Part shown: positions 1 to 64,000 of the stretch, in pieces | Layout of the letters: the number at the start of each line of letters is the position of its first letter | How positions within the stretch are numbered: the stretch's first letter is position 1 | Source: Patescibacteria group bacterium | Lineage (GTDB): Bacteria > Patescibacteriota > Patescibacteriia > UBA10025 > JAHIVO01 | Reading direction: 5' to 3' | DNA length: 64,000 nucleotides | Assembly: GCA_041660605.1 (NCBI GenBank) | Contig: JBAZWB010000001.1 | Coordinates: forward strand, 814,503-878,502 | Notes under the pieces: model-generated | The model's database searches: none | What the model was told of the DNA's origin: nothing | The model's input: only the letters and a program-made list of their open reading frames with translations | Program-made: the position numbers and the translations under genes

Positions 1-53
1 ACATACTGGACACCATCATCCAGGGAGAGACTCTTAAAGAAAAAATAAACCCA

Positions 54-1859
54 TTGAAAGCTTTTTCTAATATTGTAAGCGGTACGCTTGATAATAATGA
101 TGATCTCCTGTTTTGCACTCCCAGTATGTTCGACTTCCTTTCGCAGGAAAAATTAAAACGCGTTATCAAGGAGCATAGTCCTGCCCAGGCAATAAGCATG
201 CTTGACCAGATTCTGACAGAAAATGTTACAAACACTTCTTTTGGAGCGATAATTATTAAATTAGCCACGGAGCAGATCACGCAGCCAGCCAATGCGACAG
301 TGCTCAGTACGGCGACGCCTGTGGTCAGTTCAGTCTATCAAAACTCACAATCTTCGATGGAAAGTCTTGCTCAGAAGCAGGAAATTACGGATCAGGTGAT
401 GTCGCCTTCACTAACCAGATATTTTTCTCAGATGCTGCACCGTTTTTCCTCCAAAATCAGCAAGTTCATCAAACTAAAAGTTTTCAAGCAGTCGCCGCGC
501 CGCATTCAATTCAGCCAGCAAATACGCCAATATCAGCCTGCTCAGCAGCCCAATAACCAGGAACACAGTAACATAGCCAGTTTAGGCAGGACTGCTTCCA
601 GGGGTGGGCGCTCAGTTGTAAATATTATTTCAAAATCAATGGCTGCGCTTTTTTCTCTGGCTAAGCGCAAGGAAGAAATTAAAGGCCAAGTCAAAAGCGT
701 GCCTACTAAATTTTCCCAGAAAATATCCAATTCCCTGTTGCGCTTCAACAGATTGCCTGGATTGAGCAAAATAATACTAGGGCTGGTTGTTGTGATTGCC
801 TTTGTGCTGGCCCAAAGTTTTTTTAGCCAGGCTGCTTCCAACCAAAAAAATCAGCAAGGCGTTGAATTCGACAGCACAGTCTCCTCTATCTCTCAAAATA
901 TTCTGAAAGCGGAGGCCGCCTTGTCTTACGGAAACGAACAAGGCGCTAAGGATTTGCTGACTGAAGCGCAGACACTGGTCTCTCAGCTGCCAAAAAATAA
1001 TAAGGACCAGGAAAATAAGATCAATGAACTGACTAATAGTATCAATATCCAGCTGGAGAAAACCCGCCACCTAACCAATGTCGCACTGACGGAAATCGCC
1101 TCTATAACCGACCAGAATCAGCCAGTCAATGTGAAGGATTCAGCTTTGCTGAATAGCACTATCTATACTTTTGATCCGGCTAAAAAAACAATTTACGGTA
1201 TTAATCTGGACAACGCTGAAATTAACAGCTGGCCGCAGGCTGAAGATCAAAGCGCCTTCCAATACCTCATACCCCAAACTGCCAATACGCTATTATTTTT
1301 TAATACTGCCAACAGTTTAGCGGAATTTAACACCGACAAGGAGACGCTGAAAAATCTGAGTATAACTTTTCCCAATAGTGACGTAAATATCGCCAGTATT
1401 TATATTTATCAGAGCCGTCTCTATTTGCTTGATATAAAAAATAACCAGATCTACCGTGCCGCTAAGACCGCCAACGGCTACGGCTCCGTCACTTCCTGGG
1501 TGAAAGACGACACTTCCCTGGCGAACGCCAAATCACTAGCTGTTGATGGATTTGTCTACGTGCTGGATAAAAACGGCACTCTGACCAGAATGTTTCAGGG
1601 AGCCCGCCAAAACTGGAAATTAGACGACGTCAATCCGCAACTCAATAATGCAGATAAAGTCTGGACTGATCAAAGCTCTACCAATATTTATGTCATGGAC
1701 ATAAAGGGAAAGAGGATTGTGGAATTTAATAAAAATGGCCAGCTGCAAAACCAATATACGAATGACTCCCTGTCCAATCTTAAGGATTTTTCTGTTGACG
1801 TAGCCGGCAAAAAAATCTTCGTACTTAACGGCAATAAAATTTCATCTTTTCCAATTTAA
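54..1859 (+). CDS. Hypothetical membrane protein: cytoplasmic N-terminal region of about 235 aa, one TM helix (LGLVVVIAFVLAQSFF), and an extracytoplasmic domain of about 340 aa with repeated hydrophobic/Asn-rich strands (possible beta-propeller). Start is uncertain: TTG at 54 or ATG at 126.
   Basis: Long ORF with a single hydrophobic helix. A stop lies in-frame upstream at 45-47. No recognisable catalytic motif. Confidence 0.45.
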   Translation: MKAFSNIVSGTLDNNDDLLFCTPSMFDFLSQEKLKRVIKEHSPAQAISMLDQILTENVTNTSFGAIIIKLATEQITQPANATVLSTATPVVSSVYQNSQSSMESLAQKQEITDQVMSPSLTRYFSQMLHRFSSKISKFIKLKVFKQSPRRIQFSQQIRQYQPAQQPNNQEHSNIASLGRTASRGGRSVVNIISKSMAALFSLAKRKEEIKGQVKSVPTKFSQKISNSLLRFNRLPGLSKIILGLVVVIAFVLAQSFFSQAASNQKNQQGVEFDSTVSSISQNILKAEAALSYGNEQGAKDLLTEAQTLVSQLPKNNKDQENKINELTNSINIQLEKTRHLTNVALTEIASITDQNQPVNVKDSALLNSTIYTFDPAKKTIYGINLDNAEINSWPQAEDQSAFQYLIPQTANTLLFFNTANSLAEFNTDKETLKNLSITFPNSDVNIASIYIYQSRLYLLDIKNNQIYRAAKTANGYGSVTSWVKDDTSLANAKSLAVDGFVYVLDKNGTLTRMFQGARQNWKLDDVNPQLNNADKVWTDQSSTNIYVMDIKGKRIVEFNKNGQLQNQYTNDSLSNLKDFSVDVAGKKIFVLNGNKISSFPI

Positions 1860-1870
1860 TATCTCAGAAT

Positions 1871-1909
1871 AAAAAAAACCGCCGTTTATCTTGATTCGGC
1901 GATTTTTTT
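1871..1909. terminator. Bidirectional rho-independent terminator between convergent genes 54..1859 (+) and rplL (-)
   Basis: A8 tract, stem CCGCCG(1879-1884)/CGGCG(1897-1901), then a T7 tract (1903-1909). Confidence 0.7.
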
Positions 1910-1918
1910 ATTTATCGT

Positions 1919-2350
1919 TTATTTAAGAGTAACCTGTGCGCCGGCTTCTTCCAGTTTTTTCTTCAGTTCAGCGGCTTCTTCCTTGGTGGCGCCTTCCTTT
2001 ATCACTTTCGGCGCCGCATCAACCATATCCTTGGCGTCTTTAAGCCCTTTTTGCGTAATTTCACGCACGACTTTAATGACGGAAATTTTATTGCCGCCGA
2101 CGGCAGTCAGCTCCACATTGAAGCTTGATTGCTCCTCCGCAGCCGCTCCCGCTTCACCAGCGCCGGCTGCAGCCACGGCTACCGGAGCCTGGGCTGAAAC
2201 GCCGAATTTCTCCTCTAAAACTTTTACCAGTTCTGCCAGCTCCATGACTGATAGTTTCTCAATCTCGGAAACCAGGCTTTTGAATTTTTCCGGCACTTCG
2301 GCTTTTTTTTCTTCAGTGGCCGGTGCGTCCTTTTTTGGTTCTTCTGTCAT
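1919..2350 (-). CDS. rplL: 50S ribosomal protein L7/L12
   Basis: 143 aa. Ala/Glu-rich flexible hinge ([14 protein letters not shown]) and C-terminal domain motifs ([24 protein letters not shown]...[15 protein letters not shown]) typical of L7/L12. Sits immediately downstream of rplJ. Confidence 0.9.
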
Positions 2351-2373
2351 ATTTTTTGCACTTTAATAGTTAA

Positions 2374-2907
2374 TTATTTATTCAATGCTTTTGAATCTTT
2401 AATGGCGTTCAGGGCATACAGCAAGCTCCGCAAGTTCCCGGCCAGTACGTTGACCAGACCGGATAAAGGATAATTTATCAGCCAGACCAGCTTGCCATAC
2501 AATTCTTCCTTACCGGGCAGAGCAGCCAGCTTCTTGATTTCCGCCGCATCAACGAATTTTCCCTGAAAAATACCGCCGACTAATTTTAAAGCGTTATTCT
2601 TCTTAGCAAATTTGCTTAATATTTTAGCCGGCATAATCTCGTCATCATAGCCGAAAGCCGCACCCAGACCGCCATGCAATGTATCAATATCAATGCCTTT
2701 TAAATTTGCCTGCTGTAAAGCTAGTTTTAACAGCGTTTTTTTAGTTACCGTGTAGTCAATCTTTGCTTCCCGCAAGATATTGCGCAATTCAGTAGTCGCC
2801 TTTACATTCAGACCGTCAAAGCTGGTAAAAACCACAACTTTGATTTTAGCGAGCTTATCGCTTAGGCTTTTTACTGATTCTTGCTTTTGTACTTTAGTTT
2901 TTGCCAT
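2374..2907 (-). CDS. rplJ: 50S ribosomal protein L10
   Basis: 177 aa, N-terminal MAKTK...KVQ..V, L10-like length and composition. Conserved rplJ-rplL gene order. Confidence 0.85.
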   Translation of the reverse strand: MAKTKVQKQESVKSLSDKLAKIKVVVFTSFDGLNVKATTELRNILREAKIDYTVTKKTLLKLALQQANLKGIDIDTLHGGLGAAFGYDDEIMPAKILSKFAKKNNALKLVGGIFQGKFVDAAEIKKLAALPGKEELYGKLVWLINYPLSGLVNVLAGNLRSLLYALNAIKDSKALNK

Positions 2908-3076
2908 ATATTATTAGATGATTTTAATAATGTTGAATATAAAAAATCTGTGAGAAGGCCACAGACTAAAATAATGCTTATTTGCCTCGGCGGGTTTTAT
3001 AATCTCTTTGGGAGAAATACCCACTGTCTGTGGCGATATTTATGTTATTCACAGTATATCAGACAAAATAACAATG

Positions 3077-3775
3077 TCAAGCGATTGTCGTACCCTGGTA
3101 TCTTTTACCCGCAATAATGGACCTTAGATTGGGCAGATCATTACCAAGGCATATAACTACAGACAAACCAATTTTTTGTGCTAATTTTGAAGCTTCTGGG
3201 TCAAACGGGACATGCGCACCTGGTTTCCACTTCTTACCAGTCAGCTTTAATAAATTGTCCCAGGACATTTTTTCTATTTTTTTTGCCGTTCTATCCTTAT
3301 GCGGGTCTGCAGTATAAACATATTTAATGTTTGAAAGATTGATCAGCGTCATCGCCCCGTATGTCCTAGCCAGCATTACCGCATCTTTGTCCGAGGAACA
3401 GCCTGGCTTCCAGCCAGAACCAATTAAAATTTTCCTGGGGGTTGATGCTTTTTTATTCGGATTATCCAAAATCTTCGGATACGCATAGGAACTGAAAATT
3501 GCGCGCACTAACTCCGCATTATATTTAGTCGCGGATATGCCTATCCAATCAAGATCATTTGAGCTAATTTTTGGATTAACTTCTTGCGCTCCTTTCTGAT
3601 AATGGCGGCAGATCTCCCCTCCTCCGGTAACTATTATAAAACGATAGCCATTTTTTACTAATCCTAAAATCAATAATTTAAATTTTTTTAAATACGCTGT
3701 GTTAATGTTGCCCGGAATGATAATGGACCCGCCAAGCGACAACACAACCGTCTTTTTTATTTTGCCATACGCCAT
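3077..3775 (-). CDS. pyrH: Amino-acid kinase family protein, most likely UMP kinase (archaeal/short type)
   Basis: 232 aa. Motifs VVLSLGGS and IVTGGG typical of uridylate kinase and the carbamate-kinase fold. The exact substrate cannot be fixed from sequence. Confidence 0.5.
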   Translation of the reverse strand: MAYGKIKKTVVLSLGGSIIIPGNINTAYLKKFKLLILGLVKNGYRFIIVTGGGEICRHYQKGAQEVNPKISSNDLDWIGISATKYNAELVRAIFSSYAYPKILDNPNKKASTPRKILIGSGWKPGCSSDKDAVMLARTYGAMTLINLSNIKYVYTADPHKDRTAKKIEKMSWDNLLKLTGKKWKPGAHVPFDPEASKLAQKIGLSVVICLGNDLPNLRSIIAGKRYQGTTIA

Positions 3776-3794
3776 ATTTCTATATGCTACTTTT

Positions 3795-4844
3795 TTAATC
3801 CAAATACTTCTTTTTATTCTGCAGGTGCTCTTCGTAAGTTTTGCTGAAAACCGTCGTATCGTCCGGCTTGGTCAGAAAATAAAAATAGTCAGTTTTTTCC
3901 GGATAAATGGCCGCTTTTATAGCATCAATTGATGGATTACAAATCGGACCCGGCGGTAGACCTTTGTATTTGTAGGTATTATAAAGACTGTCAACCTTGA
4001 TATCACTTGAAGATGGCTGTGTGTCACCTCCGCCGGTTACATAATTAACGGTTGCATCGGATTGCAAGGCTACTCCGCTATTTAATCGGTTGTAAAAAAC
4101 ACCTGCCGCAACATTTAAATCATTATTTATCGGTTGGCCCTTTATCCGTTTAATTTTTATTTCTTTCTCTAAAATAGAAGCTAATGTGACAATTTGGTAG
4201 ATATTCATGTTGTCCGCGGCAGCATCTTCGACCATCTGATCAGTAAATTTCACGCCAAAATTATTAAGCTGACGCTCAATTATTTCTGCCGAAGTAGTAC
4301 TTTTGAAAATGCGATAGGTATCGGGAAATAAAAATCCCTCCAGCCCCTGGTCGCTGGGCTTATCTGCCAGAAAAGTATATTGTTTGTCAGGAATGATATT
4401 ACGTGTATCCGTAGTTAAAGCGGTGGCGGTAAAATCTTCCTTTGTCACCACGCCTTTTTCCTGAAGATAATCAGCGATGTCTGCGATCTTCCAGCCTTCC
4501 TTAATTGTAATCGCTTCTTCAGAAGGCGGACTGCCGCCGGTCAACGCCTGAACCATTTCCTTAATATTCATATTTTTTCGCAAACCGTAATCCCCGGCAA
4601 TAAATTTTGATTCTGATTTATCCAGAAAAACATATGTCTCAAACCACCAGGCGCTGCGGATAATCCCCTGTTCATCCAGATTTGCGGCAATTTCCTTGAC
4701 CCCCTGGCCTTCGGCGATGGTGAAAATCAATTCATCCTCCGAGGAAGAAACCGGCAGGCTTACCTGATTCCAAAAATAAAGACCTCCCAGGAGCCCGGCG
4801 CCTAAAATCGCTAAAAAAAATATTAATATTATATTCTTGAACAT
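3795..4844 (-). CDS. mltG: Endolytic murein transglycosylase MltG (YceG-like family)
   Basis: N-terminal TM anchor followed by a YceG-like domain (DYGLRKNMNIKEMVQALTGG, ASILEKE, FYNRL, LQSDATVNY). Confidence 0.75.
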   Translation of the reverse strand: MFKNIILIFFLAILGAGLLGGLYFWNQVSLPVSSSEDELIFTIAEGQGVKEIAANLDEQGIIRSAWWFETYVFLDKSESKFIAGDYGLRKNMNIKEMVQALTGGSPPSEEAITIKEGWKIADIADYLQEKGVVTKEDFTATALTTDTRNIIPDKQYTFLADKPSDQGLEGFLFPDTYRIFKSTTSAEIIERQLNNFGVKFTDQMVEDAAADNMNIYQIVTLASILEKEIKIKRIKGQPINNDLNVAAGVFYNRLNSGVALQSDATVNYVTGGGDTQPSSSDIKVDSLYNTYKYKGLPPGPICNPSIDAIKAAIYPEKTDYFYFLTKPDDTTVFSKTYEEHLQNKKKYLD

Positions 4845-4870
4845 TATTTTCTTGCCTTATGATTCATTAG

Positions 4871-5947
4871 TTATAATAATTTTTTAATCCTATGCTTCTC
4901 CAATTTTTCTACAATTTTTTTTACATCCTGCGCTTTTTCCTTGGGACAAACCAGCACGCAGTCTTCCATATCAATTATTATCATGTCCTTGACGCCAGCT
5001 GTCGCTATCAGCCGGCCCGAATACCCGTATATAAGATTATTCTCCGAATCAACCGTGATCGCCTGGCCTTTTATTACATTATCTTTTTCATTATTAGCCA
5101 AAACATCCTTAACTGCGCGCCAATGTCCGATATCCGTCCAGTCAAAATCCGCCGGGATAACGATTATTTTTTTGGTTTTTTCCATTATACCATAATCTAT
5201 GGAGATCGGTTTTATTTTGGCAAACTCCTTTATTAACACCTGATTTTCCCGCGATGTGCCGATGGCCGAATGAATTTTCATCAGAATTTGGTAATGCTGG
5301 GGCAAATATTTCTTGAACAAACTCAAAAGATAGTCAACGCGCCAGCAAAACATCGCCGGATTCCACAGATAATCCCAGCGCTTCATGTATTTTTTTGCCG
5401 TCGGCAAATCCGGTTTCTCAATAAATTTTTCTCCGTAAAAAATTTCGTCATTTCCTGCCTGGCGGAATAATTTATTGATTTTAATGTACCCATAGCCGGT
5501 CTCCGGATAAGTCGGTCGGATTCCCAATAGTAAAGTTTGCTCGGGATTCTTACTGACTATTTTTTCCGCCAGCCGGAGAAGACGGATATATTCTTTTATA
5601 TTTTTTATGTAACCGTCGGAATTGGCCATCATCATCACTTCCTGGGGATTCTTTTTCGCCAGATAAACCGCTGCCAGACCGATAGCCGCCGCCGTGTCCT
5701 TTTTCGCCGGCTCAAGAATGTAATTTACTTTGGGCAGGCCAGGAATCTGATTTTGGATAAAATTTTTCTGCTTGATATTACTGGAGATAAAAATATCTTT
5801 TGGCAAAAAACCCGTCCTGATGCGGTTATAGGTTAATTGCAACAATGTTTTATTACCGATAAACGGCTGAATCTGCTTGGGCCGATTTTTTCTGGAGACC
5901 GGCCACAGCCGCGTACCTCCGCCTCCCGCTAAAATCATTATTTTCAT
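4871..5947 (-). CDS. Mannose-1-phosphate guanylyltransferase (nucleotidyltransferase family)
   Basis: N-terminal MKIMILAGGGGTRLWP (the G-x-G-T-R-L sugar-nucleotidyltransferase motif). About 358 aa, matching the ManC N-terminal domain. Confidence 0.7.
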   Translation of the reverse strand: MKIMILAGGGGTRLWPVSRKNRPKQIQPFIGNKTLLQLTYNRIRTGFLPKDIFISSNIKQKNFIQNQIPGLPKVNYILEPAKKDTAAAIGLAAVYLAKKNPQEVMMMANSDGYIKNIKEYIRLLRLAEKIVSKNPEQTLLLGIRPTYPETGYGYIKINKLFRQAGNDEIFYGEKFIEKPDLPTAKKYMKRWDYLWNPAMFCWRVDYLLSLFKKYLPQHYQILMKIHSAIGTSRENQVLIKEFAKIKPISIDYGIMEKTKKIIVIPADFDWTDIGHWRAVKDVLANNEKDNVIKGQAITVDSENNLIYGYSGRLIATAGVKDMIIIDMEDCVLVCPKEKAQDVKKIVEKLEKHRIKKLL

Positions 5948-5991
5948 AAAAATCCTTTTAGTGAATATTTCAAATTATTGACATAAGGCGA

Positions 5992-6624
5992 TCATTCCCC
6001 CCACTTTTTCGGAATCAAAGGGACAAATTGAAATCCCGGATGCCTTTTCTCATCATAATCAGTATCAGAGATCTTCTCCAGCTCAACCATCTCCTGTTCA
6101 TATTTACCGACAGGGATAACCAGCTTACCGCCAATTTTTAACTGCTTCAATAAGATATCCGGTATGCCAATTTCCGCGGCGGCTGCCACAATGATTCTAT
6201 CATACGGAGCAGCTTTAGCGTAACCCTTTGTGCCGTCGGCGCAAATAAACTCAACATTCTTAAAGTTATATTTATGGATATTCTCTTCGCCAATTTTTTT
6301 TAAATTTGGAATTCGTTCAACAGCATAGACACGCCCTGCTGGACCGACAATTTCTGCCAGCAGCGCCGTCTGCCAGCCAGAACCGGAACCAATATCTAAA
6401 ATTTTCTCGTCAAATTTCGGCTGCAGCAGCTCCAGCATAAAGGCCACCGTCAAAGGCTGCGAAATAGTCTGCCCATGGCTGATAGGAAGTGGTATATTCA
6501 GCTCCGCCTGATCTTTCATTTCAATTGGTAAAAAGTCTTCCCTTTTTATTTTCTTAAAAGCATTGATGATGCGTATTGATTTTAAAAATCCTTCATCAAT
6601 TAAATTTTGAATCGGCTCCTCCAT
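5992..6624 (-). CDS. pcm: Protein-L-isoaspartate O-methyltransferase
   Basis: TISQPLTVAFMLELL and the SAM-binding motif LDIGSGSGWQTALLA. 210 aa. Confidence 0.85.
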   Translation of the reverse strand: MEEPIQNLIDEGFLKSIRIINAFKKIKREDFLPIEMKDQAELNIPLPISHGQTISQPLTVAFMLELLQPKFDEKILDIGSGSGWQTALLAEIVGPAGRVYAVERIPNLKKIGEENIHKYNFKNVEFICADGTKGYAKAAPYDRIIVAAAAEIGIPDILLKQLKIGGKLVIPVGKYEQEMVELEKISDTDYDEKRHPGFQFVPLIPKKWGE

Positions 6625-6684
6625 ATTGATTTTTCCTTTAAATTATGATATAATGTATTTATAAAATAAAAATCAAAACAAATA

Positions 6685-7488
6685 ATGCATATAATTGACC
6701 GAAAAAAATATTTTGGTATTTTGGTAGGCTTTGGTTTTTGCCTGCTTTTTTTATTGCCTCAATCTGCGGCTGCCCAGATTTATGACGCTAAAAGTATTTT
6801 TCAATTAATCAATCTGGAACGCCAAAAATATAATGCTGGCACACTTTCGGAAAATACTCTGCTGGAGCAGGCGGCTGTAAATAAAGCAAACGATATGGCG
6901 GAAAAAAATTATTTTACGCACCAATCGCCTATCGGTAAAATGCCCTGGGACTTTGCGGTTGAAGCGGGCTATCGATACAGCATTCTGGGAGAAAATCTGG
7001 CAATCGATTGGCCAAGCGCCGCAGAAGTTGTACAGGCCTGGATGGACAGTCCCTCGCACAAAAAAAATATTCTCAATTCTGAATTTTCAGATACCGGCAT
7101 AGCGGTAATAAATTATAATGGCCATTTTCTGGTTGTTCAGATTTTTGGTAAAGCAAACGAAGTTCAAAATGATATAGTCCCAATAACCTTACCGGCCGTA
7201 ACCTTGCCAGCAGTACCGGCTGAAAAAACCACCACTAATCTAATAATCAAGCCCTCTAGCGCTTCGCCGATTGTAAATGAACAAAGTCAATTAACTGTAA
7301 CCTCCATTATAACAAATAAACTAATACCGGAAAATATGGCAGTCCTTGGGGCCAATAATACAAAAAAATCACCGCCTGACACCAACACCATGTCTCAACG
7401 GAATCTTACCCAATATTTAATTGCCACCACCTTTTTTCCTTTAGCCCTTGGATTGTTTGTTTTAAATAATCCAGCCCATCCAAGGTAA
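6685..7488 (+). CDS. Secreted CAP/SCP/PR1-like (YkwD-like) domain protein
   Basis: Signal peptide. CAP motifs YFTHQSP, GENLA, AVQAWMDSPSHKKNIL, DTGIAV. Confidence 0.7.
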   Translation: MHIIDRKKYFGILVGFGFCLLFLLPQSAAAQIYDAKSIFQLINLERQKYNAGTLSENTLLEQAAVNKANDMAEKNYFTHQSPIGKMPWDFAVEAGYRYSILGENLAIDWPSAAEVVQAWMDSPSHKKNILNSEFSDTGIAVINYNGHFLVVQIFGKANEVQNDIVPITLPAVTLPAVPAEKTTTNLIIKPSSASPIVNEQSQLTVTSIITNKLIPENMAVLGANNTKKSPPDTNTMSQRNLTQYLIATTFFPLALGLFVLNNPAHPR

Positions 7489-7514
7489 CTGATTCATAAT
7501 TATTTTACTAGTTT

Positions 7515-7543
7515 CGTGCATTGCACAAATGCACGATTTTTTT
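7515..7543 (+). terminator. Rho-independent terminator of the CAP-domain gene
   Basis: Stem CGTGCAT(7515-7521)/ATGCACG(7529-7535) followed by a T7 tract (7537-7543). Confidence 0.75.
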
Positions 7544-7837
7544 ACTGAAAAGTTAACCAATATAGCATTATCAATACCTTTTACTGCTTAGCATTACCGG
7601 TTGGTTAATTTTTTAATTATTTGGCTTAATAATAACTTAATCATGGATATTTTATACTGAGTTGGCTATGCGCAAATTATATATATTTTTAAACGGAAAC
7701 CTGCCAGGCAGCCATTAATAATATAAAAAATTAATAAACCATGCTTTACAATCTTTTTCAAAATAAACACACTATTTCAGTAAACTATTTAAGTAATATT
7801 GATCTAAGCGTGTTTATTTTGGCAAAGGTCGAAGATC

Positions 7838-7870
7838 AGCCGTTAATACCGGCTGTTTTTATTTTACCAA
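7838..7870 (+). terminator. Intergenic hairpin plus T-tract, a candidate terminator of a short intergenic transcript
   Basis: CAGCCG-gttaata-CGGCTG followed by TTTTTATTTT, about 70 nt upstream of the 7940 gene. Confidence 0.4.
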
Positions 7871-7939
7871 CATCAATCCCTTAAACGGGTTAAAAATAAC
7901 GCTCTTTAACTAATACGTCTAATTAATAAGGAAAACATT

Positions 7940-8449
7940 ATGAAAAAATTAATTCTCTCATTATCAATCTTCTCAGTGTTTGCTTTAGCATTCACTATTG
8001 CCTCACCAGTCTCAGCTTTCAGCTGGCACTTTAACAGAGGCACAACTGTCGTCAGCTCCAACGAAGCTTCAGTAGGAAATACCGTGAATGCCATGTCTAA
8101 CACTGGCAGCAATACTGCTGAAGACAACGACGATGGAACATCAATCGTGACAGGCCCGGCTACCTCCATGATTGACCTGCAAAACGGGATCAATGATAAC
8201 TCCACCATATTGAGACTGCGCGGCAGAATCGGCAGCTTGAAAGTTATCAGCAAAAACTCTGCTGAAGTAATGAATGTTACTACATCCACGGCAGATACCG
8301 GTAACAATACAGCAAACGAAAATGATGATGATACGTCAGTCACAACCGGTGAAGCTGCCTCAGGGATTACTATTGCCAACATGGTCAATTCGAACATGAC
8401 CAGAATTTTTAGCTCTTCTCATTTCCATCATTTCGAAGACGTTGAATAA
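7940..8449 (+). CDS. Small secreted protein with two copies of an Asn/Thr/Gly-rich repeat (NTAxxNDDxTSxxTGxA)
   Basis: Signal peptide. An SD-like AAGGAAAA lies upstream. The repeat is shared with the N-terminal half of the adjacent giant protein. Confidence 0.55.
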   Translation: MKKLILSLSIFSVFALAFTIASPVSAFSWHFNRGTTVVSSNEASVGNTVNAMSNTGSNTAEDNDDGTSIVTGPATSMIDLQNGINDNSTILRLRGRIGSLKVISKNSAEVMNVTTSTADTGNNTANENDDDTSVTTGEAASGITIANMVNSNMTRIFSSSHFHHFEDVE

Positions 8450-8458
8450 TCAGCGTTA

Positions 8459-11400
8459 ATGAAGGGAGAGGACAAGCCCGCTTGTCCTACTCCTTTATTA
8501 ACCCTTAACCATAAGAATATGAAAACCAGATCTTTCAGCCCTAAAAAAATATTTCCAAAATCTCGTCTAAGATTTTTAAACATAGTCTTGGCGTTTTTAA
8601 TTACTTTTTTACCCTTTTACCCCGCTGCTTCAGCTCTGGCTGATGAGCCAACCACTTCAGCCCCCATAAACTGCACGGATATTTTAAATAACGGAACGGC
8701 GCTGCAGGGCATTCCGGAGGGTTGCTGGGCACAGGTTGCTGTAAACGAAAACTTTTGCACCAATTTATTCAGCCCAGATAATAATGTAATCGTTGGCCTG
8801 GACTCTATGAGAGCATATTTCACTCAAAGCTGCCTTAACCTTAATGCCTCCCCGACTATTACAACCACTGACCCATTATCAAATGTTGCGACAAATGATC
8901 CAAACTCAACCAATCCACCCGCAATAACACCTGACTCGCAAAATATTACCCCACCCACCCCTGCCGACCAGAACCAAGTAGTCCTGGACACCACCACTCC
9001 AGTCAACGACGGATCGGCAAATCCCCAAACTATCAGCCAGCCAGTTGATCAAATACCCCCTGACCAGCTGGCTTTTGATACTTCTCCTGCTTTAACCCCA
9101 CCGCCATCAGACCCCTCAACAGGAACCCAGACACCACCAGCAGATCAGGCCACTGATCCAAATACTCCTCCACCTCCGCCAGATGGCATAGTAAACGCTA
9201 CCCAGCAGGCCAGCTCAAATACAACCGCCACTAGCCAAAGCAATACTGGCACAAACGATGCCAGCAATAATAACGGTGATGTAAATATAAATACCGGCAA
9301 TGCGACTGCCGGCGTGGACAATCAAAATGTAATTAATACAAACATTGTAGAAAATCAACCGCCTGCTCCGGCTAACGCAGATGTCAATTCAGGTGCTACC
9401 GTAAATCAATTGGGTGATCTCGTATCCAACATCACAACACCGGGGACCGACAATAGCCCGATGGCGCCGGATGGCCAAATACCGACAGACACTCCACCAA
9501 CTGCTGACAGCCAAAATAATACAAATCAGAATTCCGGCAACAATCCGGGTGCTGATAATTTCGCCGGCACCACACAGGATGCTACTGTGGCAAACACTGT
9601 CGGCGTCAACGCTAATACTGGAAACAATACTGCCAATAACAATGACGGGGACGCCACTGTTCAGGCTGGCGATGCTTCGGCTTTAGCAAATGTGGTAAAT
9701 ATTATTAACACGAATGTCGTCAGCGGCAATGCAGCGCAGGTAGTTATCGATGTGGCAGATCAATTCGTGGGCAATATAAATCTCCTGGATATATTAATGA
9801 GCCTGCTCGGGCAGGGAGGCGGCAATAATTCAATTTCATCTTCAACCGCCCAGCAAGCTTCCCTGCAAAATGATATTAATGCCTCTTCCAATACCGGCGG
9901 CAACACAACAAATAATAATGGCGGCGATGGAACAGTAGTTACTGGAAATGCCAATTCTGCCGTCAACTTATTTAATATCGTTAATACCACTATCGAGGGT
10001 TCAAATGTCCTGATTTCATTTGTAAATATATTCGGGAACTGGATTGGTAATTTGATTGTGCCTGGCCAGGGTATATTACCGGCTGGCCAGCAGACAGCTT
10101 CAGTGCAATCCAACTCCCAGCAAACCGCGACAGTCTCTAATACCGTGGTGACAGATGCTTCCACCGGATCCAATACTGCCAGCAATAATAACGGCGACAG
10201 CTCTGTATCTACCGGACAAGCTATTACCCTGGCGGCGATTTATAACTCCCTTAATAACAATGTCACGGGTGATAATATGCTTCTAATAATGCCGAATATA
10301 TTCGGAACTTGGAACGGAACAATTATAAATAATCCTTTGGGTGGCCCAATAAATCCGAACCAGCCTAATGGTTATGGTTTTTATTTTACTAATGGTGCCA
10401 GCGGACTTTTTGGCGTCAGCAGCCAAAACACGCAGGATGCGACCATCAATAATAATGTTTATGTCACCGCCGTGACCGGCAATAACAGCGCCTCAGGCAA
10501 TAGCGGAGATGGCACAGTCATCTCCGGCCAGGCGGCAGCCCTGGCAAACATCATCAATATAGCCAATACGCACTTAATGGGTTCTAACTGGGCATTTACG
10601 GTAATCAATCTTTTCGGCAATTGGCAGGGCAATCTGGTTTATGCTTATCCCGATTTGGGTATAACCAATAGCAATGGCGACCACACTATCCCTGACACAG
10701 TCACCGCTGGCGACCAGGTTACCTATACTCTGCATTATCAAAACACCGGATATGCGGCAGCTGATCAGATAGCCATTCAAGATACTTTTCCGCAGCAGAC
10801 AGTCTTAATTTCAACTTCCGACGGTGGCCAAGCCAATAATGGCGTAATTACCTGGGATGCGGCTTCGCTCGCCGCGCAAAGCGACGTTCAGCAGGTTTCA
10901 TTTACCGTGCAGGTTCCGAAAGATTTAGTAAAGGAAAAGCAAACCACCACTATTACTAATCATGTTTCTATTTTTACCCAGACAAATGAGGTTAATCTTG
11001 ATAATAACGTTTCCGGCAGTTCGCTGACTGTTGTGGCCGCTGCCTCGCCTCAGACAAATCCGACTGAACCCACTACAAACAATCCTGCGGCTAAACCAAA
11101 ACTAGAACTAACCAAAACAAATGATGCGAGTGCGCCACTTAATCCCGGACAATCTGTTACCTATACAATCGTTGCCTCTTCGGTTGGCGATGCCCCAATT
11201 AAAAATTTGACGCTGAACGACGAACTGAAAAATACTCAGGGCAATGTCTCATTTTCCAAAATATGGAATTTTGACAATGTCCCGGTCGGAAAAAATATCA
11301 CGGTCACTTATTCTTTAACAATTCCGCAAGATGAGCAAGTCGGCGTATTTGATAATACTGTAGTGGCTACGGCAGACGGAATAAAATCTATCAGCGCCAG

Positions 11401-12088
11401 TTCTTCGGTTACCGTGCAGTTGCCGGATGCTAATTCGCCTCAAATACAATTGCCAGGGAATGAATTGGGTCCGACTACTGTACCGCCCCAACCAGTCCAA
11501 ACACCGGTCACCCATCTTATCGTCCAAAAAACCAACAACACTTCCGGACCTGTCAGCGCCGGTACGACTGTCAATTACAAAGTCACCGTCGCTAATGACG
11601 GAGATACCACGGTGAAAAATGTCAGCGCCAAGGATATTCTGACATCTGAAAATTTTCCCAATGTGGACTTGCAAAATAAAAATTGGCAAATGGGAGACAT
11701 TCAACCGGGCGAAATCGTCACGATCGCATATGATGTCGCGTATTCTCCTGTTACTCCGGCTGGCGTGTATGTCAATAATGTTGACCTGACCGGCACTGCC
11801 TCGGATAACAGCAAAGTTGACTATAAGGCATCCAGCATTATTAAAATAAAAAATTCAGTTGTCCCTACTCCAGCCTCAACGCCAAAAATTCTTGGAGCCT
11901 CAACCGATACAGGAAATCCACCTCCGCCGAGCAGCCCAAAACTGGTTATGGTACCTGACCAATCTGCCTCCGGAATAAAATCTCTGCTGCCTTGGTGGTT
12001 AATCGCGATTTCAGTAATTATGCTGTTAACTCTGTACTACATATCATATAATCGCGAACAGAAAAAAACGATAAAAACTGCCCAATAA
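8459..12088 (+). CDS. Giant surface protein: signal peptide, Pro/Thr/Asn-rich low-complexity region, at least five copies of a ~35-aa NTxNNNDGD-TVxTGxA repeat, DUF11-type repeats, and a C-terminal TM anchor. The true start is probably the ATG at 8519.
   Basis: Repeat copies include GNNTANNNDGDATVQAGDAS, GGNTTNNNGGDGTVVTGNANS, GSNTASNNNGDSSVSTGQAI and GNNSASGNSGDGTVISGQAAA. DUF11-like segments include TYTIVASSVGDAPIKNLTLNDEL and NYKVTVANDGDTTVKNVSAKDIL. C-terminal helix WWLIAISVIMLLTLYYISY. No LPxTG motif. Confidence 0.7.
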   Translation: MKGEDKPACPTPLLTLNHKNMKTRSFSPKKIFPKSRLRFLNIVLAFLITFLPFYPAASALADEPTTSAPINCTDILNNGTALQGIPEGCWAQVAVNENFCTNLFSPDNNVIVGLDSMRAYFTQSCLNLNASPTITTTDPLSNVATNDPNSTNPPAITPDSQNITPPTPADQNQVVLDTTTPVNDGSANPQTISQPVDQIPPDQLAFDTSPALTPPPSDPSTGTQTPPADQATDPNTPPPPPDGIVNATQQASSNTTATSQSNTGTNDASNNNGDVNINTGNATAGVDNQNVINTNIVENQPPAPANADVNSGATVNQLGDLVSNITTPGTDNSPMAPDGQIPTDTPPTADSQNNTNQNSGNNPGADNFAGTTQDATVANTVGVNANTGNNTANNNDGDATVQAGDASALANVVNIINTNVVSGNAAQVVIDVADQFVGNINLLDILMSLLGQGGGNNSISSSTAQQASLQNDINASSNTGGNTTNNNGGDGTVVTGNANSAVNLFNIVNTTIEGSNVLISFVNIFGNWIGNLIVPGQGILPAGQQTASVQSNSQQTATVSNTVVTDASTGSNTASNNNGDSSVSTGQAITLAAIYNSLNNNVTGDNMLLIMPNIFGTWNGTIINNPLGGPINPNQPNGYGFYFTNGASGLFGVSSQNTQDATINNNVYVTAVTGNNSASGNSGDGTVISGQAAALANIINIANTHLMGSNWAFTVINLFGNWQGNLVYAYPDLGITNSNGDHTIPDTVTAGDQVTYTLHYQNTGYAAADQIAIQDTFPQQTVLISTSDGGQANNGVITWDAASLAAQSDVQQVSFTVQVPKDLVKEKQTTTITNHVSIFTQTNEVNLDNNVSGSSLTVVAAASPQTNPTEPTTNNPAAKPKLELTKTNDASAPLNPGQSVTYTIVASSVGDAPIKNLTLNDELKNTQGNVSFSKIWNFDNVPVGKNITVTYSLTIPQDEQVGVFDNTVVATADGIKSISASSSVTVQLPDANSPQIQLPGNELGPTTVPPQPVQTPVTHLIVQKTNNTSGPVSAGTTVNYKVTVANDGDTTVKNVSAKDILTSENFPNVDLQNKNWQMGDIQPGEIVTIAYDVAYSPVTPAGVYVNNVDLTGTASDNSKVDYKASSIIKIKNSVVPTPASTPKILGASTDTGNPPPPSSPKLVMVPDQSASGIKSLLPWWLIAISVIMLLTLYYISYNREQKKTIKTAQ

Positions 12089-12804
12089 ATATACGTTAGC
12101 ATTGACGACCGGTTAATTAAAGGGAAAATTAACATTTTCAAACCGGCAAAACGGATTGGATCCTGATATCTTTTGCAGGCTCCAGGTTACAGGCTTCATG
12201 CAAAATTAATCTAAATTGTTTAATGTAAGATTAAATATCGGGTACGCAGGGCAATATAGGCCAGGCCTCTCGGATTAAATTCCACATAACATCTTTCTTC
12301 ACTTTTATCTTTATGCTCATTTATATAAATGGATAATGAAAATATACCTGATAATCAATAAATAAAGTTATCCACAGCATATTTAATGTAATAAACCCCC
12401 ATATAAATGCACCTTATTAAAAACATTGACAACAAAAATGTAAAAAAGTAAGATAAATAAACAAATATAAATACGCTTGACAAAAAAACAAAGATATATT
12501 AAGATAAGCCATTCAAATAGCACCTTTAGGCAGGGATCGACGTACCTTATACAATACATTCGGGGGAATGTAAAAAGCCAATATTGAGTTATAAATCGGA
12601 GGAAACTCGCAGAAAACACAAGTAAAAATAAAAAAGTCAGCTAAAATCAATTTAGAAATTCCATTTTTTGAAGCTAATAATTAGCTGATTTTGAACTTCT
12701 CTGTAAGATTTTTAAAATTTGTAACTCGATATTGGCTTTTTGTTTGCAAAAATTACCAACTTTTTAAATATTTATTAAAAAACTAAATTAACCTCCAAAA
12801 ACAT

Positions 12805-15800
12805 ATGAAAATCAATCTTTTACCGAAAAAACGCGAAATCAAAAAAATTACTTACAAAACTCTGCATTTCCTGACTTTATCCGCCCTGGTCTTTAATATG
12901 ACCATGGTCGGCGTTTTTATTACTCCAAAAGCCGCCAATGCCACAGTTACGCCGCCAACTCCGGTAGCCAACCCGGTACTGACACAAAGTTGTGGACTGG
13001 ATATTGGCCTTTTGGTTGATACTTCAGGGAGTATCGATAGCGGTGAAATGACTAAAATGAAGACCGCCTTAACCAGTTTTGCCAATGCATTTGTCGGCAC
13101 ACCGGCAGTTTTCAGCCTTTCGTCATTTGCCAATGAATCATATTTAAGACGAGCATTTTCCAGAACTCCTTCACAAATTGCTGCAGATATCAGTTCAGAC
13201 ATCCCGTCAGATGGCAATGGCTGGACCAACTGGGATTCAGGGTTAGCTCGCAGTTTTGCCACCTTTGATCCCCGACCGGCAAAACCCAATTTAATTGTTA
13301 TCGCGACAGACGGCAGTCCCAACACTTACGGTTATTTCCCAGATCCGACTGTCGAGCCGACTCATAATCCGGCAAATGCTGATGAATTAGCAGCCGGCCT
13401 TAATCATGCGATTGAACGCGCTAATACAATCAAAACTGCCGGAACAAGAGTTGTCGTACTGGGAATTGGCGATGACGAATCTGATCCATCCACGCCTGCG
13501 CAAAAAGTTGATAAGATGAAACAGATCAGCGGACCAAATGTCGCCTACACTACGGCCGATATAACCACTTCCACGGATGTAATCAAAGTTGAAAACTTCG
13601 ATGGCATTGGCGCGGCACTGAGTGAATTCGTCAACCAACTCTGCGGCGGAAAAATTTTAGTGCAAAAACAATTCGACACAAACGGCGATGGCATTGCTGA
13701 AATTACCGGAAGTTCAGCAGATGCAGCGCTTGCTGGTTATACTTTTGATGTTAATGGCTCCCCTTCAAATCCGACCCCTCAAGTTACCGCCAATACCGGT
13801 TCGTTATCGTTTGATGTTTTGAATGGCACCTACAGCGTTACTGAGACTAACTTGCCGGCCAATACGGAAATAGTAAACGGCAAATGCGTGAATGGCACGC
13901 AAAATGTCGGTACCTTCTCATTGGCGACAAAAACCGTTTCAGGATTGACCATGGGAACTGATGATAATATTTCCTGCACATTTCTGAACAAAAATGTATT
14001 TGGAAAACTAAAAGTTATAAAACAAGTTTCTGGCAGCACTGAACCAGTCTCCAGCTGGAGCATGTCAGTAAAAAAAGGCGGCGTGAATGTCGCCGGCAGC
14101 CCGCAACCCGGCAGCACGACTGGCACAGAATATAATCTTGAACCAGGCACTTATACTGTCGGAGAAACCGGACCTGGCGGATACGCGGCTTCCTTCTCAG
14201 CTAGCTGTCCAAGTGGAACAGCAACAGTTACTGCAGGTCAAACAACAACCTGCACAGTGACCAACACCCGCCAAACCGGAACCCTGATTGTGAAGAAAGT
14301 TGTCTCAGGCAGCACTGAACCGTCTGCCAGCTGGTCAATGCATGTGAAACAGGGAGACCAGGAAGTTTCAGGCAGTCCGGCCGCGGGCACTTCAGCCGGC
14401 ACTTCATATACTTTACCGACTGGAACATATAATATTTCTGAAACCGGCGGTCCGAGCAATTACACGGCCAGCTTTTCTGCTGACTGCGTCAATGGTTCAG
14501 CCACCGTTACTGCCGGCCAAACGGTTACCTGCACGGTAACCAACACGCGGGATACCGGGACAATTGAACTGAAAAAAATCTGGTCAGGTCCTGCCGGTCA
14601 GACAACGCTGAACATCGGCACTACCGCCGGTGCGAGCAATGTTGATACACAGCTGACAGGCGCGGCCGGAGCGCCACCGCTGACAACCGGACAGAACACG
14701 GTTAATACCGGCACTTACTATGTTTCAGAAACCGGCGGTTTATCAAACTACAATGCCGCACTCGTCTGCACTGACAATGGCTCACCAATTACTGTTGGCG
14801 TGAATAATTCCGTTAATGTTACCAAGGGCCATGCGGTTGTCTGCACGTTTACCAACACCCGCCAAACAGGGACACTGATTGTGAAGAAAGTTGTCTCCGG
14901 CAGCACTGAACCGTCTGCCAGCTGGTCAATGCATGTCAAACAAAGCGACCAGGAAGTTTCCGGCAGTCCGGCTGCAGGCACTTCCACCGGCACTTCATAT
15001 ACTTTGCCAACTGGAACATATAATGTTTCAGAAACCGGCGGTCCGAGCAATTTCACGGCCAGCTTCTCTGCTGACTGCGTCAATGGCACGGCCACCGTCA
15101 CTGCCGGGCAGACAGTTACCTGCACGGTAACTAATACCCGGGATACCGGCCACATTACATTTAATAAAATTGTCAGCGGCGGCTCTGCCCATGATAATGA
15201 TTTTACCTTTAGTGTTTACGGGCAAGATTACCACGATGGCGATATAGCTACATTACCGACCGGATCATATGCGCTGACAGAATCAGGCCCAATTGGCTAT
15301 ACTTTATCCGCAGCCAGCGGTGTTTGCAGCTTTAGCCCAAGTGCAGATAATAACGTAACTCTGACTGTCACCAAAGATGGCGGTACCTGCAACATCACCA
15401 ATACTCGCGATACCGGCACTATCACCGTGCATAAGTTTTTACAGCTGCCCGGCGAAGATCCAATCTACGATCCGGAAAACTGGTCATGGACATTATCAAG
15501 CCAGCACGGGAGCGTATCAGGCTTGGCTGGTGGAGATACAAAAACCGTACTGACCATCGACGAATATACAGTGGCTGAGGATACTTCAAATTTTCCTGAA
15601 AATAATTTCGCCACCACCTGGACTTGCAATGCTGTCGGTGATGAGAATACTCCGTTTGCTAACGGCACCGGCACTTCATTCAATTTCACCTTAACCCATC
15701 CGGGCCAGAACGTCGTCTGCACTTTCACCAATGTCCGCGAAACAACGGAGATTACCTTTGATAAAGTTGTTGTCGGCGGCAATGAGGCAGACAGTGCCTG

Positions 15801-17835
15801 GGCCTTTGCCATTGACGGCCAGGGAGCATATCACGAAGGCGATGTAGCAAGCTTACCGACAAACGAGGAATTTGATATTACCGAATCTTCACAGTTTGAT
15901 AATTTATACACTTTAACAGGTGCTTCAGGAATTTGCTCACTGGAAGATGGCCATTTAATTCTGAACACGGATTTTAATGAAGATTCCAGGATTCTTCAAA
16001 GTGAACTGCCCACCTGCATTGTGGAAAATACCCGCAATACCGGCAGCTTAACAGCCCATAAATTTATGGATGCTGACGGCAATCTGGAGACAACCGGAGA
16101 TCAAACCCCGGTTGCCGGCTGGACTATCGAACTCTGGCAGGGTGATAATAAAATTGACACCCAAGTAACCGGAGAAGACGGCAGCTACACCTGGAATATT
16201 CTGCCGACTGGAAATTATGTGGTGAAGGAAATATTCGACTCTGCAGATTATCAGGCTCTCACTGCCACTCAATTTCCGGCTGAAGTTACGACTAACGAAA
16301 ATGCAGAGGTAACTTTTTCCAATTTCAAGAAAATTGATTTAACCGCTTCCAAGTTAATGGACGCCGACGGTTCTGCAAAAACCACTCAAGACCGCTCAAC
16401 AGTTGCGGGTTGGACCATTGAACTCTGGCAAGGTGAGAATCTTCTAGGCTCACAGACCACCAATGAAGAGGGCTTTGTAGTTTTTGAAAACCTCGGGCCT
16501 GGTTCATATATAGTCAAAGAAGTATTCGATTCCAGTAAATACACCGCGCTGACTGAAACCGAAATGCAGGTTACGGCCGTCTCAGGTCAGGACCAAACAG
16601 TTTCATTCGTCAACTTTACCAACGAACCGGCCATTACTCTGGTAAAATCTATTACCAATTCCCATCTGATACCCGGAGGATTCATCAATTACCAGCTTTC
16701 CTACACCAATACCGGTAATTTAGACTTAACAAATGTTAAGCTCGTTGATGATTATCCTCAGCAATATCAGACAATAACTGATCCGGGAACTGGCATAGAC
16801 AATGGCGATACTCTTACCTGGATGATCGGCAATCTGGCAATCGGCGAGACTGGTACGGTGACTTATACAACTTCGATAAAATCCGATGTGCCTGGGAATA
16901 CCAATATCATCAACCTGGCCACCATCACATCAGACCAAACCGATCCCCTGACTGCTACAGCTACTGCCCTTGTTCCGCTTCCGCCGGTAGAGGGCCAGCC
17001 AGTGCTGACTATTACCAAGGCTGTAAATAAACTTTTTGTGAATCCCGGCAATCACGCTATCTACACGGTTACTGTTGCCAATTCTGGCGATGCTGCCGCT
17101 ATTAATGCTGAACTCTCAGACCTACTACCCGCTGGATTTACTTTCACAGAATTTGGTACTAGTACCCACACTTGGGCGCTGGGTGATCTGGCAGCCGGAG
17201 AAACTAAAATAATTACATATGAAGTGACTATCGGTACTGGCGTTACTGCCGGCAATTATGAAAACCTGGCCACTGTGCACGCAGATAACCACGGCAGCCT
17301 CCAGGCCAAAGTAAATCTGGAAGTCAGGGTGCCTAAAGTTCTAGCCGAGGAAGCAGAGCCATTGCTGACCATAGAAAAAACAGCGGACAAGGTATTCATC
17401 AACCAGGGAGATACTGTCACCTATACTATCAAGGTTACCAACCAGGGTGATGAGGACGCTGAGGCAGTAGCGCTGAACGTAAAAACTGAGGATTTCTTAC
17501 CGGCTGGATTCACTTTCGCTGACGGTAAAGTTTCCAAAATCTGGGAGCTTGGCGATATCCGCCCAGGCGAGACAAGAGTAATCACCTATACGGCTAAATC
17601 CGACAAGACTTTACTCCCCGGCAATTACGAGAACTTGGCTTCCGCCTGGGCTGATAATCATGACAAGGTTACAGATTCAGTAAAAGTTGAAGTGCGCAAA
17701 ATTAAAGTACTCGGCGAAGCCTTGCCGACTACCGGCGGTTCCCTGATGTTCTATCTGTATCTGCTGGCAATTGGCTTGATAATCGCTTTTGTCGGTTGGG
17801 TGCTGAAACTGACATTATCAACAAGCCGCGAGTAA
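12805..17835 (+). CDS. Giant LPxTG-type surface adhesin: signal peptide, vWA domain, multiple SpaA/prealbumin-like and Cna B-type domains, DUF11 repeats, and a C-terminal LPTTGG sorting signal
   Basis: vWA MIDAS motif DIGLLVDTSGSID...IATDGSPN. Repeated G-x-Y-x-[IV]-[SG]-ETG...TCTVTNTR modules. Cna B-like TAHKFMDADGN...GWTIELWQ...DGSYTWNILPTGNYVVKE, present twice. DUF11 modules include TYTVTVANSGDAAAINAELSDLLPAGFTF. C-terminus KVLGEALPTTGGSLMFYLYLLAIGLIIAFVGWVLK. Confidence 0.8.
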   Translation: MKINLLPKKREIKKITYKTLHFLTLSALVFNMTMVGVFITPKAANATVTPPTPVANPVLTQSCGLDIGLLVDTSGSIDSGEMTKMKTALTSFANAFVGTPAVFSLSSFANESYLRRAFSRTPSQIAADISSDIPSDGNGWTNWDSGLARSFATFDPRPAKPNLIVIATDGSPNTYGYFPDPTVEPTHNPANADELAAGLNHAIERANTIKTAGTRVVVLGIGDDESDPSTPAQKVDKMKQISGPNVAYTTADITTSTDVIKVENFDGIGAALSEFVNQLCGGKILVQKQFDTNGDGIAEITGSSADAALAGYTFDVNGSPSNPTPQVTANTGSLSFDVLNGTYSVTETNLPANTEIVNGKCVNGTQNVGTFSLATKTVSGLTMGTDDNISCTFLNKNVFGKLKVIKQVSGSTEPVSSWSMSVKKGGVNVAGSPQPGSTTGTEYNLEPGTYTVGETGPGGYAASFSASCPSGTATVTAGQTTTCTVTNTRQTGTLIVKKVVSGSTEPSASWSMHVKQGDQEVSGSPAAGTSAGTSYTLPTGTYNISETGGPSNYTASFSADCVNGSATVTAGQTVTCTVTNTRDTGTIELKKIWSGPAGQTTLNIGTTAGASNVDTQLTGAAGAPPLTTGQNTVNTGTYYVSETGGLSNYNAALVCTDNGSPITVGVNNSVNVTKGHAVVCTFTNTRQTGTLIVKKVVSGSTEPSASWSMHVKQSDQEVSGSPAAGTSTGTSYTLPTGTYNVSETGGPSNFTASFSADCVNGTATVTAGQTVTCTVTNTRDTGHITFNKIVSGGSAHDNDFTFSVYGQDYHDGDIATLPTGSYALTESGPIGYTLSAASGVCSFSPSADNNVTLTVTKDGGTCNITNTRDTGTITVHKFLQLPGEDPIYDPENWSWTLSSQHGSVSGLAGGDTKTVLTIDEYTVAEDTSNFPENNFATTWTCNAVGDENTPFANGTGTSFNFTLTHPGQNVVCTFTNVRETTEITFDKVVVGGNEADSAWAFAIDGQGAYHEGDVASLPTNEEFDITESSQFDNLYTLTGASGICSLEDGHLILNTDFNEDSRILQSELPTCIVENTRNTGSLTAHKFMDADGNLETTGDQTPVAGWTIELWQGDNKIDTQVTGEDGSYTWNILPTGNYVVKEIFDSADYQALTATQFPAEVTTNENAEVTFSNFKKIDLTASKLMDADGSAKTTQDRSTVAGWTIELWQGENLLGSQTTNEEGFVVFENLGPGSYIVKEVFDSSKYTALTETEMQVTAVSGQDQTVSFVNFTNEPAITLVKSITNSHLIPGGFINYQLSYTNTGNLDLTNVKLVDDYPQQYQTITDPGTGIDNGDTLTWMIGNLAIGETGTVTYTTSIKSDVPGNTNIINLATITSDQTDPLTATATALVPLPPVEGQPVLTITKAVNKLFVNPGNHAIYTVTVANSGDAAAINAELSDLLPAGFTFTEFGTSTHTWALGDLAAGETKIITYEVTIGTGVTAGNYENLATVHADNHGSLQAKVNLEVRVPKVLAEEAEPLLTIEKTADKVFINQGDTVTYTIKVTNQGDEDAEAVALNVKTEDFLPAGFTFADGKVSKIWELGDIRPGETRVITYTAKSDKTLLPGNYENLASAWADNHDKVTDSVKVEVRKIKVLGEALPTTGGSLMFYLYLLAIGLIIAFVGWVLKLTLSTSRE

Positions 17836-17862
17836 TCAATTTACTTCGGCGAGAGAAATACA

Positions 17863-17897
17863 AAAAGACCCTGCGGTTTTACCCGGGGTCTTTTTGG
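17863..17897. terminator. Rho-independent, near-palindromic terminator of gene 12805..17835; also the 5' boundary of repeat copy A
   Basis: AAAAAGACCC-tgcggttttacccg-GGGTCTTTTT, with an A-tract before and a T-tract after. Confidence 0.75.
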
Positions 17898-18128
17898 TTT
17901 ATCGCTTTGTCACATCGAGCCCCTCGACTATGCTCAGGGTAACCACCTCCCCCTTAGCAAAGGTTATTGATTTAGTCTTGCCTTTATGTGGCCCCTCCTT
18001 AGTAGGAGGGGTGGACACCTCCCCAGTAAACTCAAGTGGTATTACTGGCGTCTTTCTCCCCTCCTTGGAAAGGAGGGGAATTGTCTCAGCACTAGTAATA
18101 GCAGAATGATAGTGATGAGGGGTGGTTA
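17863..18128. repeat. Structured intergenic repeat, copy A: terminator, about 40 bp, then a conserved core of about 185 bp with CCCCTCC/GGAGGGG hairpins
   Basis: About 85-90% identical to 23514..23574 plus 24009..24190. Contains the hairpins CCCCTCC-ttagta-GGAGGGG and CCCCTCCTT-gga-AAGGAGGGG. A 1-nt indel between copies breaks both overlapping ORF frames. Confidence 0.7.
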
Positions 18129-18207
18129 GAATAACTACCACCCCCCCCCTTGACAGACCCCCTAGTATTAGGCTAAGGTATGTGATTAACAAGTGCATAA
18201 CTTTTGA

Positions 18208-18237
18208 TTGACAAATATAGCCTATTTTTACTATAAT
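18208..18237 (+). promoter_or_regulatory. Sigma70-type promoter for the giant gene 18298..23496
   Basis: Perfect consensus: TTGACA (18208-18213), 18-nt spacer, TATAAT (18232-18237). An SD AAGGAG lies at 18283-18288, 9 nt before the ATG at 18298. Confidence 0.55.
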
Positions 18238-18297
18238 TTCAGCACCAAAACAAAAAATTTATCAACCGAAACCCTAATAAATAAGGAGAAAACAACT

Positions 18298-21200
18298 ATG
18301 CATTTAATCAATGCGAAATCAGCCCGACATTACACCCCCTTGGTCGTAGCGGCGGTCTTTGTCGTGGGTTTAGTGAGTATTTTATTTATTCCGAAACCAG
18401 CATTTGCTGCGAGAAATCTAACAAACGCTACCGTTAATGACACAAATGCGGTAACAGTTGGCCCAAATGAATCCATAAATGTTTGGCTTGAGGTAACTAC
18501 AAGTAGAAATTTGAATAATCCAATGGACGAAAATGACTGGAAGTCAACAAGCTATAAAATCGGTAATAACGCGTGGGTATGCTTGGACACACCAGATCAT
18601 ACGGTTTCCGGGACATATTCTGAAACTTTTTCCATCACTGCGCCTGGAACAGCTGGTGTCTATAATTTTAAATTAAAAGCCTGGAAAAATGATGATTGTT
18701 CCCATGGGGCAAGCAATGAAAAAGTTATGAACAACGCAATAACCGTAGCTAATCCTGTTTGCGGTGACGGTGATATTAATCAAGCTTCCGAAGAATGCGA
18801 TGACGGAAATATAACGGGCGGCGATGGCTGTAGCTCTACCTGTACAATCGAACCTACCACCGGCACGCTCCGCCTGGTTAAAAATACTGTTGGTGGAGAT
18901 GATACTTTCTCCATTTTATGGACAACCTGTGATTTCAATGTTCTCCCCGGCTTCTGTATGACCGCGTTCCCAGTTTCGACCAGCTCAATCACGACAAGCG
19001 GTGGCACCAATTACATTGATTATGAAGTTCCTGCAGGCTGGTATACTGCCAGCGAGGACGACTCGACATTACCAGTCGGCTGGGTCCGTACAGATACATC
19101 ATGCGGCGGATTCAGTGGGCTGTACGTGGCCGCAGGCCAAACAACTACCTGCACAATTACTAATACTTACACTCCCCCATGCGGAAATGGGACAGTAGAT
19201 CCAGGTGAACAATGCGATGACTACAATAACCAAAACGGCGATGGGTGCGATGCAAATTGTAACATTGAAATACCCGACCAGGATGCCGACGGCATTTCTG
19301 ATTCTTCTGATAATTGCCCAAAAGTTGCCAATCCAGACCAGGCAGACAGAGATAATGACGGCATAGGAGATTATTGCGATAATTGCCAATCTATATCTAA
19401 TGCCGATCAGGCTGATAACGACGGTGATTATTACGGTAATGTTTGTGATAATTGCCAAAATGTGTACAACCAGACTCAGGCTGATTCTGATAACGATGGC
19501 GTTGGTGATTCCTGCGATAATTGCCCTACAATGACGAATCCAGATCAATCAGAATCTGACGGAGATAAAATCGGTAATACCTGCGATAATTGCCCCCTGG
19601 CATTCAATCCTGATCAGGCTGATGCGAATGGAAACGGAGTTGGTAATGCTTGTGATATTGTTTGCGGTAACTATGTCGTAGAACCCGGCGAACAATGTGA
19701 CGACGGGAATATTCAAAATGGCGATGGCTGCAGCGCCACTTGCACCATAGAACTGCCCGATCAGGATCATGATGGTATTTCTGATGCTTCTGATAATTGT
19801 CGCTATGTAGCCAATCCCGACCAGGTGGATACTGATGCGGACGGTCTCGGTGATTATTGCGACAATTGCAAAATGATTCCAAATGATGACCAGGCAGACA
19901 GTGATGGAGATTTAATAGGAGAAGTATGCGATAACTGCGCGTATACTGCCAATAGTGACCAGTCGGATGATGACGTTGATGGCCTGGGCAATGCCTGCGA
20001 TAACTATAACTGTATTATTACCGGGGCAGAAGATTGCAATTACGGGTATGATAATGATTGCGATGGATTTGTTGATTGTGCCGATAGTGATTGTAACGAT
20101 GATCCGATCTGCCAGCCAATCGTTTGCGGCAACGGTATTACCGAAACCGGAGAGCAATGCGATGACGGTAACACCACAAATATTGATGGCTGTTCTTCAA
20201 CCTGCCAAACAGAAAATGTTTGCACTCCAGGCTGCTACTCTGTCTGGGTCGGAGATCAATACTGTGATGAATCATGCAATAATGCCTCATGCAATTGGGA
20301 TGGCGGCGACTGCGGTCCAACCTGCGGCAATGATATTACCGAAACTCCGGAGGAATGCGACGGAAACTCACAATCGTGTACAACCGCCCAAGGATACGCC
20401 GGTTCGCAAAATTGTAATATGCCAATTAGAGATGCCTTCACAATAACATCTGCTGTACAAAGTTATTGCACCTGGAACCCCTGCATTACCCAGGAATTCT
20501 GTGGTGATAATACTATAAACGGTACGGAACAATGCGACGATGGTAATACAGTTGATGGCGACGGTTGCAGTGCCGCTTGCACTACAGAAGCACCAACTTG
20601 CCCGAATCTATTCTTCTCTGAATACATTGAAGGCAACGGTAATAATAAAGCACTGGAAATTTATAACCCGACCGCCAGCGGCGTAAATCTGAACGGTTAT
20701 GCTGTGGTGATTTATTCCAATGGCTCAACCACCCCCAGCCAAACAATTGCGCTTTCAAATACCACTTTGGGAACGGGTAATGTATATGTACTTGCTCATC
20801 CTGCTGCGGATGCGGGTATAACAAGCCACGCTAACCAACTTTCTGGCAATATAACTTTTAATGGAGACGATGCAGTTATTCTGAAAAATGGGTCAACAAT
20901 AATTGATGCTATCGGCCGAATCGGCTATCAACCAGGCTCTGGTGAATGGGGAACCGGCCTTACCAGCACAAAAGATAATACTCTGGTCAGAAAATGCGGA
21001 ATCAGTTGTGGTGATATGAATGGATCTGATTCATTCAATCCTGCTACTGAATGGGACGGCTATGCAATCAATACATATTCCTACTTAGGCTCGCATACTC
21101 TGGCATGCCCTGTCTGTGGTGACGATATATTAAACGGTGATACTGAACAGTGCGACGATGGGAATCTGGTTGATGGCGACGGTTGCTCAGCAAAATGTAC

Positions 21201-23496
21201 CTGGGAACCAGCCACCATTAATGCACAAAAGATTGTTTGCAATGATGAATCTTTACTGCCAAATTGGGGAACGGGTGGCCCAGATATCACCTCTTCAACA
21301 GCCGCTGACTATGTTGCCAGCCATGAGGGTTGCCGCTTAGTTGACTGGACTTTTCAATGGAGACCAGATGGAACAAATCCATACAACCCGGGAGATAATA
21401 CTGGCGAGGCAAGTGGTGCATGGTCAACTCCATTCAGCGCTTCAGCTGACATTTCCACAGATATCTCAAAAGTCTGGCTGCGCGAAGTGTGGAATTCTGA
21501 ATATATTCCCTTTACCTATGAATCGGCAGATGGAAATTTAAATAATGTAAGTGCAGAATTTTACTGCAACGCAGATGTGTTAAATTACGATAACTTAGAA
21601 TGGATAAATACCCAGCCTGGCCAGGAATATTACTGCGTAGGATTTAATGCACTCGCGGCTCGCTGCGGCGATGGCACTGTAAATCAGGAATCCGAACAAT
21701 GCGATGGTGATGCGGATAAAGCATGCACCACGCCTGATGGCTACGCTGGCACCCAAACCTGCAATATGCCTATCAAAGGCGACTTCGTAGCTGTTTTTAG
21801 GATAGAAAATTCCTGCACCTGGAACCCTTGCGATCCGACTGAGTTCTGCGGCGACGGGATCGTGAACGGCACTGAAGAGTGTGACGGAGATGCCGGCATT
21901 ACCGGCGAAGAGTTCTGCTCAGACTCATGCACCATTGAAACAACCAGCTTTGAACTCACAAAATCAGTCCTGGTAAATGGAGAACTGTCAAGCACCGCCA
22001 ATGAAGGTGATACGCTCACCTACACTATCACTGCAAAAAATACCGGCACTACTGACGAGTCTAATCTGGTCATTAAAGACACTACGCCGACCAATACGAC
22101 ATTGGTTCCTGGAGAACTAGGATATCAGGTCAATGGCGATGAATTAACCTGGGACGCATTCAACCTCGACGCAGGAGACACCCACGAAGTTACCTTCAAT
22201 GTGACCGTCAACGGCAGCTTACCAGAAGGAACCACGGAAATCACCAATGAAGCTACGCTTTGGCAGTTTGAGGGAGCCAACTTAGAGGTTGCATCCCCTG
22301 TCAGCTTTTTGCATAAGGTTTTGGGAATCAAAACTGCAAACGCACAAGCTGCTCCGTTGGTCTTGAGAGCTACTTCAAATTTAGTCCTGACCACTGTCGT
22401 AATTGGAGTCAAACCGTTTTGCGGCGACAATATGGTTAACCAGGAATTCGAGCAGTGCGACGGCACCGACGGTGTTGGAGAGCACCAGCAATGCAATGCC
22501 GATTGCCGTCTGGAAAATCTTCCTTATTGCGGCGATGGGATTAAGAACGGTACTGAGGAATGCGATACTACTGACGGAATTACCGGCGACCAGACCTGCT
22601 CAGAGACCTGCACCATCGTTGAGCCTGAACCAACGCTGAATCCAGTACTCTCAATCATTAAGTCAGTAGATAAAACAACTACCAATCCCGGCACAACGCT
22701 GGTTTACACAGTTACTGTTTCCAATTCCGGCAGTGTTGAGGCTACGGACGTAGTAATGACTGACGCTTTACCGGCCGGATTTACATTTGCTAATGCCGAC
22801 GGTAGTAATTCCGGTGATACGAATAAGACCTGGAATTTAGGCGACCTGGCTGCTGGTGGTGATACTACTGTTACTTATAACGTGTTGGTAGATTCAAATG
22901 CCGGATCTAGAATATATACAAACACTGCTACGGCTACTGCTAGTAACTTCACTGGTTCAGTCACTGCCAAGGCAGACGTTAACGTAATTATAACGAAAGT
23001 GCTCGGAGAAACTGCTTCGCAACTGACCATTACCAAAAAAGCTGATAAAGCCTTCACCAACCCGGCAGGCAGAATCACCTACACAGTTACCGTTACGAAT
23101 AATGGCGACGCGCCGGCTATGAACGCGGTACTGGTAGATAAATTACCCGCAGGATTGATCTATGCAGGTACCAAGGACCAAACTACGGCTACTTGGAAGC
23201 TTGGCGATATCGCACCGACAGAAACAATCACAAAGACATATCAAGCTACGGTGTTACCAAAAACAGAACCAGGTAAATACGTTAATACCGCTTCGGTTTC
23301 GGCTGACGATGTAGCCAAGATATCAGCTAATGCCACAGTAGAGGTGCGGAAAGTGGCAGTCCTGGGCGCGGAAACAGACGAAGATGCGGCTTTACCGGTA
23401 ACCGGTATGAACATTATTCAGTATCTCTACATTATCGGTGCCGGACTAGTGGTGATCTTCTCCGGTTGGGCTCTGAGACTGACGATTTCCAGATAA
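18298..23496 (+). CDS. Giant mosaic LPxTG-type surface protein: signal peptide, Myxococcus cysteine-rich repeats, thrombospondin type-3 Ca-binding repeats, an LNR-like repeat, a lamin-tail domain, DUF11 repeats, and a C-terminal LPVTG sorting signal
   Basis: Start MHLINAKSA...AFA (signal peptide); the ORF track's upstream extension from 18208 overlaps the promoter. Cysteine-rich repeats such as CGDGxINQxSEECDDGNxxxGDGCSxTC, about 12 copies. TSP3: DQDADGISDSSDNCPKVANPDQADRDNDGIGDYCDNC and similar. LNR-like: CYSVWVGDQYCDESCNNASCNWDGGDCG. Lamin-tail domain: FFSEYIEGNGNNKALEIYNPT...VILKNGSTIIDAIGRIG. DUF11 modules include LVYTVTVSNSGSVEATDVVMTDALPAGFTF. C-terminus LPVTGMNIIQYLYIIGAGLVVIFSGWALRL. 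Confidence 0.8.
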   Translation: MHLINAKSARHYTPLVVAAVFVVGLVSILFIPKPAFAARNLTNATVNDTNAVTVGPNESINVWLEVTTSRNLNNPMDENDWKSTSYKIGNNAWVCLDTPDHTVSGTYSETFSITAPGTAGVYNFKLKAWKNDDCSHGASNEKVMNNAITVANPVCGDGDINQASEECDDGNITGGDGCSSTCTIEPTTGTLRLVKNTVGGDDTFSILWTTCDFNVLPGFCMTAFPVSTSSITTSGGTNYIDYEVPAGWYTASEDDSTLPVGWVRTDTSCGGFSGLYVAAGQTTTCTITNTYTPPCGNGTVDPGEQCDDYNNQNGDGCDANCNIEIPDQDADGISDSSDNCPKVANPDQADRDNDGIGDYCDNCQSISNADQADNDGDYYGNVCDNCQNVYNQTQADSDNDGVGDSCDNCPTMTNPDQSESDGDKIGNTCDNCPLAFNPDQADANGNGVGNACDIVCGNYVVEPGEQCDDGNIQNGDGCSATCTIELPDQDHDGISDASDNCRYVANPDQVDTDADGLGDYCDNCKMIPNDDQADSDGDLIGEVCDNCAYTANSDQSDDDVDGLGNACDNYNCIITGAEDCNYGYDNDCDGFVDCADSDCNDDPICQPIVCGNGITETGEQCDDGNTTNIDGCSSTCQTENVCTPGCYSVWVGDQYCDESCNNASCNWDGGDCGPTCGNDITETPEECDGNSQSCTTAQGYAGSQNCNMPIRDAFTITSAVQSYCTWNPCITQEFCGDNTINGTEQCDDGNTVDGDGCSAACTTEAPTCPNLFFSEYIEGNGNNKALEIYNPTASGVNLNGYAVVIYSNGSTTPSQTIALSNTTLGTGNVYVLAHPAADAGITSHANQLSGNITFNGDDAVILKNGSTIIDAIGRIGYQPGSGEWGTGLTSTKDNTLVRKCGISCGDMNGSDSFNPATEWDGYAINTYSYLGSHTLACPVCGDDILNGDTEQCDDGNLVDGDGCSAKCTWEPATINAQKIVCNDESLLPNWGTGGPDITSSTAADYVASHEGCRLVDWTFQWRPDGTNPYNPGDNTGEASGAWSTPFSASADISTDISKVWLREVWNSEYIPFTYESADGNLNNVSAEFYCNADVLNYDNLEWINTQPGQEYYCVGFNALAARCGDGTVNQESEQCDGDADKACTTPDGYAGTQTCNMPIKGDFVAVFRIENSCTWNPCDPTEFCGDGIVNGTEECDGDAGITGEEFCSDSCTIETTSFELTKSVLVNGELSSTANEGDTLTYTITAKNTGTTDESNLVIKDTTPTNTTLVPGELGYQVNGDELTWDAFNLDAGDTHEVTFNVTVNGSLPEGTTEITNEATLWQFEGANLEVASPVSFLHKVLGIKTANAQAAPLVLRATSNLVLTTVVIGVKPFCGDNMVNQEFEQCDGTDGVGEHQQCNADCRLENLPYCGDGIKNGTEECDTTDGITGDQTCSETCTIVEPEPTLNPVLSIIKSVDKTTTNPGTTLVYTVTVSNSGSVEATDVVMTDALPAGFTFANADGSNSGDTNKTWNLGDLAAGGDTTVTYNVLVDSNAGSRIYTNTATATASNFTGSVTAKADVNVIITKVLGETASQLTITKKADKAFTNPAGRITYTVTVTNNGDAPAMNAVLVDKLPAGLIYAGTKDQTTATWKLGDIAPTETITKTYQATVLPKTEPGKYVNTASVSADDVAKISANATVEVRKVAVLGAETDEDAALPVTGMNIIQYLYIIGAGLVVIFSGWALRLTISR

Positions 23497-23513
23497 TTTC
23501 AGAAATTTCAATA

Positions 23514-23549
23514 CAAAAAGACCCTGCGGTTTTACCGAGGGTCTTTTTG
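23514..23549. terminator. Rho-independent terminator of gene 18298..23496, nearly identical to the terminator at 17863
   Basis: AAAAAGACCC-tgcggttttaccga-GGGTCTTTTT. Confidence 0.75.
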
Positions 23550-23626
23550 GTTTATCCGCTCTGTCACATCGACCGAAGTGGAGATGTCTCTAAGATAATT
23601 ACATACTACCTTTTTGGTATTTAAAA

Positions 23627-23956
23627 TTATCTTAAATATTCTAATATCTTTTCAATTACCCCTTCAATATTATTATAAACATCACTATTCATAAATCTTA
23701 AAAAACGTATGTTGAATTGTTCAATGTACTCCTGCCGTACCCGGTCATAAATCCGCGCCTCTTTATTGAAATGCGTTGGTCCGTCAACTTCTATGGCTAG
23801 TTTAATTTTTGGACAGTAAAAATCAATCACATATGGACCGACGCTGTACTGCCGACGGAATTTATAGCCGGACAGTCGTTTATCTTTAAGATAACGCCAA
23901 AGCACCACCTCAGCCCTTGGTGCTAAATTCCTTAAAGTCTGACGTCTTTTTTTCAT
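23627..23956 (-). CDS. DUF559 domain protein (Vsr-like very-short-patch-repair endonuclease fold)
   Basis: 109-aa core MKKRRQTL...YVIDFYCPKIKLAIEVDGPTHF...RFLRF, typical of DUF559. The ORF track extends it to 24199 across the repeat; the extension is not conserved as protein, so the start is placed at the internal ATG (23954-23956). Confidence 0.6.
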   Translation of the reverse strand: MKKRRQTLRNLAPRAEVVLWRYLKDKRLSGYKFRRQYSVGPYVIDFYCPKIKLAIEVDGPTHFNKEARIYDRVRQEYIEQFNIRFLRFMNSDVYNNIEGVIEKILEYLR

Positions 23957-24342
23957 TTTATGTTTGTTGAAGACAACTGTCATAGGTGCTGGTGGAGCTA
24001 CCTCCCTCTTAGCAAAGGTTATTGATTTAATCTTGCCTTTATGCGGCCCCTCCTTGGCAGGAGGGGTGGACTCCTCCCCAAATAGCATTGATGGTATTGC
24101 CGGCGTCTTTCTCCCCTCCTTGTTCAAGGAGGGGAAATGCCTCAGTGCCAGCAATAGCAGAATGATAGTGGTGAGGGGTGGTGTATTTAAGTGGCACAAC
24201 GCATAAAAACCTTCCGCGGATTGCCGGGGAAGGCTAACGTTTCAATAATATCACTTTTCAGCACCAAGTCAACTCAACCTCTGTAAATTTAAAAAACTAC
24301 ATTGACAGGTATCCCCTTTTTCCGCTAAACTAATACAATTTA

Positions 24343-24372
24343 TTGACAAACGGAGAAATAATTGGCTATAAT
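24343..24372 (+). promoter_or_regulatory. Sigma70-type promoter for the giant gene 24433..27024
   Basis: Perfect consensus: TTGACA (24343-24348), 18-nt spacer, TATAAT (24367-24372). Confidence 0.5.
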
Positions 24373-24432
24373 TGGTAGAGAAATAAAAACCTTTTATATA
24401 TTATTTTACAAATTATTAATCAAACAACGCAT

Positions 24433-27024
24433 ATGAAAATTAGTGTAAAAATGCCAAAAAGTCTTCGCATTTTAGTGCCGATAATGATTTTTAGCATGGC
24501 ACTAATATTTGCTCCAACTCTGGCAAAGGCAGCCACAACATACACAGTTGACGCTGACTTTGACCAAGGCTCACTTATTAATGTAGTGCATACGCCCAGC
24601 GATCAGCTCCAACTGACTGACCAGGTCGAAGCTTTTAACTTCATTTGGGTAGCCAATTCGGGCGAAGGCACAATTGTTAAAATTAATACGGATACCGGCG
24701 CTATCGTCGGCGAGTACCGTACTTCACCGAATGGCACCTATGGCAACCCCTCCCGCACCACCGTCGACAAAGATGGCAGTGTCTGGGTAGGAAACCGCCA
24801 AGCGGTCAGCGGTAACAATGCCGCTATTACCCACGTCGGCTTACTCGAGAACGGTCAGTGCGAAGACCGCAACGGTAACGGCATAATTGATACTTCGACC
24901 GGCTTGAATGATGTAAAGGACTGGACTGATGAGAGCGGAACTCGCGGGGTCGCTACTGCCCAGGACGAATGTATTGTCCATTTCACTCCAATTGAATCCT
25001 ATGATGCCAGGCATATTTCAGTCGACTCGGCAAATAACATCTGGGTCAGCGGTATCAGTAACCGCACTTTCTTCTATATTGTTGGCGGGAAATATAATAT
25101 ACCGAATTCCGGCACTATCGTACGGACTGAAACAGGCATCGGCTATGGCGGCTATGGCGGCTTAATTTCAGGTGATGTCATTTGGTCAGCCAATCCATTA
25201 CTTCGCTGGGATACCAACTACCCTCTATCAGATGCCGCACACCACACAACTTACAGCCATGACAGCTACGGACTCTGCGAAGACAGCCAGGGAAACGTCT
25301 GGAATACTTCCCTCTCTGGCGGTGTAATTAGGAAATTCAATCCGGCTGGTGATTTGCTAGGCACCTATTCTTACGGCGCTTCCAATGCCCAAGGCTGTGT
25401 CGTTGACGGCAATGACGACGTCTGGGTAGCTCACTCGCTGTGGGGTAACAGCGTTGGCCATTTATTAAACGACGGCACGCTCGTTGGTGTTATACCGGTC
25501 GGCAATGGTCCGACTGGAGTAGCGGTAGACCACAACGGCAAAATTTGGGTCACCCATTATTCTTCCCCCTATACAGTCAAAAGGATAGACCCAACGCTTG
25601 GTGATATCGGCGGTGGCGGTGCCACGATTGGTGCAGTCGATTATACTTCAGTTGATCTTGGTGGCAGCCTCTACAACTATTCTGATATGACTGGCAGCAC
25701 TCTTTCCGGAAAAGCCGAGAGTGGCACATGGACTGTTGTTTATGATTCCCAGGCTACCGGTCCTATCGGTGATAATATTTCCTGGACTGCTGATGTGCCG
25801 AATGACGGCAATTTAACCGTCTCCATAGCGCTCAGTGACGACGGTGCCACCTATGGTATTCCGGCAACTGTAACGAACGGCCAGGATATTTCAGCGTTAA
25901 GCGCCCGATATTATAAAATCACGGTCAGCTTTGAACGAGGCGGCCGGGGTGTTAGCCCGATACTTTATGACCTCTCCCTTTCTTCACCTTACTGCGGTGA
26001 CGGAATAGCGAATCAGGAAACTGAAGAGTGCGACGGCACCGACGGCGTTGGCGGGCACCAGCAATGCACCCGTAACTGTACACTAGAAAACCTCCCTTAC
26101 TGCGGTGACGGCATTAAAAATGCCAATGAACAATGCGACGGATCTGACGGAGTAAACGCCGGCGAAGTTTGCACTGCGGAGTGTACAGTAACTGCAGTTG
26201 ATGCCAACGGACCAATCCTGACAATTACCAAAACAGTGCGGGATTCTAAGGTGGCTCCAACCGGAACCGCCACTTACACGGTTACGGTTACCAATACCGG
26301 TGCAGCCACGGCGGAAAACGTCAAACTGCATGATATACTTCCTATAAATTTCACTTTTGCTGATAATGGCATCGGCACCCACGACTGGGATCTAGGCGAT
26401 TTAACAGCCAATGAATCAACTACGGTTAGCTATGTTGTAAATATCAGCGAGAATGCCAACCAAGGTACTTATGAAAACATTGCTGTTGCCTCAGCCGACA
26501 ATTATGGAAATGTTTCCACCAAAGTGCCGGTACAGATAGAGTTTAAGACGATTGGGAAAAAAGCACCGTCATTAACCATCACCAAGACAGCAGATAAAAG
26601 CCTGGCTAATCCCGCCAGTACGGTCGGATATACTGTTACTATTGCCAATAATGGCGATGCTCCGGCGTTTAATGTTGTTTTGAAGGACACACTGCCAGCC
26701 GGTTTTGTTTTTGACGATGGCGCTACAACGAGAACCTGGACATTGGGCGATCTGGCACCGACAGAGAAAAAAATTATCACCTACTTTGCCAAAGTTGATG
26801 CCAGTGCTGCTGCGGCTATCTATGATAATGTCGCCGTTGTTACAGCGGATAATGTAGATGATATTTCTGCCGTGGCAACGGTGGAAGTCCGCACCGTACA
26901 GGTATTAGGCGCGGAAACTGATCCGGAAGCAGTATTACCGGTTACCGGCGGTGGATTCGAAATAACTTTATTAGTTGCATTTACATTAATCAGTGCCGGG
27001 GCTTTATTGATCGTTAAGCGCTAA
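24433..27024 (+). CDS. Large LPxTG-type surface protein: signal peptide, beta-propeller-like repeats, Myxococcus cysteine-rich repeats, DUF11 repeats, and a C-terminal LPVTGG sorting signal
   Basis: Propeller-like repeats DGSVWVGN, NNIWVSG, GNVWNTS, DDVWVAHS, GKIWVTH. Cysteine-rich repeats CGDGIANQETEECDGTDGVGGHQQCTRNC and CGDGIKNANEQCDGSDG...CTAEC. DUF11 modules TATYTVTVTNTGAATAENVKLHDILPINFTF and TVGYTVTIANNGDAPAFNVVLKDTLPAGFVF. C-terminus QVLGAETDPEAVLPVTGGGFEITLLVAFTLISAGALLIVKR. Confidence 0.8.
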   Translation: MKISVKMPKSLRILVPIMIFSMALIFAPTLAKAATTYTVDADFDQGSLINVVHTPSDQLQLTDQVEAFNFIWVANSGEGTIVKINTDTGAIVGEYRTSPNGTYGNPSRTTVDKDGSVWVGNRQAVSGNNAAITHVGLLENGQCEDRNGNGIIDTSTGLNDVKDWTDESGTRGVATAQDECIVHFTPIESYDARHISVDSANNIWVSGISNRTFFYIVGGKYNIPNSGTIVRTETGIGYGGYGGLISGDVIWSANPLLRWDTNYPLSDAAHHTTYSHDSYGLCEDSQGNVWNTSLSGGVIRKFNPAGDLLGTYSYGASNAQGCVVDGNDDVWVAHSLWGNSVGHLLNDGTLVGVIPVGNGPTGVAVDHNGKIWVTHYSSPYTVKRIDPTLGDIGGGGATIGAVDYTSVDLGGSLYNYSDMTGSTLSGKAESGTWTVVYDSQATGPIGDNISWTADVPNDGNLTVSIALSDDGATYGIPATVTNGQDISALSARYYKITVSFERGGRGVSPILYDLSLSSPYCGDGIANQETEECDGTDGVGGHQQCTRNCTLENLPYCGDGIKNANEQCDGSDGVNAGEVCTAECTVTAVDANGPILTITKTVRDSKVAPTGTATYTVTVTNTGAATAENVKLHDILPINFTFADNGIGTHDWDLGDLTANESTTVSYVVNISENANQGTYENIAVASADNYGNVSTKVPVQIEFKTIGKKAPSLTITKTADKSLANPASTVGYTVTIANNGDAPAFNVVLKDTLPAGFVFDDGATTRTWTLGDLAPTEKKIITYFAKVDASAAAAIYDNVAVVTADNVDDISAVATVEVRTVQVLGAETDPEAVLPVTGGGFEITLLVAFTLISAGALLIVKR

Positions 27025-27052
27025 AATCATTATTCAATTCAAATAATCAAAG

Positions 27053-27096
27053 ACCGCGGTTAGCACAGGTTATTCAAACCACTACCGCGGTTTTTG
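27053..27096 (+). terminator. Rho-independent terminator of gene 24433..27024
   Basis: AAAGACCGCGGT-(23-nt loop)-ACCGCGGTTTTTGT. The stem sequence is related to the GACCC/GCGG terminators of the two upstream giant genes. Confidence 0.6.
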
Positions 27097-27266
27097 TATT
27101 TGTTCTATAATTGAAAAATCATTTCCCGCAATAAACGATGATCTATATAATAAAAACTTGCCTTACTTCGTCAAATAAACGCGCCTCTTGACAAAACCCT
27201 GCTACTATGGTAAACTTGCCTGTTCTGAAAAAAATCTGATATAATTATTCTATAATTATAAATACG

Positions 27267-28862
27267 ATGAATAGCGAGGGGAAAATAAAATTTCATCAAA
27301 AATGCTGGCATCAAGCCAAACACTTGCATCACCATGCCAAGCATTTTTTAATTCCTCATAAGGGCAATGACCACAGGCCTCATGCTTTGCGTCCCAAGGC
27401 TCTGCGAGTATATTCCAGCTCTGTCATCCTGATTAAGCTGTTTGTGACTGCCTTTTTGTTCCTCTCTTACCCATCCTTAGGCCAATTCGCGGCTATCACA
27501 CAATCACAGATACTAAATTCTACCAATGCTTCGCGGGCAGAAGCGGGCATCGCTCCGCTGGCGCTGAATGAAACTCTTAATTATGCCGCTAAACTTAAAG
27601 CACAGGACATGATTGCTGATAATTATTTCGCCCATACCGCGCCCGATGGCACTAAACCCTGGGCTTTCATGAAGCAGGCCGGCTATAACTATTCTTCCGC
27701 CGGTGAAAACCTGGCTATGGATTTTACCGACGCAACCACGGTGCATACCGCGTTTATGAACAGCCCCTCGCACAAAAAAAACATCATGAACGGGAAGTAT
27801 ACCCAGATGGGCGTGGCCGTGCTTGATGGACAGATTGACGGCAAACAGACGACTATTTTAGTGGAATTCTTTGGCACGCCTTATGAGGCCACGGAACCCG
27901 AACCGACGCCAGCGCCAACTCCGACGCCAACTCCGACGCCAACTCCGACACCCACGCCGGCTGCAAATACAAATAAAGCTACTACCCCGGCTCCGACACC
28001 CACGCCTACACCGGTAAAAACTGCAGCTCCTGTAGTACCGAAATATTATCGCGCTGAGCTGACCGATCAGAGTGCTAAGGATTTAGGCATAAAAACTCTG
28101 GAAGAAATATCATTCTGGGTTGAATTCAAAAATACCGGTACCGCTAGCTGGACAAATACAGGCAATTATTTTGTCGCCCTGAATGTTACTAACCCCACCG
28201 GCCGCCACAGTGAATTTGAAGATAACTGGGTTGATTATTACCGCCCGGCCATTCTGTCTCAAGCCAAAGTTCTCCCTGGCGAGACGGGCCGTTTTGAATT
28301 CAAGCTGAAAGCGCCTGAAGAAGCCGGCACTTATGAAGAGTCATTCGGACTGGTGGCAGAAAACCTTACCTGGATTGACGGCGGTTCAATTGATCTGCCG
28401 ATTGTCGTCGTTGCGCCTCCGGAAAAAACCACCGAGATGCAGGTGGAGGTTATTCCCACGCCTATAACACCGGCAATTACCAATACGAATACAAATGCCA
28501 ACACTAATGTGAACACCAATGCCAACTCAAACGTAAATGCTAACTTAAACCAGGAACCGCAAAAAGTCCAGGAGCAACCATTGGCAATTGAAGAAGCGCA
28601 AAAACCCATCGTCAAGTCAATGACTATTGATAATGAACCAAAAAGCTTTCTTGGGCACCTCATAGACTATTCCGAAAGATTCTACGCTCTGCTTTTAATT
28701 TTTATAATTGTTGCCTTACTGATTAACATTCTGGTGGAGATCCGCATACAGCATCCGCACCTGATTATTCAGAGCCTGATTGTCATTATAATTGCCGCTT
28801 CAGCTATATTCCTGCATCCTCATTTCCTGGAACAAGTGCCAAAAGCTCTAAAAATTATTTAA
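27267..28862 (+). CDS. CAP/SCP-domain protein with His-rich N-terminus, signal anchor, (TP)n linker, an Ig-like beta domain, Asn-rich stalk and C-terminal TM anchor
   Basis: CAP motifs YFAHTAPDG, GENLAMD, HTAFMNSPSHKKNIM, QMGVAVL. Linker TPTPTPTPTPTPTPTP. Stalk NTNTNANTNVNTNANSNVNANLN. C-terminal hydrophobic segments. Paralogous in its CAP domain to 6685..7488. Confidence 0.7.
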   Translation: MNSEGKIKFHQKCWHQAKHLHHHAKHFLIPHKGNDHRPHALRPKALRVYSSSVILIKLFVTAFLFLSYPSLGQFAAITQSQILNSTNASRAEAGIAPLALNETLNYAAKLKAQDMIADNYFAHTAPDGTKPWAFMKQAGYNYSSAGENLAMDFTDATTVHTAFMNSPSHKKNIMNGKYTQMGVAVLDGQIDGKQTTILVEFFGTPYEATEPEPTPAPTPTPTPTPTPTPTPAANTNKATTPAPTPTPTPVKTAAPVVPKYYRAELTDQSAKDLGIKTLEEISFWVEFKNTGTASWTNTGNYFVALNVTNPTGRHSEFEDNWVDYYRPAILSQAKVLPGETGRFEFKLKAPEEAGTYEESFGLVAENLTWIDGGSIDLPIVVVAPPEKTTEMQVEVIPTPITPAITNTNTNANTNVNTNANSNVNANLNQEPQKVQEQPLAIEEAQKPIVKSMTIDNEPKSFLGHLIDYSERFYALLLIFIIVALLINILVEIRIQHPHLIIQSLIVIIIAASAIFLHPHFLEQVPKALKII

Positions 28863-29004
28863 TTCCGATAGCAAATAAGGCAAGTTATCCACAACCCATG
28901 CCGTAAAGGGGCATTTTTGGCTTGTTTAATGCAAAATAAGCCTTGACCTTTAACGCTTTTTTTAATAAGATATAGTAATTACCTAAAAATTAACAATCAA
29001 GTAA

Positions 29005-30111
29005 ATGCACACGCCTATAACCTGGAATAAGCCATCTTTGAAATGGCTATTAATCATTTTAAGCTGTTTTTTATTAATCCCCGGATTGGTTTTAGCAGCT
29101 GAAAACCACCCGCCAATAATCAATTCCACCCCTGGTACAGAAGTAACCACTGACCATCAATACCAATACACTGCGGATACGACTGACACTGATAATGAAA
29201 CTTTAACTTATGCGCTGACTACTGCTCCACAGGGCATGACCATTGCCGGCAATGTAATCTCCTGGCAGCCATTCAAAGCCGGGGTATATAACGTCGTGCT
29301 GGAGGTGACGGACCAAAACAACGGTTATGACACGCAAGCCTGGCAGATACAGGTGAAGCCGGGCGCGGTGGCTACCATTACGGTCGATCCATATGATAAA
29401 CCTTATAAGGTTAATGTCGGTGCCAGCCAGCAATTTACCGCGCAGGCTTTTGATCAGTACGGCAATGAAATAACCGGAGTTGATTTTGAATGGTCCACAA
29501 ATCCAGACTACGGCACAGTGACTAACAACGGCCTTTTAACTGGAAATAAAGCCGGTACCAGTTATGTTGCTGCTAAAGCAAATAGCATTAAAAAATCTGT
29601 CGGCTTAGCCATTGAAGGCGGCAGCAATCCAGTGTCCAATACAAACCAGGCCAGTAATGCCAATACGGCCGCAGCGACGAACCAAAATACAAATAAGTCC
29701 TCAAATGCTAACTCTCAGTCACAAAATACAAATGCTAACGAAAATACCAATGAGTCGCTGACAAATGGTAATATCAATGAAAATACAAATGAGAATGCCT
29801 CTGAACAGGAAAATAAGGCCTGCAGCAACTGGCCTCACTGGCTGCTGATCGTACTGCCGATTATTTACGCACTGGCGCTTATCGTTTATTATCAATTTGA
29901 AAAAAAGAACAAATCAGGTTCCTGGTGGATTTTTCCGGTACTGCTGACCGCTATAGGTTTGATTATCTTTTATAAATACATCTGTCCGGATACCTATGTC
30001 TGGTGGCCGTGGGTACTGGTGATAATCGGCGCGGTCCTGACTCTGCTCTACAAAGGCAAAGCCGGACCGGACAACGGCGGTAATAAATCACAAACCGAAC
30101 TCCCCTTCTAA
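29005..30111 (+). CDS. Membrane-anchored surface protein with a bacterial Ig-like (BIG2-type) domain, Asn-rich stalk and C-terminal TM helices
   Basis: Signal peptide. A BIG2-like segment ITVDPYDKPYKVNVGASQQFTAQAFDQYGNEITGVDFEWSTNPDYGTVTNNGLLTGNKAGTSYVAAKANSIKKS. Low-complexity N/T/Q-rich region. Two or three C-terminal TM helices. Confidence 0.55.
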   Translation: MHTPITWNKPSLKWLLIILSCFLLIPGLVLAAENHPPIINSTPGTEVTTDHQYQYTADTTDTDNETLTYALTTAPQGMTIAGNVISWQPFKAGVYNVVLEVTDQNNGYDTQAWQIQVKPGAVATITVDPYDKPYKVNVGASQQFTAQAFDQYGNEITGVDFEWSTNPDYGTVTNNGLLTGNKAGTSYVAAKANSIKKSVGLAIEGGSNPVSNTNQASNANTAAATNQNTNKSSNANSQSQNTNANENTNESLTNGNINENTNENASEQENKACSNWPHWLLIVLPIIYALALIVYYQFEKKNKSGSWWIFPVLLTAIGLIIFYKYICPDTYVWWPWVLVIIGAVLTLLYKGKAGPDNGGNKSQTELPF

Positions 30112-30118
30112 GACGAAT

Positions 30119-30175
30119 TTGAATAAATTTCCATAAAAAAATCGGCCGGAATCATAACTGGCCGGTTTTTTATTT
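30119..30175. terminator. Probable bidirectional terminator between convergent genes 29005..30111 (+) and uppP (-)
   Basis: A7 tract, then GGCCGG-aatcataact-GGCCGG with imperfect pairing, then a T6 tract. The stem is weak. Confidence 0.35.
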
Positions 30176-30990
30176 TATTTGAAAATGAGGAAGATTATCA
30201 CTGCCAAGCCCAAGATAATCCTATAATAAGCAAAAGCATTTAACGGTCTTCTCTGAAGGAAGCTGAGCAGCACCCTGATGGCTAAATATCCGACGCCGGC
30301 CGAGGTTAAAAAACCTACGAGAATTATCAGCCATTCACCACCGGTAAAGCCTGCCTGGAGGCCATCATACATTTTCTTCAGCCCGGCGCCGAAAATAACC
30401 GGCACTGACAGGAGGAAAGAAAAGCGCGCCGCCTGTTCGCGCTTCAGGCCCTGCGAAAGGCCGCCCAGGATGGTTATACCCGAGCGAGAAACCCCGGGCA
30501 ACAAGGATAATACCTGCATCAGCCCGATTATAATGGCGCCGCGCCAGCTCAATTCTTCCAGATTTTTTATTTTCTTGGAATATTTTTCAAAAACGAAAAA
30601 CAGCAGGCCAACGGCTACGAATAATACGGCGACCAGCCAAAGATTTCGGAAAACGGTATCTGCCTTAGACTCCAGAAAAAAGCCTGCCACACCCGCCGGT
30701 ATAGAACCTACAACGATATACCAGGCCATCCTCTGATTAAAGTCATTTGCTAAATTCCAGTTGGCAAAACTTCTGAAGAATGATACGATGTATCTAGCTA
30801 AGTCTTTTGAAAAAAATACCAGCAAGGCCGCCAATGTACCCAGATGCAGAGCGACGTCGAAGCTTAAGTTGTCCACAAAATTAAAATTCAGCAGTTCATG
30901 GGCGATGATCAGATGCCCTGAGCTGGAGATCGGCCAGAATTCGGTCAGACCCTGGACAATGCCCAGAATAATTGAATAAAGATAGTCCAT
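30175..30990 (-). CDS. uppP: Undecaprenyl-diphosphatase (BacA/UppP)
   Basis: N-terminal LGIVQGLTEFWPISSSGHLII, the UppP signature, and eight predicted TM helices. The likely start is the ATG at 30990; the ORF track starts at a TTG at 30999. Confidence 0.85.
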   Translation of the reverse strand: MDYLYSIILGIVQGLTEFWPISSSGHLIIAHELLNFNFVDNLSFDVALHLGTLAALLVFFSKDLARYIVSFFRSFANWNLANDFNQRMAWYIVVGSIPAGVAGFFLESKADTVFRNLWLVAVLFVAVGLLFFVFEKYSKKIKNLEELSWRGAIIIGLMQVLSLLPGVSRSGITILGGLSQGLKREQAARFSFLLSVPVIFGAGLKKMYDGLQAGFTGGEWLIILVGFLTSAGVGYLAIRVLLSFLQRRPLNAFAYYRIILGLAVIIFLIFK

Positions 30991-30993
30991 ATT

Positions 30994-31425
30994 ATGCAAA
31001 TTGAATTAGTCTTAACTCCGCTTATCACCCTTTTTGCCGTTCAATCTCTGAAACTGGCGACTGACGGCATCAAGGGTAATTTCAGCGCCAAAGATTTTTT
31101 TATCACTTACGGGGGTATGCCTTCCACCCATAGTGCCATTGTCTCCTCTTTTACCAGCATTATCGCCTATAAAGAGGGGCTTTTTTCTCCTGCTTTCAGC
31201 ATCGCCATGGTCTTTTCCCTGATTGTAATCGTAGATGCCATGTCATTCCGCCGGCATATAGACCAGCAAGGCCGGGCGATCAAGAAGCTGATCGGCGGTC
31301 TGCCTCAGGATGAGCAAAAGAAATTTCCCTATTTTTCCACCAGAGTCGAACATACCTTGCCGCAGGTAGCCGTCGGAATACTGTTGGGCTTTACGATTGC
31401 TTCCATTATTGCATTAATCACATAA
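30994..31425 (+). CDS. DUF212 / divergent PAP2-family membrane protein (acid phosphatase/vanadium haloperoxidase-related)
   Basis: GGMPSTHSAIVSSFTSI...DAMSFRRH matches the DUF212 divergent-PAP2 pattern. Four TM helices. Confidence 0.55.
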   Translation: MQIELVLTPLITLFAVQSLKLATDGIKGNFSAKDFFITYGGMPSTHSAIVSSFTSIIAYKEGLFSPAFSIAMVFSLIVIVDAMSFRRHIDQQGRAIKKLIGGLPQDEQKKFPYFSTRVEHTLPQVAVGILLGFTIASIIALIT

Positions 31426-31436
31426 AGAGCCAAATG

Positions 31437-32342
31437 CTATTTCTGGCAAACCGGGCAATAGGTCGTACCCCTGCCACCCAGGGACATGGCTTTTATGATA
31501 TTGCCGCAACGCCTGCATTTCTCCCCTTCCCGGCCATAGACCCGCAACATAGGGAAATACTTACCCGGCTCACCATGGGCATCGACGTAATTATTGGCAG
31601 TAGTGCCCTGCTTCTTTACAGCCAGGCGTAAAATTCTTTTAATAGATTGGAAAAGCTTTTTTTGTTCAGCTGCCTTCAGGGTACCGGCTCTTCTGGTCGG
31701 TTTGATGCCGGCATAATAGCAGGCTTCCGTGGCGTAAATATTTCCTATGCCGGCTATAGCCGTCTGATCCATCAGCCTGGGTTTTATTTTCTGCGATTTC
31801 CTGCGGGATAAAATATTCTGGAAAATTTGAAAGGTAAAACCGACGCTTAGCGGTTCTGGGCCGGTCCCTGCATCCTCAAAATATTTATCAAGCTCATCGG
31901 ATGATAATAATTTTAAATAACCGAATTTTCTGACGTCATTGAAAAAAAGATGACTGCCGTCGCTGAAGGTAAAAATAACATGAGAAAATTTGTTGGGCAA
32001 GCCTATCAACCCATTTTTTATAGGATGCCCGCCTGCCACGAGTTGCCGCGAGGCATCGCGGGCAGGCCCGCCTGCTTTAATTATTTTTTTATAACGGTAC
32101 ACCAGCTGGCCGGTCATTTTCAGGTGCACCAACAAGACCTGCTTATTTGAAAGATAGATCAAAATAATCTTTGCCCGTCGGCCGACTTTATCAATTTTTG
32201 AGTTAACAACAAGCCGCTTAAATAATGTAAGCGGACTCTTCACCAGTTTCGGCACCCTGATCTCCAACTTGGAAATGTGTTTATTCCTCAAGACAACATC
32301 AAGTTGGGTTCGTATTGTCTCAACTTCTGGCAGCTCCGGCAT
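31437..32342 (-). CDS. mutM: Formamidopyrimidine-DNA glycosylase (Fpg/MutM)
   Basis: Starts MPELPEVE (catalytic Pro2 and Glu3). C-terminal zinc finger CRRCG...CPVCQK. Internal H2TH region. Confidence 0.85.
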   Translation of the reverse strand: MPELPEVETIRTQLDVVLRNKHISKLEIRVPKLVKSPLTLFKRLVVNSKIDKVGRRAKIILIYLSNKQVLLVHLKMTGQLVYRYKKIIKAGGPARDASRQLVAGGHPIKNGLIGLPNKFSHVIFTFSDGSHLFFNDVRKFGYLKLLSSDELDKYFEDAGTGPEPLSVGFTFQIFQNILSRRKSQKIKPRLMDQTAIAGIGNIYATEACYYAGIKPTRRAGTLKAAEQKKLFQSIKRILRLAVKKQGTTANNYVDAHGEPGKYFPMLRVYGREGEKCRRCGNIIKAMSLGGRGTTYCPVCQK

Positions 32343-32344
32343 TT

Positions 32345-32797
32345 TTAAATTTTTAGGCGGTTTTTCAGAATATTTTGGTAAATATCACGCCGAGTAACAA
32401 TACCGACGATTTCATTCTCCTGCCCAACAACAATGACACGGTGAATGCCGCGTACCAGCATCATTGATCCGACCTGCATCAGCGAAGCATCAGGATTTAC
32501 CGTGACCACCTCCATGGTCATCAAATCCTGGACAGGCTTATCTGCGGCTTCTTTGGTTTTTTCCTCAAGTTTATCCAGGTCAATCCAGACTCCCGGGCTA
32601 TCATAAAACTCAGCATGGGAGGGGTAAAGAGCTTTAAACAAGTCTTTCTCTGAAACCACACCTACCAGTTTATTGTCCTTATCCACGACCGGCGCCCCTG
32701 AAATATTGTTTTCCGACAGTATTTTCGCTGCTTTACGCAAAGTAAAATCCTGTGGTATAACAATGAGCTTTTTATTCATGATATCGCTAACTTTCAT
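32345..32797 (-). CDS. CBS-domain pair protein
   Basis: Two CBS repeats (ISGAPVVDKDNKLVGVVSEKDL and GIHRVIVVGQENEIVGIVTRRDI). 150 aa. Confidence 0.7.
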   Translation of the reverse strand: MKVSDIMNKKLIVIPQDFTLRKAAKILSENNISGAPVVDKDNKLVGVVSEKDLFKALYPSHAEFYDSPGVWIDLDKLEEKTKEAADKPVQDLMTMEVVTVNPDASLMQVGSMMLVRGIHRVIVVGQENEIVGIVTRRDIYQNILKNRLKI

Positions 32798-32864
32798 ATA
32801 TTTTGTAGTAATATTACAGTTCTACTTTTGATTATAACGTAAATATTCAATATAATAAAGACCG

Positions 32865-34049
32865 CTAATCGCGGAATAAAACGCTCTCCTTGGAAAAAAG
32901 CTTAGTCGCGATAATTATGGCGATTACCGAACCAACCAGCGTTGTGGCGATAGTTACGATAATATGCAGCCAATTGGTCTCCCCCATCAAACTTTCCTTA
33001 AAAACAAAAACGGCATTTATTGAAGGTACGAAAAATAGCCCTAATGGCGGCTTGAATCCGGGGATAGAAGAAAAAATTGACACTGGCAGAATTGCTAAAA
33101 GATAAAAAGGTGTAATGTAATTCTGGGCTTCTTTGAAGCTTTTGGCGAATATCGCCACGGCCAGGAGCATTCCGGCAAACATTACCGAAAGTATTATGCC
33201 AATTAATATCATCAATATAAAAGTAACCGGCGTAATGCTGAAAACCAGCGTTTCTCCCAGATTTGGCGGCCAGATTTTGAATGCTGCGTACATGCTGGCC
33301 ACCGACAGAATAACTGAAGTAATGGAAGTGGTGGCTACCGCCATAAATTTCCCGGTAACAATTTTGAGGCGCGAGAGAGGCACGAGCAGCAAAGCCTCCA
33401 GCGTCTTTCTCTCTTTTTCTCCGGCAGAGACGTCTATGGCCACGTACATGCCTCCTAAAATGGAAAAGAGAACTATGAACATTGGCAGCAGCAATCCCAA
33501 AAAGAATCCGCCTCGCTCCTGCTCTGTGGCAATATCGTTTTGCTGCACCTTGACTATCTGCGTGATATTCGGATCTAAACCAACTGCAGAGATTTTTTGG
33601 GCGACTATTGTCTGCCCGTAAACCAGCAGAGCTGTCTGCACTTTTTGCGCGGCAATGGAGGATTTCTGATCGGTACTTTTGTCGTACAACATGATAGTAG
33701 CCGGCTGATTGGCGGTAATTGATGATTCAAAATTATCAGGTATCGCCAGATAAGCCTGTATGACTCCGGTGTCCAGCTGGGTATTGAAATCATTGCTGAT
33801 ATCGCTGATGCTTATTTTATCCTGAGTTTTCAGAAAATTGACCAGCGACGGCGCGGCTGCCTGGTTTTCTATGGCCACCACTGCCACCTGTTTTTCCGCA
33901 GACTTCACTTGCGATTCCTGCAATTTTAAACTGCCAATCATAATCACTGGCATCAGCACGATAGGCATAATGACTGCCGTATAGAGAGTGCGCTTATCGC
34001 GAAGCGTATCCCTGATTTCTTTTTTCCAGACAGTTAGAATCTCTTTCAT
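32865..34049 (-). CDS. ABC-2 family transporter permease (NatB-like)
   Basis: N-terminal TM helix, a periplasmic loop of about 150 aa, and five C-terminal TM helices. Adjacent to an ABC ATPase. Confidence 0.6.
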   Translation of the reverse strand: MKEILTVWKKEIRDTLRDKRTLYTAVIMPIVLMPVIMIGSLKLQESQVKSAEKQVAVVAIENQAAAPSLVNFLKTQDKISISDISNDFNTQLDTGVIQAYLAIPDNFESSITANQPATIMLYDKSTDQKSSIAAQKVQTALLVYGQTIVAQKISAVGLDPNITQIVKVQQNDIATEQERGGFFLGLLLPMFIVLFSILGGMYVAIDVSAGEKERKTLEALLLVPLSRLKIVTGKFMAVATTSITSVILSVASMYAAFKIWPPNLGETLVFSITPVTFILMILIGIILSVMFAGMLLAVAIFAKSFKEAQNYITPFYLLAILPVSIFSSIPGFKPPLGLFFVPSINAVFVFKESLMGETNWLHIIVTIATTLVGSVIAIIIATKLFSKESVLFRD

Positions 34050-34054
34050 ATTGA

Positions 34055-34723
34055 TTAAATCTCTTTTAATATTTCCCTCAAGTCTCTGATTTCATGATCC
34101 GGCTTGATGCTTAAATAATGCCTTTCATTATAGATATTGCGGTAAAAATAAGTTACAGCCCCAATCAGTTGGCCGGCTTCAATGTCGCTTTCGCGATCGC
34201 CAATCTTAACCATCTTTCCGAATTCTTTGCTCGTTAAGTATTTTTTCAAAGCCTGCGCTTTCAACTGCTGAATTTCTGTCTGTTGGCGGGGCTCTGAATG
34301 AACGTCAAGCCCAATAAAATCATCAAGCAAATCATCAATCTTTACCAAACGGGCAAAATGCCTAATCCACCGGGGATCAGTATTGCTGAGTAGCAAATTT
34401 TTATGGCCTGCCTGCTTGATTTTTTCCAACACTTCTCTGGCGTAATCATTTGGCTCAATATATTTTTCTACGATGAAATTTTCCTGCTGGATCTTCACCG
34501 CTTGCGCGCGCATGTCCGACCAAAGCTCATTGTTGCCATTGGGCTGTATGTACTGAAAATAATCCAGCCAGCTCAATCCATACAAATTCACCGCTTCTTC
34601 GAGAGTCATTTCACGATATATATCAAAATGCTTCAATGTCTTATTAACGATTTCCTGCACTGCCAGAACATTATTCTTTTCCAGCGTGCCGTGAAAATCC
34701 CAGATAAATAAAAATGTTTTCAC
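34055..34723 (-). CDS. HAD-superfamily-like hydrolase with a non-canonical motif I (DFHGTL)
   Basis: WDFHGTL near the N-terminus and a later GDRESD motif resemble HAD motifs I and IV. The second Asp of motif I is replaced by His. Confidence 0.4.
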   Translation of the reverse strand: MKTFLFIWDFHGTLEKNNVLAVQEIVNKTLKHFDIYREMTLEEAVNLYGLSWLDYFQYIQPNGNNELWSDMRAQAVKIQQENFIVEKYIEPNDYAREVLEKIKQAGHKNLLLSNTDPRWIRHFARLVKIDDLLDDFIGLDVHSEPRQQTEIQQLKAQALKKYLTSKEFGKMVKIGDRESDIEAGQLIGAVTYFYRNIYNERHYLSIKPDHEIRDLREILKEI

Positions 34724-35619
34724 TTTTTTAAAGATAATTCATAAATAATTACCGCCGCCGCTACCGCCACTGCCAAAACCAGCCGCCACCAGGGATAAAT
34801 CCTGGAACCGAAAGCCAGGCCTTTCGGACTGAAAAATTTTGGCTTGATTTCTGGCTGAACTTTTTCCGGAAGAATTTCGCCAGATGTCTTTTTGACGATT
34901 GATAAGAATGACTCTTCCAGGCTTTTTTTGCCGGTTTGTTTTTCTATATTTTCAAGATTACCGACAAAAACCAATCTGCCCTGGTGAATAATGGCCACCC
35001 GGCCGCATAATTTTTCCGCATTGTGCATTTCATGAGTAGAGAGTATTACCAGCTTGCCTAGCTCTCTGGCTTTCAGCATAAAATTAACTACCGTCTGCGA
35101 CGCCAATACGTCGAGGCCGGAAGTAGGCTCGTCAAAAATAATCACCTCCGGATCGTGTATAACCGAGCGGGCAATGGCGACTTTTTGCTTCATGCCGGTG
35201 GAAAATTTTCCGGCGCGCCGATCGGCGAAATCTTCCATCTCCAAAAGGCCCAGTAATTCATTTATCCTTTGCTCCAGCTTTTCGCCGTACAACCCATACA
35301 GCTGTCCGAAATAACGTAGGTTTTCCCTGGCAGTGAACCTGTCATAAAGTCCGATATCTGTCGTCAAAACGCCTATATTCCTTCTAACCTGTTCCGGCTG
35401 TTTATTTATATCAAAGCCGGCTACCATTACATCACCGGAAGTAGGCTGCAATATCGTGGCAATCAATCGGATAGTTGTTGTCTTGCCGGCACCATTTGGT
35501 CCCAAAAGCCCGAATATTTCCCCTGCTTCCGCAGTAAACGAAACGTTATCAACAGCCACAACTTCGCCTTTTTTGCCGCTAAATTTTTTAGTTAAATTTT
35601 TTACTTCCAAAAGTGGCAT
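34720..35619 (-). CDS. ABC transporter ATP-binding protein with a C-terminal TM extension
   Basis: Walker A GPNGAGKTT, signature FSTGMKQKVAIA, Walker B VIIFDEPTSGLD. C-terminal hydrophobic tail WRLVLAVAVAAAVIIY. Confidence 0.85.
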   Translation of the reverse strand: MPLLEVKNLTKKFSGKKGEVVAVDNVSFTAEAGEIFGLLGPNGAGKTTTIRLIATILQPTSGDVMVAGFDINKQPEQVRRNIGVLTTDIGLYDRFTARENLRYFGQLYGLYGEKLEQRINELLGLLEMEDFADRRAGKFSTGMKQKVAIARSVIHDPEVIIFDEPTSGLDVLASQTVVNFMLKARELGKLVILSTHEMHNAEKLCGRVAIIHQGRLVFVGNLENIEKQTGKKSLEESFLSIVKKTSGEILPEKVQPEIKPKFFSPKGLAFGSRIYPWWRLVLAVAVAAAVIIYELSLKK

Positions 35620-35669
35620 ATTTTTATTTTACTTGAAAAAAGCTAATTATTCAAATATATTTAATCAGT

Positions 35670-36161
35670 TTAAAACAGCACCTGCCAGATAAAAATTCCA
35701 ATAATAATTGCGCCAATAATGAATTTTATCAGGCCTCCGGTGATAAATCCGATAAAACTACCAAAGCCTGCACGCAAGGCCGATTGATTATTCTTTCCGC
35801 CGGCCAGCTCCAGTAGATAAGCGCCTAAAAACGATCCAATGATCACGCCGATGATGCCGCCGGTAAACAAACCGATCAGCATCCCGGCCACCGCGCCAAT
35901 CATGCCGAGAGATGAACCGCCCATTTTTTTTACTCCATATATAGTTCCTAGCCAATCAAGCATTAAAGTTATGGCGGTCAAAAACGCAAATACCCCCAAA
36001 AGACCCCAACCGATGGTAGTGAAATGGTCTATCAGCGCGTAAGCAAAAACAGCCGCAAAAATCAGCGGTACGTCGGGTAAAACCGGCAAAACTACGCCCA
36101 GCAAACCAACCAGCATGACCAAAACAGTTAAAATAAAAATCATTATCTCGCCTGCAGTCAT
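35670..36161 (-). CDS. DUF456-family small membrane protein
   Basis: Four TM helices. N-terminal MLVGLLGVVLPVLPDVPLIF pattern typical of DUF456. Confidence 0.45.
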   Translation of the reverse strand: MTAGEIMIFILTVLVMLVGLLGVVLPVLPDVPLIFAAVFAYALIDHFTTIGWGLLGVFAFLTAITLMLDWLGTIYGVKKMGGSSLGMIGAVAGMLIGLFTGGIIGVIIGSFLGAYLLELAGGKNNQSALRAGFGSFIGFITGGLIKFIIGAIIIGIFIWQVLF

Positions 36162-36171
36162 CTTGTTTTAA

Positions 36172-36366
36172 CTAGAAAGGCTTAAAAGGGTATTTTTTTT
36201 CTGCTTCCGATTGTTCTTTGCTTATTTTCTTTTCTGATGCCTGCCAGCCTTTGGTGGTGATGCTCATTAAATACAAAATCACCCCCAGTCCGGCGGCAAT
36301 GAGCATTGGGAAGCCTATGCCGGATGGATCAGTCAAAAAATTAATTAGTTCCTTGAACCATTCCAT
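36172..36366 (-). CDS. Small membrane protein (64 aa)
   Basis: One TM helix. Tightly packed in the operon. Confidence 0.3.
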   Translation of the reverse strand: MEWFKELINFLTDPSGIGFPMLIAAGLGVILYLMSITTKGWQASEKKISKEQSEAEKKYPFKPF

Positions 36367-36796
36367 TATCTATCTGGTTAGCTTGGCTTTTTTTATAACC
36401 CAGCAGGCTGAAAATAAAGATTAGCAGATACCCAATGCCTCCATAGAAACAGGCGGGCGGAGTAGTCGCTTTTATCGGGGCTAAAAACCATTCATAGACG
36501 CTCAAACCCCCGGCGAAAAGAACCCCGGCGATGCCGAAAATCAACACCGTCAATACTATAGGACGTGAATTTTTTCTAGCCAGAGCGATGATCGCAAATA
36601 TTGCTACCAGCATAAACATAAAAAATCCATAAACGCAGTTCGGCAAGCCGAATATTTCCACTGGCGCGGCTCCGCAGCTGACTAAAGCCTTCCCGCACCC
36701 ATTGCCCCATAAATTAACATACGATAAATATCCGGAAAATGCCGCACCGGCGATGCTGATAATTAAAATTGTTATCAAATTACTTTTTAATTTCAT
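36341..36796 (-). CDS. Membrane protein with weak similarity to the VKOR loop motif
   Basis: Four TM helices. CGKALVSCGAAPVEIFGLPNCVYGFF resembles the VKOR C-x6-C...G-[IL]-P motif, but the canonical CXXC is absent. Confidence 0.3.
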   Translation of the reverse strand: MKLKSNLITILIISIAGAAFSGYLSYVNLWGNGCGKALVSCGAAPVEIFGLPNCVYGFFMFMLVAIFAIIALARKNSRPIVLTVLIFGIAGVLFAGGLSVYEWFLAPIKATTPPACFYGGIGYLLIFIFSLLGYKKSQANQIDNGMVQGTN

Positions 36797-36840
36797 ATAT
36801 CCCCTTATTTAATTATTAATGTTTATTTACTAATACTACA

Positions 36841-37092
36841 CTATCCTTCAATTTTTTTCAACTCATTTTCAATCTCATGCGCCAGGCGGTTGCCGATCCC
36901 ATTAATCCTCTGCAGCCCAACCAGCCAACTGCGGGCATAAATATCATCCAGGCCCTCATTTAGACTCTCAATCGCACGTGCCGCCCGTGAATATGCTAAA
37001 GCCCGAAATCTGTAACGCTCCCCCTTTGAGATGAGGCTGGCGGCTTTTGAGCTGAAAATATCAGCGATTTGTTTGTTTATTTCCGGTATCAT
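36841..37092 (-). CDS. Small helix-hairpin-helix protein (PolX N-terminal 8-kDa-domain-like)
   Basis: HhH motif LQRINGIGNRLAHEI. 83 aa. Confidence 0.4.
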   Translation of the reverse strand: MIPEINKQIADIFSSKAASLISKGERYRFRALAYSRAARAIESLNEGLDDIYARSWLVGLQRINGIGNRLAHEIENELKKIEG

Positions 37093-37095
37093 TTA

Positions 37096-37854
37096 TTACA
37101 AACTGCTTCTAATATTTTCGAATAATTGCAATTCTTCCTGGCAATAATTTTTTGGAATTAAAGTCTGGGCAACTCGGTCACTCGGAGTTTCAATACTGGC
37201 ATCCATAATGCACCTGATATTGTCCACGTGATCCACTCCTAACTGATGCCCAAATTCATGGAGAATGGTTGAAGTATAATAAGCGTCCATAGCAGCCGGA
37301 TTGTTTCCGACTAAATCTGCCAAGCGCTGAGAAAATACTGCCATGCCGTTCTCATACACGGTTACCCCGATATTAGATGAATCATCCGCAAACCTGTTCA
37401 GGCATAAAATATAAAAAACTGCCGTATCACCACGGGTTTTCCGGCTTTGATGGGCATCAGATACCCTCCTGATGTCTTCGGCGGTATAACTGTCCTGGGT
37501 CAGGGGAATTGTCTGCGAATCGTCAACAGCAATGCCCAGAGGTTTTTCAATTACATCCTGAATCTGCGCTTTGATTTCTTCTATGACGGAATCCGGTACC
37601 GTACAAAGGTCAGAATTGTCTATTTCAATTAGTAATTTTTCATACTTGCCGTTCAGCAGATAATCAGTTTTCCCATCACCATCCCAACGCAGATTAAAAG
37701 CTGTACGTAGATAAGGATAGCGTGCCAGTTTTACCCGGACATTATTATTGAACCAATTATCGGTATTGCTGGCATTGGCGCTATATCTAAAAATAATAAA
37801 TATAAAAAGCAGTATGACAAATATACTCAAACCAATTGTCAGTAATTTCTTCAT
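37096..37854 (-). CDS. Metzincin-type zinc metalloprotease (archaemetzincin/matrixin-like) with N-terminal membrane anchor
   Basis: HEFGHQLGVDH (HExxHxxGxxH) followed by a C-x-M segment (IRCIMDA). Confidence 0.65.
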   Translation of the reverse strand: MKKLLTIGLSIFVILLFIFIIFRYSANASNTDNWFNNNVRVKLARYPYLRTAFNLRWDGDGKTDYLLNGKYEKLLIEIDNSDLCTVPDSVIEEIKAQIQDVIEKPLGIAVDDSQTIPLTQDSYTAEDIRRVSDAHQSRKTRGDTAVFYILCLNRFADDSSNIGVTVYENGMAVFSQRLADLVGNNPAAMDAYYTSTILHEFGHQLGVDHVDNIRCIMDASIETPSDRVAQTLIPKNYCQEELQLFENIRSSL

Positions 37855-38228
37855 AATTTGAAACTCCCTCTTTCGCCACCCTCCATCTCAGTCCATTCCT
37901 CCGCTGACTCATTCCATTTGTAAGCCTTAAAGGTCTGCGTAGTTTCTGATTCAGAATATATATATTCAACTTTTGACTGACTGCCGATTCTGCGTGAACC
38001 AATGCCTTTTTTATCCAGCACCAACGGTCTGGTCGTTAACTCTAGTTTCATTTTTCCTAATGGACCTTTAAAAATAATAAAATTGACATAACCGGGGTCT
38101 TCTTCCAGATCCCTTTTCCCGTCTTCCATAACCTCAAAACTATCTTTGATTTGACCGACTATCTCTTGCCATTTTTCAGTATTCATAATTTTTTCCGTCA
38201 ATATTAGCCTGACTAAATAATAGTCCAC
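37851..38228 (-). CDS. Hypothetical protein
   Basis: 125-aa ORF in operon context. Acidic. No recognisable motif. Confidence 0.35.
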   Translation of the reverse strand: MDYYLVRLILTEKIMNTEKWQEIVGQIKDSFEVMEDGKRDLEEDPGYVNFIIFKGPLGKMKLELTTRPLVLDKKGIGSRRIGSQSKVEYIYSESETTQTFKAYKWNESAEEWTEMEGGERGSFKL

Positions 38229-38237
38229 AAAATGACA

Positions 38238-38675
38238 TTAGTCAAAATCTGCCTGTCTTTTGGCAATAAAATCATGAGCCTTTTTCAAAACCTCATTAAC
38301 ATGCGGGAAAGAGGGCAGCAGCCTGGCCTCGTCGTATGGCAGCCAGGCAAAATCGAGATTCTCAAAATCCAGCTTTACTTCTTTTGTTTTGCTTTCAGCC
38401 AAAAAATACACCGCTTCCTTAAACCTAGGCTTGGCTTCATTTTTTCGTTTATAAAACCAGGGTACCGCTACCATAAATCCTGGGATAAAATCAAAATCCT
38501 TCAAGCCAGTCTCCTCAAGGATTTCACGCCTGGCCACTGCTTCCAGGGTTTCACCGGCTTCGATGTGCCCCCTGGGAAAGTCCCACCGAAAATGCCTATA
38601 CTGCAGCATTAAATATTCTATTGTTCTATTCTGGCGGTAATAAATTACCGCACCAGCTGATTTTTCATACGACAT
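38238..38675 (-). CDS. NUDIX hydrolase
   Basis: Nudix box GHIEAGETLEAVARREILEETGL (G-x5-E-x7-REUxEExGU). Confidence 0.8.
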   Translation of the reverse strand: MSYEKSAGAVIYYRQNRTIEYLMLQYRHFRWDFPRGHIEAGETLEAVARREILEETGLKDFDFIPGFMVAVPWFYKRKNEAKPRFKEAVYFLAESKTKEVKLDFENLDFAWLPYDEARLLPSFPHVNEVLKKAHDFIAKRQADFD

Positions 38676-38935
38676 ATTTTTCTATAAAAGAAAAATCAGG
38701 ACTACTACTTCATTGATGACGATAATGGTCCTGACTTTCCTAAATGACAACAGCTTATTTAACTACCTGCCAGATCACCACCGCGGCGACTATTATCACT
38801 ACTACCACGGCAATCCACATGCCGGCTTTGCTTTTGCTGCCGCCAGCCGGAGTTTCCGGCGTTGGCTGCTGTATTGGTTGATTTTCGTCCATAAAAAAGG
38901 CCTTTCTTATCGCTTAATAATCATCTTATCTAGGC

Positions 38936-39505
38936 TTATTTTACCCTAAATATTTTACCGTGTCCAGGTATGATAAAATCAGCCAGATTCAATAATTTCT
39001 GCCGGCTGGCGATAAGTTTTTTCATATCCGTCGCGTATTTATCCTCTGAGTTTACGTCAACTTTCTGTTCCTGGCCATCAACCCAATAGAACACATCGCC
39101 GGCAATGATAACCATGCCTTTATCTGTCGTCACTGCTAAAGAGCAATGTTCAAAAGCATGGCCAGGTGTATGGATGATGGCCAGCTCGGTACCAGGGACA
39201 AAACCGTCATGCCTGATAATTCTATCTCTATCATATATACTGTCATTATCAATTAGTTTTGCCTTTGGAAACCAGGCAGCTCCAAAAGCGTGATCTGGAT
39301 GATAATGTGTCAAAAAAATATAATCGATATCCTCCGGCTTCAGGCCGTGCTCTTGCAATGACCGGGCCAAAGGTTCCCTGGCTATGCCCGGATCAACTAT
39401 AATATTCAGATCTTTTTCCTGAACCAATACAGCAGTTGAGCTGGCACGCTCTTCAGTTTCTGTTTCAATTACATACCCCTCTGTTAATATTTCTATTTTA
39501 GCCAT
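38936..39505 (-). CDS. MBL-fold metallo-hydrolase
   Basis: LTHYHPDHAFG (HxHxDH), a downstream His, and DVFY. Confidence 0.8.
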   Translation of the reverse strand: MAKIEILTEGYVIETETEERASSTAVLVQEKDLNIIVDPGIAREPLARSLQEHGLKPEDIDYIFLTHYHPDHAFGAAWFPKAKLIDNDSIYDRDRIIRHDGFVPGTELAIIHTPGHAFEHCSLAVTTDKGMVIIAGDVFYWVDGQEQKVDVNSEDKYATDMKKLIASRQKLLNLADFIIPGHGKIFRVK

Positions 39506-39528
39506 AATATTTTAAATTAATGCAATAT

Positions 39529-40347
39529 TTATTTATCATTAAGCCAGTTTATCACTTCCTTTGATAAAATATTTATCCTTTTTTCTCCGCGCAGGGTATG
39601 CCCGCCATCCTTGATTTCCACCAGCTTTTTTGGCGAGGTTAAAATATTGTAAATACTTCTAAACCCATCCTTGTCCAAAATTTTTTCTTTGGTTCCATAG
39701 ACCACCAATGTCGGACATTTAATTTTTTTAAGATAATAGTCAGGCTTATATTTAATCCCCTCTTTATAAAAATTGTATCCAATTCTCGCCCACCGCCGGT
39801 AAGTATGAGTATATCTCCACATCCAGCCTAGCGCTTTGTAAAGCGGCATAAAAACTCCGTTTTCTATTTCCCGTCGTAAATTATACACCGGTCCCTGCAA
39901 TATCAGACGATTGATGCGCTTATCGCTGGCAGTAATAATATAGCTGGCCATAGCGCCGATGGAATATCCAGCGAGGATACAATGAGTATGGCCGGTTTTT
40001 TTCAGCGCGTAATTTATTACCTCCCTAATGTCATTGATATAACCGCCAACAGTAAAATTCAGCATTGACCCGTCACTCCCCCCAATGCTATTGGTGGAAG
40101 TAAAACGATAGGTGTCATATCCTTCCCGAGCTAAAGCTTCGGCTACTAGTTTGATTTGCAGTTGTTGGTGAGTCACCCCCAACCCGTGGCAGAGTACTAC
40201 CGTTTGTCCGGTTGAACCCACCTGCCATTCCCTGATCCCGCGGATAGTCAGACCTTTTTTGTTTTTTATGGCAATTTTCTGCTGCATATGATAATTTTTT
40301 AGACAAATACCTACGTGTATAGCGGTAAGCCCTCGCTTACCGCCCAA
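39529..40347 (-). CDS. Alpha/beta-fold hydrolase
   Basis: HGLG oxyanion region, GYSIG nucleophile elbow, C-terminal GGH. Confidence 0.7.
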   Translation of the reverse strand: MGGKRGLTAIHVGICLKNYHMQQKIAIKNKKGLTIRGIREWQVGSTGQTVVLCHGLGVTHQQLQIKLVAEALAREGYDTYRFTSTNSIGGSDGSMLNFTVGGYINDIREVINYALKKTGHTHCILAGYSIGAMASYIITASDKRINRLILQGPVYNLRREIENGVFMPLYKALGWMWRYTHTYRRWARIGYNFYKEGIKYKPDYYLKKIKCPTLVVYGTKEKILDKDGFRSIYNILTSPKKLVEIKDGGHTLRGEKRINILSKEVINWLNDK

Positions 40348-40369
40348 GTAATAAGACTGCTGTATGAAC

Positions 40370-41257
40370 CTAATATATTAAATATATTCCAATTATAATC
40401 GCTGCGATCGATAATACTTTCTGGATAATTATACGCTTATTGACCACTTCAAGCCGAAACCTCGGAAAGAGTGATGCCAATAGTATACCCCAAATAAAAA
40501 TGAAAATGTACTGTACTGAGACGACCGTTTCGACAAGTGTAACAAACCATACCGAGCTGGCAGCGACAAATAAAAGCGAACCGGCGATATTAAATGTCTC
40601 ACTGATAGCGCTCAGGCCGATGTACCGCTTCTGAATGCGCCGAAAAGTCTTACGCAGTTCTTTGATGAAAAAAAGTAAAAAAAGTATACCCGTGCAACCA
40701 ATAAATAATTTCACATATCCAAAAACCTGCCAGTATGAATAGTGGATCAGCAGATATTTATTAATAATATAGGAAAGTGAATAAAGGAAAGTTCCGCCAA
40801 TCATTAAACCAAAAGCTTTACTTCGGAAAGCGTCAAAAACATTCTGGCGTACCAGGAGGGCCAATGAAGCGATAGCAATCATGGCAATGCCCAGATATGT
40901 CTGAATAGAAAAAATTTCTCCGAGGAATATCGCGCTCTGTAATGAAAGGAAGACAATGGTAAAAGCATACAACGGTACGACCCGTGATGGCTCCTCGCGC
41001 TGGATGGCGAAGAAATACAGTAAAGTCGCCGTCATATAGCACGCGCCAGAACTGATTAGCCAAAACCAATCCAGGCCATGAATATCAGCTGGCACGAGTG
41101 CGATAACTATTACGCCGACAACCAGCTCATAGCAAACTGAAATTGAGGCTAAAAAAATCGGGTTTTTTATAAACCTGCTGGCATTCGCCTTATCGATAAT
41201 ATTTCCGATCGACCAGACAAAACCCGCGGCCAGTGAAAGTAAAAAACCTAAAGACAT
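40370..41257 (-). CDS. EamA/DMT-family transporter
   Basis: About ten TM helices in two halves. 295 aa. Confidence 0.65.
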   Translation of the reverse strand: MSLGFLLSLAAGFVWSIGNIIDKANASRFIKNPIFLASISVCYELVVGVIVIALVPADIHGLDWFWLISSGACYMTATLLYFFAIQREEPSRVVPLYAFTIVFLSLQSAIFLGEIFSIQTYLGIAMIAIASLALLVRQNVFDAFRSKAFGLMIGGTFLYSLSYIINKYLLIHYSYWQVFGYVKLFIGCTGILFLLFFIKELRKTFRRIQKRYIGLSAISETFNIAGSLLFVAASSVWFVTLVETVVSVQYIFIFIWGILLASLFPRFRLEVVNKRIIIQKVLSIAAIIIGIYLIY

Positions 41258-41396
41258 AATGTAATTAAAAAATTAATGCTCATTGCGTCACAGTTTAAAA
41301 CCCCCATATGGGTAGCGGCAAGCCCTCGCTTGCCGCCCGGGAATAAGACGAAAGCGAGAGATTTCGTCTGTCTCTTTTATAATTTAAAATCTTTTA

Positions 41397-41948
41397 TTAG
41401 TTAAATATCCCCGTAAAATCCCACAGTGCCAGTAAATTATTCAGGTGCTTTAAACTAACGTTTTTCCTTTTTAAACTTTCTAAAGCAACCATTATCTTTG
41501 ACCCGCGCCAATCCTGCAAAAACTCCGTGAGCAGAAAACGACAAATGAATTCTACGAAATCCTTACGCGAACCCACGTAGTGTACTTTTTTTGCAGCCAG
41601 CTTATCAATTATCAGACACAATCGCTTATCCTGGGTATATATCGCCCATGAACGGTCAATGCCCTTTTTAATTTTCAATTTTCTTGCTTGAACCAAAAGC
41701 GTTGCCGCATTTAAAGTCCCTTTCGCTAAACCAGTGATAGTTGGGATGACTAATGCCCGCCACTTTTTAAGTTTAAGCGAAAGCATGAGTTTTAAAATAA
41801 ACTCATCCATTTCTTTAGGCGTACCTATTACTTTAATCTTATTCCTGCTTTTGGCAATGCGCACAAGAATTTTAAATATTTTCTTATCCTCTTTGCTGTA
41901 AAGAGGATACAACCATTCGGGTGGGTAAGGTTTATTCTTGTTTGCCAT
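41397..41948 (-). CDS. Hypothetical basic protein
   Basis: ORF in operon. The start is placed at the internal Met so that it does not run deep into rarA. Confidence 0.35.
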   Translation of the reverse strand: MANKNKPYPPEWLYPLYSKEDKKIFKILVRIAKSRNKIKVIGTPKEMDEFILKLMLSLKLKKWRALVIPTITGLAKGTLNAATLLVQARKLKIKKGIDRSWAIYTQDKRLCLIIDKLAAKKVHYVGSRKDFVEFICRFLLTEFLQDWRGSKIMVALESLKRKNVSLKHLNNLLALWDFTGIFN

Positions 41949-43248
41949 TTTTATTGCGATTATTTTTTTCCTGATAATACTTTTTCCCAACTAATTTCTT
42001 CGGCAGATAGTCCTGTCTCCCCTCTTCCTTAGAATAATCATGCGAGTATTTATAATCCTTGCCATAATTCAAATCCTTCATTAGATCCGTCACTGCATTT
42101 CGTAAATGTAACGGCACCGGTTCGTTCATGGTATCTTTGACATCCTTCTTGGCATTCAGCAAACCGACGTAGGCTGAATTGTTTTTCGGCGCCTTGGCCA
42201 GGTAAACCACGCCGTGCGCCAAATTTATCTGGCACTCAGGGTAGCCGATCAGTTTCACAGCGTTGAAAACGTCCAAAGCAATACGCAATGCACCCGGATC
42301 TCCCATACCCACGTCTTCGCTGGCAAAGACCACCATGCGCCTGGCGATAAACTCCGGATCTTCCCCCGCCTCCACCATCCTGTTCAGCCAGTAAAGCGCA
42401 CCGTCAGGGTCAGAACCGCGCATGGATTTTATAAAAGCGGAAATGACATTGTAATGCTCCTCGCCTTTTTTATCATACTGCAATGCCTTGTGCTGAAGTG
42501 AATCTTCTATGGTTTTTAAGTCCAGGTGCTTAGCCCCCTTGGAATCGGCTTTTGTGGCTTTTACCGCTATTTCCAGGGCATTTAACGCCGTCCTAGCGTC
42601 TCCATTTGCCCCTAGGATAAGGGTATCTAGGGCTTTTGGCATAATTACCACTTTATACCTGCCTAAGCCCAAATTTGGGTCTTTAAGGGCTCTTTTTATA
42701 ATACGGCTTATTTCTGGTACTCCGTGCCTTTTCAGCACAAAAACACGTGATCTGGACAGTAATGGCGCAATGACTTCGAACGAAGGATTTTCCGTGGTAG
42801 CGCCAATCAGGGTAATGATCCCCTTTTCCACATACGGTAGAAATGAATCCTGCTGTGCTTTATTCCAGCGATGGATTTCATCTATGAATAATATTGTCCT
42901 CTGGTTATGAAGTTTTCTCCGGTCAATGGCTTCGCCAATCATGCGCCGCAAATCCGCCAGACCGGCAGTTACTGCGCTGGTTTCTTCGAAATATGATTTA
43001 GTCATATTGGCGATGATGCGCGCCAGGGTAGTCTTGCCTGATCCCGGCGGTCCCCAGAATATTATGGAAAAGACCTCATCATTTTCAATCGAACGCCGCA
43101 GGATTTTCCCTTCTCCAATAATTTCTTCCTGCCCGACAAAATCTTCCAGCTTATCTGGCCGGATGCGGTCAGCCAAAGGCGCCTCCAGATGCAGATCACG
43201 CTCCATCCTGGCGTCAAACAAATCTTTTTTTTGCTTAATTTTTTTCAT
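41932..43248 (-). CDS. rarA: Replication-associated recombination protein A (AAA+ ATPase RarA/MgsA)
   Basis: IFWGPPGSGKTTLARIIAN (Walker A), ILFIDEIHRWNKAQQD (Walker B/sensor), and a C-terminal MgsA domain. Confidence 0.9.
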   Translation of the reverse strand: MKKIKQKKDLFDARMERDLHLEAPLADRIRPDKLEDFVGQEEIIGEGKILRRSIENDEVFSIIFWGPPGSGKTTLARIIANMTKSYFEETSAVTAGLADLRRMIGEAIDRRKLHNQRTILFIDEIHRWNKAQQDSFLPYVEKGIITLIGATTENPSFEVIAPLLSRSRVFVLKRHGVPEISRIIKRALKDPNLGLGRYKVVIMPKALDTLILGANGDARTALNALEIAVKATKADSKGAKHLDLKTIEDSLQHKALQYDKKGEEHYNVISAFIKSMRGSDPDGALYWLNRMVEAGEDPEFIARRMVVFASEDVGMGDPGALRIALDVFNAVKLIGYPECQINLAHGVVYLAKAPKNNSAYVGLLNAKKDVKDTMNEPVPLHLRNAVTDLMKDLNYGKDYKYSHDYSKEEGRQDYLPKKLVGKKYYQEKNNRNKNGKQE

Positions 43249-44083
43249 ATCTATCTAATGGAAAATTATGATCTACCTGCTCAGCGATTTTCAACCCATT
43301 ACTCAGCATGTTATTCAGCACTTCCAGGGATGGCGCAGGCATAGTGTAGAAAAGTACGGCGCTGGAATCAGAAAAATGAAAAGCGGACACGCCGGAGTTT
43401 GTTATAAGCTCAATCATTACGGGATCAAGCAGCTGCAGCGTGCCCTGCCCCTGGATAATATCCACGTGATATAATTTCTCAAATTGCCCGCTTTCAGTAT
43501 GAATTTCGTCTTTATTTGATACGTAAGTTCGATTGACAGCGAGACTAAGCGGTAGCTTGTGAGTTTCCAATTCCATACACCACCCTTTTATGTACTCTTG
43601 CTGCTGCCCACCAAAACCCGCCAGTCTGCCAAAAACGGCATAAGCAGAATTACTAGCTGTCTGTAGATAACTTCCTGACGGCGGAAAGCCCGTGAAGGAA
43701 TATAGCCAGATTTTTCTTCCTCCAATAGTACCCTCGACAAATGGATCATTGTAATTGCTTGATTTGATCTTACGCGCACCAAAGTATGCTTTATCAGGAT
43801 TATTTTTTATCCGTTCTGATTGTTTTACTCCTGCTTTCTCTACAAAAATTAAATTATTAAATGCTGACCATTTTTTCAGCATTTCTTTCCATGAATGCGT
43901 ATTATTTATCCAAAGGAAATAAAGCACTAATGCAACTACGATAAAAATAAAAATACCCTGTACAATATCTAAAAGATCTTTATGGCTATTTGATATCGCT
44001 ATGCCAATCAAAGTAAAAAGAAAAACTACAATGACTGTAGCAATCCATACGATATTTTTTCTAAACCAAACCTCTGCTTTCAT
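43235..44083 (-). CDS. Membrane-anchored protein of unknown function, paralog A
   Basis: Two N-terminal TM helices plus a domain of about 200 aa. Shares GWC[MF]E[LF][ES]TH, TESGQFE and LQLLDPVM[IM]ELI blocks with 44469..45254. Confidence 0.5.
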   Translation of the reverse strand: MKAEVWFRKNIVWIATVIVVFLFTLIGIAISNSHKDLLDIVQGIFIFIVVALVLYFLWINNTHSWKEMLKKWSAFNNLIFVEKAGVKQSERIKNNPDKAYFGARKIKSSNYNDPFVEGTIGGRKIWLYSFTGFPPSGSYLQTASNSAYAVFGRLAGFGGQQQEYIKGWCMELETHKLPLSLAVNRTYVSNKDEIHTESGQFEKLYHVDIIQGQGTLQLLDPVMIELITNSGVSAFHFSDSSAVLFYTMPAPSLEVLNNMLSNGLKIAEQVDHNFPLDRYEKN

Positions 44084-44091
44084 TTTTTCCT

Positions 44092-44454
44092 TTATTTATA
44101 TTCTAATAATGTTTTTTCTAATTCCTCTGGCTTGATAATCTTATCCAGCGCATAATAACTCATGACATCATTTTTATCAGCGTTAAAATCTATACCAATA
44201 CTCGGCTTTTTCCAGGCATAAACCATGCCCACCTCAGCTGTCAGGTCTTTGCCGTAATCTTTTAATACCGCCACGAGAATATCCGACTGCTTGATTAACT
44301 CCACATTAGTTTTAAACATCTGGTCATACGGTACATCCTGCGGGCTGTGCGTGGCTGCACAAAGGACCTCAAAACCGATTTTTGAAATACGGTCGATTAA
44401 TTCAAAATTCAATTGACCAAGTTTATGCGGCGTGCAAAGGAATACTTTTTTCAT
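44092..44454 (-). CDS. Nucleoside 2-deoxyribosyltransferase-like fold protein
   Basis: VFLCTPH...SDILVAVLKDYGKDLTAEVGMVYAWKKP resembles the NDT/Rcl pattern (flavodoxin-like fold, catalytic Glu in DxxTAxEVG). Confidence 0.5.
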   Translation of the reverse strand: MKKVFLCTPHKLGQLNFELIDRISKIGFEVLCAATHSPQDVPYDQMFKTNVELIKQSDILVAVLKDYGKDLTAEVGMVYAWKKPSIGIDFNADKNDVMSYYALDKIIKPEELEKTLLEYK

Positions 44455-44468
44455 AATTACTTTTACTA

Positions 44469-45254
44469 TTATTTATCCAAAGGAAAATTACGGTCAACCT
44501 GTTCAGCCATTTTTACTCCGTATTCCATGATGTTATCCATGACTTCATAATCCATCTGCGGCTGCGTGTAGCATAAAACTACACTTGAATCGGAAAATTC
44601 CACAGAGGCAATCTTTGAATTATAAATTAATTCCATCATAACTGGATCAAGCAGCTGCAAGCCCTGGATGCCTGCATCCTTGTTGATATCGTAATCCCTT
44701 TCAAATTGTCCACTTTCCGTATCCATTTTATCTTCACCCTCAAGAAAGCGCCGCGACACAAGCAAATGGAAAGGTATGGTATGAGTGGAAAATTCAAAGC
44801 ACCAGCCATAAAATACCCTTTTTAAATCATGAGTTTTTTGCGATGAGAATGGTATGCCCAGTAGGTAATTTTCTTTTTGGTTGACATAAGTGCGGCTAGT
44901 CCCAACACCGCTGCCTGGTACAGCTTCGCCCACGATTTCATAAATCCACACTTTCCGATTTTTGTATTTTCCTTCTAAAAATGGCCCGTCATCCCTGCTG
45001 TCCATTACCTGCCTGGCTTTATAATAGTCTTTACCGCGATTTGCTGCGAGCCTGTCAACACTTTTGAAAACATTGCCTGCCATTGATAAACGCAACCCAT
45101 AATTTTCTGCCCAATGGCTTAATACCCCCACTGACATTCTCTTTTTTTTCTTAATACGATAAAATAACGTTATGACGGAACTTATTATTATACCAATTAC
45201 AAATAAAGGATAAATGATCGTAAAAAGTATTTTTTCAAAGCCCGCGTCGCCCAT
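44469..45254 (-). CDS. Membrane-anchored protein of unknown function, paralog B
   Basis: N-terminal TM. Paralogous to 43235..44083. Confidence 0.5.
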   Translation of the reverse strand: MGDAGFEKILFTIIYPLFVIGIIISSVITLFYRIKKKKRMSVGVLSHWAENYGLRLSMAGNVFKSVDRLAANRGKDYYKARQVMDSRDDGPFLEGKYKNRKVWIYEIVGEAVPGSGVGTSRTYVNQKENYLLGIPFSSQKTHDLKRVFYGWCFEFSTHTIPFHLLVSRRFLEGEDKMDTESGQFERDYDINKDAGIQGLQLLDPVMMELIYNSKIASVEFSDSSVVLCYTQPQMDYEVMDNIMEYGVKMAEQVDRNFPLDK

Positions 45255-45258
45255 GATT

Positions 45259-45804
45259 CTAAAAATAAAATTTAGTTCTCCCCTTTTTCTTCATTAGCAT
45301 GGAATTATATCTCGGACCCAAAATAAAATCCTTTGTGCCAATACCAATCCTTTTATAAAAATCAACAATCCGTTGGCGATTAGCTTCTGTGTTACGACCC
45401 TGTATTTCAACTTCCATATAATTTCCCAAGCCCTTAACTTTATCTAATACAATTTCTAAATCGTCTTTCTTATAATATTCCCGTTGTTTATCTACAACTA
45501 CCTCTTTTATAGCTTTCATCTTTTCCAGCAATTTTAAAGTAACCGGCAAACTATTAACAGTTAATTCAATTTCTTCAGCAGCGACATCATTAAATGCAGT
45601 GTCATATTCCAATGTAACCATTTTTTCTTCAACATTATGGCGCACTCTGACAATACTGCCAGTTTTTTTATTCAAAGGCCGTTTATATAATGAATAATAA
45701 AAATCAATCTGGTGCAGTTTCTTAATCTTTTTCGCGCCAAGAATTTTCAACCGGCGTCTAATTAATTTAAAATCTTTTGCTTTTGCTTTAATTTCAATTT
45801 CCAT
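45259..45804 (-). CDS. CYTH-domain protein (triphosphate tunnel metalloenzyme; CyaB/ThTPase-like)
   Basis: N-terminal MEIEIKAK, the ExExK hallmark of CYTH. 181 aa. Confidence 0.7.
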   Translation of the reverse strand: MEIEIKAKAKDFKLIRRRLKILGAKKIKKLHQIDFYYSLYKRPLNKKTGSIVRVRHNVEEKMVTLEYDTAFNDVAAEEIELTVNSLPVTLKLLEKMKAIKEVVVDKQREYYKKDDLEIVLDKVKGLGNYMEVEIQGRNTEANRQRIVDFYKRIGIGTKDFILGPRYNSMLMKKKGRTKFYF

Positions 45805-46330
45805 GTTTGTATTTCGCTAAAATGAATTCATTCAATAATTTTCCGTCTTTTTTTGTATGTTGAATCAATAGCCCTTCCTTTTTAAAACCATTTTTAACCA
45901 ACACTCTTAGTGACGCTTTATTCCTGGTAAAAACATAAGCATAAACTTTACGCAGTTTAAATTTCTTAAATCCCAAGGCTGTCATATCAGCGACTGCGCT
46001 GGACATAATCCCCTGACCCCAATATTCCCTGGCCAGCCAGTAACCAATTTCTGCCTTGTGTTCTTTTTCAATATTCTTAAGGCTGATACCCCCTGACACT
46101 TCTCCGTCAACTTCTATGGCCAGATTATAACTGCCTGGTGATTTGCTCTTGTATCGCCGTAAAATTTCTGTTATCCATTTTTTGGCGTCCTGCTCTTTAT
46201 ATGGATAAGGTATGTGCAAGGTGTTGCGATAAATATCGCGATGGTTTATTTTCCTGACCAGAATTTTATAATCCGACTTCTTGAACGGTCGCAACAGGTA
46301 ATTAATTTTATTCTTTATTTTTTTCGCCAT
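45794..46330 (-). CDS. GNAT-family N-acetyltransferase (RimJ/RimL-like)
   Basis: IGYWLAREYWGQGIMSSAV (acetyl-CoA-binding motif A). 178 aa. Confidence 0.75.
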   Translation of the reverse strand: MAKKIKNKINYLLRPFKKSDYKILVRKINHRDIYRNTLHIPYPYKEQDAKKWITEILRRYKSKSPGSYNLAIEVDGEVSGGISLKNIEKEHKAEIGYWLAREYWGQGIMSSAVADMTALGFKKFKLRKVYAYVFTRNKASLRVLVKNGFKKEGLLIQHTKKDGKLLNEFILAKYKHGN

Positions 46331-47052
46331 TTGACTGATTTTAATATTGGCCCGTATAAATCATAATCCAGGCTGATCTCCAGTTTTGGCTTGAATTTCC
46401 GCGGCCGGCTGGCGAACCTGACAAACGGTATTTCGCTGATAATCACCAAGGGCGTCCTCTCCCTGCCCTCGCCCATGGCGACCATCCCGGCCGCGGCCAG
46501 ACTGTCTGCCACATCAACTGTTGAAACTTTGAACTTACGATTGAATAAATCCTTGGTGCCCCGATAATCATTCACCGGCTGAAACCCCCAGTAACCAACC
46601 GCCACGCCCATTACACCGCGTCGCAAAGGTACCGTATGGCTGTCGGAAATAATTACGCCAACATTTTTAATCCGATAGGTTCTTCGTAAAAACTGCCAAA
46701 TTTCTTTTGCTGCTGCCTGCGGTTTTTCCGGCCATAAAATATAATATTCTCCGGCGTTGGATTCATCTATCCCGGCAGTTGGGATTAAAATATTATTCTT
46801 GATTGTCAAAACCGCATAACCGCCGGGCGATAATCGCCTTGGCAAAAACAAATCTGCTTCTTTTTCAATTAACCTATCTTTATTCGTTACTTTTGATTTT
46901 AAAATACATCTGCCCTGGTGCAGGCTGACTACTTTTGAAGCTACCATTAAGACTGAATTATTCGGTAGACTTTTAATGCTTTTCTTGATCACTTTAAAAA
47001 GGTCGTCCTGCGGCGGCCTAAGAAGCTTTGTTTTTACTGCTTTAATTCGCAT
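46315..47052 (-). CDS. CofE-like gamma-glutamyl ligase family protein (F420-0:gamma-glutamyl ligase fold)
   Basis: MVASKVVSLHQGR, IPTAGIDESNA, GVIISDSHTVPLRRG and MGVAVGYWG resemble CofE-family blocks. Confidence 0.6.
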   Translation of the reverse strand: MRIKAVKTKLLRPPQDDLFKVIKKSIKSLPNNSVLMVASKVVSLHQGRCILKSKVTNKDRLIEKEADLFLPRRLSPGGYAVLTIKNNILIPTAGIDESNAGEYYILWPEKPQAAAKEIWQFLRRTYRIKNVGVIISDSHTVPLRRGVMGVAVGYWGFQPVNDYRGTKDLFNRKFKVSTVDVADSLAAAGMVAMGEGRERTPLVIISEIPFVRFASRPRKFKPKLEISLDYDLYGPILKSVKWRKK

Positions 47053-47226
47053 ACTTGGCTTAATTCTACCATTTCAAATCGTTGTGGAAAAGCCTATTGA
47101 CTAATATATTCATTTATTGTAATATCAACGGTTAATTATAAAAAAAGCTTTATTTCCGCGCCAAACTGTGTTATTATTTCCCTTAGTCAACGGGGATTAG
47201 ACAATTACCCCGACCGCCTTGACTGC

Positions 47227-47300
47227 CGGGGTATGGCGCAGTTGGCTAGCGCGCATCGTTCGGGACGATGAGGCCGCCGGTTCAAGTCCGGCTACCCCGA
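47227..47300 (+). tRNA. tRNA-Pro (anticodon CGG)
   Basis: Cloverleaf built by hand: acceptor CGGGGTA/TACCCCG; D-arm GCGC-AGTTGGCTA-GCGC; anticodon arm CATCG-TTCGGGA-CGATG (U33, C34 G35 G36, G37); T-arm GCCGG-TTCAAGT-CCGGC; discriminator A. CCA is not encoded. Confidence 0.85.
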
Positions 47301-47597
47301 TAGTCAAGGCGGCCCACAAAGCTTGCGCGTCCACCTCTAGTGGAAGGTCCCGGCGTACCCCGTCGTATGACGGGGACCCCGACCAATTTAATTTAATGTT
47401 ATGAAAAAAATATTGCGCGTAATAACTTTATGCCCAGTGTTTTCTTCAGAAACCCTCTTCAAACCCTAAACCTTTTAACCTGAAGGAGCCCACATGCTCT
47501 TTATGAGTCCTCACTCTCCACCGCGTTAATTGATCGCAGTTTGAACATTCACGTTCACCCCTTTCTCACTAAAATTGTGTAAAAACGCGGAGGGAAA

Positions 47598-47831
47598 ATG
47601 AATCGTCGTACTGCAAGTACCCAAAGCAACCTGTCAACATTTCTGGCTACACGCGCCGGAAAAGACATTAAAGGCCTGGAATTCACCGCTCATCTTAAAG
47701 ATGGTAAACAACGAGTAAGCGTCGTCAAGGCTAACAGAAGAGACCATGGGTTTTCCAGCGTTACCGTGAAACCCACTCACGGCTCCGGTCAAGAAATTAC
47801 TCTTGACCCAGCGACAATCGTCTCCTACTAG
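47598..47831 (+). CDS. Hypothetical small basic protein (77 aa)
   Basis: Strong SD GGAGGG 5 nt before the ATG. Preceded by an 11-codon uORF at 47494..47529. Followed by a terminator. Confidence 0.4.
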   Translation: MNRRTASTQSNLSTFLATRAGKDIKGLEFTAHLKDGKQRVSVVKANRRDHGFSSVTVKPTHGSGQEITLDPATIVSY

Positions 47832-47862
47832 CGCTCATTATCTATCACTAGAATTTACAAGA

Positions 47863-47892
47863 CCGCCCGGTCCTCACCAGGCGGCTCTTTTT
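47863..47892 (+). terminator. Rho-independent terminator of 47598..47831
   Basis: CCGCCCGG-tcctca-CCAGGCGG (one mismatch) followed by CTCTTTTT. Confidence 0.6.
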
Positions 47893-47895
47893 AAA

Positions 47896-47943
47896 TAAAA
47901 AAATCCGCCTGTCCCGTAAGAAGTCTTACGAAACGAGGCGGAT
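47896..47943 (-). terminator. Rho-independent terminator of purB (minus strand)
   Basis: On the minus strand: ATCCGCC-(inner hairpin CGTAAGA/TCTTACG)-GGCGGAT followed by T7. Confidence 0.7.
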
Positions 47944-47985
47944 ACTCCAACTCATAGGAGAATGATTCCCTGCAAAGGGACGATT

Positions 47986-49359
47986 TTAGTTTGGCGGAAG
48001 AGCTAACTTGGGATCCAGATTGAAGCGCCGATATAGTTCCGGCATTACTTTCCGCAACGGACGGCGATAATGGAAGCAGTCACGTAGCTCCTGTTCCGTT
48101 ACCTTCTGCGCTGTCTGACCGCGTTTAGCCTTCATCCGGCGGCGCAACAGAATCCCAAGCAGCTGGCGTTTGTTGTCCATAGCTTCAAAGCAAGCCTGCT
48201 GGAGATAGTAATACACTTCTTCGGGGTCGTGGCCCTTGTCACAGAGAAGGGTCTTTAGATCCTCCGACGCCCAGCAACCGTAGATACGGCCAATATTATG
48301 AGCCATACGCTTGCGGTTAATCTCCAGCCGGCCAATAACCCCAGTAGCTTTAGCTAGCATATAATCTATCAAACAAAAGCCGTCCGGTAAGATAACCCGT
48401 TCCACAGAAGAATGGCTGATATCGCGCTCCTGCCACAGAGCAACATTCTCCAGGGCTGCGTTACTATCCGCCCGTACGACACGCGCCAAGCCGGTGATTT
48501 GTTCGCTAATGACTGGATTCCGCTTATGCGGCATAGCCGAAGATCCCTTTTGTCCTATTCGACGTGGTTCTAATACCTCAAAGTTAGCGGTCAGGCCAAG
48601 TAAACGCAGGCCGATGGCCATCTTTTCCATATTAGCAGCGATGACGGCTAATTCTGCCATCAGTCGGGCAATGACATCACGGCTGACTACCTGGGTGGCT
48701 ACCCGGCGAGGCTTCAGATGTAAAATGCGAAAGATCTCAGCTTCCAATTCGGGCGACACCCTAACGTTATTGCCGACAGCTCCGGAACATTTTGATTCAG
48801 CAACCTGACTAAGGATAAAGCGCAGGTTGTCGCGATTACGCTGGAAAAGCTCCAAGTAATCACAGAACCGCCAGCCTAGAGTAGTTGGCTGGGCGTCCTG
48901 ACCATGCGTGACCGCGATACAGAAAGTCCACATATGCTCACTGGCCTGACGCCAGAGAACGTCAATCAAACGATCCAGATCCGACATGATTAAAGCGCCT
49001 GCTTTGAGCAGAATTCGCGCCTGTGCCGGCTCTTCGGTATCATAGGAAGTGACTTTCTCATGAAAATACCGACGCAGTTTGAGTGGCAGACTCAAACGTA
49101 CGACATCCACGAAGGCTTGCAGATCATGATTTATTTCCGCGTCTCGCGCAAGAACGTCCGCGACTGTGAATCGTGCACATTTCTTAATTTTGCGATAGAC
49201 GTCCTTGGGATAGATCCCCAGATTGCAGCGAGCGAGAATGATTGCCAGCTCAACAGCCAGCCAGGCATCAAACTTTGCCCGGTAGGTCCAAAGAGCGCCC
49301 ATTCTCGGCCTAGTATACCTCTTGATCATCAGTAAACTCCTCTCTGTATTAGGTTTCAA
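47986..49359 (-). CDS. purB: Adenylosuccinate lyase
   Basis: Fumarate-lyase signature GSSAMPHKRNPV. N-terminal RYTRPRMGALW...KFDAWLAVELA pattern typical of PurB. 457 aa. Confidence 0.85.
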   Translation of the reverse strand: MKPNTERSLLMIKRYTRPRMGALWTYRAKFDAWLAVELAIILARCNLGIYPKDVYRKIKKCARFTVADVLARDAEINHDLQAFVDVVRLSLPLKLRRYFHEKVTSYDTEEPAQARILLKAGALIMSDLDRLIDVLWRQASEHMWTFCIAVTHGQDAQPTTLGWRFCDYLELFQRNRDNLRFILSQVAESKCSGAVGNNVRVSPELEAEIFRILHLKPRRVATQVVSRDVIARLMAELAVIAANMEKMAIGLRLLGLTANFEVLEPRRIGQKGSSAMPHKRNPVISEQITGLARVVRADSNAALENVALWQERDISHSSVERVILPDGFCLIDYMLAKATGVIGRLEINRKRMAHNIGRIYGCWASEDLKTLLCDKGHDPEEVYYYLQQACFEAMDNKRQLLGILLRRRMKAKRGQTAQKVTEQELRDCFHYRRPLRKVMPELYRRFNLDPKLALPPN

Positions 49360-49510
49360 TGTCTAAGGTTCTCTTTTTCAAATTATCCCATCTTAACAAA
49401 AATACCTGTTTTTAGCAATATACACCTTTATTTCTTGACCAAAACCCCCACCAGTGCTAAACTCCAATCTAAAATACAAAAATCAACAAACTTTACGGGG
49501 AGGTAAAACA

Positions 49511-49966
49511 ATGTACTTTTTGATTCTAACCTTGGCGCTTCTGGCTAGCGAACCAGCTACTCCGTTCGACAGCACCGTCTATACGCAATGTGTCGAGCAG
49601 CAAATGGACTATGATACTGTAAGCTCGTCCTTCGCCACCCTTTATTCGGCTTTTTTCACAATAGAAGAGCGTGGACGCCGACCAATATTCAATTGCCTGT
49701 ACGGCGGTTATATCACCGTTGATTCGCTGGAAAGATACCTCAAATGCTTATTACCTAAATCGCCAATCACCGAACATCATTTCCGAATTTGCGCTGCCTA
49801 CCGAATATTGGAAGCAGATACTGCCTACGTCATCGGAGTTTACAACAACCATGGTGATGGAAATCTGCCAATTGTCAGATCAATCTACAGCGCACAATCA
49901 GGCACGCTCACCTATCAATATATAGCTGAGAAAGGCCGCCAGGTTATTGTTATCGTTCCTTATTGA
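49511..49966 (+). CDS. Hypothetical secreted Cys-containing protein
   Basis: SD GGAGG 8 nt before the ATG at 49511. Signal peptide MYFLILTLALLASEPA. The ORF track's start at 49454 ignores this RBS. Confidence 0.45.
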   Translation: MYFLILTLALLASEPATPFDSTVYTQCVEQQMDYDTVSSSFATLYSAFFTIEERGRRPIFNCLYGGYITVDSLERYLKCLLPKSPITEHHFRICAAYRILEADTAYVIGVYNNHGDGNLPIVRSIYSAQSGTLTYQYIAEKGRQVIVIVPY

Positions 49967-49988
49967 AATTACCAAATTATCAGAAACC

Positions 49989-50021
49989 GGGATTGTCTGC
50001 TTGGACAATCCCCTTTTTTTT
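49989..50021 (+). terminator. Rho-independent terminator
   Basis: GGGATTGTC-tgcttg-GACAATCCC followed by T8. Confidence 0.8.
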
Positions 50022-50077
50022 GAAAAACCTATTTATAATTTAATGCGTTCATTCTCCATCGCGTCTTTATAAGCGTA

Positions 50078-50112
50078 GGAGGATAAAAAAATCCCGCCTG
50101 GTGCAGACCAGA
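50078..50112 (-). terminator. Probable terminator of purA (minus strand)
   Basis: On the minus strand: CTGGT-ctgc-ACCAG GCGGG followed by ATTTTTTTAT. Confidence 0.45.
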
Positions 50113-50309
50113 ACGGGACTTACGAAAATAGCTTAGGGCCATCTATCCAAATCGACCGATTTTGGTTTTCCCTCCTCTGCCGATGATAACCGGCTTGACT
50201 TGTGAAGATTGACCCGAACTGTTAGCCAGCGATTGCCGTGAAATGATATTGTCCCCACGGGGCATATGTAACCTCCTTGCCTGGCGAAATAGAATTCAAT
50301 AATCGCCTT

Positions 50310-51848
50310 TTATGCTGCGGCTGACGATCTCCTGACAGAAGTAACGTTTGATGCTTTCCTGACAGAACGAACAATGATATGGTTTCGACCCGGACCGGTG
50401 CCGATCAAGACGATAGGAATGCCGAGACGCTGTTCAAGTTTTTTGACAAACTGCCGAGTTTTCAGCGGTAGTTTTTTCCATTCAGTGATTCCGGAAATGT
50501 CCCTGCGCCAGCCTTCCCAATACTCATAAATCACTTCTACGCGAGCCAGATCATCGGTATCCGGCATTTCACCGCGTTTTAGCCTCTTCCCGTCGAGCTT
50601 ATACCCGACCACCACCGGGATAATCTTGAGACCAGACAGCATGTCCAGACGCGTTAAAGCGAAATACTTCGGACCATTGATGCGGATGGCGTAGTGCAGC
50701 CACATCAAGTCCGGGAAACCGACACTGCGGCCACGACCGGTCGTTGCTCCCTTTTCATAGCCCAATACCTGGAAGTACTGGCTCCAATCTTCGAGTCTTG
50801 CCTTACCCGAATTGATCAGCGCCAGTTTTTCCGCCAGGAATCGGGCGCGTGCCAAGGTGTCTTTGAAAAGGTCCGGATGTTCCAGTGCGAAAACCTCACT
50901 CTGAATCCGACCCCAGATCTCCGATGGGAATGGACCGGCACCAACGCGGGTCGGCAGGGCTTTCATCACCATGAGTACCATGGCTTTAGCAAATGCCGAC
51001 AATGGCAGGCCAGTGCCGATCGGCGCGCCTGCGGCTACCGAATGGCCAGCGGAAACATACGGCCAGGTGCCCAGATCAATGTCCAGTCCGGGGGCTTGCG
51101 CGCCTTCAAACAGAATGTGCAGTCCGGCAGTATAGGCTCCCGACAGTTCAAACGCCGTGTCAGTGACCATATTCCTGATCTTTTTCGCATCCTTCAGGAG
51201 CGCGAGTTCAACATGGGTAGGTAATGGGATATCTTTCCGCCTGACGATTCCCAGCTTAACCATCTGGTCAAAATCCGGCTTTAGTGCCCGATAAAGGCGC
51301 CGCAGCCGATTTCGCAATACCTTAGGATCCTGGAAAAGGTGATGTACTTGCAGTCCGACACGAAGTACATTAAAGCCAGACAACGGTCCGATGGCTTTGC
51401 CAGTAGTTCCCACCTTTCCACTCCCCGCGGAATACTCAAGCCATTGCTCGAATAATCGGTGCCAAGGAGTCCAGACCGGCGAATATTTATCCACCCAGAT
51501 AGGCGGTAAATTCTTGCCCAATGCTCCTTTGGCATCCTTGATTTCAGCGAGAAACCGCCTGATGTCGAAAAATACCCCCCGACCCAGAATACACCTGATC
51601 CCTTGAGCGATAGCACAGGGAATCAAGTGCCCAACAAACCTCCTGCCGTCGGGTGTCTGCAAAGTATGACCAGCGCCCGCGCCACCGCTGTACCGCACTG
51701 CCAAGTCATAGAGACACGACAGTAAGTCAACGATCTTTCCTTTTCCTTCATCACCCCAGTATGTTCCGGTGATGATTAACATCTGTATGGTTGCAAATAG
51801 CCTTAGTAACCGAGCATGCAACCGCTTCTCTTGTGCTGTGAGCCTCAT
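50310..51848 (-). CDS. purA: Adenylosuccinate synthetase
   Basis: P-loop GTYWGDEGKGKIVD and GAGHT. The likely true start is the internal Met (MLIITGT...) about 66 nt inside the ORF. Carries a short C-terminal extension. Confidence 0.85.
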   Translation of the reverse strand: MRLTAQEKRLHARLLRLFATIQMLIITGTYWGDEGKGKIVDLLSCLYDLAVRYSGGAGAGHTLQTPDGRRFVGHLIPCAIAQGIRCILGRGVFFDIRRFLAEIKDAKGALGKNLPPIWVDKYSPVWTPWHRLFEQWLEYSAGSGKVGTTGKAIGPLSGFNVLRVGLQVHHLFQDPKVLRNRLRRLYRALKPDFDQMVKLGIVRRKDIPLPTHVELALLKDAKKIRNMVTDTAFELSGAYTAGLHILFEGAQAPGLDIDLGTWPYVSAGHSVAAGAPIGTGLPLSAFAKAMVLMVMKALPTRVGAGPFPSEIWGRIQSEVFALEHPDLFKDTLARARFLAEKLALINSGKARLEDWSQYFQVLGYEKGATTGRGRSVGFPDLMWLHYAIRINGPKYFALTRLDMLSGLKIIPVVVGYKLDGKRLKRGEMPDTDDLARVEVIYEYWEGWRRDISGITEWKKLPLKTRQFVKKLEQRLGIPIVLIGTGPGRNHIIVRSVRKASNVTSVRRSSAAA

Positions 51849-52003
51849 TGGACTCCTCCTTCCTGATTTTCAGTGAAATTCCAAATAAAAAGTCAAAGTA
51901 CCAGTTAATTAAATTACTCTATCACTAAACTCCGATTTCCGTCAATTTACGCTTATCCGCACTCTTTACTTTTTGCGAAATTAGCTTATAATATCTCTAT
52001 TAT

Positions 52004-53107
52004 ATGAAGTTAGCCATTGCAATAATATTACTGATAGTTTTTATAATAATATTCGGCGGACACGCCGTGTTATTTTTTTCCTGGGTTTGGCTGTTTGGGA
52101 TAACCGGCAGTGCAGTAAAAGAAGTACTGCTGATCGCCCTCGGTATTCTGGCTTTCAGCACTATTGCCAGCATCATCATCGTACACTTTATTGAAAACCA
52201 TTTCACCAGTTATTATTATATAATATCCTCAATTTGGCTCGGCTTGGGCTGGTATGTATTGCTGGCGACGATAGCGTCGTTAGTGCTGGCTTCTGTTTTT
52301 CCAGAAATTAACACTGCAATAACCGCCAGCGTGCTTCTTGGGCTGGCTGCTTTATATACAGTGTATGGCATTATTAACGCCCAAAAAATCAGAGTGAAGA
52401 AAATCGAAATTATCATACCCAATCTGCCTCCGTCCTGGGAAAATAAAAAAGCCGTGCAGATTTCAGACGTGCATCTGGGAGTATTCTGCCACCAGGGTTT
52501 TATGAAAAAAATTGTCAGATTAATTAATGAGCAATCCCCTGCTTTAGTTTTTATCACCGGAGACCTATTTGACGGCGCGGGGAAGAAACTTAACCACCTG
52601 GCGGATCCCATAAAAAATATTCTGGCGCCGGAAGGCATTTATTATATCACTGGCAACCACGAAACCTATGTCAGCCTGGAAAATTCGCTGGCTGCCGTAC
52701 GGCTGACTCCGGCAAGAATATTGAATGACGAAATTACGGAATTAAACGGTATGCAATTATTGGGCATCAGCTATCCTAAGCCTGGAGAGAAAAAAGATTT
52801 TGGCAATATTTTTAAAAAAATCAATCCTGCCAAGCCCAGCATTGTGCTATATCATGAGCCGAAAGTCGCAGTCGTGGAGCTGGCAAAAGCCGCCGGCGCG
52901 AGTTTGATGCTGTCCGGGCACACGCATGTCGGCCAGCTCTGGCCTTTTGCAGCTATCACTCGCGCATTATACAAAAAAAGGGACTGGGGTTTGTCCCGCG
53001 AGGGTGCTTTTAATATATATACTTCCAGCGGCGCCGGCACCTGGGGTCCGCCCATGCGCACCGGCAATTATCCGGAAATCGTTTCCATCACTTTTAAAAG
53101 CAGGTAG
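52004..53107 (+). CDS. Membrane-anchored calcineurin-like metallophosphoesterase
   Basis: Four or five N-terminal TM helices. Phosphoesterase motifs VQISDVHLG, FITGDLFDG, ITGNHE, LSGHTHVGQ. TATAAT at 51987-51992, 11 nt before the ATG, so nearly leaderless. Confidence 0.75.
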   Translation: MKLAIAIILLIVFIIIFGGHAVLFFSWVWLFGITGSAVKEVLLIALGILAFSTIASIIIVHFIENHFTSYYYIISSIWLGLGWYVLLATIASLVLASVFPEINTAITASVLLGLAALYTVYGIINAQKIRVKKIEIIIPNLPPSWENKKAVQISDVHLGVFCHQGFMKKIVRLINEQSPALVFITGDLFDGAGKKLNHLADPIKNILAPEGIYYITGNHETYVSLENSLAAVRLTPARILNDEITELNGMQLLGISYPKPGEKKDFGNIFKKINPAKPSIVLYHEPKVAVVELAKAAGASLMLSGHTHVGQLWPFAAITRALYKKRDWGLSREGAFNIYTSSGAGTWGPPMRTGNYPEIVSITFKSR

Positions 53108-53229
53108 TTATTACAAATTGCCAACTACCTTGAACGGAGCGCACCCTTGAGAGGGTACGCTCGGAGTTTATGAATAACGCTAATTATTAGTATACTAACT
53201 ACTAACCAACTAGTGGCTAACAAACTAAC

Positions 53230-54807
53230 CTACTCCCACTCCACCGTCCCGGGCGGTTTTGACGTGATATCGTAAATTACCCGGTTAATCTCCTTAACCT
53301 CATTGGTAATCCTGGAAGAAATTTTACTGAGCAATTCATAAGGTAGGCGCGCCCAGTCAGCCGTCATAAAATCTTTAGTCGTCACCGCGCGCAAAATTAT
53401 CGGATAACCGTAAGTGCGCGAATCCCCCTGCACGCCCACGGAACGTATGGCCGGTAAAACCGTAAAATACTGCTGGACTGTTTGCCCCCAGCCGGCTTTT
53501 TCTATTTCCTCGCGGGCGATCCAGTCTGCCTGGCGCACAATATTCAAGCGTTCCTCAGTCACTTCTCCTATTATCCTGACTGCCAGTCCCGGACCGGGAA
53601 AAGGCTGGCGTTCCGTCACTTCTGCTGGCAGGCCCAGGAGGCGGCCGACTTTCCTGACCTCATCTTTATAAAGCTCGCGAAACGGTTCAATGAGCTTGAA
53701 ACCGAATTTTTTCGGCAGGCCGCCGACATTATGATGGGATTTAATGACCGCCGCGGTTTTGCCGACGCTGACGCCGGAAGTAATTGCATCGGTATAAAGC
53801 GTACCCTGTACCAGCCATTTTACCCCGCCAATCTTTTTAGCTTCTCGTTCAAATATTCTGATGAAAAGATTTCCGATTATTTTCCGCTTTTTTTCCGGAT
53901 CAACTACGCCTTTAAGTTTTGCAAGGAAATCGCGCTGGGCATTGATAATTTTCAAATTCGCTTTTTGGTACGAACGAAAGGTTTTTTTAACCTGCTCAGT
54001 CTCTCCCTGCCGCATCAGGCCGGTATCAACGTATATGCACGTTAATTGCTTGCCAATTGCTTTATTTACAATAGTAGCAGCCACGGATGAATCAACTCCA
54101 CCGGAAAGCGCGCAAACCACCTTATCATTTGCTACTTTATCTCTAATGTTAATAATAGACGCTTTAACAAAATCTCGCATTGACCAGGTGCGTTGGGCGC
54201 CGGTCAAACTAACAAAATTTTCCAGTATTTTTAAACCATTTATAGTATGTACAACTTCCGGATGAAACTGCAGGCCAAATAAATTTTTCTGCTCATTGCT
54301 AATTGCGGCCTGACGGCAGTTCTTGGAACTGGCTTGATTTTTAAAGCCTGCCGGCAACTTTGAAACCTGGTCTCTATGCGACATCCAGGTCATTTGTTTG
54401 GTTTTCAGGCCTTTAAAAAGCTTACTGTTTTTAATAGATATTTCAATCGGGCCGTACTCCCGCTTTTCACCCACCACTACCTTGCCGCCGAGCATATGCG
54501 CCATCAGCTGCAGTCCATAGCAAATACCCAATATCGGAATACCCAGATTAAAAAGCTCCTTATTGATCAATAAGGTATCCTGCCGGGAAATATCGCGCGG
54601 GCCGCCGGAAAGGATGATGCCTTTGGCTGACCGCAATTTGTCCAACGGGAAATTTATCGGCACTAATTCTGAATATACTCCCAGCTCCCTGATCCGCCGG
54701 GTAATCAAATGAGAGTACTGGGAGCCGAAGTCTAGTACGTAAATAATGTCTTGCATAATTTTATTTGACAAAAGCTGCCTCAAAAGCCCATTTGGTGCAC
54801 TGCTCAA
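53230..54807 (-). CDS. guaA: GMP synthase (glutamine-hydrolysing)
   Basis: GATase active site ICYGLQLM, PP-loop CALSGGVDSSVAA, C-terminal GTVEWE. The likely start is the internal MQDIIYVLDFGSQY at about 54756. Confidence 0.9.
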   Translation of the reverse strand: MSSAPNGLLRQLLSNKIMQDIIYVLDFGSQYSHLITRRIRELGVYSELVPINFPLDKLRSAKGIILSGGPRDISRQDTLLINKELFNLGIPILGICYGLQLMAHMLGGKVVVGEKREYGPIEISIKNSKLFKGLKTKQMTWMSHRDQVSKLPAGFKNQASSKNCRQAAISNEQKNLFGLQFHPEVVHTINGLKILENFVSLTGAQRTWSMRDFVKASIINIRDKVANDKVVCALSGGVDSSVAATIVNKAIGKQLTCIYVDTGLMRQGETEQVKKTFRSYQKANLKIINAQRDFLAKLKGVVDPEKKRKIIGNLFIRIFEREAKKIGGVKWLVQGTLYTDAITSGVSVGKTAAVIKSHHNVGGLPKKFGFKLIEPFRELYKDEVRKVGRLLGLPAEVTERQPFPGPGLAVRIIGEVTEERLNIVRQADWIAREEIEKAGWGQTVQQYFTVLPAIRSVGVQGDSRTYGYPIILRAVTTKDFMTADWARLPYELLSKISSRITNEVKEINRVIYDITSKPPGTVEWE

Positions 54808-55750
54808 TCTGCGCCATATTCATAATGCCGGTCTTCATTAAAAATTCCTGCTCTTTAATGACATTGGTGCAGTACATCTCCGGGCCGTCTGTATTAATGG
54901 TAAATTTAATCTTGTTATCCAGATATGCTTTAACGATATTTTCAAATTCATTAATATTTTTCACCACGCTATTGCGCAAATTCGAGGTCGGACAGGTTTC
55001 CAGGACAATATTATTTGCCACCACCTCGGACATCAGTCTTTCGTCCTGGATACATAAAAAACCGTGGCCGATTCGGTCAGGCTTTATCTCGCTGACCACG
55101 TAATTCATCTCCTCTAAATTCCCTTCTTCACCGGTATGCAGAGTAATGCCCAGTCCTGCTTCGCGCGCCATCCGGAAAAGCTTGGCATGCTCCTTGATGG
55201 AAAATGATTTTCTCTGCGGACCGGCGATATCTACGCCGACAATGCCGTTCTCTTTATATTTTATCGCTTTCTGGACAATTATTTCGTTCTGTTCGTAATC
55301 CAGCGTACGGTCCATCATTAAAATTATCCCAGCCTTTACCTGCGGATACTCCAAAGTCGCTTTTTCCAGCCCCCACAATGAAGACATGATAATGTGATCA
55401 AGGTCTCTTTCCCCGCCGCGATTACGGAACATGGGATTGAACCGCAGCTCCTGGATGATCAGGTTGCATTTCCTGAATCCTCCGCCGATGACGCTGCGCA
55501 CTGATTCTTCAATCGTGTCCGGAGAAGACTGGATAAGTTCTGTCCAGTAAAAAAAATTATTATGCATTTCATCCAATGATTTGTTCTTCTCCTCGCCGGT
55601 CATGGTAATCATATCTTCAAAAGCCCAGTAATCTTTGCTCGGCAGCTTTATGCCGTGCCGGTGCGCAATGGACCATAAAATTGCCGGATCAACTGCCGAA
55701 CCCAGATGGGCGTGCAATTCTGCTTGTGGCTTATTTGTTGATTTTGGCAT
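54761..55750 (-). CDS. Adenosine/AMP deaminase family protein
   Basis: N-terminal ELHAHLGSAV metal-binding motif. HTGEEG and TINTDGP blocks. Confidence 0.65.
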   Translation of the reverse strand: MPKSTNKPQAELHAHLGSAVDPAILWSIAHRHGIKLPSKDYWAFEDMITMTGEEKNKSLDEMHNNFFYWTELIQSSPDTIEESVRSVIGGGFRKCNLIIQELRFNPMFRNRGGERDLDHIIMSSLWGLEKATLEYPQVKAGIILMMDRTLDYEQNEIIVQKAIKYKENGIVGVDIAGPQRKSFSIKEHAKLFRMAREAGLGITLHTGEEGNLEEMNYVVSEIKPDRIGHGFLCIQDERLMSEVVANNIVLETCPTSNLRNSVVKNINEFENIVKAYLDNKIKFTINTDGPEMYCTNVIKEQEFLMKTGIMNMAQIEQCTKWAFEAAFVK

Positions 55751-55772
55751 ATGAAAATAAAAATATTAAACT

Positions 55773-56834
55773 TTAATAATTCGGGGCTTTTTTGCTGATC
55801 ATGACGGTATGCGGATGCGATTCCTTCAGGCTGGCGCTGGTAATCCTGATAAACCTGGCCTGCCTGGGCAATTCGCCTATCTTATGAGCACCCACATATC
55901 CCATGCCACTTTTCAGTCCGCCGACCGCCTGCCAGATGATTTCTTTGACCGGGCCTTTGTATGGTATCAGGCCTTCAACTCCCTCTGGGACGTATTTAGT
56001 TGCGCCTTTCTGGAAATACCTGTCAGATGACTTACCGCCGGACATGGCGCCAAGGCTGCCCATGCCGCGGTACTCCTTGTATAATTTACCGTTCAAACGG
56101 ACTAGTTTGCCCGGCGCTTCTTTGGCGCCGGCCAGCATTGAACCCAGCATGACAGTTGCAGCTCCGGCCGCCAGGGCTTTCACGATATCGCCGGAATATT
56201 TGATGCCGCCGTCGGCAATAACTGGAATATTTTTTTTCTGGGCGACTGAGACAACTTCGGAAATCGCGGTTAACTGAGGTACGCCAATGCCGGCCACTAC
56301 CCGCGTGGTGCAGATAGAACCAGGTCCGATCCCGACTTTCAGGGCATCGGCAATTGTTAAATAAACTTTGGCTGCCTCTTTAGTAGCAATGTTGCCGATT
56401 ACCAGTTGTGCTTTGATTGATTTCCTGATTAATCTGGCATCTCGGATAATTTTCGTATGGTGAGCGTGGGCGCAGTCTATAAAGATGGCAACGGCGCCGG
56501 CCTTATATAATGCCGCGGCTCTTTCTATATCATGAGGCCCCACAGCGGCGCCAACTTTGACTCCTGATTTTTTAGCTTTTTTGACCATCCCAACCTGCTC
56601 ACTGATACTGCAATTCCTGTGCAGGACCGCCAGGCCGCCTAATTTTCCCAAGGCAATAGCCATTGAGGCATTGCTGACTGTATCCATGGCAGCGGAGAGT
56701 ATGGGTATTTCCAGTTGGATTTTATTTGTTAATTTAGCGGCCAGGTCAATTTCCCTGCGGTTGACCGAAGACAAACGCGGTTCAAGCAAAACATCATCAA
56801 ATGTTAAGCCGGTTCCAATTTCGCTAAATTTCAT
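55773..56834 (-). CDS. IMP dehydrogenase / GMP reductase family protein lacking the CBS subdomain
   Basis: Catalytic loop GIGPGSICTTR. 353 aa with no CBS insert. Confidence 0.8.
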   Translation of the reverse strand: MKFSEIGTGLTFDDVLLEPRLSSVNRREIDLAAKLTNKIQLEIPILSAAMDTVSNASMAIALGKLGGLAVLHRNCSISEQVGMVKKAKKSGVKVGAAVGPHDIERAAALYKAGAVAIFIDCAHAHHTKIIRDARLIRKSIKAQLVIGNIATKEAAKVYLTIADALKVGIGPGSICTTRVVAGIGVPQLTAISEVVSVAQKKNIPVIADGGIKYSGDIVKALAAGAATVMLGSMLAGAKEAPGKLVRLNGKLYKEYRGMGSLGAMSGGKSSDRYFQKGATKYVPEGVEGLIPYKGPVKEIIWQAVGGLKSGMGYVGAHKIGELPRQARFIRITSASLKESHPHTVMISKKAPNY

Positions 56835-56907
56835 ATTTAATAGTTCAAATTATATTTTGCTTTACATTATAACACAAAACTTATACTGTGCTAAGAATAT
56901 GCCACAT

Positions 56908-57882
56908 CTAGTATTTTATGTCAACAATATTTTCCATAGTCCAGCGTTCCGCTGGCTTGGACAAATCCAGCTTGGCGTACTTTGGCTGCAGGATAAAATC
57001 CTGGTAGCCGCTCTCTTCACTTTTTCCCCCATTGGAAAAAATGCTCAGCAGCCGCTGGTCAAACAACAGTTTATATCCGCTGGCTACGTATTCGTGGGAG
57101 CGTACTAATATTTTTCCGCCGATGGCTTGCATGAAATTATCGAAAATCGTCCGGCCAAAAAGATAATTCCCTCCCCGCTTATAATTGTACATTATATGAT
57201 TGATTTCCTCAGTCGGATCATTCCAGCGTATTTCCATCATATCTTCGTCATCCTTTATGTCTTTCAGGGATTTTATCGGGCTGACTGGTATGCCTCCGTG
57301 TACGGCTACTGCACCGTTTCTGGTAATCAGTAGGCTGGGCAGGTGCTCAAAAAAATTATTTACGCGCTGAAAGATATATTGGCCGCGGTCATACCCGTAT
57401 TGCTTGATGCAGGAGCCCAGGAAGCCATAATGCTGGCCCATGTCTATTTCTTCATGATTGCCGCGCAGCAGGTAAACGTAATTGGGGTGCTTAAGTTTCA
57501 AATTCAATACCAGATCTAATGTTTTGATATCGGCTTTTCCGCGGTTGGTATAATCGCCAAGGAAGACCAGATAAACCGCCTCTCCTTTTTCGCTCAACTG
57601 AAAAAAACGTTCCTGCTCTAGAATCTTTTGTACGGAAACCGAATCTCCGTGTATATCTCCGATGAATATGGCAGTGCCCTGATCGGGCAGATACACATAT
57701 TGATAATGGCAGAAAGCTTCCCGGGAATTTATCAAGGTGATCTTCTCGCGCATCTTGCCTTTCGATAGCTTGCGCTCCTGCCGGATAATCTGCTCAACGC
57801 CAATTACCAATTGGGAAAAATCCCGCCAGGTTTTGTCGGACTTGTTAACGGTTAATTTTTCTTGTTCTACCTCCATAATCAA
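56908..57882 (-). CDS. PPP-family metallophosphoesterase (Ser/Thr phosphatase / ApaH-like)
   Basis: GDIHGD, GDYTNRG (GDxVDRG-like), LRGNHE. Confidence 0.7.
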   Translation of the reverse strand: MIMEVEQEKLTVNKSDKTWRDFSQLVIGVEQIIRQERKLSKGKMREKITLINSREAFCHYQYVYLPDQGTAIFIGDIHGDSVSVQKILEQERFFQLSEKGEAVYLVFLGDYTNRGKADIKTLDLVLNLKLKHPNYVYLLRGNHEEIDMGQHYGFLGSCIKQYGYDRGQYIFQRVNNFFEHLPSLLITRNGAVAVHGGIPVSPIKSLKDIKDDEDMMEIRWNDPTEEINHIMYNYKRGGNYLFGRTIFDNFMQAIGGKILVRSHEYVASGYKLLFDQRLLSIFSNGGKSEESGYQDFILQPKYAKLDLSKPAERWTMENIVDIKY

Positions 57883-58763
57883 TCAAATATTACTTCCTGT
57901 TTTTTTGGTAAAATTCCTACCTGGTAGGATGTTTGCGAAGCCGGCAACTCTCCGTCTAATTGGGCCTGAAGTGGTTTGACGGATTGAATGTTCAGCTGAT
58001 GGCAACGGCTCATATGCACTTCCGGCAAATTCGTATGGTGGCCGCGGATGAATTTTGGCAGTTTTCGTAAAATATAGGCGCGACTGGCTTTATCCACCAA
58101 ACAGACATCAAACAATCCGTCATCCATTTTTGCATCAGGAGCTACTTTGAATCCCCCGCCATACGTCGTACCGTTGCACACGGAAATGAATAATATTTTT
58201 TGTTCGACAGTATTACGATCGTCAAATTTCATTTTGACTTCCTGACAGCGGTAAAAAACCAGAGTCCGCAGTACCGCCAATAAATAAGCCATGAAGCCGT
58301 TAGTATAACGCATGGTCTTGCGTGCCGCCAGCGCCGTTTCGCCGTCAAAGCCGACACCAAAACCGTTGATAAAATAATCCGTTTCGTTAACTACGCCGAC
58401 ATCAATCCATTTGGTTTTTGCTTCTCGTAAAATCCGCAGATCCCTTTTCAAATTTCTTTTATAGCCAAGCTGATAGGAAAAATCATTTCCCGAGCCGATC
58501 GGCAAAATTCCTAAAATTGCCGGTGAAATTGCCAGACCGTTAATAATTTCATTAACCGTACCGTCGCCTCCGACGGCAACCAAAATCTCATACTTATTTG
58601 ATGAGTCTTTGGCAATCTGCGTGGCCTGTTTTGGGCGCTGCGTGATGACCGTATCGAAATCAACGTCTTCACTGGCGAAAAAACTACTAATCTCCGATAA
58701 AATAGACAAATGCTTCCCTTTGCCAGCCACGGGGTTAATTATGAAAAGATACTTTTTTTTCAT
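57879..58763 (-). CDS. Diacylglycerol-kinase catalytic-domain lipid kinase (YegS/BmrU-like)
   Basis: LVAVGGDGTVNEIINGL, the DAGK_cat signature. Confidence 0.8.
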   Translation of the reverse strand: MKKKYLFIINPVAGKGKHLSILSEISSFFASEDVDFDTVITQRPKQATQIAKDSSNKYEILVAVGGDGTVNEIINGLAISPAILGILPIGSGNDFSYQLGYKRNLKRDLRILREAKTKWIDVGVVNETDYFINGFGVGFDGETALAARKTMRYTNGFMAYLLAVLRTLVFYRCQEVKMKFDDRNTVEQKILFISVCNGTTYGGGFKVAPDAKMDDGLFDVCLVDKASRAYILRKLPKFIRGHHTNLPEVHMSRCHQLNIQSVKPLQAQLDGELPASQTSYQVGILPKKQEVIFD

Positions 58764-58857
58764 ATTGCTTTAGACTAATTATACTTTAATTTGGATAATA
58801 AAAAAAGGCTGCCTGCGGCAAAAAGCCTGCGCCTGGAATCAGGCATATTTCATGCTA

Positions 58858-59580
58858 TTATGATCTCTCCGGTATATTCACGCAACTCTGCAAATCAAAT
58901 TCTCCGACCCTGACGCGTTCAAGCTCATACAAATATCCTCCGACACCCAGCCGCTCACCCAAATCCCTGGCCAATGAACGTATATATACTCCCGGACCGG
59001 TGACTGCTTTTATTTTCAAAAAAGGCCACTGGTATTCGATAATGCTGATCTCCTTAATATAGACTTCCCTGGCTTTTAGCTGAATATTTTCACCCTGCCT
59101 GACGCGCCGGTGAGCCGGGCGGCCTTTGATTTTTACGGAGCAATAAACAGGCGGTATCTGCTTAATATGTCCGGTAAAATCCTCTAAAATATTTTTTATC
59201 TGGCCGATACCGGGTAAATTATTTTCTTCTGTATTTTTAATCTGCCCCTGCCGGTCATCCGTATCGCTGACTCCGCCGAATTTTATCAGAGCGATGTATT
59301 CTTTTTCCTTTTTTACCTCTAGCATTAATTTTTTCGTCGCTTCCCTGCCAACGCCCACGACTAAAACTCCGCTGGCCAGCGGATCAAGCGTACCGGCATG
59401 ACCGATTCTTTTTTCCCCGGTAATTTTCCTCAGCTTATCGATCATGTCATGAGATGTCGGGCCGGTAGGTTTGAAAATACTAAAAATACCATGTTTTATC
59501 TCACGCATAGCGGTATAAAAAATTAAACCTTGATTTTCAGCCTGATCTTCACTTCCTTTACTAAATCTTCCAGCGCCCAC
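58858..59580 (-). CDS. truB: tRNA pseudouridine(55) synthase
   Basis: GHAGTLDPLASGVLVVGVG with the catalytic Asp. The likely start is the internal Met at about 59508. Confidence 0.85.
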   Translation of the reverse strand: MGAGRFSKGSEDQAENQGLIFYTAMREIKHGIFSIFKPTGPTSHDMIDKLRKITGEKRIGHAGTLDPLASGVLVVGVGREATKKLMLEVKKEKEYIALIKFGGVSDTDDRQGQIKNTEENNLPGIGQIKNILEDFTGHIKQIPPVYCSVKIKGRPAHRRVRQGENIQLKAREVYIKEISIIEYQWPFLKIKAVTGPGVYIRSLARDLGERLGVGGYLYELERVRVGEFDLQSCVNIPERS

Positions 59581-59906
59581 TTTGCCTTGGCCATGTAAAC
59601 GCAGTCGTCGTATTTCAAAAGCTGGGCAATTTCTTTTTTATCCACGTTTGTCCAGAGTATCAATGGCACATTCAAGCCCCATTCGCTTGATCTTATTTTA
59701 GACAGTACAGTCAAACCATCCATTTTCGGCATGACGATGTCCAGCAAAATTAGATCGGGTCGTTCTTTCATGGCTATCTCCAGGCCTAGCTGGCCGTTTT
59801 TCGCCTTGAAGACACGGAAATTTTCCCTGCTAAACGCCTTATCCAGAAGCCAGCGCAATGAAGTATCATCATCAATTATTAAGATAGTTTTTTCATTTTT
59901 TTGCAT
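59523..59906 (-). CDS. Single-domain response regulator (CheY-like receiver)
   Basis: ILIIDDD...KPDLILLDIVMPKMDG...ILWT; phospho-acceptor Asp in LLDIVMP. No output domain. Confidence 0.75.
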   Translation of the reverse strand: MQKNEKTILIIDDDTSLRWLLDKAFSRENFRVFKAKNGQLGLEIAMKERPDLILLDIVMPKMDGLTVLSKIRSSEWGLNVPLILWTNVDKKEIAQLLKYDDCVYMAKAKWALEDLVKEVKIRLKIKV

Positions 59907-59911
59907 GCTGG

Positions 59912-60262
59912 CTATTTTAATTTATTTACTAGCTTCATTACTTCTATATAATTCTTACGAATCATTTCCGGTTGGCGGTAGCTTTTTGAAAATTCCGCCA
60001 GCCAATCCATGGCTTTGATGATGGTCTCCCTGGTCGGTGCATCAAAATCACCGCCGCTTTCCCTGAAGGCCTTCCTGACGATTCCTTCAATATTCGCTTT
60101 TGTATATTTTTCTACCCCTTTTTTGCCTAGATCCTGCGTTAGCTCTCCCAAAGATTTCCTGGTTGCCTCCCCGTGGGCATGCTCGAAACAGACAACAATG
60201 GCATCCCTTACTTTTTCAGGAGTAATAGTTTCTTCCAAATCTACTCCAAAAATTATTGCCAT
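59912..60262 (-). CDS. Hypothetical small protein, predicted helical
   Basis: 116-aa ORF lying exactly between two receiver-domain genes. Confidence 0.4.
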   Translation of the reverse strand: MAIIFGVDLEETITPEKVRDAIVVCFEHAHGEATRKSLGELTQDLGKKGVEKYTKANIEGIVRKAFRESGGDFDAPTRETIIKAMDWLAEFSKSYRQPEMIRKNYIEVMKLVNKLK

Positions 60263-60303
60263 ACAATTTATATTCCTAATTACCCTTGCTAACTTTTTAT
60301 ACG

Positions 60304-60684
60304 TTAGACTAACTGCAGCTTTTCTTTCACTTTTTTAACTACATCATTTAAATGGCACTGAGTTTTACTCAGCATTTCCACTCTACCGGCATCGACTGCC
60401 CTCTGCACCCGCGGATCATCAGCGTAATTTGTCAGTATTATTACCGGAATAGATTTGCCCCATGACTGCCCCTGCAATTGATCCAGCATATCAATCCCAT
60501 GCATTTTCGGCATGACGATGTCCAGTAATATTAAATCCGGCTTTTCCAGCTTGGCCAGACCCAAGCCAACTTCGCCGTTTTCTGCTTCAAGGATATTCAA
60601 GTCAGTACCAGAAAAAGCCTTTTTTAGTGCTTCCCGAATGGACTTTTCGTCTTCAATCAATAAGACTTTTTTGGAATTGCTCAT
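60304..60684 (-). CDS. Single-domain response regulator (CheY-like receiver), paralog of 59523..59906
   Basis: VLLIEDE...KPDLILLDIVMPKMHG...IILTN. Confidence 0.75.
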   Translation of the reverse strand: MSNSKKVLLIEDEKSIREALKKAFSGTDLNILEAENGEVGLGLAKLEKPDLILLDIVMPKMHGIDMLDQLQGQSWGKSIPVIILTNYADDPRVQRAVDAGRVEMLSKTQCHLNDVVKKVKEKLQLV

Positions 60685-60792
60685 ATTTTATACCTTAATT
60701 TAGGCATATTTATTATATCTGCCTTTATAAAATATGTCTATTAAAAATCTCACAGGTAATTAAAACGCGCTGCGGTAAATTATTTTCCACAA

Positions 60793-60810
60793 AGCTGCGA
60801 GACCTGGACT
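60793..60810. repeat. 18-nt direct repeat of the tRNA-Gln 3' end (T-arm, acceptor and discriminator)
   Basis: ctgcgagacctggactcg at 60793-60810 is identical to 60900-60917. Confidence 0.6.
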
Positions 60811-60899
60811 CGCCCTGTACCACAAGGGTACAGGGCGCCATGAACCGAACTTTGTTCTGGTTCATGGCGAACTAATAATAACGAAAATTCCCTGCAAAT

Positions 60900-60970
60900 C
60901 TGCGAGACCTGGACTCGAACCAGGATTAGCGGATTCAGAGTCCGCCGTCCTACCATTAGACGATCTCGCA
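60900..60970 (-). tRNA. tRNA-Gln (anticodon CUG)
   Basis: Reverse complement folds as: acceptor TGCGAGA/TCTCGCA; D-arm GTCT-AATGGTA-GGAC; anticodon arm GCGGA-CTCTGAA-TCCGC (U33, C34 U35 G36, A37); T-arm CCTGG-TTCGAGT-CCAGG; discriminator G. Confidence 0.8.
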
Positions 60971-60982
60971 GATTTGCAGGGA

Positions 60983-61011
60983 ATTATAAATATTCTTTAA
61001 CTTATAAACAA
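60983..61011 (-). promoter_or_regulatory. Candidate promoter for tRNA-Gln
   Basis: On the minus strand: TTGTTT, 17-nt spacer, TATAAT. The -10 box ends about 12 nt upstream of the tRNA 5' end. Confidence 0.4.
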
Positions 61012-61043
61012 CCAATTTTTTAAGCAGCTTCCGGTTATGCTAA

Positions 61044-61065
61044 CAAAAAATTGCCTATCAGGCAA
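61044..61065 (-). terminator. Rho-independent terminator of dnaX
   Basis: On the minus strand: TTGCCT-gat-AGGCAA followed by T7. Confidence 0.65.
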
Positions 61066-61086
61066 GCTTGTAACCTCATTATTCTG

Positions 61087-62709
61087 CTACGCTTCTTCTT
61101 CCACAATTTCACCGCCAAAGACGTTCAAAGCCTGATTCCAGGCTTCGCTTTCCCCTGCCTCCTGGCTGCTGCCTTTCAGAAATTCATGCTCAAGCTTCTG
61201 AAAAGCGCTCTCTGAGACAACTTCGGTTTTTATTTTCAATGCATGCCTGGTAATATTTTCAATTACTCCGCCTAAAATGTTTTTTGCTTCCGGCTCCGCC
61301 ACCTGCTCGGCGTGAAATTTATACTGGAAAGCGATGCAAATGGCTTGATTATCGACAGATTTAGGCAATCCGACTTTCAGGGATAGGGCCAGCGAATAAT
61401 TCTTGCCGCGCAAGGCTTGCAATATTTCCAGCCAAACCGACTTCAGTATTTCCATGTTCATCGTTGATTTTGCGCTCATTTTACGGGGCACCGGCGGCTT
61501 ATCGTGTTTTGCCTTTGGCAATGCTGAACCGTCAGCGGGCGGCTTCGTTCCCCCGCCATCCTTAGGTTTATTGGCGTCCTGACTGCCTTCAATCTCCGTT
61601 TTCTTCGAGCGATCGAGCTCCACTATGGCTAATTCCAGTGGCAGCTGAATTATCGTGGTATATTTAAATTCCCGAGATTTTTCCACAAATTTCTCAATCA
61701 CGCTGATTAGCCAGTCAACGGTAATGCTATTCATGCTCTTTTTAATTTCATTTATATTGTCAGTGTTCAGATCCAGACGCGTGGCTGTCAGAGTATTGCT
61801 GGTAATCTTCATCAGCAGAACATAACGGAAAAATTCAATCAAATCCCTAGTAAATTCCTGGATATCAACTCCCTCGTCTATCAACTTATTTATTAAAGCC
61901 AGGTTTGCCGGTATGTCATTTTGCACCAAGTTTTGAAAAAATTCCAAAACTAAAGTATTATCAGACCGCGGGATGACCAACGAGGCTTTTTCTTCCGTTA
62001 TTTCTTTTTCGCCGAGAGACATCAGCTGATTGAGCATTACTTCGGCGTCCCTGACAGAACCCTCGGATCTCTGGGCAATATTCCGTAAAATGGACTCCTC
62101 AATGTTGATCTTTTCTTTTTCCGTGACTGTTTTCAGTCTTTTTACCAGATCATCAGGACTGACTCTCTTGAAATCAAAACGCTGGCAGCGGGAAATAATG
62201 GTTTCCGGCACGCGGTGTATTTCAGTAGTCGCCAGAATAAAAATTACATACTCCGGCGGCTCCTCAAGGGTTTTTAGCAATGCGTTAAAAGAGGAAACCG
62301 ACAGCATATGCACCTCATCTATGATAAAAACTTTAAATTTCGCGCGTTGCGGAGTAAAACGGGAATTCTCAATAATATTTTCCCGTACATTATCAACGCC
62401 GGTGTGCGAAGCGGCGTCGATTTCTATCAGGTCCATGGAGTTCCCGGCAGTGAAGTCTTTGCAAAAATCACAGGCATTGCAGGGTTCGGCGCCTTTCCTA
62501 TTGGTGCAATTGACAGCTTTGGCTAACAGACGGGCAGTGGTAGTCTTGCCCACGCCGCGCGGACCGGAAAAAAGATAAGCATGACTGACGCGCCCCTGTT
62601 CTATCTCATTCTCCAATGTGATGCGTATGGCATTCTGGCCGATCAGGTCTTTGAAGGTCTGCGGCCGATATTTTCGATAAATAACTTGAGACATAAAAAA
62701 ATCCACCAA
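61087..62709 (-). CDS. dnaX: DNA polymerase III subunit gamma/tau
   Basis: GPRGVGKTTTARLLAKAVNC (Walker A), zinc module C-x-x-C...C-x-x-C, FIIDEVHMLS, and the SRC motif (TIISRCQRFDF). Confidence 0.9.
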   Translation of the reverse strand: MVDFFMSQVIYRKYRPQTFKDLIGQNAIRITLENEIEQGRVSHAYLFSGPRGVGKTTTARLLAKAVNCTNRKGAEPCNACDFCKDFTAGNSMDLIEIDAASHTGVDNVRENIIENSRFTPQRAKFKVFIIDEVHMLSVSSFNALLKTLEEPPEYVIFILATTEIHRVPETIISRCQRFDFKRVSPDDLVKRLKTVTEKEKINIEESILRNIAQRSEGSVRDAEVMLNQLMSLGEKEITEEKASLVIPRSDNTLVLEFFQNLVQNDIPANLALINKLIDEGVDIQEFTRDLIEFFRYVLLMKITSNTLTATRLDLNTDNINEIKKSMNSITVDWLISVIEKFVEKSREFKYTTIIQLPLELAIVELDRSKKTEIEGSQDANKPKDGGGTKPPADGSALPKAKHDKPPVPRKMSAKSTMNMEILKSVWLEILQALRGKNYSLALSLKVGLPKSVDNQAICIAFQYKFHAEQVAEPEAKNILGGVIENITRHALKIKTEVVSESAFQKLEHEFLKGSSQEAGESEAWNQALNVFGGEIVEEEA

Positions 62710-62762
62710 TTATAGGTGACTATATTTTATAATAACCGTTCAGATTAAGCAAATCTCAATTG

Positions 62763-63404
62763 CTAGCTCAGGTCCTCAATCTCTTCCACGTTTTCCGGAG
62801 TGCCCTTATCCTGCTTCAGTTCCTCTTTAATATCTGTATTTTCCCCCTCTTTTGAGCTTTCGCCGGCCTTAATAATATTTTCTACTGCAGCCCATTCTGT
62901 TTCTTTTTCCTTGGGCACCAATATCACGACCTCGTCTCCCGATTCGCCTTTAAAATAAGTGATGCTGGCCAGTAAAACTTTATAGGCCTTATCCCCCACT
63001 AATACTCTGTACTCGTCCGTGATGTCATCTTTGGCCAATAAGCCGACCAAACGGTTGCGGTCAATCGGTCCGATTTGCTTATACATGAAAGATCCGTCTT
63101 CCTTGATAGTCAGCTTCAGGGTATCGCCGGCAACTAATTTTGATTTTGAAGCGTAATTGGCGGGTATGCTATATTGCTTGCCGTCCGGGCCGATCATGTT
63201 CTGGCCGTCAAAAACGCCTTCAACAATTTTATCGGCTCCCTCGTTCTTCGCCTCGGCCAACTCTTTGGCCATATGTGCGATTTCCGGATCCTCAGATTCT
63301 TTGCCACCGGTTATCTGATTTAAAAGCTGCCGTGCGCTCTCCAGAGCGACATGGGCGGTTTCAATCAATTTTTTTATTTGTCCAATTTGGTTTTGTTTTG
63401 CCAT
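62763..63404 (-). CDS. Hypothetical protein with acidic C-terminus
   Basis: 213-aa ORF. No recognisable motif. Confidence 0.4.
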   Translation of the reverse strand: MAKQNQIGQIKKLIETAHVALESARQLLNQITGGKESEDPEIAHMAKELAEAKNEGADKIVEGVFDGQNMIGPDGKQYSIPANYASKSKLVAGDTLKLTIKEDGSFMYKQIGPIDRNRLVGLLAKDDITDEYRVLVGDKAYKVLLASITYFKGESGDEVVILVPKEKETEWAAVENIIKAGESSKEGENTDIKEELKQDKGTPENVEEIEDLS

Positions 63405-63539
63405 ATTTTATTTTCCTTTTATTTTAATCTTTATGTTTTCTGCTATTTACTATTTGTATTTATTTGCCTTTTTGGGTATTTGTCTTTATTTTTGTCTCTT
63501 TTTTTAGTCTACACAAAGCAAAATGAATAGTCAATATGG

Positions 63540-63998
63540 TCACTTTTTAATATACTTGTAAATTGGTATATGCTTGGTGCTCGGCCTGTCCGTCTCGACA
63601 GGCTGCCAATTTGGCATGGAGAAGCTGTATGAAATTATCCGGGTGCCTGGCCGGAGTTCACGCTCAAATTTCGGACCTAGCTTCTTCATGGCTTTTGGCG
63701 TTAAAAAACAAAAAATGACCGTGGCCTGGCTTAGATCGCGGGATAAAAAATCGGCTCCCCTTATTTCCACTCTCTGGTTTAATCCCAGAAACCGTATCCT
63801 GATTTTTGACCAGATATAAGGAATAAAAGAAATTTCATAACCAACCACGATTTTCGCCGAGGAATTATTGGCAATAGCGACTATAACCCGGCCATCTCCG
63901 GAACCTAAATCGTAAACCACATCGCCTGGCTGGATTCCGGCCAAATTTAAAATACGTTGAATGTCCTTTTTAAAAACAGGCAGCCAGGGTGCGGCCAC
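63540..63998 (-). CDS. Class I SAM-dependent methyltransferase
   Basis: VVYDLGSGDGRVIV, the glycine-rich SAM motif I. The ORF reaches the window edge, so the N-terminus may be truncated. Confidence 0.55.
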   Translation of the reverse strand: MAAPWLPVFKKDIQRILNLAGIQPGDVVYDLGSGDGRVIVAIANNSSAKIVVGYEISFIPYIWSKIRIRFLGLNQRVEIRGADFLSRDLSQATVIFCFLTPKAMKKLGPKFERELRPGTRIISYSFSMPNWQPVETDRPSTKHIPIYKYIKK

Positions 63999-64000
63999 CC

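What the first reader, a model, noticed from the sequence alone, without database searches (positions are those of the whole stretch)
18298..23496. A mosaic giant protein combining Myxococcus Cys-rich repeats, thrombospondin-3 repeats, an LNR-like repeat and a lamin-tail domain
About 12 copies of the CGDG-x-[IV]-x4-E-x-CDDGN-x3-GDGCS-x-x-C repeat, two runs of TSP3-type Asp-rich calcium-binding repeats (D-x-D-x-DG-x-x-D-x-x-DNC-P-x-x-x-N-x-DQ-x-D), and a C-x-x-W-x-GD-x-x-CD-x-x-CN-x-x-x-C-x-W-DGGDC segment that matches the Lin-12/Notch repeat consensus (about 20230-20316). There is also a clear lamin-tail domain (FFSEYIEGNGNNKALEIYNP...DDAVILKNGSTIIDAIGRIG, about 20599-20935). These are animal-ECM-like calcium-binding modules stacked in one bacterial surface protein and terminated by DUF11 and LPVTG. 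The LNR-like and LTD modules have not been characterised in this context.
Basis: partly seen in the sequence, partly recalled or inferred. Interest (0 to 1): 0.65.

Follow-up and report, generated by a model that had tools for sequence, protein, structure and literature searches.

The report
Calcium-module surface adhesin of a Patescibacterium
This is a real 1732-residue cell-wall-anchored surface fibre protein of an ultra-small (Patescibacteria) bacterium, built from known calcium-binding and stalk modules. Its one unusual part is a genuine Notch-type LNR repeat, a module that is rare in prokaryotes, so the protein is an interesting but not revolutionary member of the fibrillar-adhesin class.

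Summary
Window 18298-23496 (+) is one intact ORF of 1732 aa. Profile searches confirm each module:
- 10-11 TIGR02232/DUF4215 Cys-rich repeats
- 10 thrombospondin type-3 units in two runs
- a lamin-tail domain (47-52 bits against a cut-off of 34.3)
- three DUF11 domains (now named CLIPPER)
- an LPVTG sorting signal

The LNR-like segment (aa 642-671) scores 41.3 bits against Pfam Notch/LNR (cut-off 21.2) when scanned alone. It keeps all six Cys and the acidic positions. Its best match among solved structures is the Notch repeats of human GNPTAB, followed by Notch1-3 and PAPP-A.

The exact protein is already deposited as [quoted passage not shown], with PF00066 and PF00932 already precomputed. 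It has no full-length homologue, but its modules recur shuffled in a few other patescibacterial LPXTG proteins, including a DUF4215-LNR-DUF4215 cassette.

Canonical LNRs are rare in prokaryotes: a strict DNA pattern hit 3 of 185,579 species genomes.

Best reading: a sortase-anchored fibrillar adhesin. A CLIPPER stalk carries an acidic, disulfide-knotted, calcium-stiffened rod of small modules alternating with beta-sandwich domains. It is one of three neighbouring proteins that share the stalk and anchor but carry different heads.

It is a new member of a known kind, of moderate interest.

The parts
18298..23496 (+). Complete CDS, 1732 aa. The mature form is about 175 kDa with pI about 4.05 and 90 Cys.
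   Evidence: Identical to P0001, a Patescibacteria MAG protein, and found on independent assemblies.
18298..18408 (+). N-terminal signal peptide: a basic n-region, a 20-aa hydrophobic core and AFA|A.
   Evidence: Read directly from the sequence. No predictor was run.
18409..18759 (+). N-terminal Ig/PKD-like domain (aa 38-154), the candidate distal 'head'.
   Evidence: Weak K319L-like PKD hit, E 7e-4, below cut-off. 43% identical to P0082 aa 324-437.
18760..18843 (+). DUF4215/TIGR02232 repeat 1 (aa 155-182).
18844..19179 (+). SpaA/DUF5979-like prealbumin-fold domain (aa 183-294).
   Evidence: Sub-threshold DUF5979 (E 7e-4) and SpaA_2 hits. 35% identical to P0036. K/E/N motifs (LVKNT, EVPAGWY, TITNTY) read from the sequence.
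19180..19263 (+). DUF4215 repeat 2 (aa 295-322).
19270..19662 (+). TSP3 run 1: six 23-aa units, the last degenerate.
   Evidence: PF02412. 69-nt periodic repeat family D1. Units listed.
19663..19746 (+). DUF4215 repeat 3 (aa 456-483). Together with TSP3 run 2 it forms an old internal duplication of 19195-19455 (71% nt identity).
   Evidence: family D2.
19753..20004 (+). TSP3 run 2: four 23-aa units.
20005..20124 (+). Cys/Asp-rich linker (CDNYNC...NDCDGFVDCADSDC), with no Pfam assignment.
   Evidence: No family at E<=10. Conserved after TSP3 runs in P0082, P0097 and L079.
20125..20208 (+). DUF4215 repeat 4 (aa 610-637), the upstream arm of the LNR cassette.
20221..20310 (+). LNR (Lin-12/Notch repeat), aa 642-671, CTPGCYSVWVGDQYCDESCNNASCNWDGGDC.
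   Evidence: PF00066 41.3 bits against cut-off 21.2. A profile of five patescibacterial LNRs hits GNPTAB, Notch1-3 and PAPP-A chains in the PDB. 57-68% identical to LNRs in P0036 (two copies), P0082 and P0097.
20323..20499 (+). Six-Cys 59-aa module (aa 676-734): the first half of a DUF4215 followed by C-TT..GYAG.Q.CNMPI...CTWNPC.
   Evidence: No Pfam hit. Its only relative among all sequences fetched is the second copy in this protein.
20500..20583 (+). DUF4215 repeat (aa 735-762), the best-scoring TIGR02232 copy.
20593..21102 (+). Lamin-tail domain with a C-terminal extension (aa 766-935).
   Evidence: PF00932 47.0/51.9 bits against cut-off 34.3. Similar to the ExeM N-terminus over aa 770-933. 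56% identical to P0097 aa 317-482.
21115..21198 (+). DUF4215 repeat (aa 940-967).
21199..21663 (+). Rare beta-sandwich domain (aa 968-1122), probably a divergent CnaB-type pilin-like domain with a candidate isopeptide triad K978/E1063/N1117.
   Evidence: No Pfam hit. Only three homologues found: P0101, P0121 and P0122. AF2 pLDDT 69.8, pTM 0.70, with K in the first strand, E in a central strand and N in the last strand. Foldseek against the PDB is not significant, but its top hits are Gram-positive pilins and adhesins.
21664..21846 (+). Second copy of the six-Cys module (aa 1123-1183).
21847..21933 (+). Variant DUF4215-like repeat (aa 1184-1212).
21934..22287 (+). CLIPPER (DUF11) domain 1 (aa 1213-1330).
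   Evidence: PF01345, DUF7927 and DUF7619. TIGR04226 isopeptide-domain hit at 1219-1321.
22420..22617 (+). Two variant DUF4215-like repeats (aa 1375-1440). The same pair occurs in the neighbouring gene at 25993 and 26101.
22630..23367 (+). CLIPPER (DUF11) domains 2 and 3 (aa 1445-1690), the membrane-proximal stalk.
   Evidence: PF01345 best stretch 1451-1550, DUF7507 1448-1556. K/D/N positions conserved in all three copies.
23392..23493 (+). Cell-wall sorting signal: LPVTG, a hydrophobic helix and RLTISR.
12805..17835 (+). Neighbouring LPTTG protein (VWA + SpaA + CLIPPER). Its C-terminal 300 aa are 44% identical to the target's.
24433..27024 (+). Neighbouring LPVTG protein (SGL-type beta-propeller + DUF4215-like pair + CLIPPER). 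Its C-terminal 350 aa are 48.6% identical to the target's.
8459..12088 (+). Fourth CLIPPER-containing surface protein of the cluster. It has no LPXTG and ends in a C-terminal TM helix.

Best explanation
The gene encodes a sortase-substrate fibrillar surface protein, most likely an adhesin, of a Patescibacteria (CPR) bacterium.

Shown by the sequence:
- an N-terminal signal peptide and a C-terminal LPVTG/TM/basic sorting signal
- a membrane-proximal stalk of three CLIPPER (DUF11) domains
- a 1200-residue distal part in which small disulfide-rich acidic modules alternate with four beta-sandwich domains. The small modules are 11 DUF4215 repeats, 10 TSP3 units, one LNR, two novel six-Cys modules and a Cys/Asp linker. 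The beta-sandwich domains are an Ig/PKD-like domain, a SpaA-like domain, the LTD and a CnaB-like domain.

Inferred mechanism:
- After Sec export the protein is cross-linked to peptidoglycan by a sortase encoded elsewhere in the genome.
- About 40 disulfides, plus Ca2+ bound by the TSP3 Asp clusters, the LNR and probably the acidic DUF4215 repeats, stiffen the chain into a long, protease-resistant rod.
- Isopeptide bonds in the CLIPPER and Cna-like domains make the base mechanically strong.
- The rod holds the distal beta-sandwich domains (the N-terminal domain and the LTD) away from the cell, where they can contact a partner cell or matrix. This would suit an episymbiotic lifestyle.

The DUF4215 repeats act as universal connectors between modules. 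The same modules, including a DUF4215-LNR-DUF4215 cassette, are shuffled among a small set of patescibacterial LPXTG proteins. Three adjacent genes share one stalk-and-anchor unit under different heads. This looks like a family of exchangeable-head adhesins. The binding partner is unknown.
For: - Module identities come from profile HMMs.
- The LPVTG sorting signal is present, and also in two neighbours.
- CLIPPER/DUF11 has been shown experimentally to be an isopeptide-bonded CnaA-like stalk domain typical of fibrillar adhesins (PMC12617251). K/D/N positions are conserved in all three copies here.
- The TSP3 units show exact C-type Asp spacing.
- The LNR keeps six Cys plus D653, D656, D667 and D670, and aligns end to end with the GNPTAB and Notch LNRs.
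- 82 of the 90 Cys lie in the distal part, and the mature pI is about 4.05.
- Modules recur in a mosaic pattern in P0036, P0082, P0097, P0101 and L079, with the cassette order conserved.
- The C-terminal 300-350 aa are 44-49% identical to genes B and D, which have different N-terminal halves.
- The domain at aa 968-1122 is modelled as a beta-sandwich with K, E and N in the first, central and last strands, and its top (weak) fold hits are pilins.
- In Myxococcus TraA, Cys-rich repeats are proposed to form a stalk that displays a recognition domain (PMC6372800).
- The genomic context is core chromosome of a Patescibacteria MAG.
Against: - No ligand-binding domain of known specificity was found. 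'Adhesin' rests on architecture alone.
- No sortase gene lies in the 64-kb window, and the rest of the genome was not examined.
- Ca2+ binding, the disulfides and the isopeptide bonds are all inferred from family membership.
- The AF2 model of the LNR cassette failed (pLDDT 37), so the fold was not confirmed.
- Expression of the gene is unknown.
- The fold assignment of aa 968-1122 is not statistically significant (best E 0.0097, TM about 0.3-0.4).
Confidence: 0.65

Rival explanations
1. It is a subunit of a sortase-assembled pilus. Genes B (a VWA tip-adhesin-like protein), C (this protein) and D would be polymerised head to tail by a pilin-specific sortase.
For: Three adjacent LPXTG proteins lie on one strand, and one has a VWA domain plus SpaA domains like the tip pilins RrgA and SpaC. 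There are hits to the RrgB-type isopeptide domain. The weak fold hits of aa 968-1122 are pilins.
Against: None of the four proteins has a YPK(N) pilin motif or an E-box. There is no sortase in the window. At 860-1730 aa the proteins are far larger than shaft pilins. Cna-type domains are equally typical of monomeric fibrillar adhesins (PMC12617251).
Confidence: 0.1
2. It is mainly a structural or ion-handling envelope component: a Ca2+-binding acidic matrix or spacer layer around the cell, not a specific adhesin.
For: The mature protein is extremely acidic and rich in Asp, Asn and Cys (pI about 4.05, D 10.3%, N 9.3%). It has about 10 TSP3 units plus other Ca-binding modules. No recognised ligand-binding head was found.
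Against: It is a single-copy mosaic with no full-length homologues, whereas structural envelope proteins are usually conserved. Sibling genes carry VWA and beta-propeller heads on the same stalk, which points to recognition functions.
Confidence: 0.15
3. The LNR, LTD and TSP3 modules are eukaryote-derived mimicry modules, acquired by horizontal transfer to engage a eukaryotic (protist or animal) host.
For: LNRs are overwhelmingly eukaryotic. There are 2799 representative proteins, and the top hits include Mastigamoeba and other protist-like sequences. The best PDB match is human GNPTAB. LNRs are rare and patchy in prokaryotes.
Against: The LNR sits in a cassette flanked by DUF4215 repeats. The TSP3 and DUF4215 relatives retrieved are metagenomic or labelled bacterial MAGs. 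Similar LNRs occur in an archaeal MAG and in Dehalococcoidales proteins from free-living settings. A single LNR without an HD/NOD domain cannot act like a Notch NRR. There is no evidence of a eukaryotic host.
Confidence: 0.07
4. It is an artefact: an assembly chimera, eukaryotic contamination or a non-coding ORF.
For: None beyond the unusual composition.
Against: The identical protein occurs on three contigs from independent assemblies (NCBI GCA_041665905.1 at 338 kb, Logan SRR6484324, and a 960-kb contig) with the same neighbours. The reading frame is uninterrupted for 5.2 kb, with profile hits along its whole length. Bacterial housekeeping genes flank it.
Confidence: 0.01

Closest known systems
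Fibrillar adhesins with CLIPPER (DUF11) stalks, e.g. Acinetobacter silvestris B9T28_05395 (PMC12617251)
   Same: Signal peptide, distal non-stalk domains, a stalk of CLIPPER domains with a K/D/N triad, and a C-terminal anchoring signal.
   Different: Only three CLIPPER domains here. Most of the length comes from Cys-rich Ca-binding modules instead. The anchor is LPXTG/sortase rather than OmpA-like. No recognised adhesive head domain.
Myxococcus TraA/TraB and other TIGR02232 / TSP3 surface proteins (NCBIfam MtsC, a cell-cell cohesion protein)
   Same: Cys-rich acidic repeats proposed to form a stalk that displays a recognition domain, and TSP3 repeats in a partner surface protein (PMC6372800). 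Partial match to the MtsC model, 169 bits.
   Different: Far below the MtsC cut-off (169 against 350 bits), so it is not an orthologue. It has LPXTG rather than a MYXO-CTERM anchor and no PA14 domain. Whether TraA's repeats are the same family as TIGR02232 was not tested here.
Eukaryotic LNR modules: the Notch1-3 NRR, PAPP-A, and the GNPTAB Notch repeats
   Same: Six-Cys pattern, the W/F-x-[GD]-D-x-x-C-D and C-N-x3-C-x-W-D-G-G-D-C motifs, and a profile score above threshold.
   Different: There is a single LNR, not three in tandem, and no HD/NOD domain. It is flanked by DUF4215 repeats and sits in a bacterial cell-wall protein. The first Cys gap is x3 rather than x4-5.
Patescibacterial mosaic LPXTG proteins P0036, P0082, P0097 and P0101, and the metagenomic ORF L079
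   Same: They share individual modules at 35-68% identity: the N-terminal domain, SpaA-like domain, TSP3 run plus Cys/Asp linker, DUF4215-LNR-DUF4215 cassette, LTD and the 968-1122 domain.
   Different: None shares the overall order or more than about half the length. The 59-aa six-Cys module is unique to this protein.
Bacterial LTD-containing extracellular proteins such as the ExeM nuclease
   Same: The LTD plus extension aligns to ExeM residues 25-174.
   Different: There is no nuclease domain, and the score is 102 bits against a 1300-bit cut-off. Only the LTD is shared.

Membership tests
LNR / Notch domain (PF00066) | Profile score above Pfam's gathering threshold. | tested here: met
   41.3 bits against 21.2, E 2e-10, for the isolated segment. 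Also listed in the precomputed annotation. The whole-protein scan did not list it.
LNR / Notch domain (PF00066) | Six cysteines with LNR spacing and conserved acidic/Asn Ca-ligand positions. | tested here: met
   Spacing is C-x3-C-x8-C-x3-C-x4-C-x6-C. D653, D656, N661, D667 and D670 are conserved in five patescibacterial LNRs and align with the GNPTAB and Notch LNRs.
LNR / Notch domain (PF00066) | LNR fold with three disulfides around one Ca2+. | tested here: inconclusive
   The AF2 model of aa 606-767 had pLDDT 37 and was unusable.
LNR / Notch domain (PF00066) | Ca2+-dependent folding. | not testable with these tools
   Needs refolding of a recombinant fragment with and without Ca2+.
Notch-type negative regulatory region | Three tandem LNRs packed on an HD (NOD/NODP) domain. 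| tested here: not met
   There is a single LNR and no NOD/NODP hit.
Lamin tail domain (PF00932) | Profile score above the gathering threshold. | tested here: met
   47.0 bits (whole protein) and 51.9 bits (segment) against 34.3.
Thrombospondin type 3 repeat (PF02412) | Profile score above threshold and 23-residue Asp-rich periodicity (DxDxDGxxDxxDNC...N..Q). | tested here: met
   46.9 bits against 25, six stretches. Ten 69-nt periodic units. The register is shown.
TIGR02232 / DUF4215 cysteine-rich acidic repeat | Profile score above threshold, in multiple copies. | tested here: met
   240.8 bits against 20.8, 10 stretches. PF13948 71.9 bits against 27.
CLIPPER (DUF11, PF01345) isopeptide stalk domain | Profile score above threshold. 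| tested here: met
   145.1 bits against 24.6, three stretches.
CLIPPER (DUF11, PF01345) isopeptide stalk domain | Lys-Asp-Asn isopeptide triad. | tested here: inconclusive
   K, D and N occur at corresponding motif positions in all three copies. No alignment to the solved CLIPPER structure was obtained: phmmer against the PDB found nothing.
Sortase substrate (cell-wall sorting signal) | LPXTG, then a hydrophobic segment, then a basic tail at the C-terminus. | tested here: met
   LPVTG-MNIIQYLYIIGAGLVVIFSGWAL-RLTISR.
Sortase substrate (cell-wall sorting signal) | A cognate sortase is encoded in the genome. | not tested
   No TLxTC motif in any real ORF of the 64-kb window. The rest of the genome was not available.
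Sortase-assembled pilin | Pilin motif (YPKN Lys), an E-box and an adjacent pilin-specific sortase. | tested here: not met
   None of the four cluster proteins has a YPK or E-box motif. There is no sortase nearby.
Fibrillar adhesin (architecture class) | Stalk repeats plus a surface anchor plus an adhesive domain. | tested here: inconclusive
   Stalk and anchor are met. No domain of known adhesive specificity was found, only candidates: the N-terminal Ig-like domain and the LTD.

The most novel reading that the evidence does not exclude
The LNR is not a purely eukaryotic module. A DUF4215-LNR-DUF4215 cassette, and related LNR arrays, circulate among surface proteins of Patescibacteria, of archaeal MAG proteins with a TasA/camelysin-type N-terminus, and of Dehalococcoidales. 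This would reflect either a prokaryotic origin of the Notch LNR or repeated inter-domain transfer into ultra-small, surface-dependent prokaryotes, where the LNR serves as a Ca2+-locked rigid joint in adhesin rods.
Probability: 0.2. Interest if true: 0.6.

Novelty: new member of a known kind. Interest (0 to 1): 0.35.

Why it matters
Patescibacteria have genomes of about 1 Mb and are thought to live attached to other cells. This organism spends about 5 kb on this one protein and about 18 kb on a cluster of four surface proteins. That makes the cluster a concrete candidate for the attachment apparatus.

The protein also gives a clean prokaryotic example of a canonical LNR. The strict motif occurs in only 3 of 185,579 species genomes. 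The Notch-evolution literature I could read treats the LNR as eukaryote-wide and does not mention prokaryotes (PMC2770060). This example could inform the origin of the Notch module.

The protein also offers small, Ca-dependent, disulfide-locked modules for structural or protein-engineering work.

It does not reveal a new mechanism. Every module belongs to a known family, and the architecture fits the established fibrillar-adhesin pattern.

Tried and rejected
- A database search with the 42-aa LNR peptide returned nothing because the word index needs longer queries. One search was wasted.
- The AF2 model of the DUF4215-LNR cassette (aa 606-767, 5-sequence alignment) gave pLDDT 37 and was discarded.
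- phmmer of the CLIPPER region against PDB sequences found nothing, so the isopeptide triad could not be aligned to 9IFR.
- A six-frame search for a sortase TLxTC motif in the window found only a spurious hit.
- The pilus hypothesis was checked and rejected: no YPK or E-box motifs.
- A recent-duplication or recombination origin for the repeats was rejected. The DNA repeats are only 60-87% identical.
- A mobile-island origin was not supported. GC content is ordinary and the flanks are housekeeping genes.
- Cluster look-ups of top LNR hits gave almost no taxon names, apart from Mastigamoeba for P0123. The prokaryotic share of the 2799 LNR proteins could therefore not be quantified.
- Literature searches for prokaryotic LNRs, for DUF4215 and for CPR sortase adhesins found nothing directly relevant.
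Full report
**What is there**

The region holds one long ORF on the + strand, 18208-23496. The first ATG is at 18298, giving 1732 codons. That protein is identical over its full length to database protein P0001, which NCBI names [quoted passage not shown]. It is found with the same neighbours on NCBI assembly GCA_041665905.1 (338-kb contig) and in a Logan assembly of SRR6484324, and one search lists a longest contig of 960 kb. It is therefore a real chromosomal gene of a CPR bacterium, not an artefact. The flanking genes are ordinary housekeeping genes: ribosomal protein L10, YceG, a nucleotidyl transferase, purine biosynthesis, BacA and Fpg. GC content is unremarkable.

**Check of the observation**

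- **Cys-rich repeats.** TIGR02232 gives 10 stretches (E 4.5e-73) and Pfam DUF4215 gives 6. By direct reading there are 11 copies. Seven are canonical CG[DN]G-x-E-x-CDDGN-x3-GDGCS-x2-C. Four are variants.
- **TSP3.** PF02412 passes (46.9 bits against 25). At the DNA level it resolves into 6 + 4 units of exactly 69 nt. Their register, Q-x-D-x-D-x-D-G-x-G-D-x-C-D-N-C-x4-N-x-D, is the C-type TSP3 calcium-site spacing.
- **LTD.** It scores 47.0 bits in the whole protein and 51.9 bits in isolation, against a cut-off of 34.3. It continues into a region similar to the N-terminus of the ExeM nuclease.
- **Stalk and anchor.** Three DUF11 domains (E 1.3e-42) and an LPVTG, hydrophobic helix and RLTISR sorting signal end the protein.

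**The LNR**

The whole-protein hmmscan did not list PF00066. The isolated 36-aa segment scored 41.3 bits against a cut-off of 21.2, E 2e-10. The precomputed annotation of P0001 also carries PF00066.

The Cys spacing is C-x3-C-x8-C-x3-C-x4-C-x6-C. D653, D656, D667 and D670 occupy the conserved acidic positions.

I built a profile from this LNR and four others from related proteins. It hit the Notch repeats of human GlcNAc-1-phosphotransferase (7s05, 63.5 bits, aligned from the first to the last Cys), then the Notch1/2/3 NRR structures and PAPP-A. By sequence, membership is secure.

The fold itself could not be confirmed. The AF2 model of the cassette was unusable (pLDDT 37).

**How unusual is a prokaryotic LNR?**

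- A strict DNA pattern for C-N-x3-C-x-W-D-G-G-D-C found only three loci in one genome for each of 185,579 prokaryotic species.
  - One is an archaeal MAG protein with a camelysin/TasA-type N-terminus, MopE-type metal motifs and two LNRs.
  - One is a small Patescibacteria protein with TSP3, then DUF4215, then LNR.
  - One is a Dehalococcoidales lipoprotein with ten tandem LNRs.
  - The sequences are, and Pfam confirms the archaeal and Dehalococcoidales proteins.
- The same pattern hit at least 119 metagenome contigs. Many of these are GNPTAB-like sequences that are probably eukaryotic. A few carry the patescibacterial cassette (L033, L079, L093) or the archaeal type (L051, L080, L092).
- An exhaustive profile search of 1.84 billion representative proteins found 2799 LNR proteins. 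The top ones mostly look protist-like; P0123, for example, is from Mastigamoeba.

So LNRs are rare and patchy in prokaryotes, but this is not a one-off. In the literature I could search, LNR is discussed only for eukaryotes (PMC2770060).

**The unassigned parts**

- aa 38-154 is weakly PKD/Ig-like.
- aa 183-294 is weakly SpaA/DUF5979-like.
- aa 968-1122 has no Pfam hit and only three homologues. AF2 models it as a beta-sandwich (pLDDT 69.8, pTM 0.70). Invariant K978, E1063 and N1117 lie in the first, a central and the last strand. It carries an "REV..GY.PF" motif reminiscent of CnaB domains; this resemblance is from my own knowledge and was not tested. Foldseek hits are not significant, but the top ones are nearly all Gram-positive pilins and adhesins. 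I read it as a divergent Cna-type stalk domain. This is inference.
- Two 59-61-aa six-Cys modules (aa 676-734 and 1123-1183) have no relative in anything fetched.
- A Cys/Asp linker after the second TSP3 run recurs in P0082, P0097 and L079.

**Architecture and relatives**

No protein matches over the full length. The best non-self hits cover less than half. Individual modules reappear at 35-68% identity in a handful of proteins. P0101 is labelled Patescibacteria. P0036 is labelled only an LPXTG-anchored protein. P0082, P0097, P0121 and P0122 carry no taxon label.

The order [TSP3 run]-[Cys/Asp linker]-DUF4215-LNR-DUF4215 is conserved in P0082 and L079. The DUF4215-LNR-DUF4215 core is conserved in all of them. 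DUF4215 repeats flank nearly every globular module, so they act as connectors.

Within the gene, the repeats are old: 60-87% nucleotide identity, with one 261-nt block duplicated at 71%.

The gene sits in a same-strand cluster of four CLIPPER-containing surface proteins (8459-27024). Its last 300-350 residues (a DUF4215-like pair, two CLIPPER domains and the LPXTG anchor) are 48.6% identical to the downstream gene, which has a beta-propeller head. They are 44% identical to the upstream gene, which has a VWA + SpaA head.

**Most likely function**

DUF11 was recently characterised as CLIPPER. It is a CnaA-like domain with an intramolecular isopeptide bond that confers thermostability and protease resistance, and it typically forms the stalks of fibrillar adhesins (PMC12617251). 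The three copies here keep K/D/N at the corresponding motif positions.

Other features point the same way:
- the sorting signal
- the very acidic composition (mature pI about 4.05)
- 82 of the 90 Cys in the distal part
- about ten TSP3 calcium sites plus an LNR

Together these fit best with a sortase-anchored fibrillar adhesin. Its distal rod would be stiffened by disulfides and Ca2+, and it would display beta-sandwich domains (the N-terminal domain and the LTD) for contact with a partner surface. The Myxococcus TraA "Cys-rich stalk" hypothesis is a functional precedent (PMC6372800).

Shown: module identities, the sorting signal, and the mosaic relationships. Inferred: anchoring by a sortase (none lies in the window), Ca2+ binding, isopeptide bonds, rod shape, and adhesion itself.

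**Rivals**

- A sortase-assembled pilus is unlikely. There are no YPK or E-box motifs and no nearby sortase.
- A purely structural or Ca-buffering envelope role cannot be excluded.
- Mimicry of a eukaryotic host is possible but unsupported.
- Artefact is excluded.

**Novelty and score**

All modules belong to known families, and the protein and its Pfam hits are already public. The architecture fits the fibrillar-adhesin class, so this is a new member of a known kind.

The points of interest are:
- a canonical LNR in a bacterial cell-wall protein, and its recurring cassette
- the exchangeable-head adhesin cluster in a reduced CPR genome
- two small uncharacterised modules

Interest is about 0.35. 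The most novel reading not excluded is that prokaryotic LNR cassettes bear on the origin of the Notch LNR (probability about 0.2).

Noticed in passing
window 8459-27024 (+): A same-strand cluster of four CLIPPER/DUF11 surface proteins. Three have LPxTG anchors and share a 44-49% identical C-terminal stalk-and-anchor unit under different heads: VWA+SpaA, the Ca-module mosaic, and an SGL-type beta-propeller. The first (8459-12088) has no LPXTG and ends in a TM helix.
   Followed up: partly
window 23627-24199 (-): A DUF559 / MTES_1575 endonuclease-like ORF lies on the opposite strand, wedged between two of the adhesin genes. Gene callers give it 109-153 aa, while the ORF list gives 190 aa.
   Followed up: no
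window 6685-7488 (+) and 27267-28862 (+): Two CAP-domain (cysteine-rich secretory protein family) proteins flank the adhesin cluster. The second also has a weak Ig-like hit and a hydrophobic C-terminus.
   Followed up: no
window 20323-20499 and 21664-21846 (+): Two copies of a 59-61-aa six-Cys module (CG.D...E.CDG...C-TT..GYAG.Q.CNMPI...C-TWNPC). It has no Pfam match and no relative among about 280 proteins and 124 loci fetched. It looks like a DUF4215 repeat with a roughly 40-aa replacement.
   Followed up: partly
window 21199-21663 (+): A rare domain (aa 968-1122) for which only three homologues were found (P0101, P0121, P0122). Invariant K/E/N in the first, central and last strands suggests an unrecognised CnaB-type isopeptide domain family.
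   Followed up: partly
L003 (Dehalococcoidales MAG), also L067, L090, L116: A small lipoprotein-like protein made almost entirely of ten tandem LNRs (PF00066, 308 bits).
   Followed up: partly
L001, L051, L080, L092 (archaeal MAG and metagenome contigs): Proteins with a camelysin/TasA-type N-terminus, MopE-type metal-binding motifs and C-terminal LNR pairs. L092 also has a DUF4215 repeat and an LTD-like C-terminus. The same module toolkit therefore appears in a second lineage.
   Followed up: partly
L018, L019, L046, L103, L111, L120 (metagenome contigs, GC 0.28-0.36): Short ORFs (158-288 aa) with two LNRs. The one sequence read in full (L018) continues into a TM helix and a Cys-rich tail. The origin is unknown and could be a picoeukaryote, a virus or a bacterium.
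   Followed up: no
window 18298-23493, method note: hmmscan of the whole 1732-aa protein did not report PF00066 at E<=1. The isolated 36-aa segment scored 41.3 bits. Short Cys-rich domains inside biased repeat proteins can be lost in whole-protein scans.
   Followed up: yes
window 5992-6624 (-): A protein-L-isoaspartate O-methyltransferase gene lies a few kb upstream of this cluster of very Asn/Asp-rich proteins. This is probably a coincidence.
   Followed up: no
window 37096-37854 (-): A small ORF with weak matrixin/reprolysin-like zinc-metalloprotease hits, below the cut-offs.
   Followed up: no
window 18001-22000: GC skew turns positive only across the distal half of this gene (0.03-0.04, against about -0.05 to -0.17 in nearly all other 2-kb bins). 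A possible cause is the abundance of Gly and Asp codons, but this was not checked.
   Followed up: no

Follow-up and report, generated by a model that had tools for sequence, protein, structure and literature searches.

We found just two tRNAs above threshold in an Rfam search of the window, that is, the whole 64-kb stretch of DNA that was analysed. The first, tRNA-Pro(CGG), occupies positions 47227-47300 of the forward strand (74 nt including the discriminator A73). ARAGORN called it as tRNA-Pro(cgg), its RF00005 score is 65.1 bits compared with the Rfam tRNA gathering score of 29, and it has the 7-bp acceptor stem, the anticodon loop and the T arm of a bacterial tRNA gene. Its 3' end reads ...CCCCGA, followed by TAG, and CCA is not encoded. 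The second, tRNA-Gln(CTG), was identified by ARAGORN and Rfam at 60900-60970 of the reverse strand, with the discriminator G73 at 60900; here, too, CCA is not encoded. The window comes from an ultra-small bacterium of the Patescibacteria (CPR), and its proteins are identical to those of a MAG of this group. The neighbouring genes in the window are housekeeping ones, and include dnaX, truB, guaA, purA, an F420-ligase-like gene, and genes for ribosomal proteins and large DUF11 surface proteins. No genes encoding RNases, integrases or transposases were found within the 64-kb window. In the literature, we found no description of inverted repeats around CPR tRNA genes.

Both tRNAs are enclosed by complementary arms. 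At tRNA-Pro, the 5' arm GACCGCCTTGACTGC (47212-47226, forward strand) covers leader positions -15 to -1, and the 3' arm ATAGTCAAGGCGGCC (47300-47314, forward strand) consists of the discriminator and 14 nt of the trailer. The perfect 11-bp inverted repeat that a previous, sequence-only reading had placed around this tRNA was confirmed in both coordinates and complementarity: CCGCCTTGACT (47214-47224) pairs with AGTCAAGGCGG (47302-47312) throughout, and each of the two occurs once in the 64-kb window at zero mismatches. The same reading had separated this repeat from the acceptor stem by bulges of 2 nt on the 5' side and 1 nt on the 3' side. The bulges vanish once A73 is counted, leaving 2 nt on each side and the arms in register with the acceptor stem. 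Outward from the acceptor stem, the predicted helix starts with a mismatch (C-1/A73) and a wobble (G-2·U), continues with 11 Watson-Crick pairs and, after another mismatch, has a G-C pair at -15. Compared with shuffled sequences, the fold has z = -4.7.

The suggestion that the same phenomenon occurs at tRNA-Gln holds as well, and the repeat there is longer. The 5' arm AATTCCCTGCAAATC (60971-60985, reverse strand, leader -15 to -1) and the 3' arm GATTTGCAGGGAATT (60886-60900, reverse strand, G73 and 14 nt of trailer), both given in reverse-strand letters, form a perfect 15-bp inverted repeat, unbroken from C-1:G73, and the fold has z = -9.4 relative to shuffled sequences. The repeats would lengthen the acceptor helix, as had been proposed, by in-register pairing at both tRNAs of the window. 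Upstream of tRNA-Gln, a perfect TATAAT occupies positions -18 to -13, and its last 3 nt overlap the 5' arm. Directly after the 3' arm lies a U-rich stretch, UUCGUUAUUAUU, and further downstream a segment (60790-60869, reverse strand) with two related hairpins, whose stems are CGCCATGAACC and CGCCCTGTACC, ends in a 23-nt duplicate of the tRNA-Gln 3' end with 5 nt of trailer (60790-60812, reverse strand). The sequence past this duplicate pairs with the leader at 11 of 15 positions, as counted by hand.

No other short-range inverted repeats in the window are as prominent as the two at the tRNAs. Among the 25 longest of the 43 window repeats, they rank first and fourth by arm length, with complementarity of 85% and 90%, while the repeats of ranks two and three have 75% and 81%. 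No dispersed palindrome family was seen among the inverted repeats of the window. A REP/BIME-like family was considered and rejected: CGCCNTGNACC hairpins resemble the Pro arm but sit only at the tRNA-Gln trailer, and their counts are at the chance level.

For comparison with relatives, ~1.2 Mb of CPR DNA was collected via the gene neighbouring tRNA-Pro and via dnaX, which lies beside tRNA-Gln, yielding 64 distinct tRNAs. As a strict measure of pairing, we counted Watson-Crick pairs between leader position -k and position 72+k for k = 1-15; the null was formed by pairing leaders and trailers of different loci at random (n = 3916). The null count over the 15 positions had a mean of 4.2, a standard deviation of 1.8 and a maximum of 11, and reached at least 10 in 9 of 3916 pairings. 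Among the 64 distinct CPR tRNAs, at least 10 of 15 in-register Watson-Crick pairs were observed in six, which by lineage are three tRNA-Gln, two tRNA-Pro(CGG) and one tRNA-Pro(GGG). The tRNA-Gln of the window has 15/15 pairs and those of L009 and L240 have 13/15 and 12/15, respectively; tRNA-Pro of the window has 12/15, tRNA-Pro(CGG) of L022 has 11/15, and tRNA-Pro(GGG) of L090 has 10/15. None of the remaining 58 tRNAs exceeds 9/15. Chance is therefore excluded as the source of the arm complementarity. When duplex energy was calculated at loose offsets, the enrichment was not significant with the window left out; the strict in-register measure alone separates a distinct class.

The five clean cases were then considered as an alignment of pre-tRNAs. 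Standard pairs make up 96.4% of the 110 pair cells, and this falls to 38-46% when the partner strand is slid by 1-3 columns; as the five were picked for having the helix, the sliding test speaks for the specificity of the register and not for its prevalence. Both sides have changed at 21 of the 22 pairs. The extension measures 13-15 bp in all five, giving 20-22 bp, or two helical turns, together with the 7-bp acceptor stem, and every helix begins at or beside N-1:N73. The arm sequences are mutually unrelated, save for the kindred Pro arms of the window and L090. Complementarity, register, recurrence and the narrow length range are observed facts, and the recurrence with different arm sequences points either to a structural role or to a mechanism that acts repeatedly. 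Flanks of this kind had been described as unlike typical bacterial leaders and trailers, and this is supported.

The deviations from Watson-Crick pairing follow a pattern. Non-Watson-Crick positions in the five clean helices are G·U in eight instances and A·C in one or two, so that G·U is tolerated; when the Watson-Crick-detected set takes in L090, the ratio of G·U to A·C becomes 9:5, which is not significant. At L009, L240 and L022, the DNA repeats are imperfect, yet the predicted RNA helices are continuous, the deviations being G·U. Between L022 and L024, five arm positions differ, and three of the five changes keep or improve the pairing (direct comparison of the sequences). The helix is absent in 11 of the 13 tRNA-Pro(CGG) lineages and in four of the seven tRNA-Gln lineages. 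The closest relatives found, L006 and L093, are without the helix at both genes.

The tRNA-Pro locus also carries fragments of tRNA genes. Immediately upstream of and partly within the 5' arm lies a remnant of an older tRNA-Pro (47191-47213, forward strand), composed of CGGGGAT, TAGACAAT and TACCCCGA; both acceptor strands (5' and 3') are retained and the interior has been lost, and TACCCCGA matches the tRNA 3' end at 8 of 8 positions. The remnant begins 13 nt past the conserved -10 hexamer, which is the tRNA start position in relatives. It overlaps a third, imperfect copy of the Pro 3' arm, AGTCAACGGGG (47185-47195, forward strand; compare AGTCAAGGCGG), which corresponds to the end of the ancestral leader and the first 5 nt of the older tRNA-Pro. 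This element is able to pair with the Pro 5' arm as an alternative hairpin; the leader alone folds with -12.5 kcal/mol and z = -3.1. The Pro 3' arm of the window begins with TAGTCAA, identical to the end of the ancestral leader.

Downstream, AGGTCCCGGCGTACCCCG (47345-47362, forward strand) is a remnant of a tRNA-Pro 3' end, comprising the 3' strands of the T stem and the acceptor stem. Its part CCGGC(G)TACCCCG (47350-47362) matches tRNA positions 47288-47299, while the four bases before 47350 were read directly from the sequence. Analogous downstream copies of the 3' end occur at L006, L242 and L024. The GC hairpin CCCCGTC-gtat-GACGGGG reported to follow the tRNA is present at 47358-47375 (forward strand), without an adjacent U-tract. 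The 9-mer ACCCCGACC does occur on both sides, first at 47207-47215 and again at 47376-47384 (forward strand), the second copy being at 47376 and not at 47369 as had been given; the two are direct repeats around the segment formed by the arms, the tRNA and the remnant. We found no support for a single designed structure comprising the hairpin and the 9-mers; they are made of duplicated fragments of the tRNA-Pro acceptor strands, which on the downstream side include a further CGGGG/ACCCCGACC remnant.

Similar rearrangements were found among the relatives. A perfect 14-nt copy of the tRNA's own 3' end lies at most 300 nt downstream in 5 of 64 tRNAs, compared with 2 of 3604 in the null. At L090, an intact, arm-bearing tRNA-Pro(GGG) interrupts an older tRNA-Pro at position 25/26; the interrupted gene has kept matching acceptor halves, and its anticodon stem is degraded. 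At L024, an L022-type tRNA with preserved arms is divided into a 5' and a 3' part, and an intact tRNA-Pro is found between them. An element of ~175 nt lies downstream of tRNA-Pro in L015 and L240. In addition, the Pro flanks of the window and of the distant L090 agree at 15 of 18 leader and 9 of 11 trailer positions, and the arms are 83% identical, with tRNA bodies ~50% identical.

How much of the arms would be present in RNA depends on the promoters. Upstream of tRNA-Pro, a distal promoter-like site, TTGACT-17 nt-TAATAT (47097-47125, forward strand; 9/12 consensus match), is preceded by GTGGAAAA; L008, L015, L016 and L017 have a conserved counterpart, GTGGAAAAnnnnATTGACn-17-TAnnAT, at the corresponding position ahead of their tRNA-Pro(CGG). 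A proximal promoter-like motif, assigned by its consensus, is GCTTTATTT-N11-TGTGTTATTAT (47147-47177, forward strand), with the -10 hexamer TATTAT at 47172-47177; the motif is kept at nine aligned tRNA-Pro(CGG) loci as CCTTTATTT-N12-TGnTAnAAT. In most relatives, the proximal -10 hexamer ends 10-13 nt before the tRNA, compared with 49 nt in the window and 43 nt in L022. At these distances, with the 5' arm lying 30-50 nt downstream of the motif conserved at nine loci, the Pro 5' arm of the window and L022 would be transcribed. At all three arm-bearing tRNA-Gln genes, the arm overlaps a -10-like hexamer (TATAAT, TATTAT or TATCAT) whose position is exactly -18 to -13. If this hexamer is the promoter, transcription would start near -6 and only ~6-7 bp of the extension would exist as RNA. 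The L240 tRNA-Gln has a stronger promoter candidate farther upstream, a near-consensus TTGACA-17-TAGAGT, which puts the start ~5 nt ahead of the arm. The AT-rich leaders offer several competing -10-like hexamers.

Judging by the sequences, this geometry is probably the mark of an unusual route by which tRNA-Pro and tRNA-Gln are made or trimmed. We consider it quite possible, if somewhat short of probable, that the arms are a transcribed leader-trailer duplex resembling an rRNA processing stem and cut by an RNase III-type enzyme. Both arms would be transcribed together with the tRNA, as a 5' leader and a 3' trailer, and would pair in register with the 7-bp acceptor stem to form a coaxial duplex of ~20-22 bp closing the pre-tRNA. 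Such a duplex would make both ends of the tRNA inaccessible to RNase P and the 3' endonuclease, and for this reason a double-strand-specific endonuclease of the RNase III class would be expected to cleave each strand within the extension. The ends would then be finished by RNase P, an RNase Z-type enzyme and a CCA-adding enzyme, the last being needed because CCA is not encoded. The arms themselves probably arose, and are renewed, by DNA-level duplications, which are frequent at the tRNA loci of this lineage.

Like the sequences of a processing stem, the flanks are complementary and enclose the RNA, and in the five clean cases the duplex spans about two helical turns. The prevalence of G·U and the scarcity of A·C in the five clean helices fit a constraint on the tRNA-sense RNA strand. 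Overall, the duplex reading, with the duplex as a processing or end-formation stem, is the best fit to the register, the narrow length range, the tolerance of G·U and the recurrence with different sequences. The known properties of RNase P are also relevant: bacterial RNase P is inhibited when leader pairing lengthens the acceptor stem (PMC9433436), and Aquifex pre-tRNAs avoid stable acceptor extensions (PMC12439589). As RNase P is hindered by acceptor extensions, one of 15 bp would call for an extra double-strand-specific step. Since most orthologous genes are without the helix, a duplex route cannot be an essential pathway. The arm identity of 83% between the Pro loci of the window and L090 is not predicted by pure structural selection, and the overlap of the Gln arm with the -10-like hexamer also counts against a transcribed duplex, as does the lack of an RNase III gene among those of the window.

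It is possible, though we would not call it likely, that the arms are a neutral by-product of DNA rearrangement, that is, of frequent tandem, nested and inverted duplications at tRNA loci, and that the helix has no function in RNA. Template switching across the quasi-palindrome of the acceptor stem could have done this, as could recombination with an inverted copy that has the reverse complement of the leader behind the 3' acceptor strand; either way, the leader would be copied in inverted orientation and in register behind position 72/73. The perfection of the window arms suggests a recent origin, which counts against the duplex and in favour of a scar. The patchy phylogenetic distribution, the tRNA fragments throughout the loci, the excess of perfect 14-nt 3'-end copies downstream (5/64 against 2/3604), and the tRNA-in-tRNA nesting in L090 and L024 point the same way, as does the TAGTCAA that the Pro 3' arm of the window shares with the ancestral leader end. 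Moreover, the Gln arms run into the -10-like hexamer, and thus into DNA that may not be transcribed. A scar is the best fit to this overlap, to the perfect arms and to the patchy distribution. On the other hand, copying errors should spread broadly in length, whereas five independent cases fall within 13-15 bp. Also against a neutral origin are the preference of G·U over A·C inside the helices and the continuous helices at the RNA level in L009, L240 and L022 despite imperfect DNA repeats. To our knowledge, in-register extensions of such length are not a feature of tRNA genes in other bacteria, which is a further argument against it.

The explanations considered here are not mutually exclusive: duplication may give rise to the arms, which may later be kept for the usefulness of the duplex. 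A more specific proposal is that a clade of Patescibacteria matures some stand-alone tRNAs (Gln and Pro) via a coaxial duplex of ~22 bp, which a double-strand-specific nuclease would have to open before RNase P and RNase Z act, with the stems made and exchanged by insertion or replacement of arm-bearing tRNAs, as in the tRNA-in-tRNA nesting. Taken as a whole, this proposal is possible rather than likely.

In an unlikely alternative, the arms and the tRNA form a mobile or recombining cassette with terminal inverted repeats (units of the type CCGCCTTGNNTGC-tRNA-NAGNCAAGGC) that inserts into, or replaces, a tRNA gene of the same identity, so that the host keeps a working copy. The palindromic cassettes envisaged in the sequence-only reading receive partial support from the nesting and the shared Pro arms. 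In particular, the arm-bearing tRNA-Pro(GGG) of L090 sits at position 25/26 of the older gene, the intact tRNA-Pro of L024 lies between parts of an arm-keeping L022-type tRNA, and the window and L090 share their flanks (15/18 in the leader and 9/11 in the trailer) around tRNA bodies that are only ~50% identical. In addition, relative to the ancestral spacing of promoter and tRNA, the arm-bearing tRNAs of the window and L022 follow an insertion. Several observations speak against a cassette. The terminal inverted repeats are structurally those of a MITE, but no target-site duplications accompany them, each arm occurs once in the 64 kb scanned, and no transposase or integrase gene is present in the window. 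The 7-nt direct repeats found in L006 and L240 are not enriched over the null, nor are flanking direct repeats in general. As the arms are unrelated except for the Pro arms of the window and L090, no single enzyme could recognise all of them by sequence. Finally, two scans of viral contigs for the Pro arm gave >120 and 18 matches, all consistent with chance and none beside a tRNA, and we rejected a phage or mobile-element origin of this arm; the viral matches with CAAGGC 70-100 nt downstream are coding sequence.

It is rather improbable that the extended helix serves to terminate the transcript or to seal its ends against exonucleases, with no dedicated double-strand cut. The Gln arms do have U-rich tracts after them, namely UUUUCGUUAUUAUU in the window and UUAUCCU in both L009 and L240, and some armless relatives have a T-run right after the discriminator (G followed by TTTTTT at the L096 tRNA-Gln, A followed by TTTTT at the L243 tRNA-Pro). 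These T-runs suggest that the tRNA helix itself may be the terminator hairpin in this clade. However, the Pro arm of the window is followed by CCCACAAAGC (GGCGG|CCCACAAAGC), with no U-tract, the U-tracts of L009, L240 and L022 are weak, and a stem closing a structured loop of 57-60 nt is no documented terminator design. The GC-rich stem with an immediate U-tract that defines an intrinsic terminator was not observed. A scan of positions 46950-47650 yielded no terminator-like site, and the U-rich stretch after the Gln arm was likewise not called. As for a bulge-helix-bulge substrate of a splicing-type endonuclease, as in archaeal pre-tRNA and rRNA stems, its sole basis was the first impression of bulges beside the acceptor stem, and it can be dismissed with near certainty: the 3-nt bulge/4-bp helix/3-nt bulge motif is absent in every case, there is at most one 1x1 mismatch, and the coaxial helix is interrupted by one C·A mismatch in Pro and is fully regular in Gln.

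If the helices do form, an extension of 13-15 bp would mean either that maturation includes an additional step not yet described or that the precursor is regulated. RNA processing in the CPR phylum is hardly studied, and the reduced genomes of these bacteria are short of many RNases. If, instead, the arms are neutral scars, they would document an unusually active rearrangement at CPR tRNA loci, with nested tRNAs, duplicated 3' ends and small structured elements. Such rearrangement bears on tRNA annotation, on the reading of att sites and on the upkeep of a minimal tRNA set in tiny genomes.

Several known systems share some of these traits. The leader-trailer bulge-helix-bulge motifs of archaea and algae, found in permuted and split tRNAs and in archaeal rRNA stems, also involve pairing beside the acceptor stem, whereas here the bulges are absent and the host is a bacterium. 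In MALAT1/mascRNA, a leader-trailer interaction around a tRNA-like fold similarly affects 3'-end maturation; this is a eukaryotic lncRNA with a different geometry, and the likeness is an analogy only (PMC8457004). As in integrative elements that target tRNAs, direct repeats of the 3' end lie 60-160 nt downstream (23 nt at Gln, fragments at Pro). Unlike in such elements, the intervening DNA is only 60-175 nt long and gene-free, and the window holds no integrase; moreover, att integration leaves inverted repeats flanking a whole tRNA unexplained. Bacterial acceptor extensions (leader:RCCA, N-1:N73) likewise start at N-1:N73 and are in register. Those known are 1-4 bp long, and studies of them have dealt with how they inhibit or misdirect RNase P (PMC9433436, PMC12439589), while the extensions described here reach 13-15 bp and involve a non-CCA trailer. 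The duplex that we favour is similar to the rRNA processing stems, the RNase III sites flanking 16S and 23S, in which 5' and 3' flanks pair to enclose a stable RNA and span about two helical turns. Unlike these stems, it is confined to some lineages and some tRNAs, and its cleavage is a matter of prediction; it would enclose a single stand-alone tRNA in a duplex predicted to be coaxial and continuous with the acceptor stem.

Two loci of relatives contain one tRNA gene nested inside another. At L090:17359-17551, an intact tRNA-Pro(GGG), complete with its leader and trailer arms, interrupts an older tRNA-Pro at position 25/26. The acceptor halves of the outer tRNA are still perfectly paired and its anticodon stem has decayed; on folding, the entire region forms nested helices with z = -4.2. 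The second case lies on the minus strand at L024:9600-9860, where a tRNA-Pro of the type seen at L022 (a relative whose tRNA-Pro(CGG) also bears arms) is split in two, with CGGGG... as its 5' piece and ACAAGTCCCGGATCCCCGA as its 3' piece, and an intact tRNA-Pro(CGG) lies in between. This outer tRNA has kept its leader and trailer arms (13/15 pairs). The nested region also includes an internal hairpin, ATGAAGGCGG-catc-CCGCCTTCAT, which shares the motif CCGCCTT/AAGGCGG with the arms of tRNA-Pro in the window.

Upstream of tRNA-Pro(CGG), two conserved promoter-like motifs are arranged in tandem (47097-47177 in the window, with homologous counterparts at L006, L008, L015-L017, and L022). The distal one reads GTGGAAAAnnnnATTGACn-17-TAnnAT, and the proximal one CCTTTATTT-N12-TGnTAnAAT. 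In most relatives, the proximal motif stops just 10-13 nt short of the tRNA, a placement that implies predicted leaders of ∼4 nt there. At the other end, a run of five or six T residues immediately follows the discriminator base in some relatives (L096:11716-11725, and L243 just 3' of tRNA-Pro 9869-9941). This suggests that in this clade the acceptor helix itself may be the terminator hairpin.

Small ORFs accompany tRNA-Pro as well. In the closest relative (L007:864-1859), the tRNA is flanked by two copies of a 65-aa ORF, and a homologous 77-aa ORF, with no match in Pfam, is found 3' of tRNA-Pro in the window (47598-47831). Elsewhere in the window, there are two more long but imperfect inverted repeats, one with 32-nt arms and 75% complementarity (7742-7838), the other with 26-nt arms, 81% complementarity and a 2-nt loop (8452-8505), the latter placed where two ORFs meet. 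Region 8459-27024 encodes a row of four large secreted or anchored proteins of 1209, 1676, 1762, and 863 aa. The second and the third share C-terminal DUF11-type (TIGR01451-like) repeats with 44% identity; in the 863-aa protein, Pfam recognises DUF11/CARDB domains. A DUF11-domain search found no paralogues of these proteins elsewhere in the same genome.

A perfect 14-nt copy of the tRNA's own 3' end is located 90-160 nt downstream in five of the 64 CPR tRNAs, with the identities Pro, Ser, Trp, and Gln (L015, L240, L036, L048, and window 60790-60812); diverged copies are seen at L006, L242, L024, and L090. At L048, the duplicated segment extends to the tRNA trailer and its terminator. In the window segment 60790-60869, two neighbouring hairpins, whose stems CGCCATGAACC and CGCCCTGTACC are related, lie between tRNA-Gln and the 23-nt duplicate of its 3' end. 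An almost identical stem, GCCATGCACC, occupies the equivalent position 3' of tRNA-Pro at L242. Together, these stems hint at a small family of hairpin elements tied to tRNA 3' ends.

Directly downstream of tRNA-Pro(CGG), two relatives carry a GC-rich conserved element of ∼175 nt on the minus strand (L015:110-283 and L240:9614-9787), with a partial copy at L022:1-103; it is not present in the window. The element terminates with a copy of the tRNA-Pro T-stem, acceptor 3' end and discriminator, and is tandemly repeated at L015. Compensatory double changes affect 10 of the 50 predicted pairs and none is broken, in a comparison of two sequences only. The element has no match in Rfam; it could represent either a structured RNA not described before or a mini-element.

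Follow-up and report, generated by a model that had tools for sequence, protein, structure and literature searches.

A predicted helix of paired leader and trailer that would extend the acceptor stem of tRNA-Gln in a Patescibacteria genome and recurs among its relatives

In bacterial tRNA maturation as it is taught, RNase P acts on a single-stranded leader. Among archaea, disrupted tRNA genes (split, permuted, or multi-intron) carry long GC-rich complementary sequences beside the tRNA pieces, together with bulge-helix-bulge motifs. For rRNA, the helix formed by leader and trailer needs at least 17 bp in the case of 16S, and the roles proposed for such helices are to bring the ends together for folding and to provide a site for a double-strand nuclease (PMC11404451). 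As for extended acceptor stems, E. coli RNase P has to unwind them, and its kcat/Km already falls when as few as two pairs form between the leader and the 3' end (PMC9433436). Efficient processing of MALAT1 mascRNA depends on an extended acceptor stem in which a bulged A precedes the cleavage site (PMC8457004). Within the Candidate Phyla Radiation (CPR), rRNA genes contain loop insertions, some of them with GIY-YIG ORFs and many short and unclassified (PMC11270868). The conserved ribonucleases of the radiation are RNase III, RNase J, and PNPase (PMC12641178), and a preprint cited in the same paper has group I introns in Patescibacteria tRNA genes as its subject. Our literature searches found no description of leader-trailer helices of bacterial tRNAs.

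The window, by which we mean the whole stretch of 64,000 nucleotides of Patescibacteria DNA that was analyzed, contains a tRNA-Gln gene with dnaX and response regulators as neighbors (Table 1). According to the earlier note, this gene lies within a perfect inverted repeat, and AATTCCCTGCAAATC (60886-60900) is indeed the exact reverse complement of GATTTGCAGGGAATT (60971-60985), these being the only two exact copies of the arms in the 64-kb window. The tRNA is encoded on the minus strand, with G73 at 60900 and U1 at 60970, and CCA is not encoded; thus, in the RNA sense 60985-60971 is the leader, while 60900-60886 comprises G73 and the trailer. This placement had been missed in the earlier note. 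The span reported by ARAGORN (60899-60971) is longer than that of Rfam (60900-60970) because one extra pair is absorbed.

Fifteen uninterrupted pairs and the 7-bp acceptor stem make up the continuous 22-bp helix that had been proposed, including the pairing of the discriminator, in which C-1 pairs with G73. The leader-trailer helix is present in the minimum free energy (MFE) fold of the tRNA-Gln precursor (z = -10.6 versus shuffles) and encloses 57 nt. The related claim that such an RNA is no canonical RNase P substrate agrees with the predicted precursor, where all positions from -1 to -15 are paired and the single-stranded 5' leader that canonical bacterial substrates have at the cleavage site is therefore absent; such pairing is inhibitory in E. 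coli (PMC9433436).

Table 1. Features of the tRNA-Pro and tRNA-Gln loci, with positions counted from the first nucleotide of the window
Feature	Positions	Strand	Basis or remark
tRNA-Pro leader arm CCGCCTTGACT	47214-47226	plus	inverted repeat of 20 nt, 90%; MFE fold
tRNA-Pro(CGG), no encoded CCA	47227-47300	plus	ARAGORN, Rfam
tRNA-Pro discriminator and trailer arm (A, T, AGTCAAGGCGG)	47300-47312	plus	inverted repeat, MFE fold
ACCCCGACC, exact 9-nt direct repeat of 47207-47215	47376-47384	plus	
Partial second copy of tRNA-Gln 3' end	60790-60812	minus	repeat search, matches 2 versus 0.05 expected
Second perfect 11-bp hairpin CGCCCTGTACC/GGTACAGGGCG, 5-nt loop	60811-60837	minus	
Perfect 11-bp GC-rich hairpin CGCCATGAACC/GGTTCATGGCG, 12-nt loop	60836-60869	minus	3' of tRNA-Gln
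U-rich tract UUCGUUAUUAUUAGUU	60870-60885	minus	read from sequence, adjoins trailer arm
tRNA-Gln trailer arm GAUUUGCAGGGAAUU, first base = G73	60886-60900	minus	reverse complement; MFE fold
tRNA-Gln(CTG)	60900-60970	minus	71 nt including G73; Rfam RF00005 64.7 bits, ARAGORN, cloverleaf
tRNA-Gln leader arm AAUUCCCUGCAAAUC, -15 to -1	60971-60985	minus	complements 60886-60900 exactly; paired in MFE fold
Promoter-like motif TTGTTT (61011-61006), 17-nt spacer, TATAAT (60988-60983)	60983-61011	minus	read from sequence
Terminator-like hairpin and T-run	61041-61065	minus	scan; just past dnaX stop codon
dnaX	61087-62709		

The only other tRNA of the window, tRNA-Pro(CGG), has the same design. At its junction C-1/A73 is unpaired and G-2/U74 forms a wobble; beyond this single unpaired position beside the acceptor stem, 12 pairs follow in register (11 Watson-Crick and one G·U). 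Two copies of a short direct repeat (47207-47215 and 47376-47384) bracket the entire tRNA-Pro unit, and ACCCCGACC with the following A probably represents a fragment of the tRNA-Pro 3' end, including CCA.

Recurrence was assessed in related loci that were fetched and given L numbers, a helix being counted from 7 consecutive in-register pairs upward. By this measure 14 of the 147 tRNAs have a helix (11/60 tRNA-Gln, 3/6 tRNA-Pro, and 0/52 tRNA-Ser), the helix-less tRNA-Ser genes belonging mostly to loci of other phyla. An interrupted form occurs at the tRNA-Lys of L162, with 16 of the first 19 flank positions paired. All 14 helix cases and this tRNA-Lys belong to Patescibacteria or Patescibacteria-like loci. 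The earlier note had set the comparison with orthologous loci as a test of its reading, and the outcome favors a real feature. Among nine genomes picked by DnaX/PurB similarity and synteny, regardless of helix presence, seven have the in-register helix at tRNA-Gln, with arm sequences that vary by genome; proteins of the clade have diverged to 40-60% identity. The helix is a trait of this lineage, a Patescibacteria clade (ABY1/Kerfeldbacteria-like), found on tRNA-Gln, tRNA-Pro, and, interrupted, on tRNA-Lys. It is missing from the closest DnaX relative, L002, from L004, and from 49 of the 60 tRNA-Gln loci.

Through look-ups with PurB the set gained the syntenic locus L168, including a tRNA-Pro there, plus four tRNAs from loci without synteny; no tRNA is present in L167, L170, L171, or L172, and the one in L169 is at the contig edge. 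A metagenome scan with DnaX for closer relatives found none above 57% identity, and the exact look-up of the neighboring response regulator returned a single match, on a contig 100% identical to the window.

Chance pairing was rejected with mismatched-flank controls, in which leaders were combined with trailers from different tRNAs: 0.43% of the combinations have an in-register run of 7 or more pairs and 0.023% a run of 10 or more, and the arms are unique in the window. Across the nine-genome set 81.7% of leader-trailer cells pair, versus 40-49% when the register is slid and 55% after shuffling, and none of 500 shuffles reaches the observed value; changes on both sides are seen at 13 of 14 pairs. 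This covariation test carries no phylogeny correction, and related sequences lacking structure can exceed its control. Double compensatory changes distinguish closely related genomes, as between L003 and L005 (-4/76, -9/81, and -10/82) and between L164 and L168 (-6/78 and -7/79).

The total helix length, acceptor stem included, is 19-24 bp in 14/14 cases, with a mean of 21.6. This corresponds to about two helical turns and is comparable to the minimum of 17 bp for 16S (PMC11404451), the flank extensions being 12-17 nt. In several helices a mismatch falls 1-4 nt from the cleavage site, recalling the bulged A of mascRNA. Mismatches inside the helices are predominantly of the transition type, with 11 G·U and 11 A·C. 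More G·U than A·C would be expected under selection on the tRNA-sense strand, and equal numbers if a DNA palindrome decays neutrally, so these counts are uninformative or mildly contrary to selection at the RNA level.

Our preferred reading, which we consider about as likely to be right as wrong, is that the repeat acts in RNA: leader and trailer of the pre-tRNA would form a stem comparable to those used in rRNA processing. At tRNA-Gln, the 15 nt of the leader would pair with G73 and the first 14 nt of the trailer, so that the acceptor stem grows coaxially to 22 bp. Such a helix may clamp the two tRNA ends to each other and let the correct acceptor stem form despite decoy tRNA fragments and strong hairpins in the same transcript. 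A fully paired leader would be barred from RNase P, and the duplex would first have to be cut by a double-strand-specific nuclease or unwound. RNase III is a candidate for cutting a two-turn duplex because it is one of the few RNases kept throughout the radiation. The short stubs left by the cut would melt, after which RNase P would trim the 5' end, the 3' end would be trimmed, and CCA would be added enzymatically. In the window and the fetched loci, which are small samples, a search for motifs of RNase III, the RNase P protein, and RNase Z gave nothing convincing.

As in the 16S/23S rRNA leader-trailer helices, which are RNase III stems of bacteria and archaea, the complementary arms flank the mature RNA immediately, extend over about two turns or more, and show compensatory pairing, to be read with the lack of phylogeny correction and the equality of G·U and A·C in mind. 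The helix described here, in contrast, encloses a 71-nt tRNA and not an rRNA, and thus falls outside that family in the strict sense; it is coaxial with the acceptor stem and so buries the RNase P site, it occurs in a minority of lineages, and its cleavage by RNase III is putative. With the leader-3' RCCA pairing of E. coli and with mascRNA it shares an acceptor stem extended by leader pairing, which affects RNase P. Those extensions are short (about two pairs in E. coli), however, whereas here they reach 12-17 nt and are often perfect up to the cleavage site, so that simple unwinding by RNase P is unlikely to suffice. Unlike the archaeal disrupted tRNAs, the window gene is intact and bacterial, and it implies no splicing endonuclease. 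An archaeal bulge-helix-bulge (two 3-nt bulges and a 4-bp helix) was rejected, since the window duplex is continuous and the other cases have mismatches of 1-2 nt.

The predicted folding is consistent with a clamp. When the decoy fragment is included in the transcript, the MFE structure still has the correct acceptor stem and the full helix in silico. Shuffling the trailer arm in silico leads to loss of the correct acceptor stem in 20/20 cases for the window, 17/20 for L164, and 9/20 for L168. With a 6-nt leader the predicted folding benefit of the helix is gone.

Leader length is relevant to the candidate promoter of the earlier note, a legitimate caveat, since this promoter would start transcription inside the 5' repeat. 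The motif is present as described, but TTGTTT fits TTGACA at 3/6 positions only, below the threshold of the scan tool. The perfect TATAAT box shares its last 3 nt with the beginning of the leader arm and ends 12 nt before +1 of tRNA-Gln, so that initiation at this box would leave only about 5-7 nt of the arm in the transcript. This counts against the stem acting in RNA, as does the absence of the helix from L002, L004, and most tRNA-Gln loci, which marks the trait as labile. Among Patescibacteria tRNA-Gln loci, 10-13 nt before +1 is the commonest range of -10 boxes (12/37 matches), and in a check for leaderless transcription the boxes cluster there without a sharp peak. In most relatives the arms are clear of any -10-like box. 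In L017, L051, and L003, which have no nearby promoter-like box, the leader arm lies within the dnaX 3' UTR and is thus transcribed if dnaX is.

Further evidence comes from the surroundings of the tRNA genes. Downstream of the window tRNA-Gln, by 87 nt, CGAGTCCAGGUCUCGCAG at 60795-60812 is an exact 18-nt copy of its 3' end (T-loop C56 to G73), and the adjoining trailer positions 60790-60794 match at 4/5, which gives a direct repeat of 23 nt and 96% identity (60790-60812 versus 60895-60917) with a start-to-start spacing of 105 nt. The approximately 82 nt between the copies contain no ORF and two hairpins, whose stems agree at 9/11 positions. No 5' fragment of an outer tRNA-Gln is found upstream in the window.

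Relatives carry larger rearrangements. In L087 the T-loop of one tRNA-Gln allele is interrupted precisely by a second, different and intact tRNA-Gln, whose flanks of 29 and 21 nt are paired. In L163 an outer tRNA-Pro is split into positions 1-36 and 43-74, and between them lies an intact and identical tRNA-Pro with a 10-bp helix, its boundaries marked by two hairpins that share the stem CCCGCA/TGCGGG. In L164 the remnant of an outer tRNA-Pro (positions 1-17) precedes, in this order, TCCGCC..GGCGGA hairpins, a GIY-YIG ORF, and the helix-bearing tRNA-Pro, while in L168 the last of three serial tRNA-Gln copies alone is intact and bears the helix. In total, partial copies upstream of or around the intact gene are found in L087, L001, L163 (Pro), L164 (Gln and Pro), and L168, fold-back palindromes including the tRNA 3' part in L011, L095, and L136, and GIY-YIG ORFs beside tRNAs in L101, L164, and L168. 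Hairpins of the form TCCGCC-loop-GGCGGA are located within 400 nt of tRNAs in 6/14 cases, versus approximately 6% of the sequence. Judged from these arrangements, the tRNA genes in the lineage of the window locus appear to have been rebuilt repeatedly. The 18-nt copy, the tRNA-Pro design, and the rebuilding of tRNA genes are all absent from the earlier note.

These loci resemble the CPR rRNA insertions (introns, RNase III-cleaved intervening sequences, and LAGLIDADG/GIY-YIG ORFs) in that the same radiation is concerned and loops of structured RNA genes are hit. In contrast to them, the host is a tRNA gene, the insert can hold a whole new tRNA, and the outer copy is apparently dead, not spliced. 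A group I intron was considered for the GC-rich structured segment of L095, where a permissive search gave sub-threshold noise only. Rfam found tRNA alone in the window and eight related loci, ARAGORN reported no tmRNA, and a phage or plasmid origin of the flanks was rejected, since distant blastn versus phages aligned just 58 nt of the tRNA body.

That helix genes often lie beside tRNA fragments and insertions points to an origin at the DNA level, and the main rival, possible in our view though rather unlikely, holds that the repeat is a by-product of gene rebuilding with no role in RNA. The tRNA genes would be repeatedly broken, perhaps by GIY-YIG nucleases, and then repaired; a 3' end that stops at the discriminator would pair back with the acceptor-stem repeat and be extended by DNA synthesis with its own leader as template. 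The sequence right after the tRNA would thereby become an exact complement of the leader, and the palindrome would decay neutrally until the next event. Such a course fits a helix that begins exactly at -1:73, is perfect in the window and L003, and has long perfect stretches in L013, L017, and L164. It also fits the equal, mostly transition-type mismatches, the closest relative without a helix, the overlap of the distal arm with the -10 box, and the frequent scars, fold-back palindromes, and GIY-YIG ORFs listed above. None of the 18 tRNA-Gln genes with encoded CCA has the helix (Fisher p = 0.046 in an earlier set), as expected if the trailer is overwritten.

The by-product account, however, leaves unexplained the narrow range of helix length, as well as the restriction to Patescibacteria(-like) loci and its absence from all 52 tRNA-Ser genes. 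Neutral intergenic palindromes should vanish unless regenerated very often, yet the helix is present in seven of nine genomes despite the divergence of their proteins. The fold-back step is itself a conjecture, and no scar is detectable at the helix genes of L003, L013, L017, L051, and L123. The association of helices with fragments is confounded by tandem tRNA-Ser genes when all tRNAs are counted; for Patescibacteria loci only, a hand tally gives approximately 8/17 versus 7/47.

Rebuilding and an RNA-level stem may also be combined. According to this suggestion, which we regard as unlikely, the helix-flanked tRNA is the payload of an undescribed form of tRNA-gene renewal, in which a fresh copy would be inserted into a loop (D, anticodon, or T) of the resident gene with the same tRNA identity, and the complementary flanks would ensure correct folding and maturation of this copy among the remains of its predecessors. 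The new unit would sometimes bring a GIY-YIG nuclease gene and GC-rich hairpins, leaving nested and serially overwritten tRNA genes.

We consider it quite improbable that the arms are instead the structural ends of a mobile or self-renewing tRNA unit that replaces the resident gene of the same identity. An arm-tRNA-arm unit, sometimes with GC-rich outer hairpins and a GIY-YIG gene, would enter a loop of that gene and destroy it, and the inverted repeat would act in DNA, e.g., as a hairpin recognized during insertion. Nested or serial copies in L087, L163, L164, and L168 and the enrichment of TCCGCC-loop-GGCGGA hairpins near tRNAs agree with this, whereas arm sequences vary between loci, unlike transposon ends, and in the window the arms occur once and have no flanking target-site duplication. 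Terminal inverted repeats of a transposon or MITE were rejected on the same observations, the arms differing even between orthologs. In addition, most nested cases have spacers between the arms and the insertion boundaries, and the inner and outer copies are usually identical, which suggests local copying over transfer. Neither a GIY-YIG gene nor a recombinase is found near either window tRNA (ORFs, and Pfam for 50304-64000), and the missing outer 5' fragment of tRNA-Gln also speaks against such a unit.

Two further alternatives are very improbable. In the first, the long stem and a U-rich tract would form an intrinsic terminator with the tRNA as its "loop", ending transcription right after the tRNA; UUCGUUAUUAUUAGUU follows the trailer arm in the window, and U-runs follow the arm in L017, L123, L162, and at the tRNA-Gln of L163, but about 12 of 16 helix genes have no U-tract (including the window tRNA-Pro, L003, L051, L087, L164, and L168), a conventional terminator of its own follows further on in each of L003, L013, and L123, and the enclosed 57 nt far exceed terminator loops, so that the class of short-loop GC hairpins with a U-run was rejected for the window, where the scan made no call at the tract. 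In the second, hardly to be expected either, the inverted repeat would act in double-stranded DNA at the promoter, as a cruciform or as a site for a dimeric protein that overlaps the -10 box and tunes tRNA-Gln transcription, or else as a recombinase attachment site, cruciform and recombination site having been named in the earlier note too; the 3 nt shared by leader arm and TATAAT, and the resemblance of the 23-nt direct repeat of the tRNA 3' end to attL/attR scars of integrated elements (PMC9897764), favor it, but the arms of orthologs differ completely and still pair, unlike the evolution of protein-binding sites, most relatives have arms free of -10-like boxes, and the short, ORF-less interval between the direct repeats has no integrase or element nearby. 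Unlike the outcome of integrase insertion, moreover, relatives carry 5' tRNA fragments and fully nested copies.

The rearranged loci suggest that nucleases and small hairpin elements contend for tRNA genes in this radiation, a parallel to its heavily interrupted rRNA genes. Nested and overwritten tRNA genes will mislead tRNA annotation and gene counts in metagenome-assembled genomes. As for the stem acting in RNA, some precursors would bury the RNase P site in a two-turn duplex, and their maturation would need an additional step at a set point of the pathway, in which the duplex is either cut by a double-strand nuclease or actively unwound, in organisms that have a very small set of ribonucleases. 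The leader-trailer principle would thereby extend from rRNA to tRNA, and the helix would offer a concrete substrate for probing the role of RNase III in these uncultured bacteria.

The flanks of the window tRNA-Gln form 15-nt arms that are exact complements (60971-60985 and 60886-60900), as claimed in the earlier note; they occur nowhere else in the window. With C-1 paired to the discriminator G73 (−n denotes leader nucleotides before tRNA nucleotide 1, and 74 onwards the trailer), the acceptor stem and flanks constitute a single 22-bp leader–trailer helix with no interruption. It dominates the predicted fold of the region (z = −10.6), which bears out the continuous helix with a paired discriminator that the same note had proposed. 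This tRNA has no encoded CCA, and its ARAGORN model is one pair longer on each side than the Rfam model. Together with 5 further nucleotides, the 18-nt copy downstream constitutes a 23-nt direct repeat (105 nt start to start).

Features of the window and of loci fetched around its DnaX or PurB relatives (L handles); empty cells, nothing reported
Feature	Position	Strand	Basis or remark
tRNA-Gln(CTG)	60900-60970	minus	Rfam, 64.7 bits
tRNA-Gln leader arm, AAUUCCCUGCAAAUC (RNA sense)	60985-60971	minus	read from sequence
tRNA-Gln body U1 to A72, then discriminator G73	G73 at 60900	minus	read from sequence
tRNA-Gln trailer, AUUUGCAGGGAAUU (RNA sense)	60899-60886	minus	read from sequence
Terminator-like hairpin	after dnaX, upstream of tRNA-Gln		
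Promoter-like motif TTGTTT, 17-nt spacer, TATAAT	between dnaX hairpin and tRNA-Gln		read from sequence
U-rich tract	downstream of tRNA-Gln, first element after trailer arm		
Two perfect 11-bp GC-rich hairpins, related stems	downstream of U-rich tract		
Exact 18-nt copy of tRNA-Gln T-loop-to-discriminator segment	downstream of both 11-bp hairpins		
tRNA-Pro(CGG), only other tRNA of window	47227-47300		
Small GIY-YIG nuclease ORF	L164 12084-12332	minus	adjoins tRNA gene with partial duplicates
Small GIY-YIG nuclease ORF	L168 12118-12573	minus	adjoins tRNA gene with partial duplicates
Small GIY-YIG nuclease ORF	L101 about 4400-4650	minus	adjoins tRNA gene with partial duplicates
TCCGCC-loop-GGCGGA	L001, 6 copies, e.g. 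11669-11683, 11868-11882, 19703-19717		
TCCGCC-loop-GGCGGA	L101 4343-4360; L164 12361-12375; L085 5594-5608		

The leader of tRNA-Pro (CCGCCTTGACT, then GC) pairs in the same register with its trailer (A, T, then AGTCAAGGCGG), with −1/73 mismatched and −2/74 forming a wobble pair, and the unit is bracketed by an exact 9-nt direct repeat, ACCCCGACC (within 47184-47215 and 47351-47384). In the same region the trailer motif is found once more (TAGTCAACGGGG) upstream of the gene, and there is a mini-hairpin, CGGGGAT..TACCCCGACC, resembling a collapsed tRNA-Pro acceptor stem. Elsewhere in the window, intergenic segments between the giant ORFs 12805-17835, 18208-23496, and 24433-27024 are repeated (17857-18126 and 23510-24182; 63 nt at 94% and 183 nt at 85%), each with a perfect hairpin TCCCCTCCTT-loop-AAGGAGGGGA. 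Two minus-strand genes each carry a hairpin at the 5' end, one at 40322-40343 (GCGGTAAGC cctc GCTTACCGC) and one at 41315-41336 (GCGGCAAGC cctc GCTTGCCGC). Their loops are identical, their stems differ by a compensatory change, and they may be a shared leader element.

The source genome belongs to Patescibacteria (Candidate Phyla Radiation), as do all best DnaX and PurB relatives, which are MAGs; a 'Candidatus Kerfeldbacteria' assembly is among those most syntenic with the window. Positions 50304-64000 match a contig (L161) from the Logan assembly of run SRR18595301 with 100% identity, and the window PurB is recorded on a 960,449-bp contig that probably represents a nearly complete genome. The order dnaX, tRNA-Gln(CTG) is widely conserved among Patescibacteria loci (L001-L160).

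Recurrence was scored on 147 distinct tRNAs, taken from 160 loci that surround relatives of DnaX and from additional ones that surround relatives of PurB, with tRNA ends placed from the T-loop and position −n tested for pairing with 72+n. According to the criterion of an in-register run of at least 7 pairs, 14 tRNAs carry the helix: 11/60 tRNA-Gln, 3/6 tRNA-Pro, and 0/52 tRNA-Ser. When leaders were paired with trailers of other tRNAs, runs of at least 7 and at least 10 pairs appeared in 0.43% and 0.023%, respectively. In the tRNA-Lys of L162, 16 of the first 19 flank positions are paired. Including the acceptor stem, helix length is 19-24 bp in every case (mean 21.6). CCA is encoded by 18 of the 60 tRNA-Gln genes and absent from the rest; none of these 18 has the helix, and CCA and helix occur together in the L163 tRNA-Pro and the L162 tRNA-Lys.

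To avoid selecting sequences for pairing, nine genomes were picked by clade or synteny: the window, its DnaX clade (L001-L005), and the PurB-synteny genomes L163, L164, and L168. The earlier note had suggested orthologous tRNA-Gln loci as a check, and 7 of the 9 genomes show the helix, with arms that vary in sequence from genome to genome. Standard pairs occupy 81.7% of cells (14 pairs, nine genomes), compared with 40-49% in slid registers and 55% in column shuffles, and the observed value was reached in 0/500. Changes occur on both sides at 13/14 pairs, and double compensatory changes separate sister genomes (L003 vs L005 at −4/76, −9/81, and −10/82; L164 vs L168 at −6/78 and −7/79). The leader is recognisably homologous in the window and L001 (AATTCC..TGC), and each matches its own trailer; tRNA-Pro arms of the window, L163, and L164 are wholly unlike in sequence and identical in register. 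The constant two-turn length, restriction to one radiation, three tRNA identities, and persistence across deeply diverged genomes favor an RNA-level helix, a tRNA counterpart of the rRNA leader–trailer helices, to which roughly even chances are given.

The main rival, considered rather unlikely, is a DNA-level by-product, in which a broken 3' end folds back on its own leader, writes a perfect complement from 73, and erases CCA. It accounts for the perfection of the helix, for its lability (it is absent in L004 and in L002, the closest DnaX relative), and for the scars of tRNA fragments. Mismatches inside the helices are 11 G·U and 11 A·C, many of the latter clustering 2-4 nt from the cleavage site; this parity, for which the by-product also accounts, matches the expectation for a DNA palindrome in neutral decay and gives no sign of selection on the tRNA-sense strand. 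However, neither the narrow helix length nor the long persistence of pairing is explained in this way.

Fragments of tRNA adjoin an intact gene at many loci, and partial copies are known integration scars (PMC9897764). At L087 (metagenome contig Ga0209211_10016068, 4320-4510) an outer tRNA-Gln is split exactly in its T-loop, into positions 1-54 and 58-73, by an intact tRNA-Gln of another allele; the inner flanks (29 and 21 nt) are complementary, and the helix starts at the inner acceptor stem and reaches the outer T-loop. At L163 (11880-12150, minus strand) an outer tRNA-Pro is divided into positions 1-36 and 43-74 by an identical, intact and helix-bearing copy, which is bounded by two hairpins of the same stem. 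At L164 (11990-12400, minus strand) an outer tRNA-Pro is represented by positions 1-17, after which come TCCGCC..GGCGGA-type hairpins, a GIY-YIG ORF, and a helix-bearing tRNA-Pro; the tRNA-Gln of this locus (2418-2780) is preceded by positions 1-34 of an identical copy. L168 (1637-1960) has three serial tRNA-Gln copies, only the last one intact and helix-bearing. In L163, L164, and L168, all syntenic with the window, the partial copies are identical to the intact gene and are placed upstream or to either side, with GC-rich hairpins in between. Such nested cases suggest a mobile or self-renewing tRNA cassette, an improbable reading for which conserved ends or multiple copies are missing.

In L011, L095, and L136 the tRNA 3' part belongs to a long palindrome centred on a terminator-like hairpin. 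There, 40-210 nt downstream of tRNA-Gln, a perfect terminator-like palindrome is followed by the T-arm and 3' end in inverted orientation, about 130 nt of GC-rich structured sequence, and a 16-17-nt direct repeat of the 3' end of the tRNA; the motif CCACC(C/T)AGGACAG is common to the L011 and L095 downstream segments. In L101 a GIY-YIG ORF separates an intact tRNA-Gln from a copy with a hairpin in place of the D-arm. The GIY-YIG ORFs beside partly duplicated tRNA-Pro and tRNA-Gln genes suggest nuclease-driven tRNA gene turnover; none was found near the tRNAs of the window. The TCCGCC-loop-GGCGGA mini-hairpin recurs in several Patescibacteria genomes, also at tRNA-fragment junctions, and is enriched near tRNAs (6/14 copies at most 400 nt away vs about 6% of sequence). 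A 24-nt insert, CCCT[T/A]CGACTTCGCTCAGGGCAGG, is present in two divergent genomes, L001 (about 11850-11875) and L168 (1650-1680), immediately before the D-arm segment in a degenerate copy of tRNA-Gln, and clearly interrupts the D-arm in L168; its conservation is unexpectedly high for a dead gene. The structured inserts gave no Rfam family match, and no phage homologue of the flanks was found. The tRNA-Gln 3' fragment of the window and the repeat around its tRNA-Pro fit a rearrangement hot-spot.

As for the candidate promoter, which according to the earlier note would start transcription inside the repeat, the motif is present and the last three bases of TATAAT are the first three of the leader arm. 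In the window, as in L017, 12 nt separate the end of a strong −10 box from +1 of the tRNA. Among Patescibacteria tRNA-Gln loci TATAAT-like boxes most often end 10-13 nt before +1, which implies that leaders are very short (about 3-6 nt); in many loci, however, the boxes lie elsewhere or are missing. A transcript from the window's box would include no more than about 5-7 nt of the arm. Other relatives have the arm within the dnaX 3' UTR or far downstream of any promoter-like box. An intrinsic terminator and a promoter cruciform are both very improbable; either reading suits the window taken by itself but breaks down in the majority of orthologues.

Regarding the RNA-level helix, leader–trailer helices are established for rRNA (PMC11404451), whereas here the helix encloses a tRNA. 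Bacterial RNase P is already impeded by two extra pairs (PMC9433436), so a 12-17-nt extension would first have to be cut or unwound. The obvious candidate for cutting would be RNase III, among the few RNases kept across the radiation (PMC12641178). The helix may also clamp the tRNA ends. When the decoy fragment is part of the modelled transcript, prediction yields the correct acceptor stem for the full helix alone, and shuffling the trailer arm abolishes it in 20/20 models. If the leader is cut to 6 nt, pairing of the 5' strand with the downstream fragment is favored instead, by 2.9 kcal/mol. Both are thermodynamic predictions that lie within method error. Such a clamp would explain the co-occurrence of helices and debris.

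Short pairings between leader and 3' end are known in pre-tRNAs (PMC9433436) and mascRNA (PMC8457004). The searchable literature yielded no description of bacterial tRNAs with two-turn leader–trailer helices, and none of tRNA genes nested within tRNA genes. The nested genes constitute a separate lead, potentially of greater interest than the helix itself.
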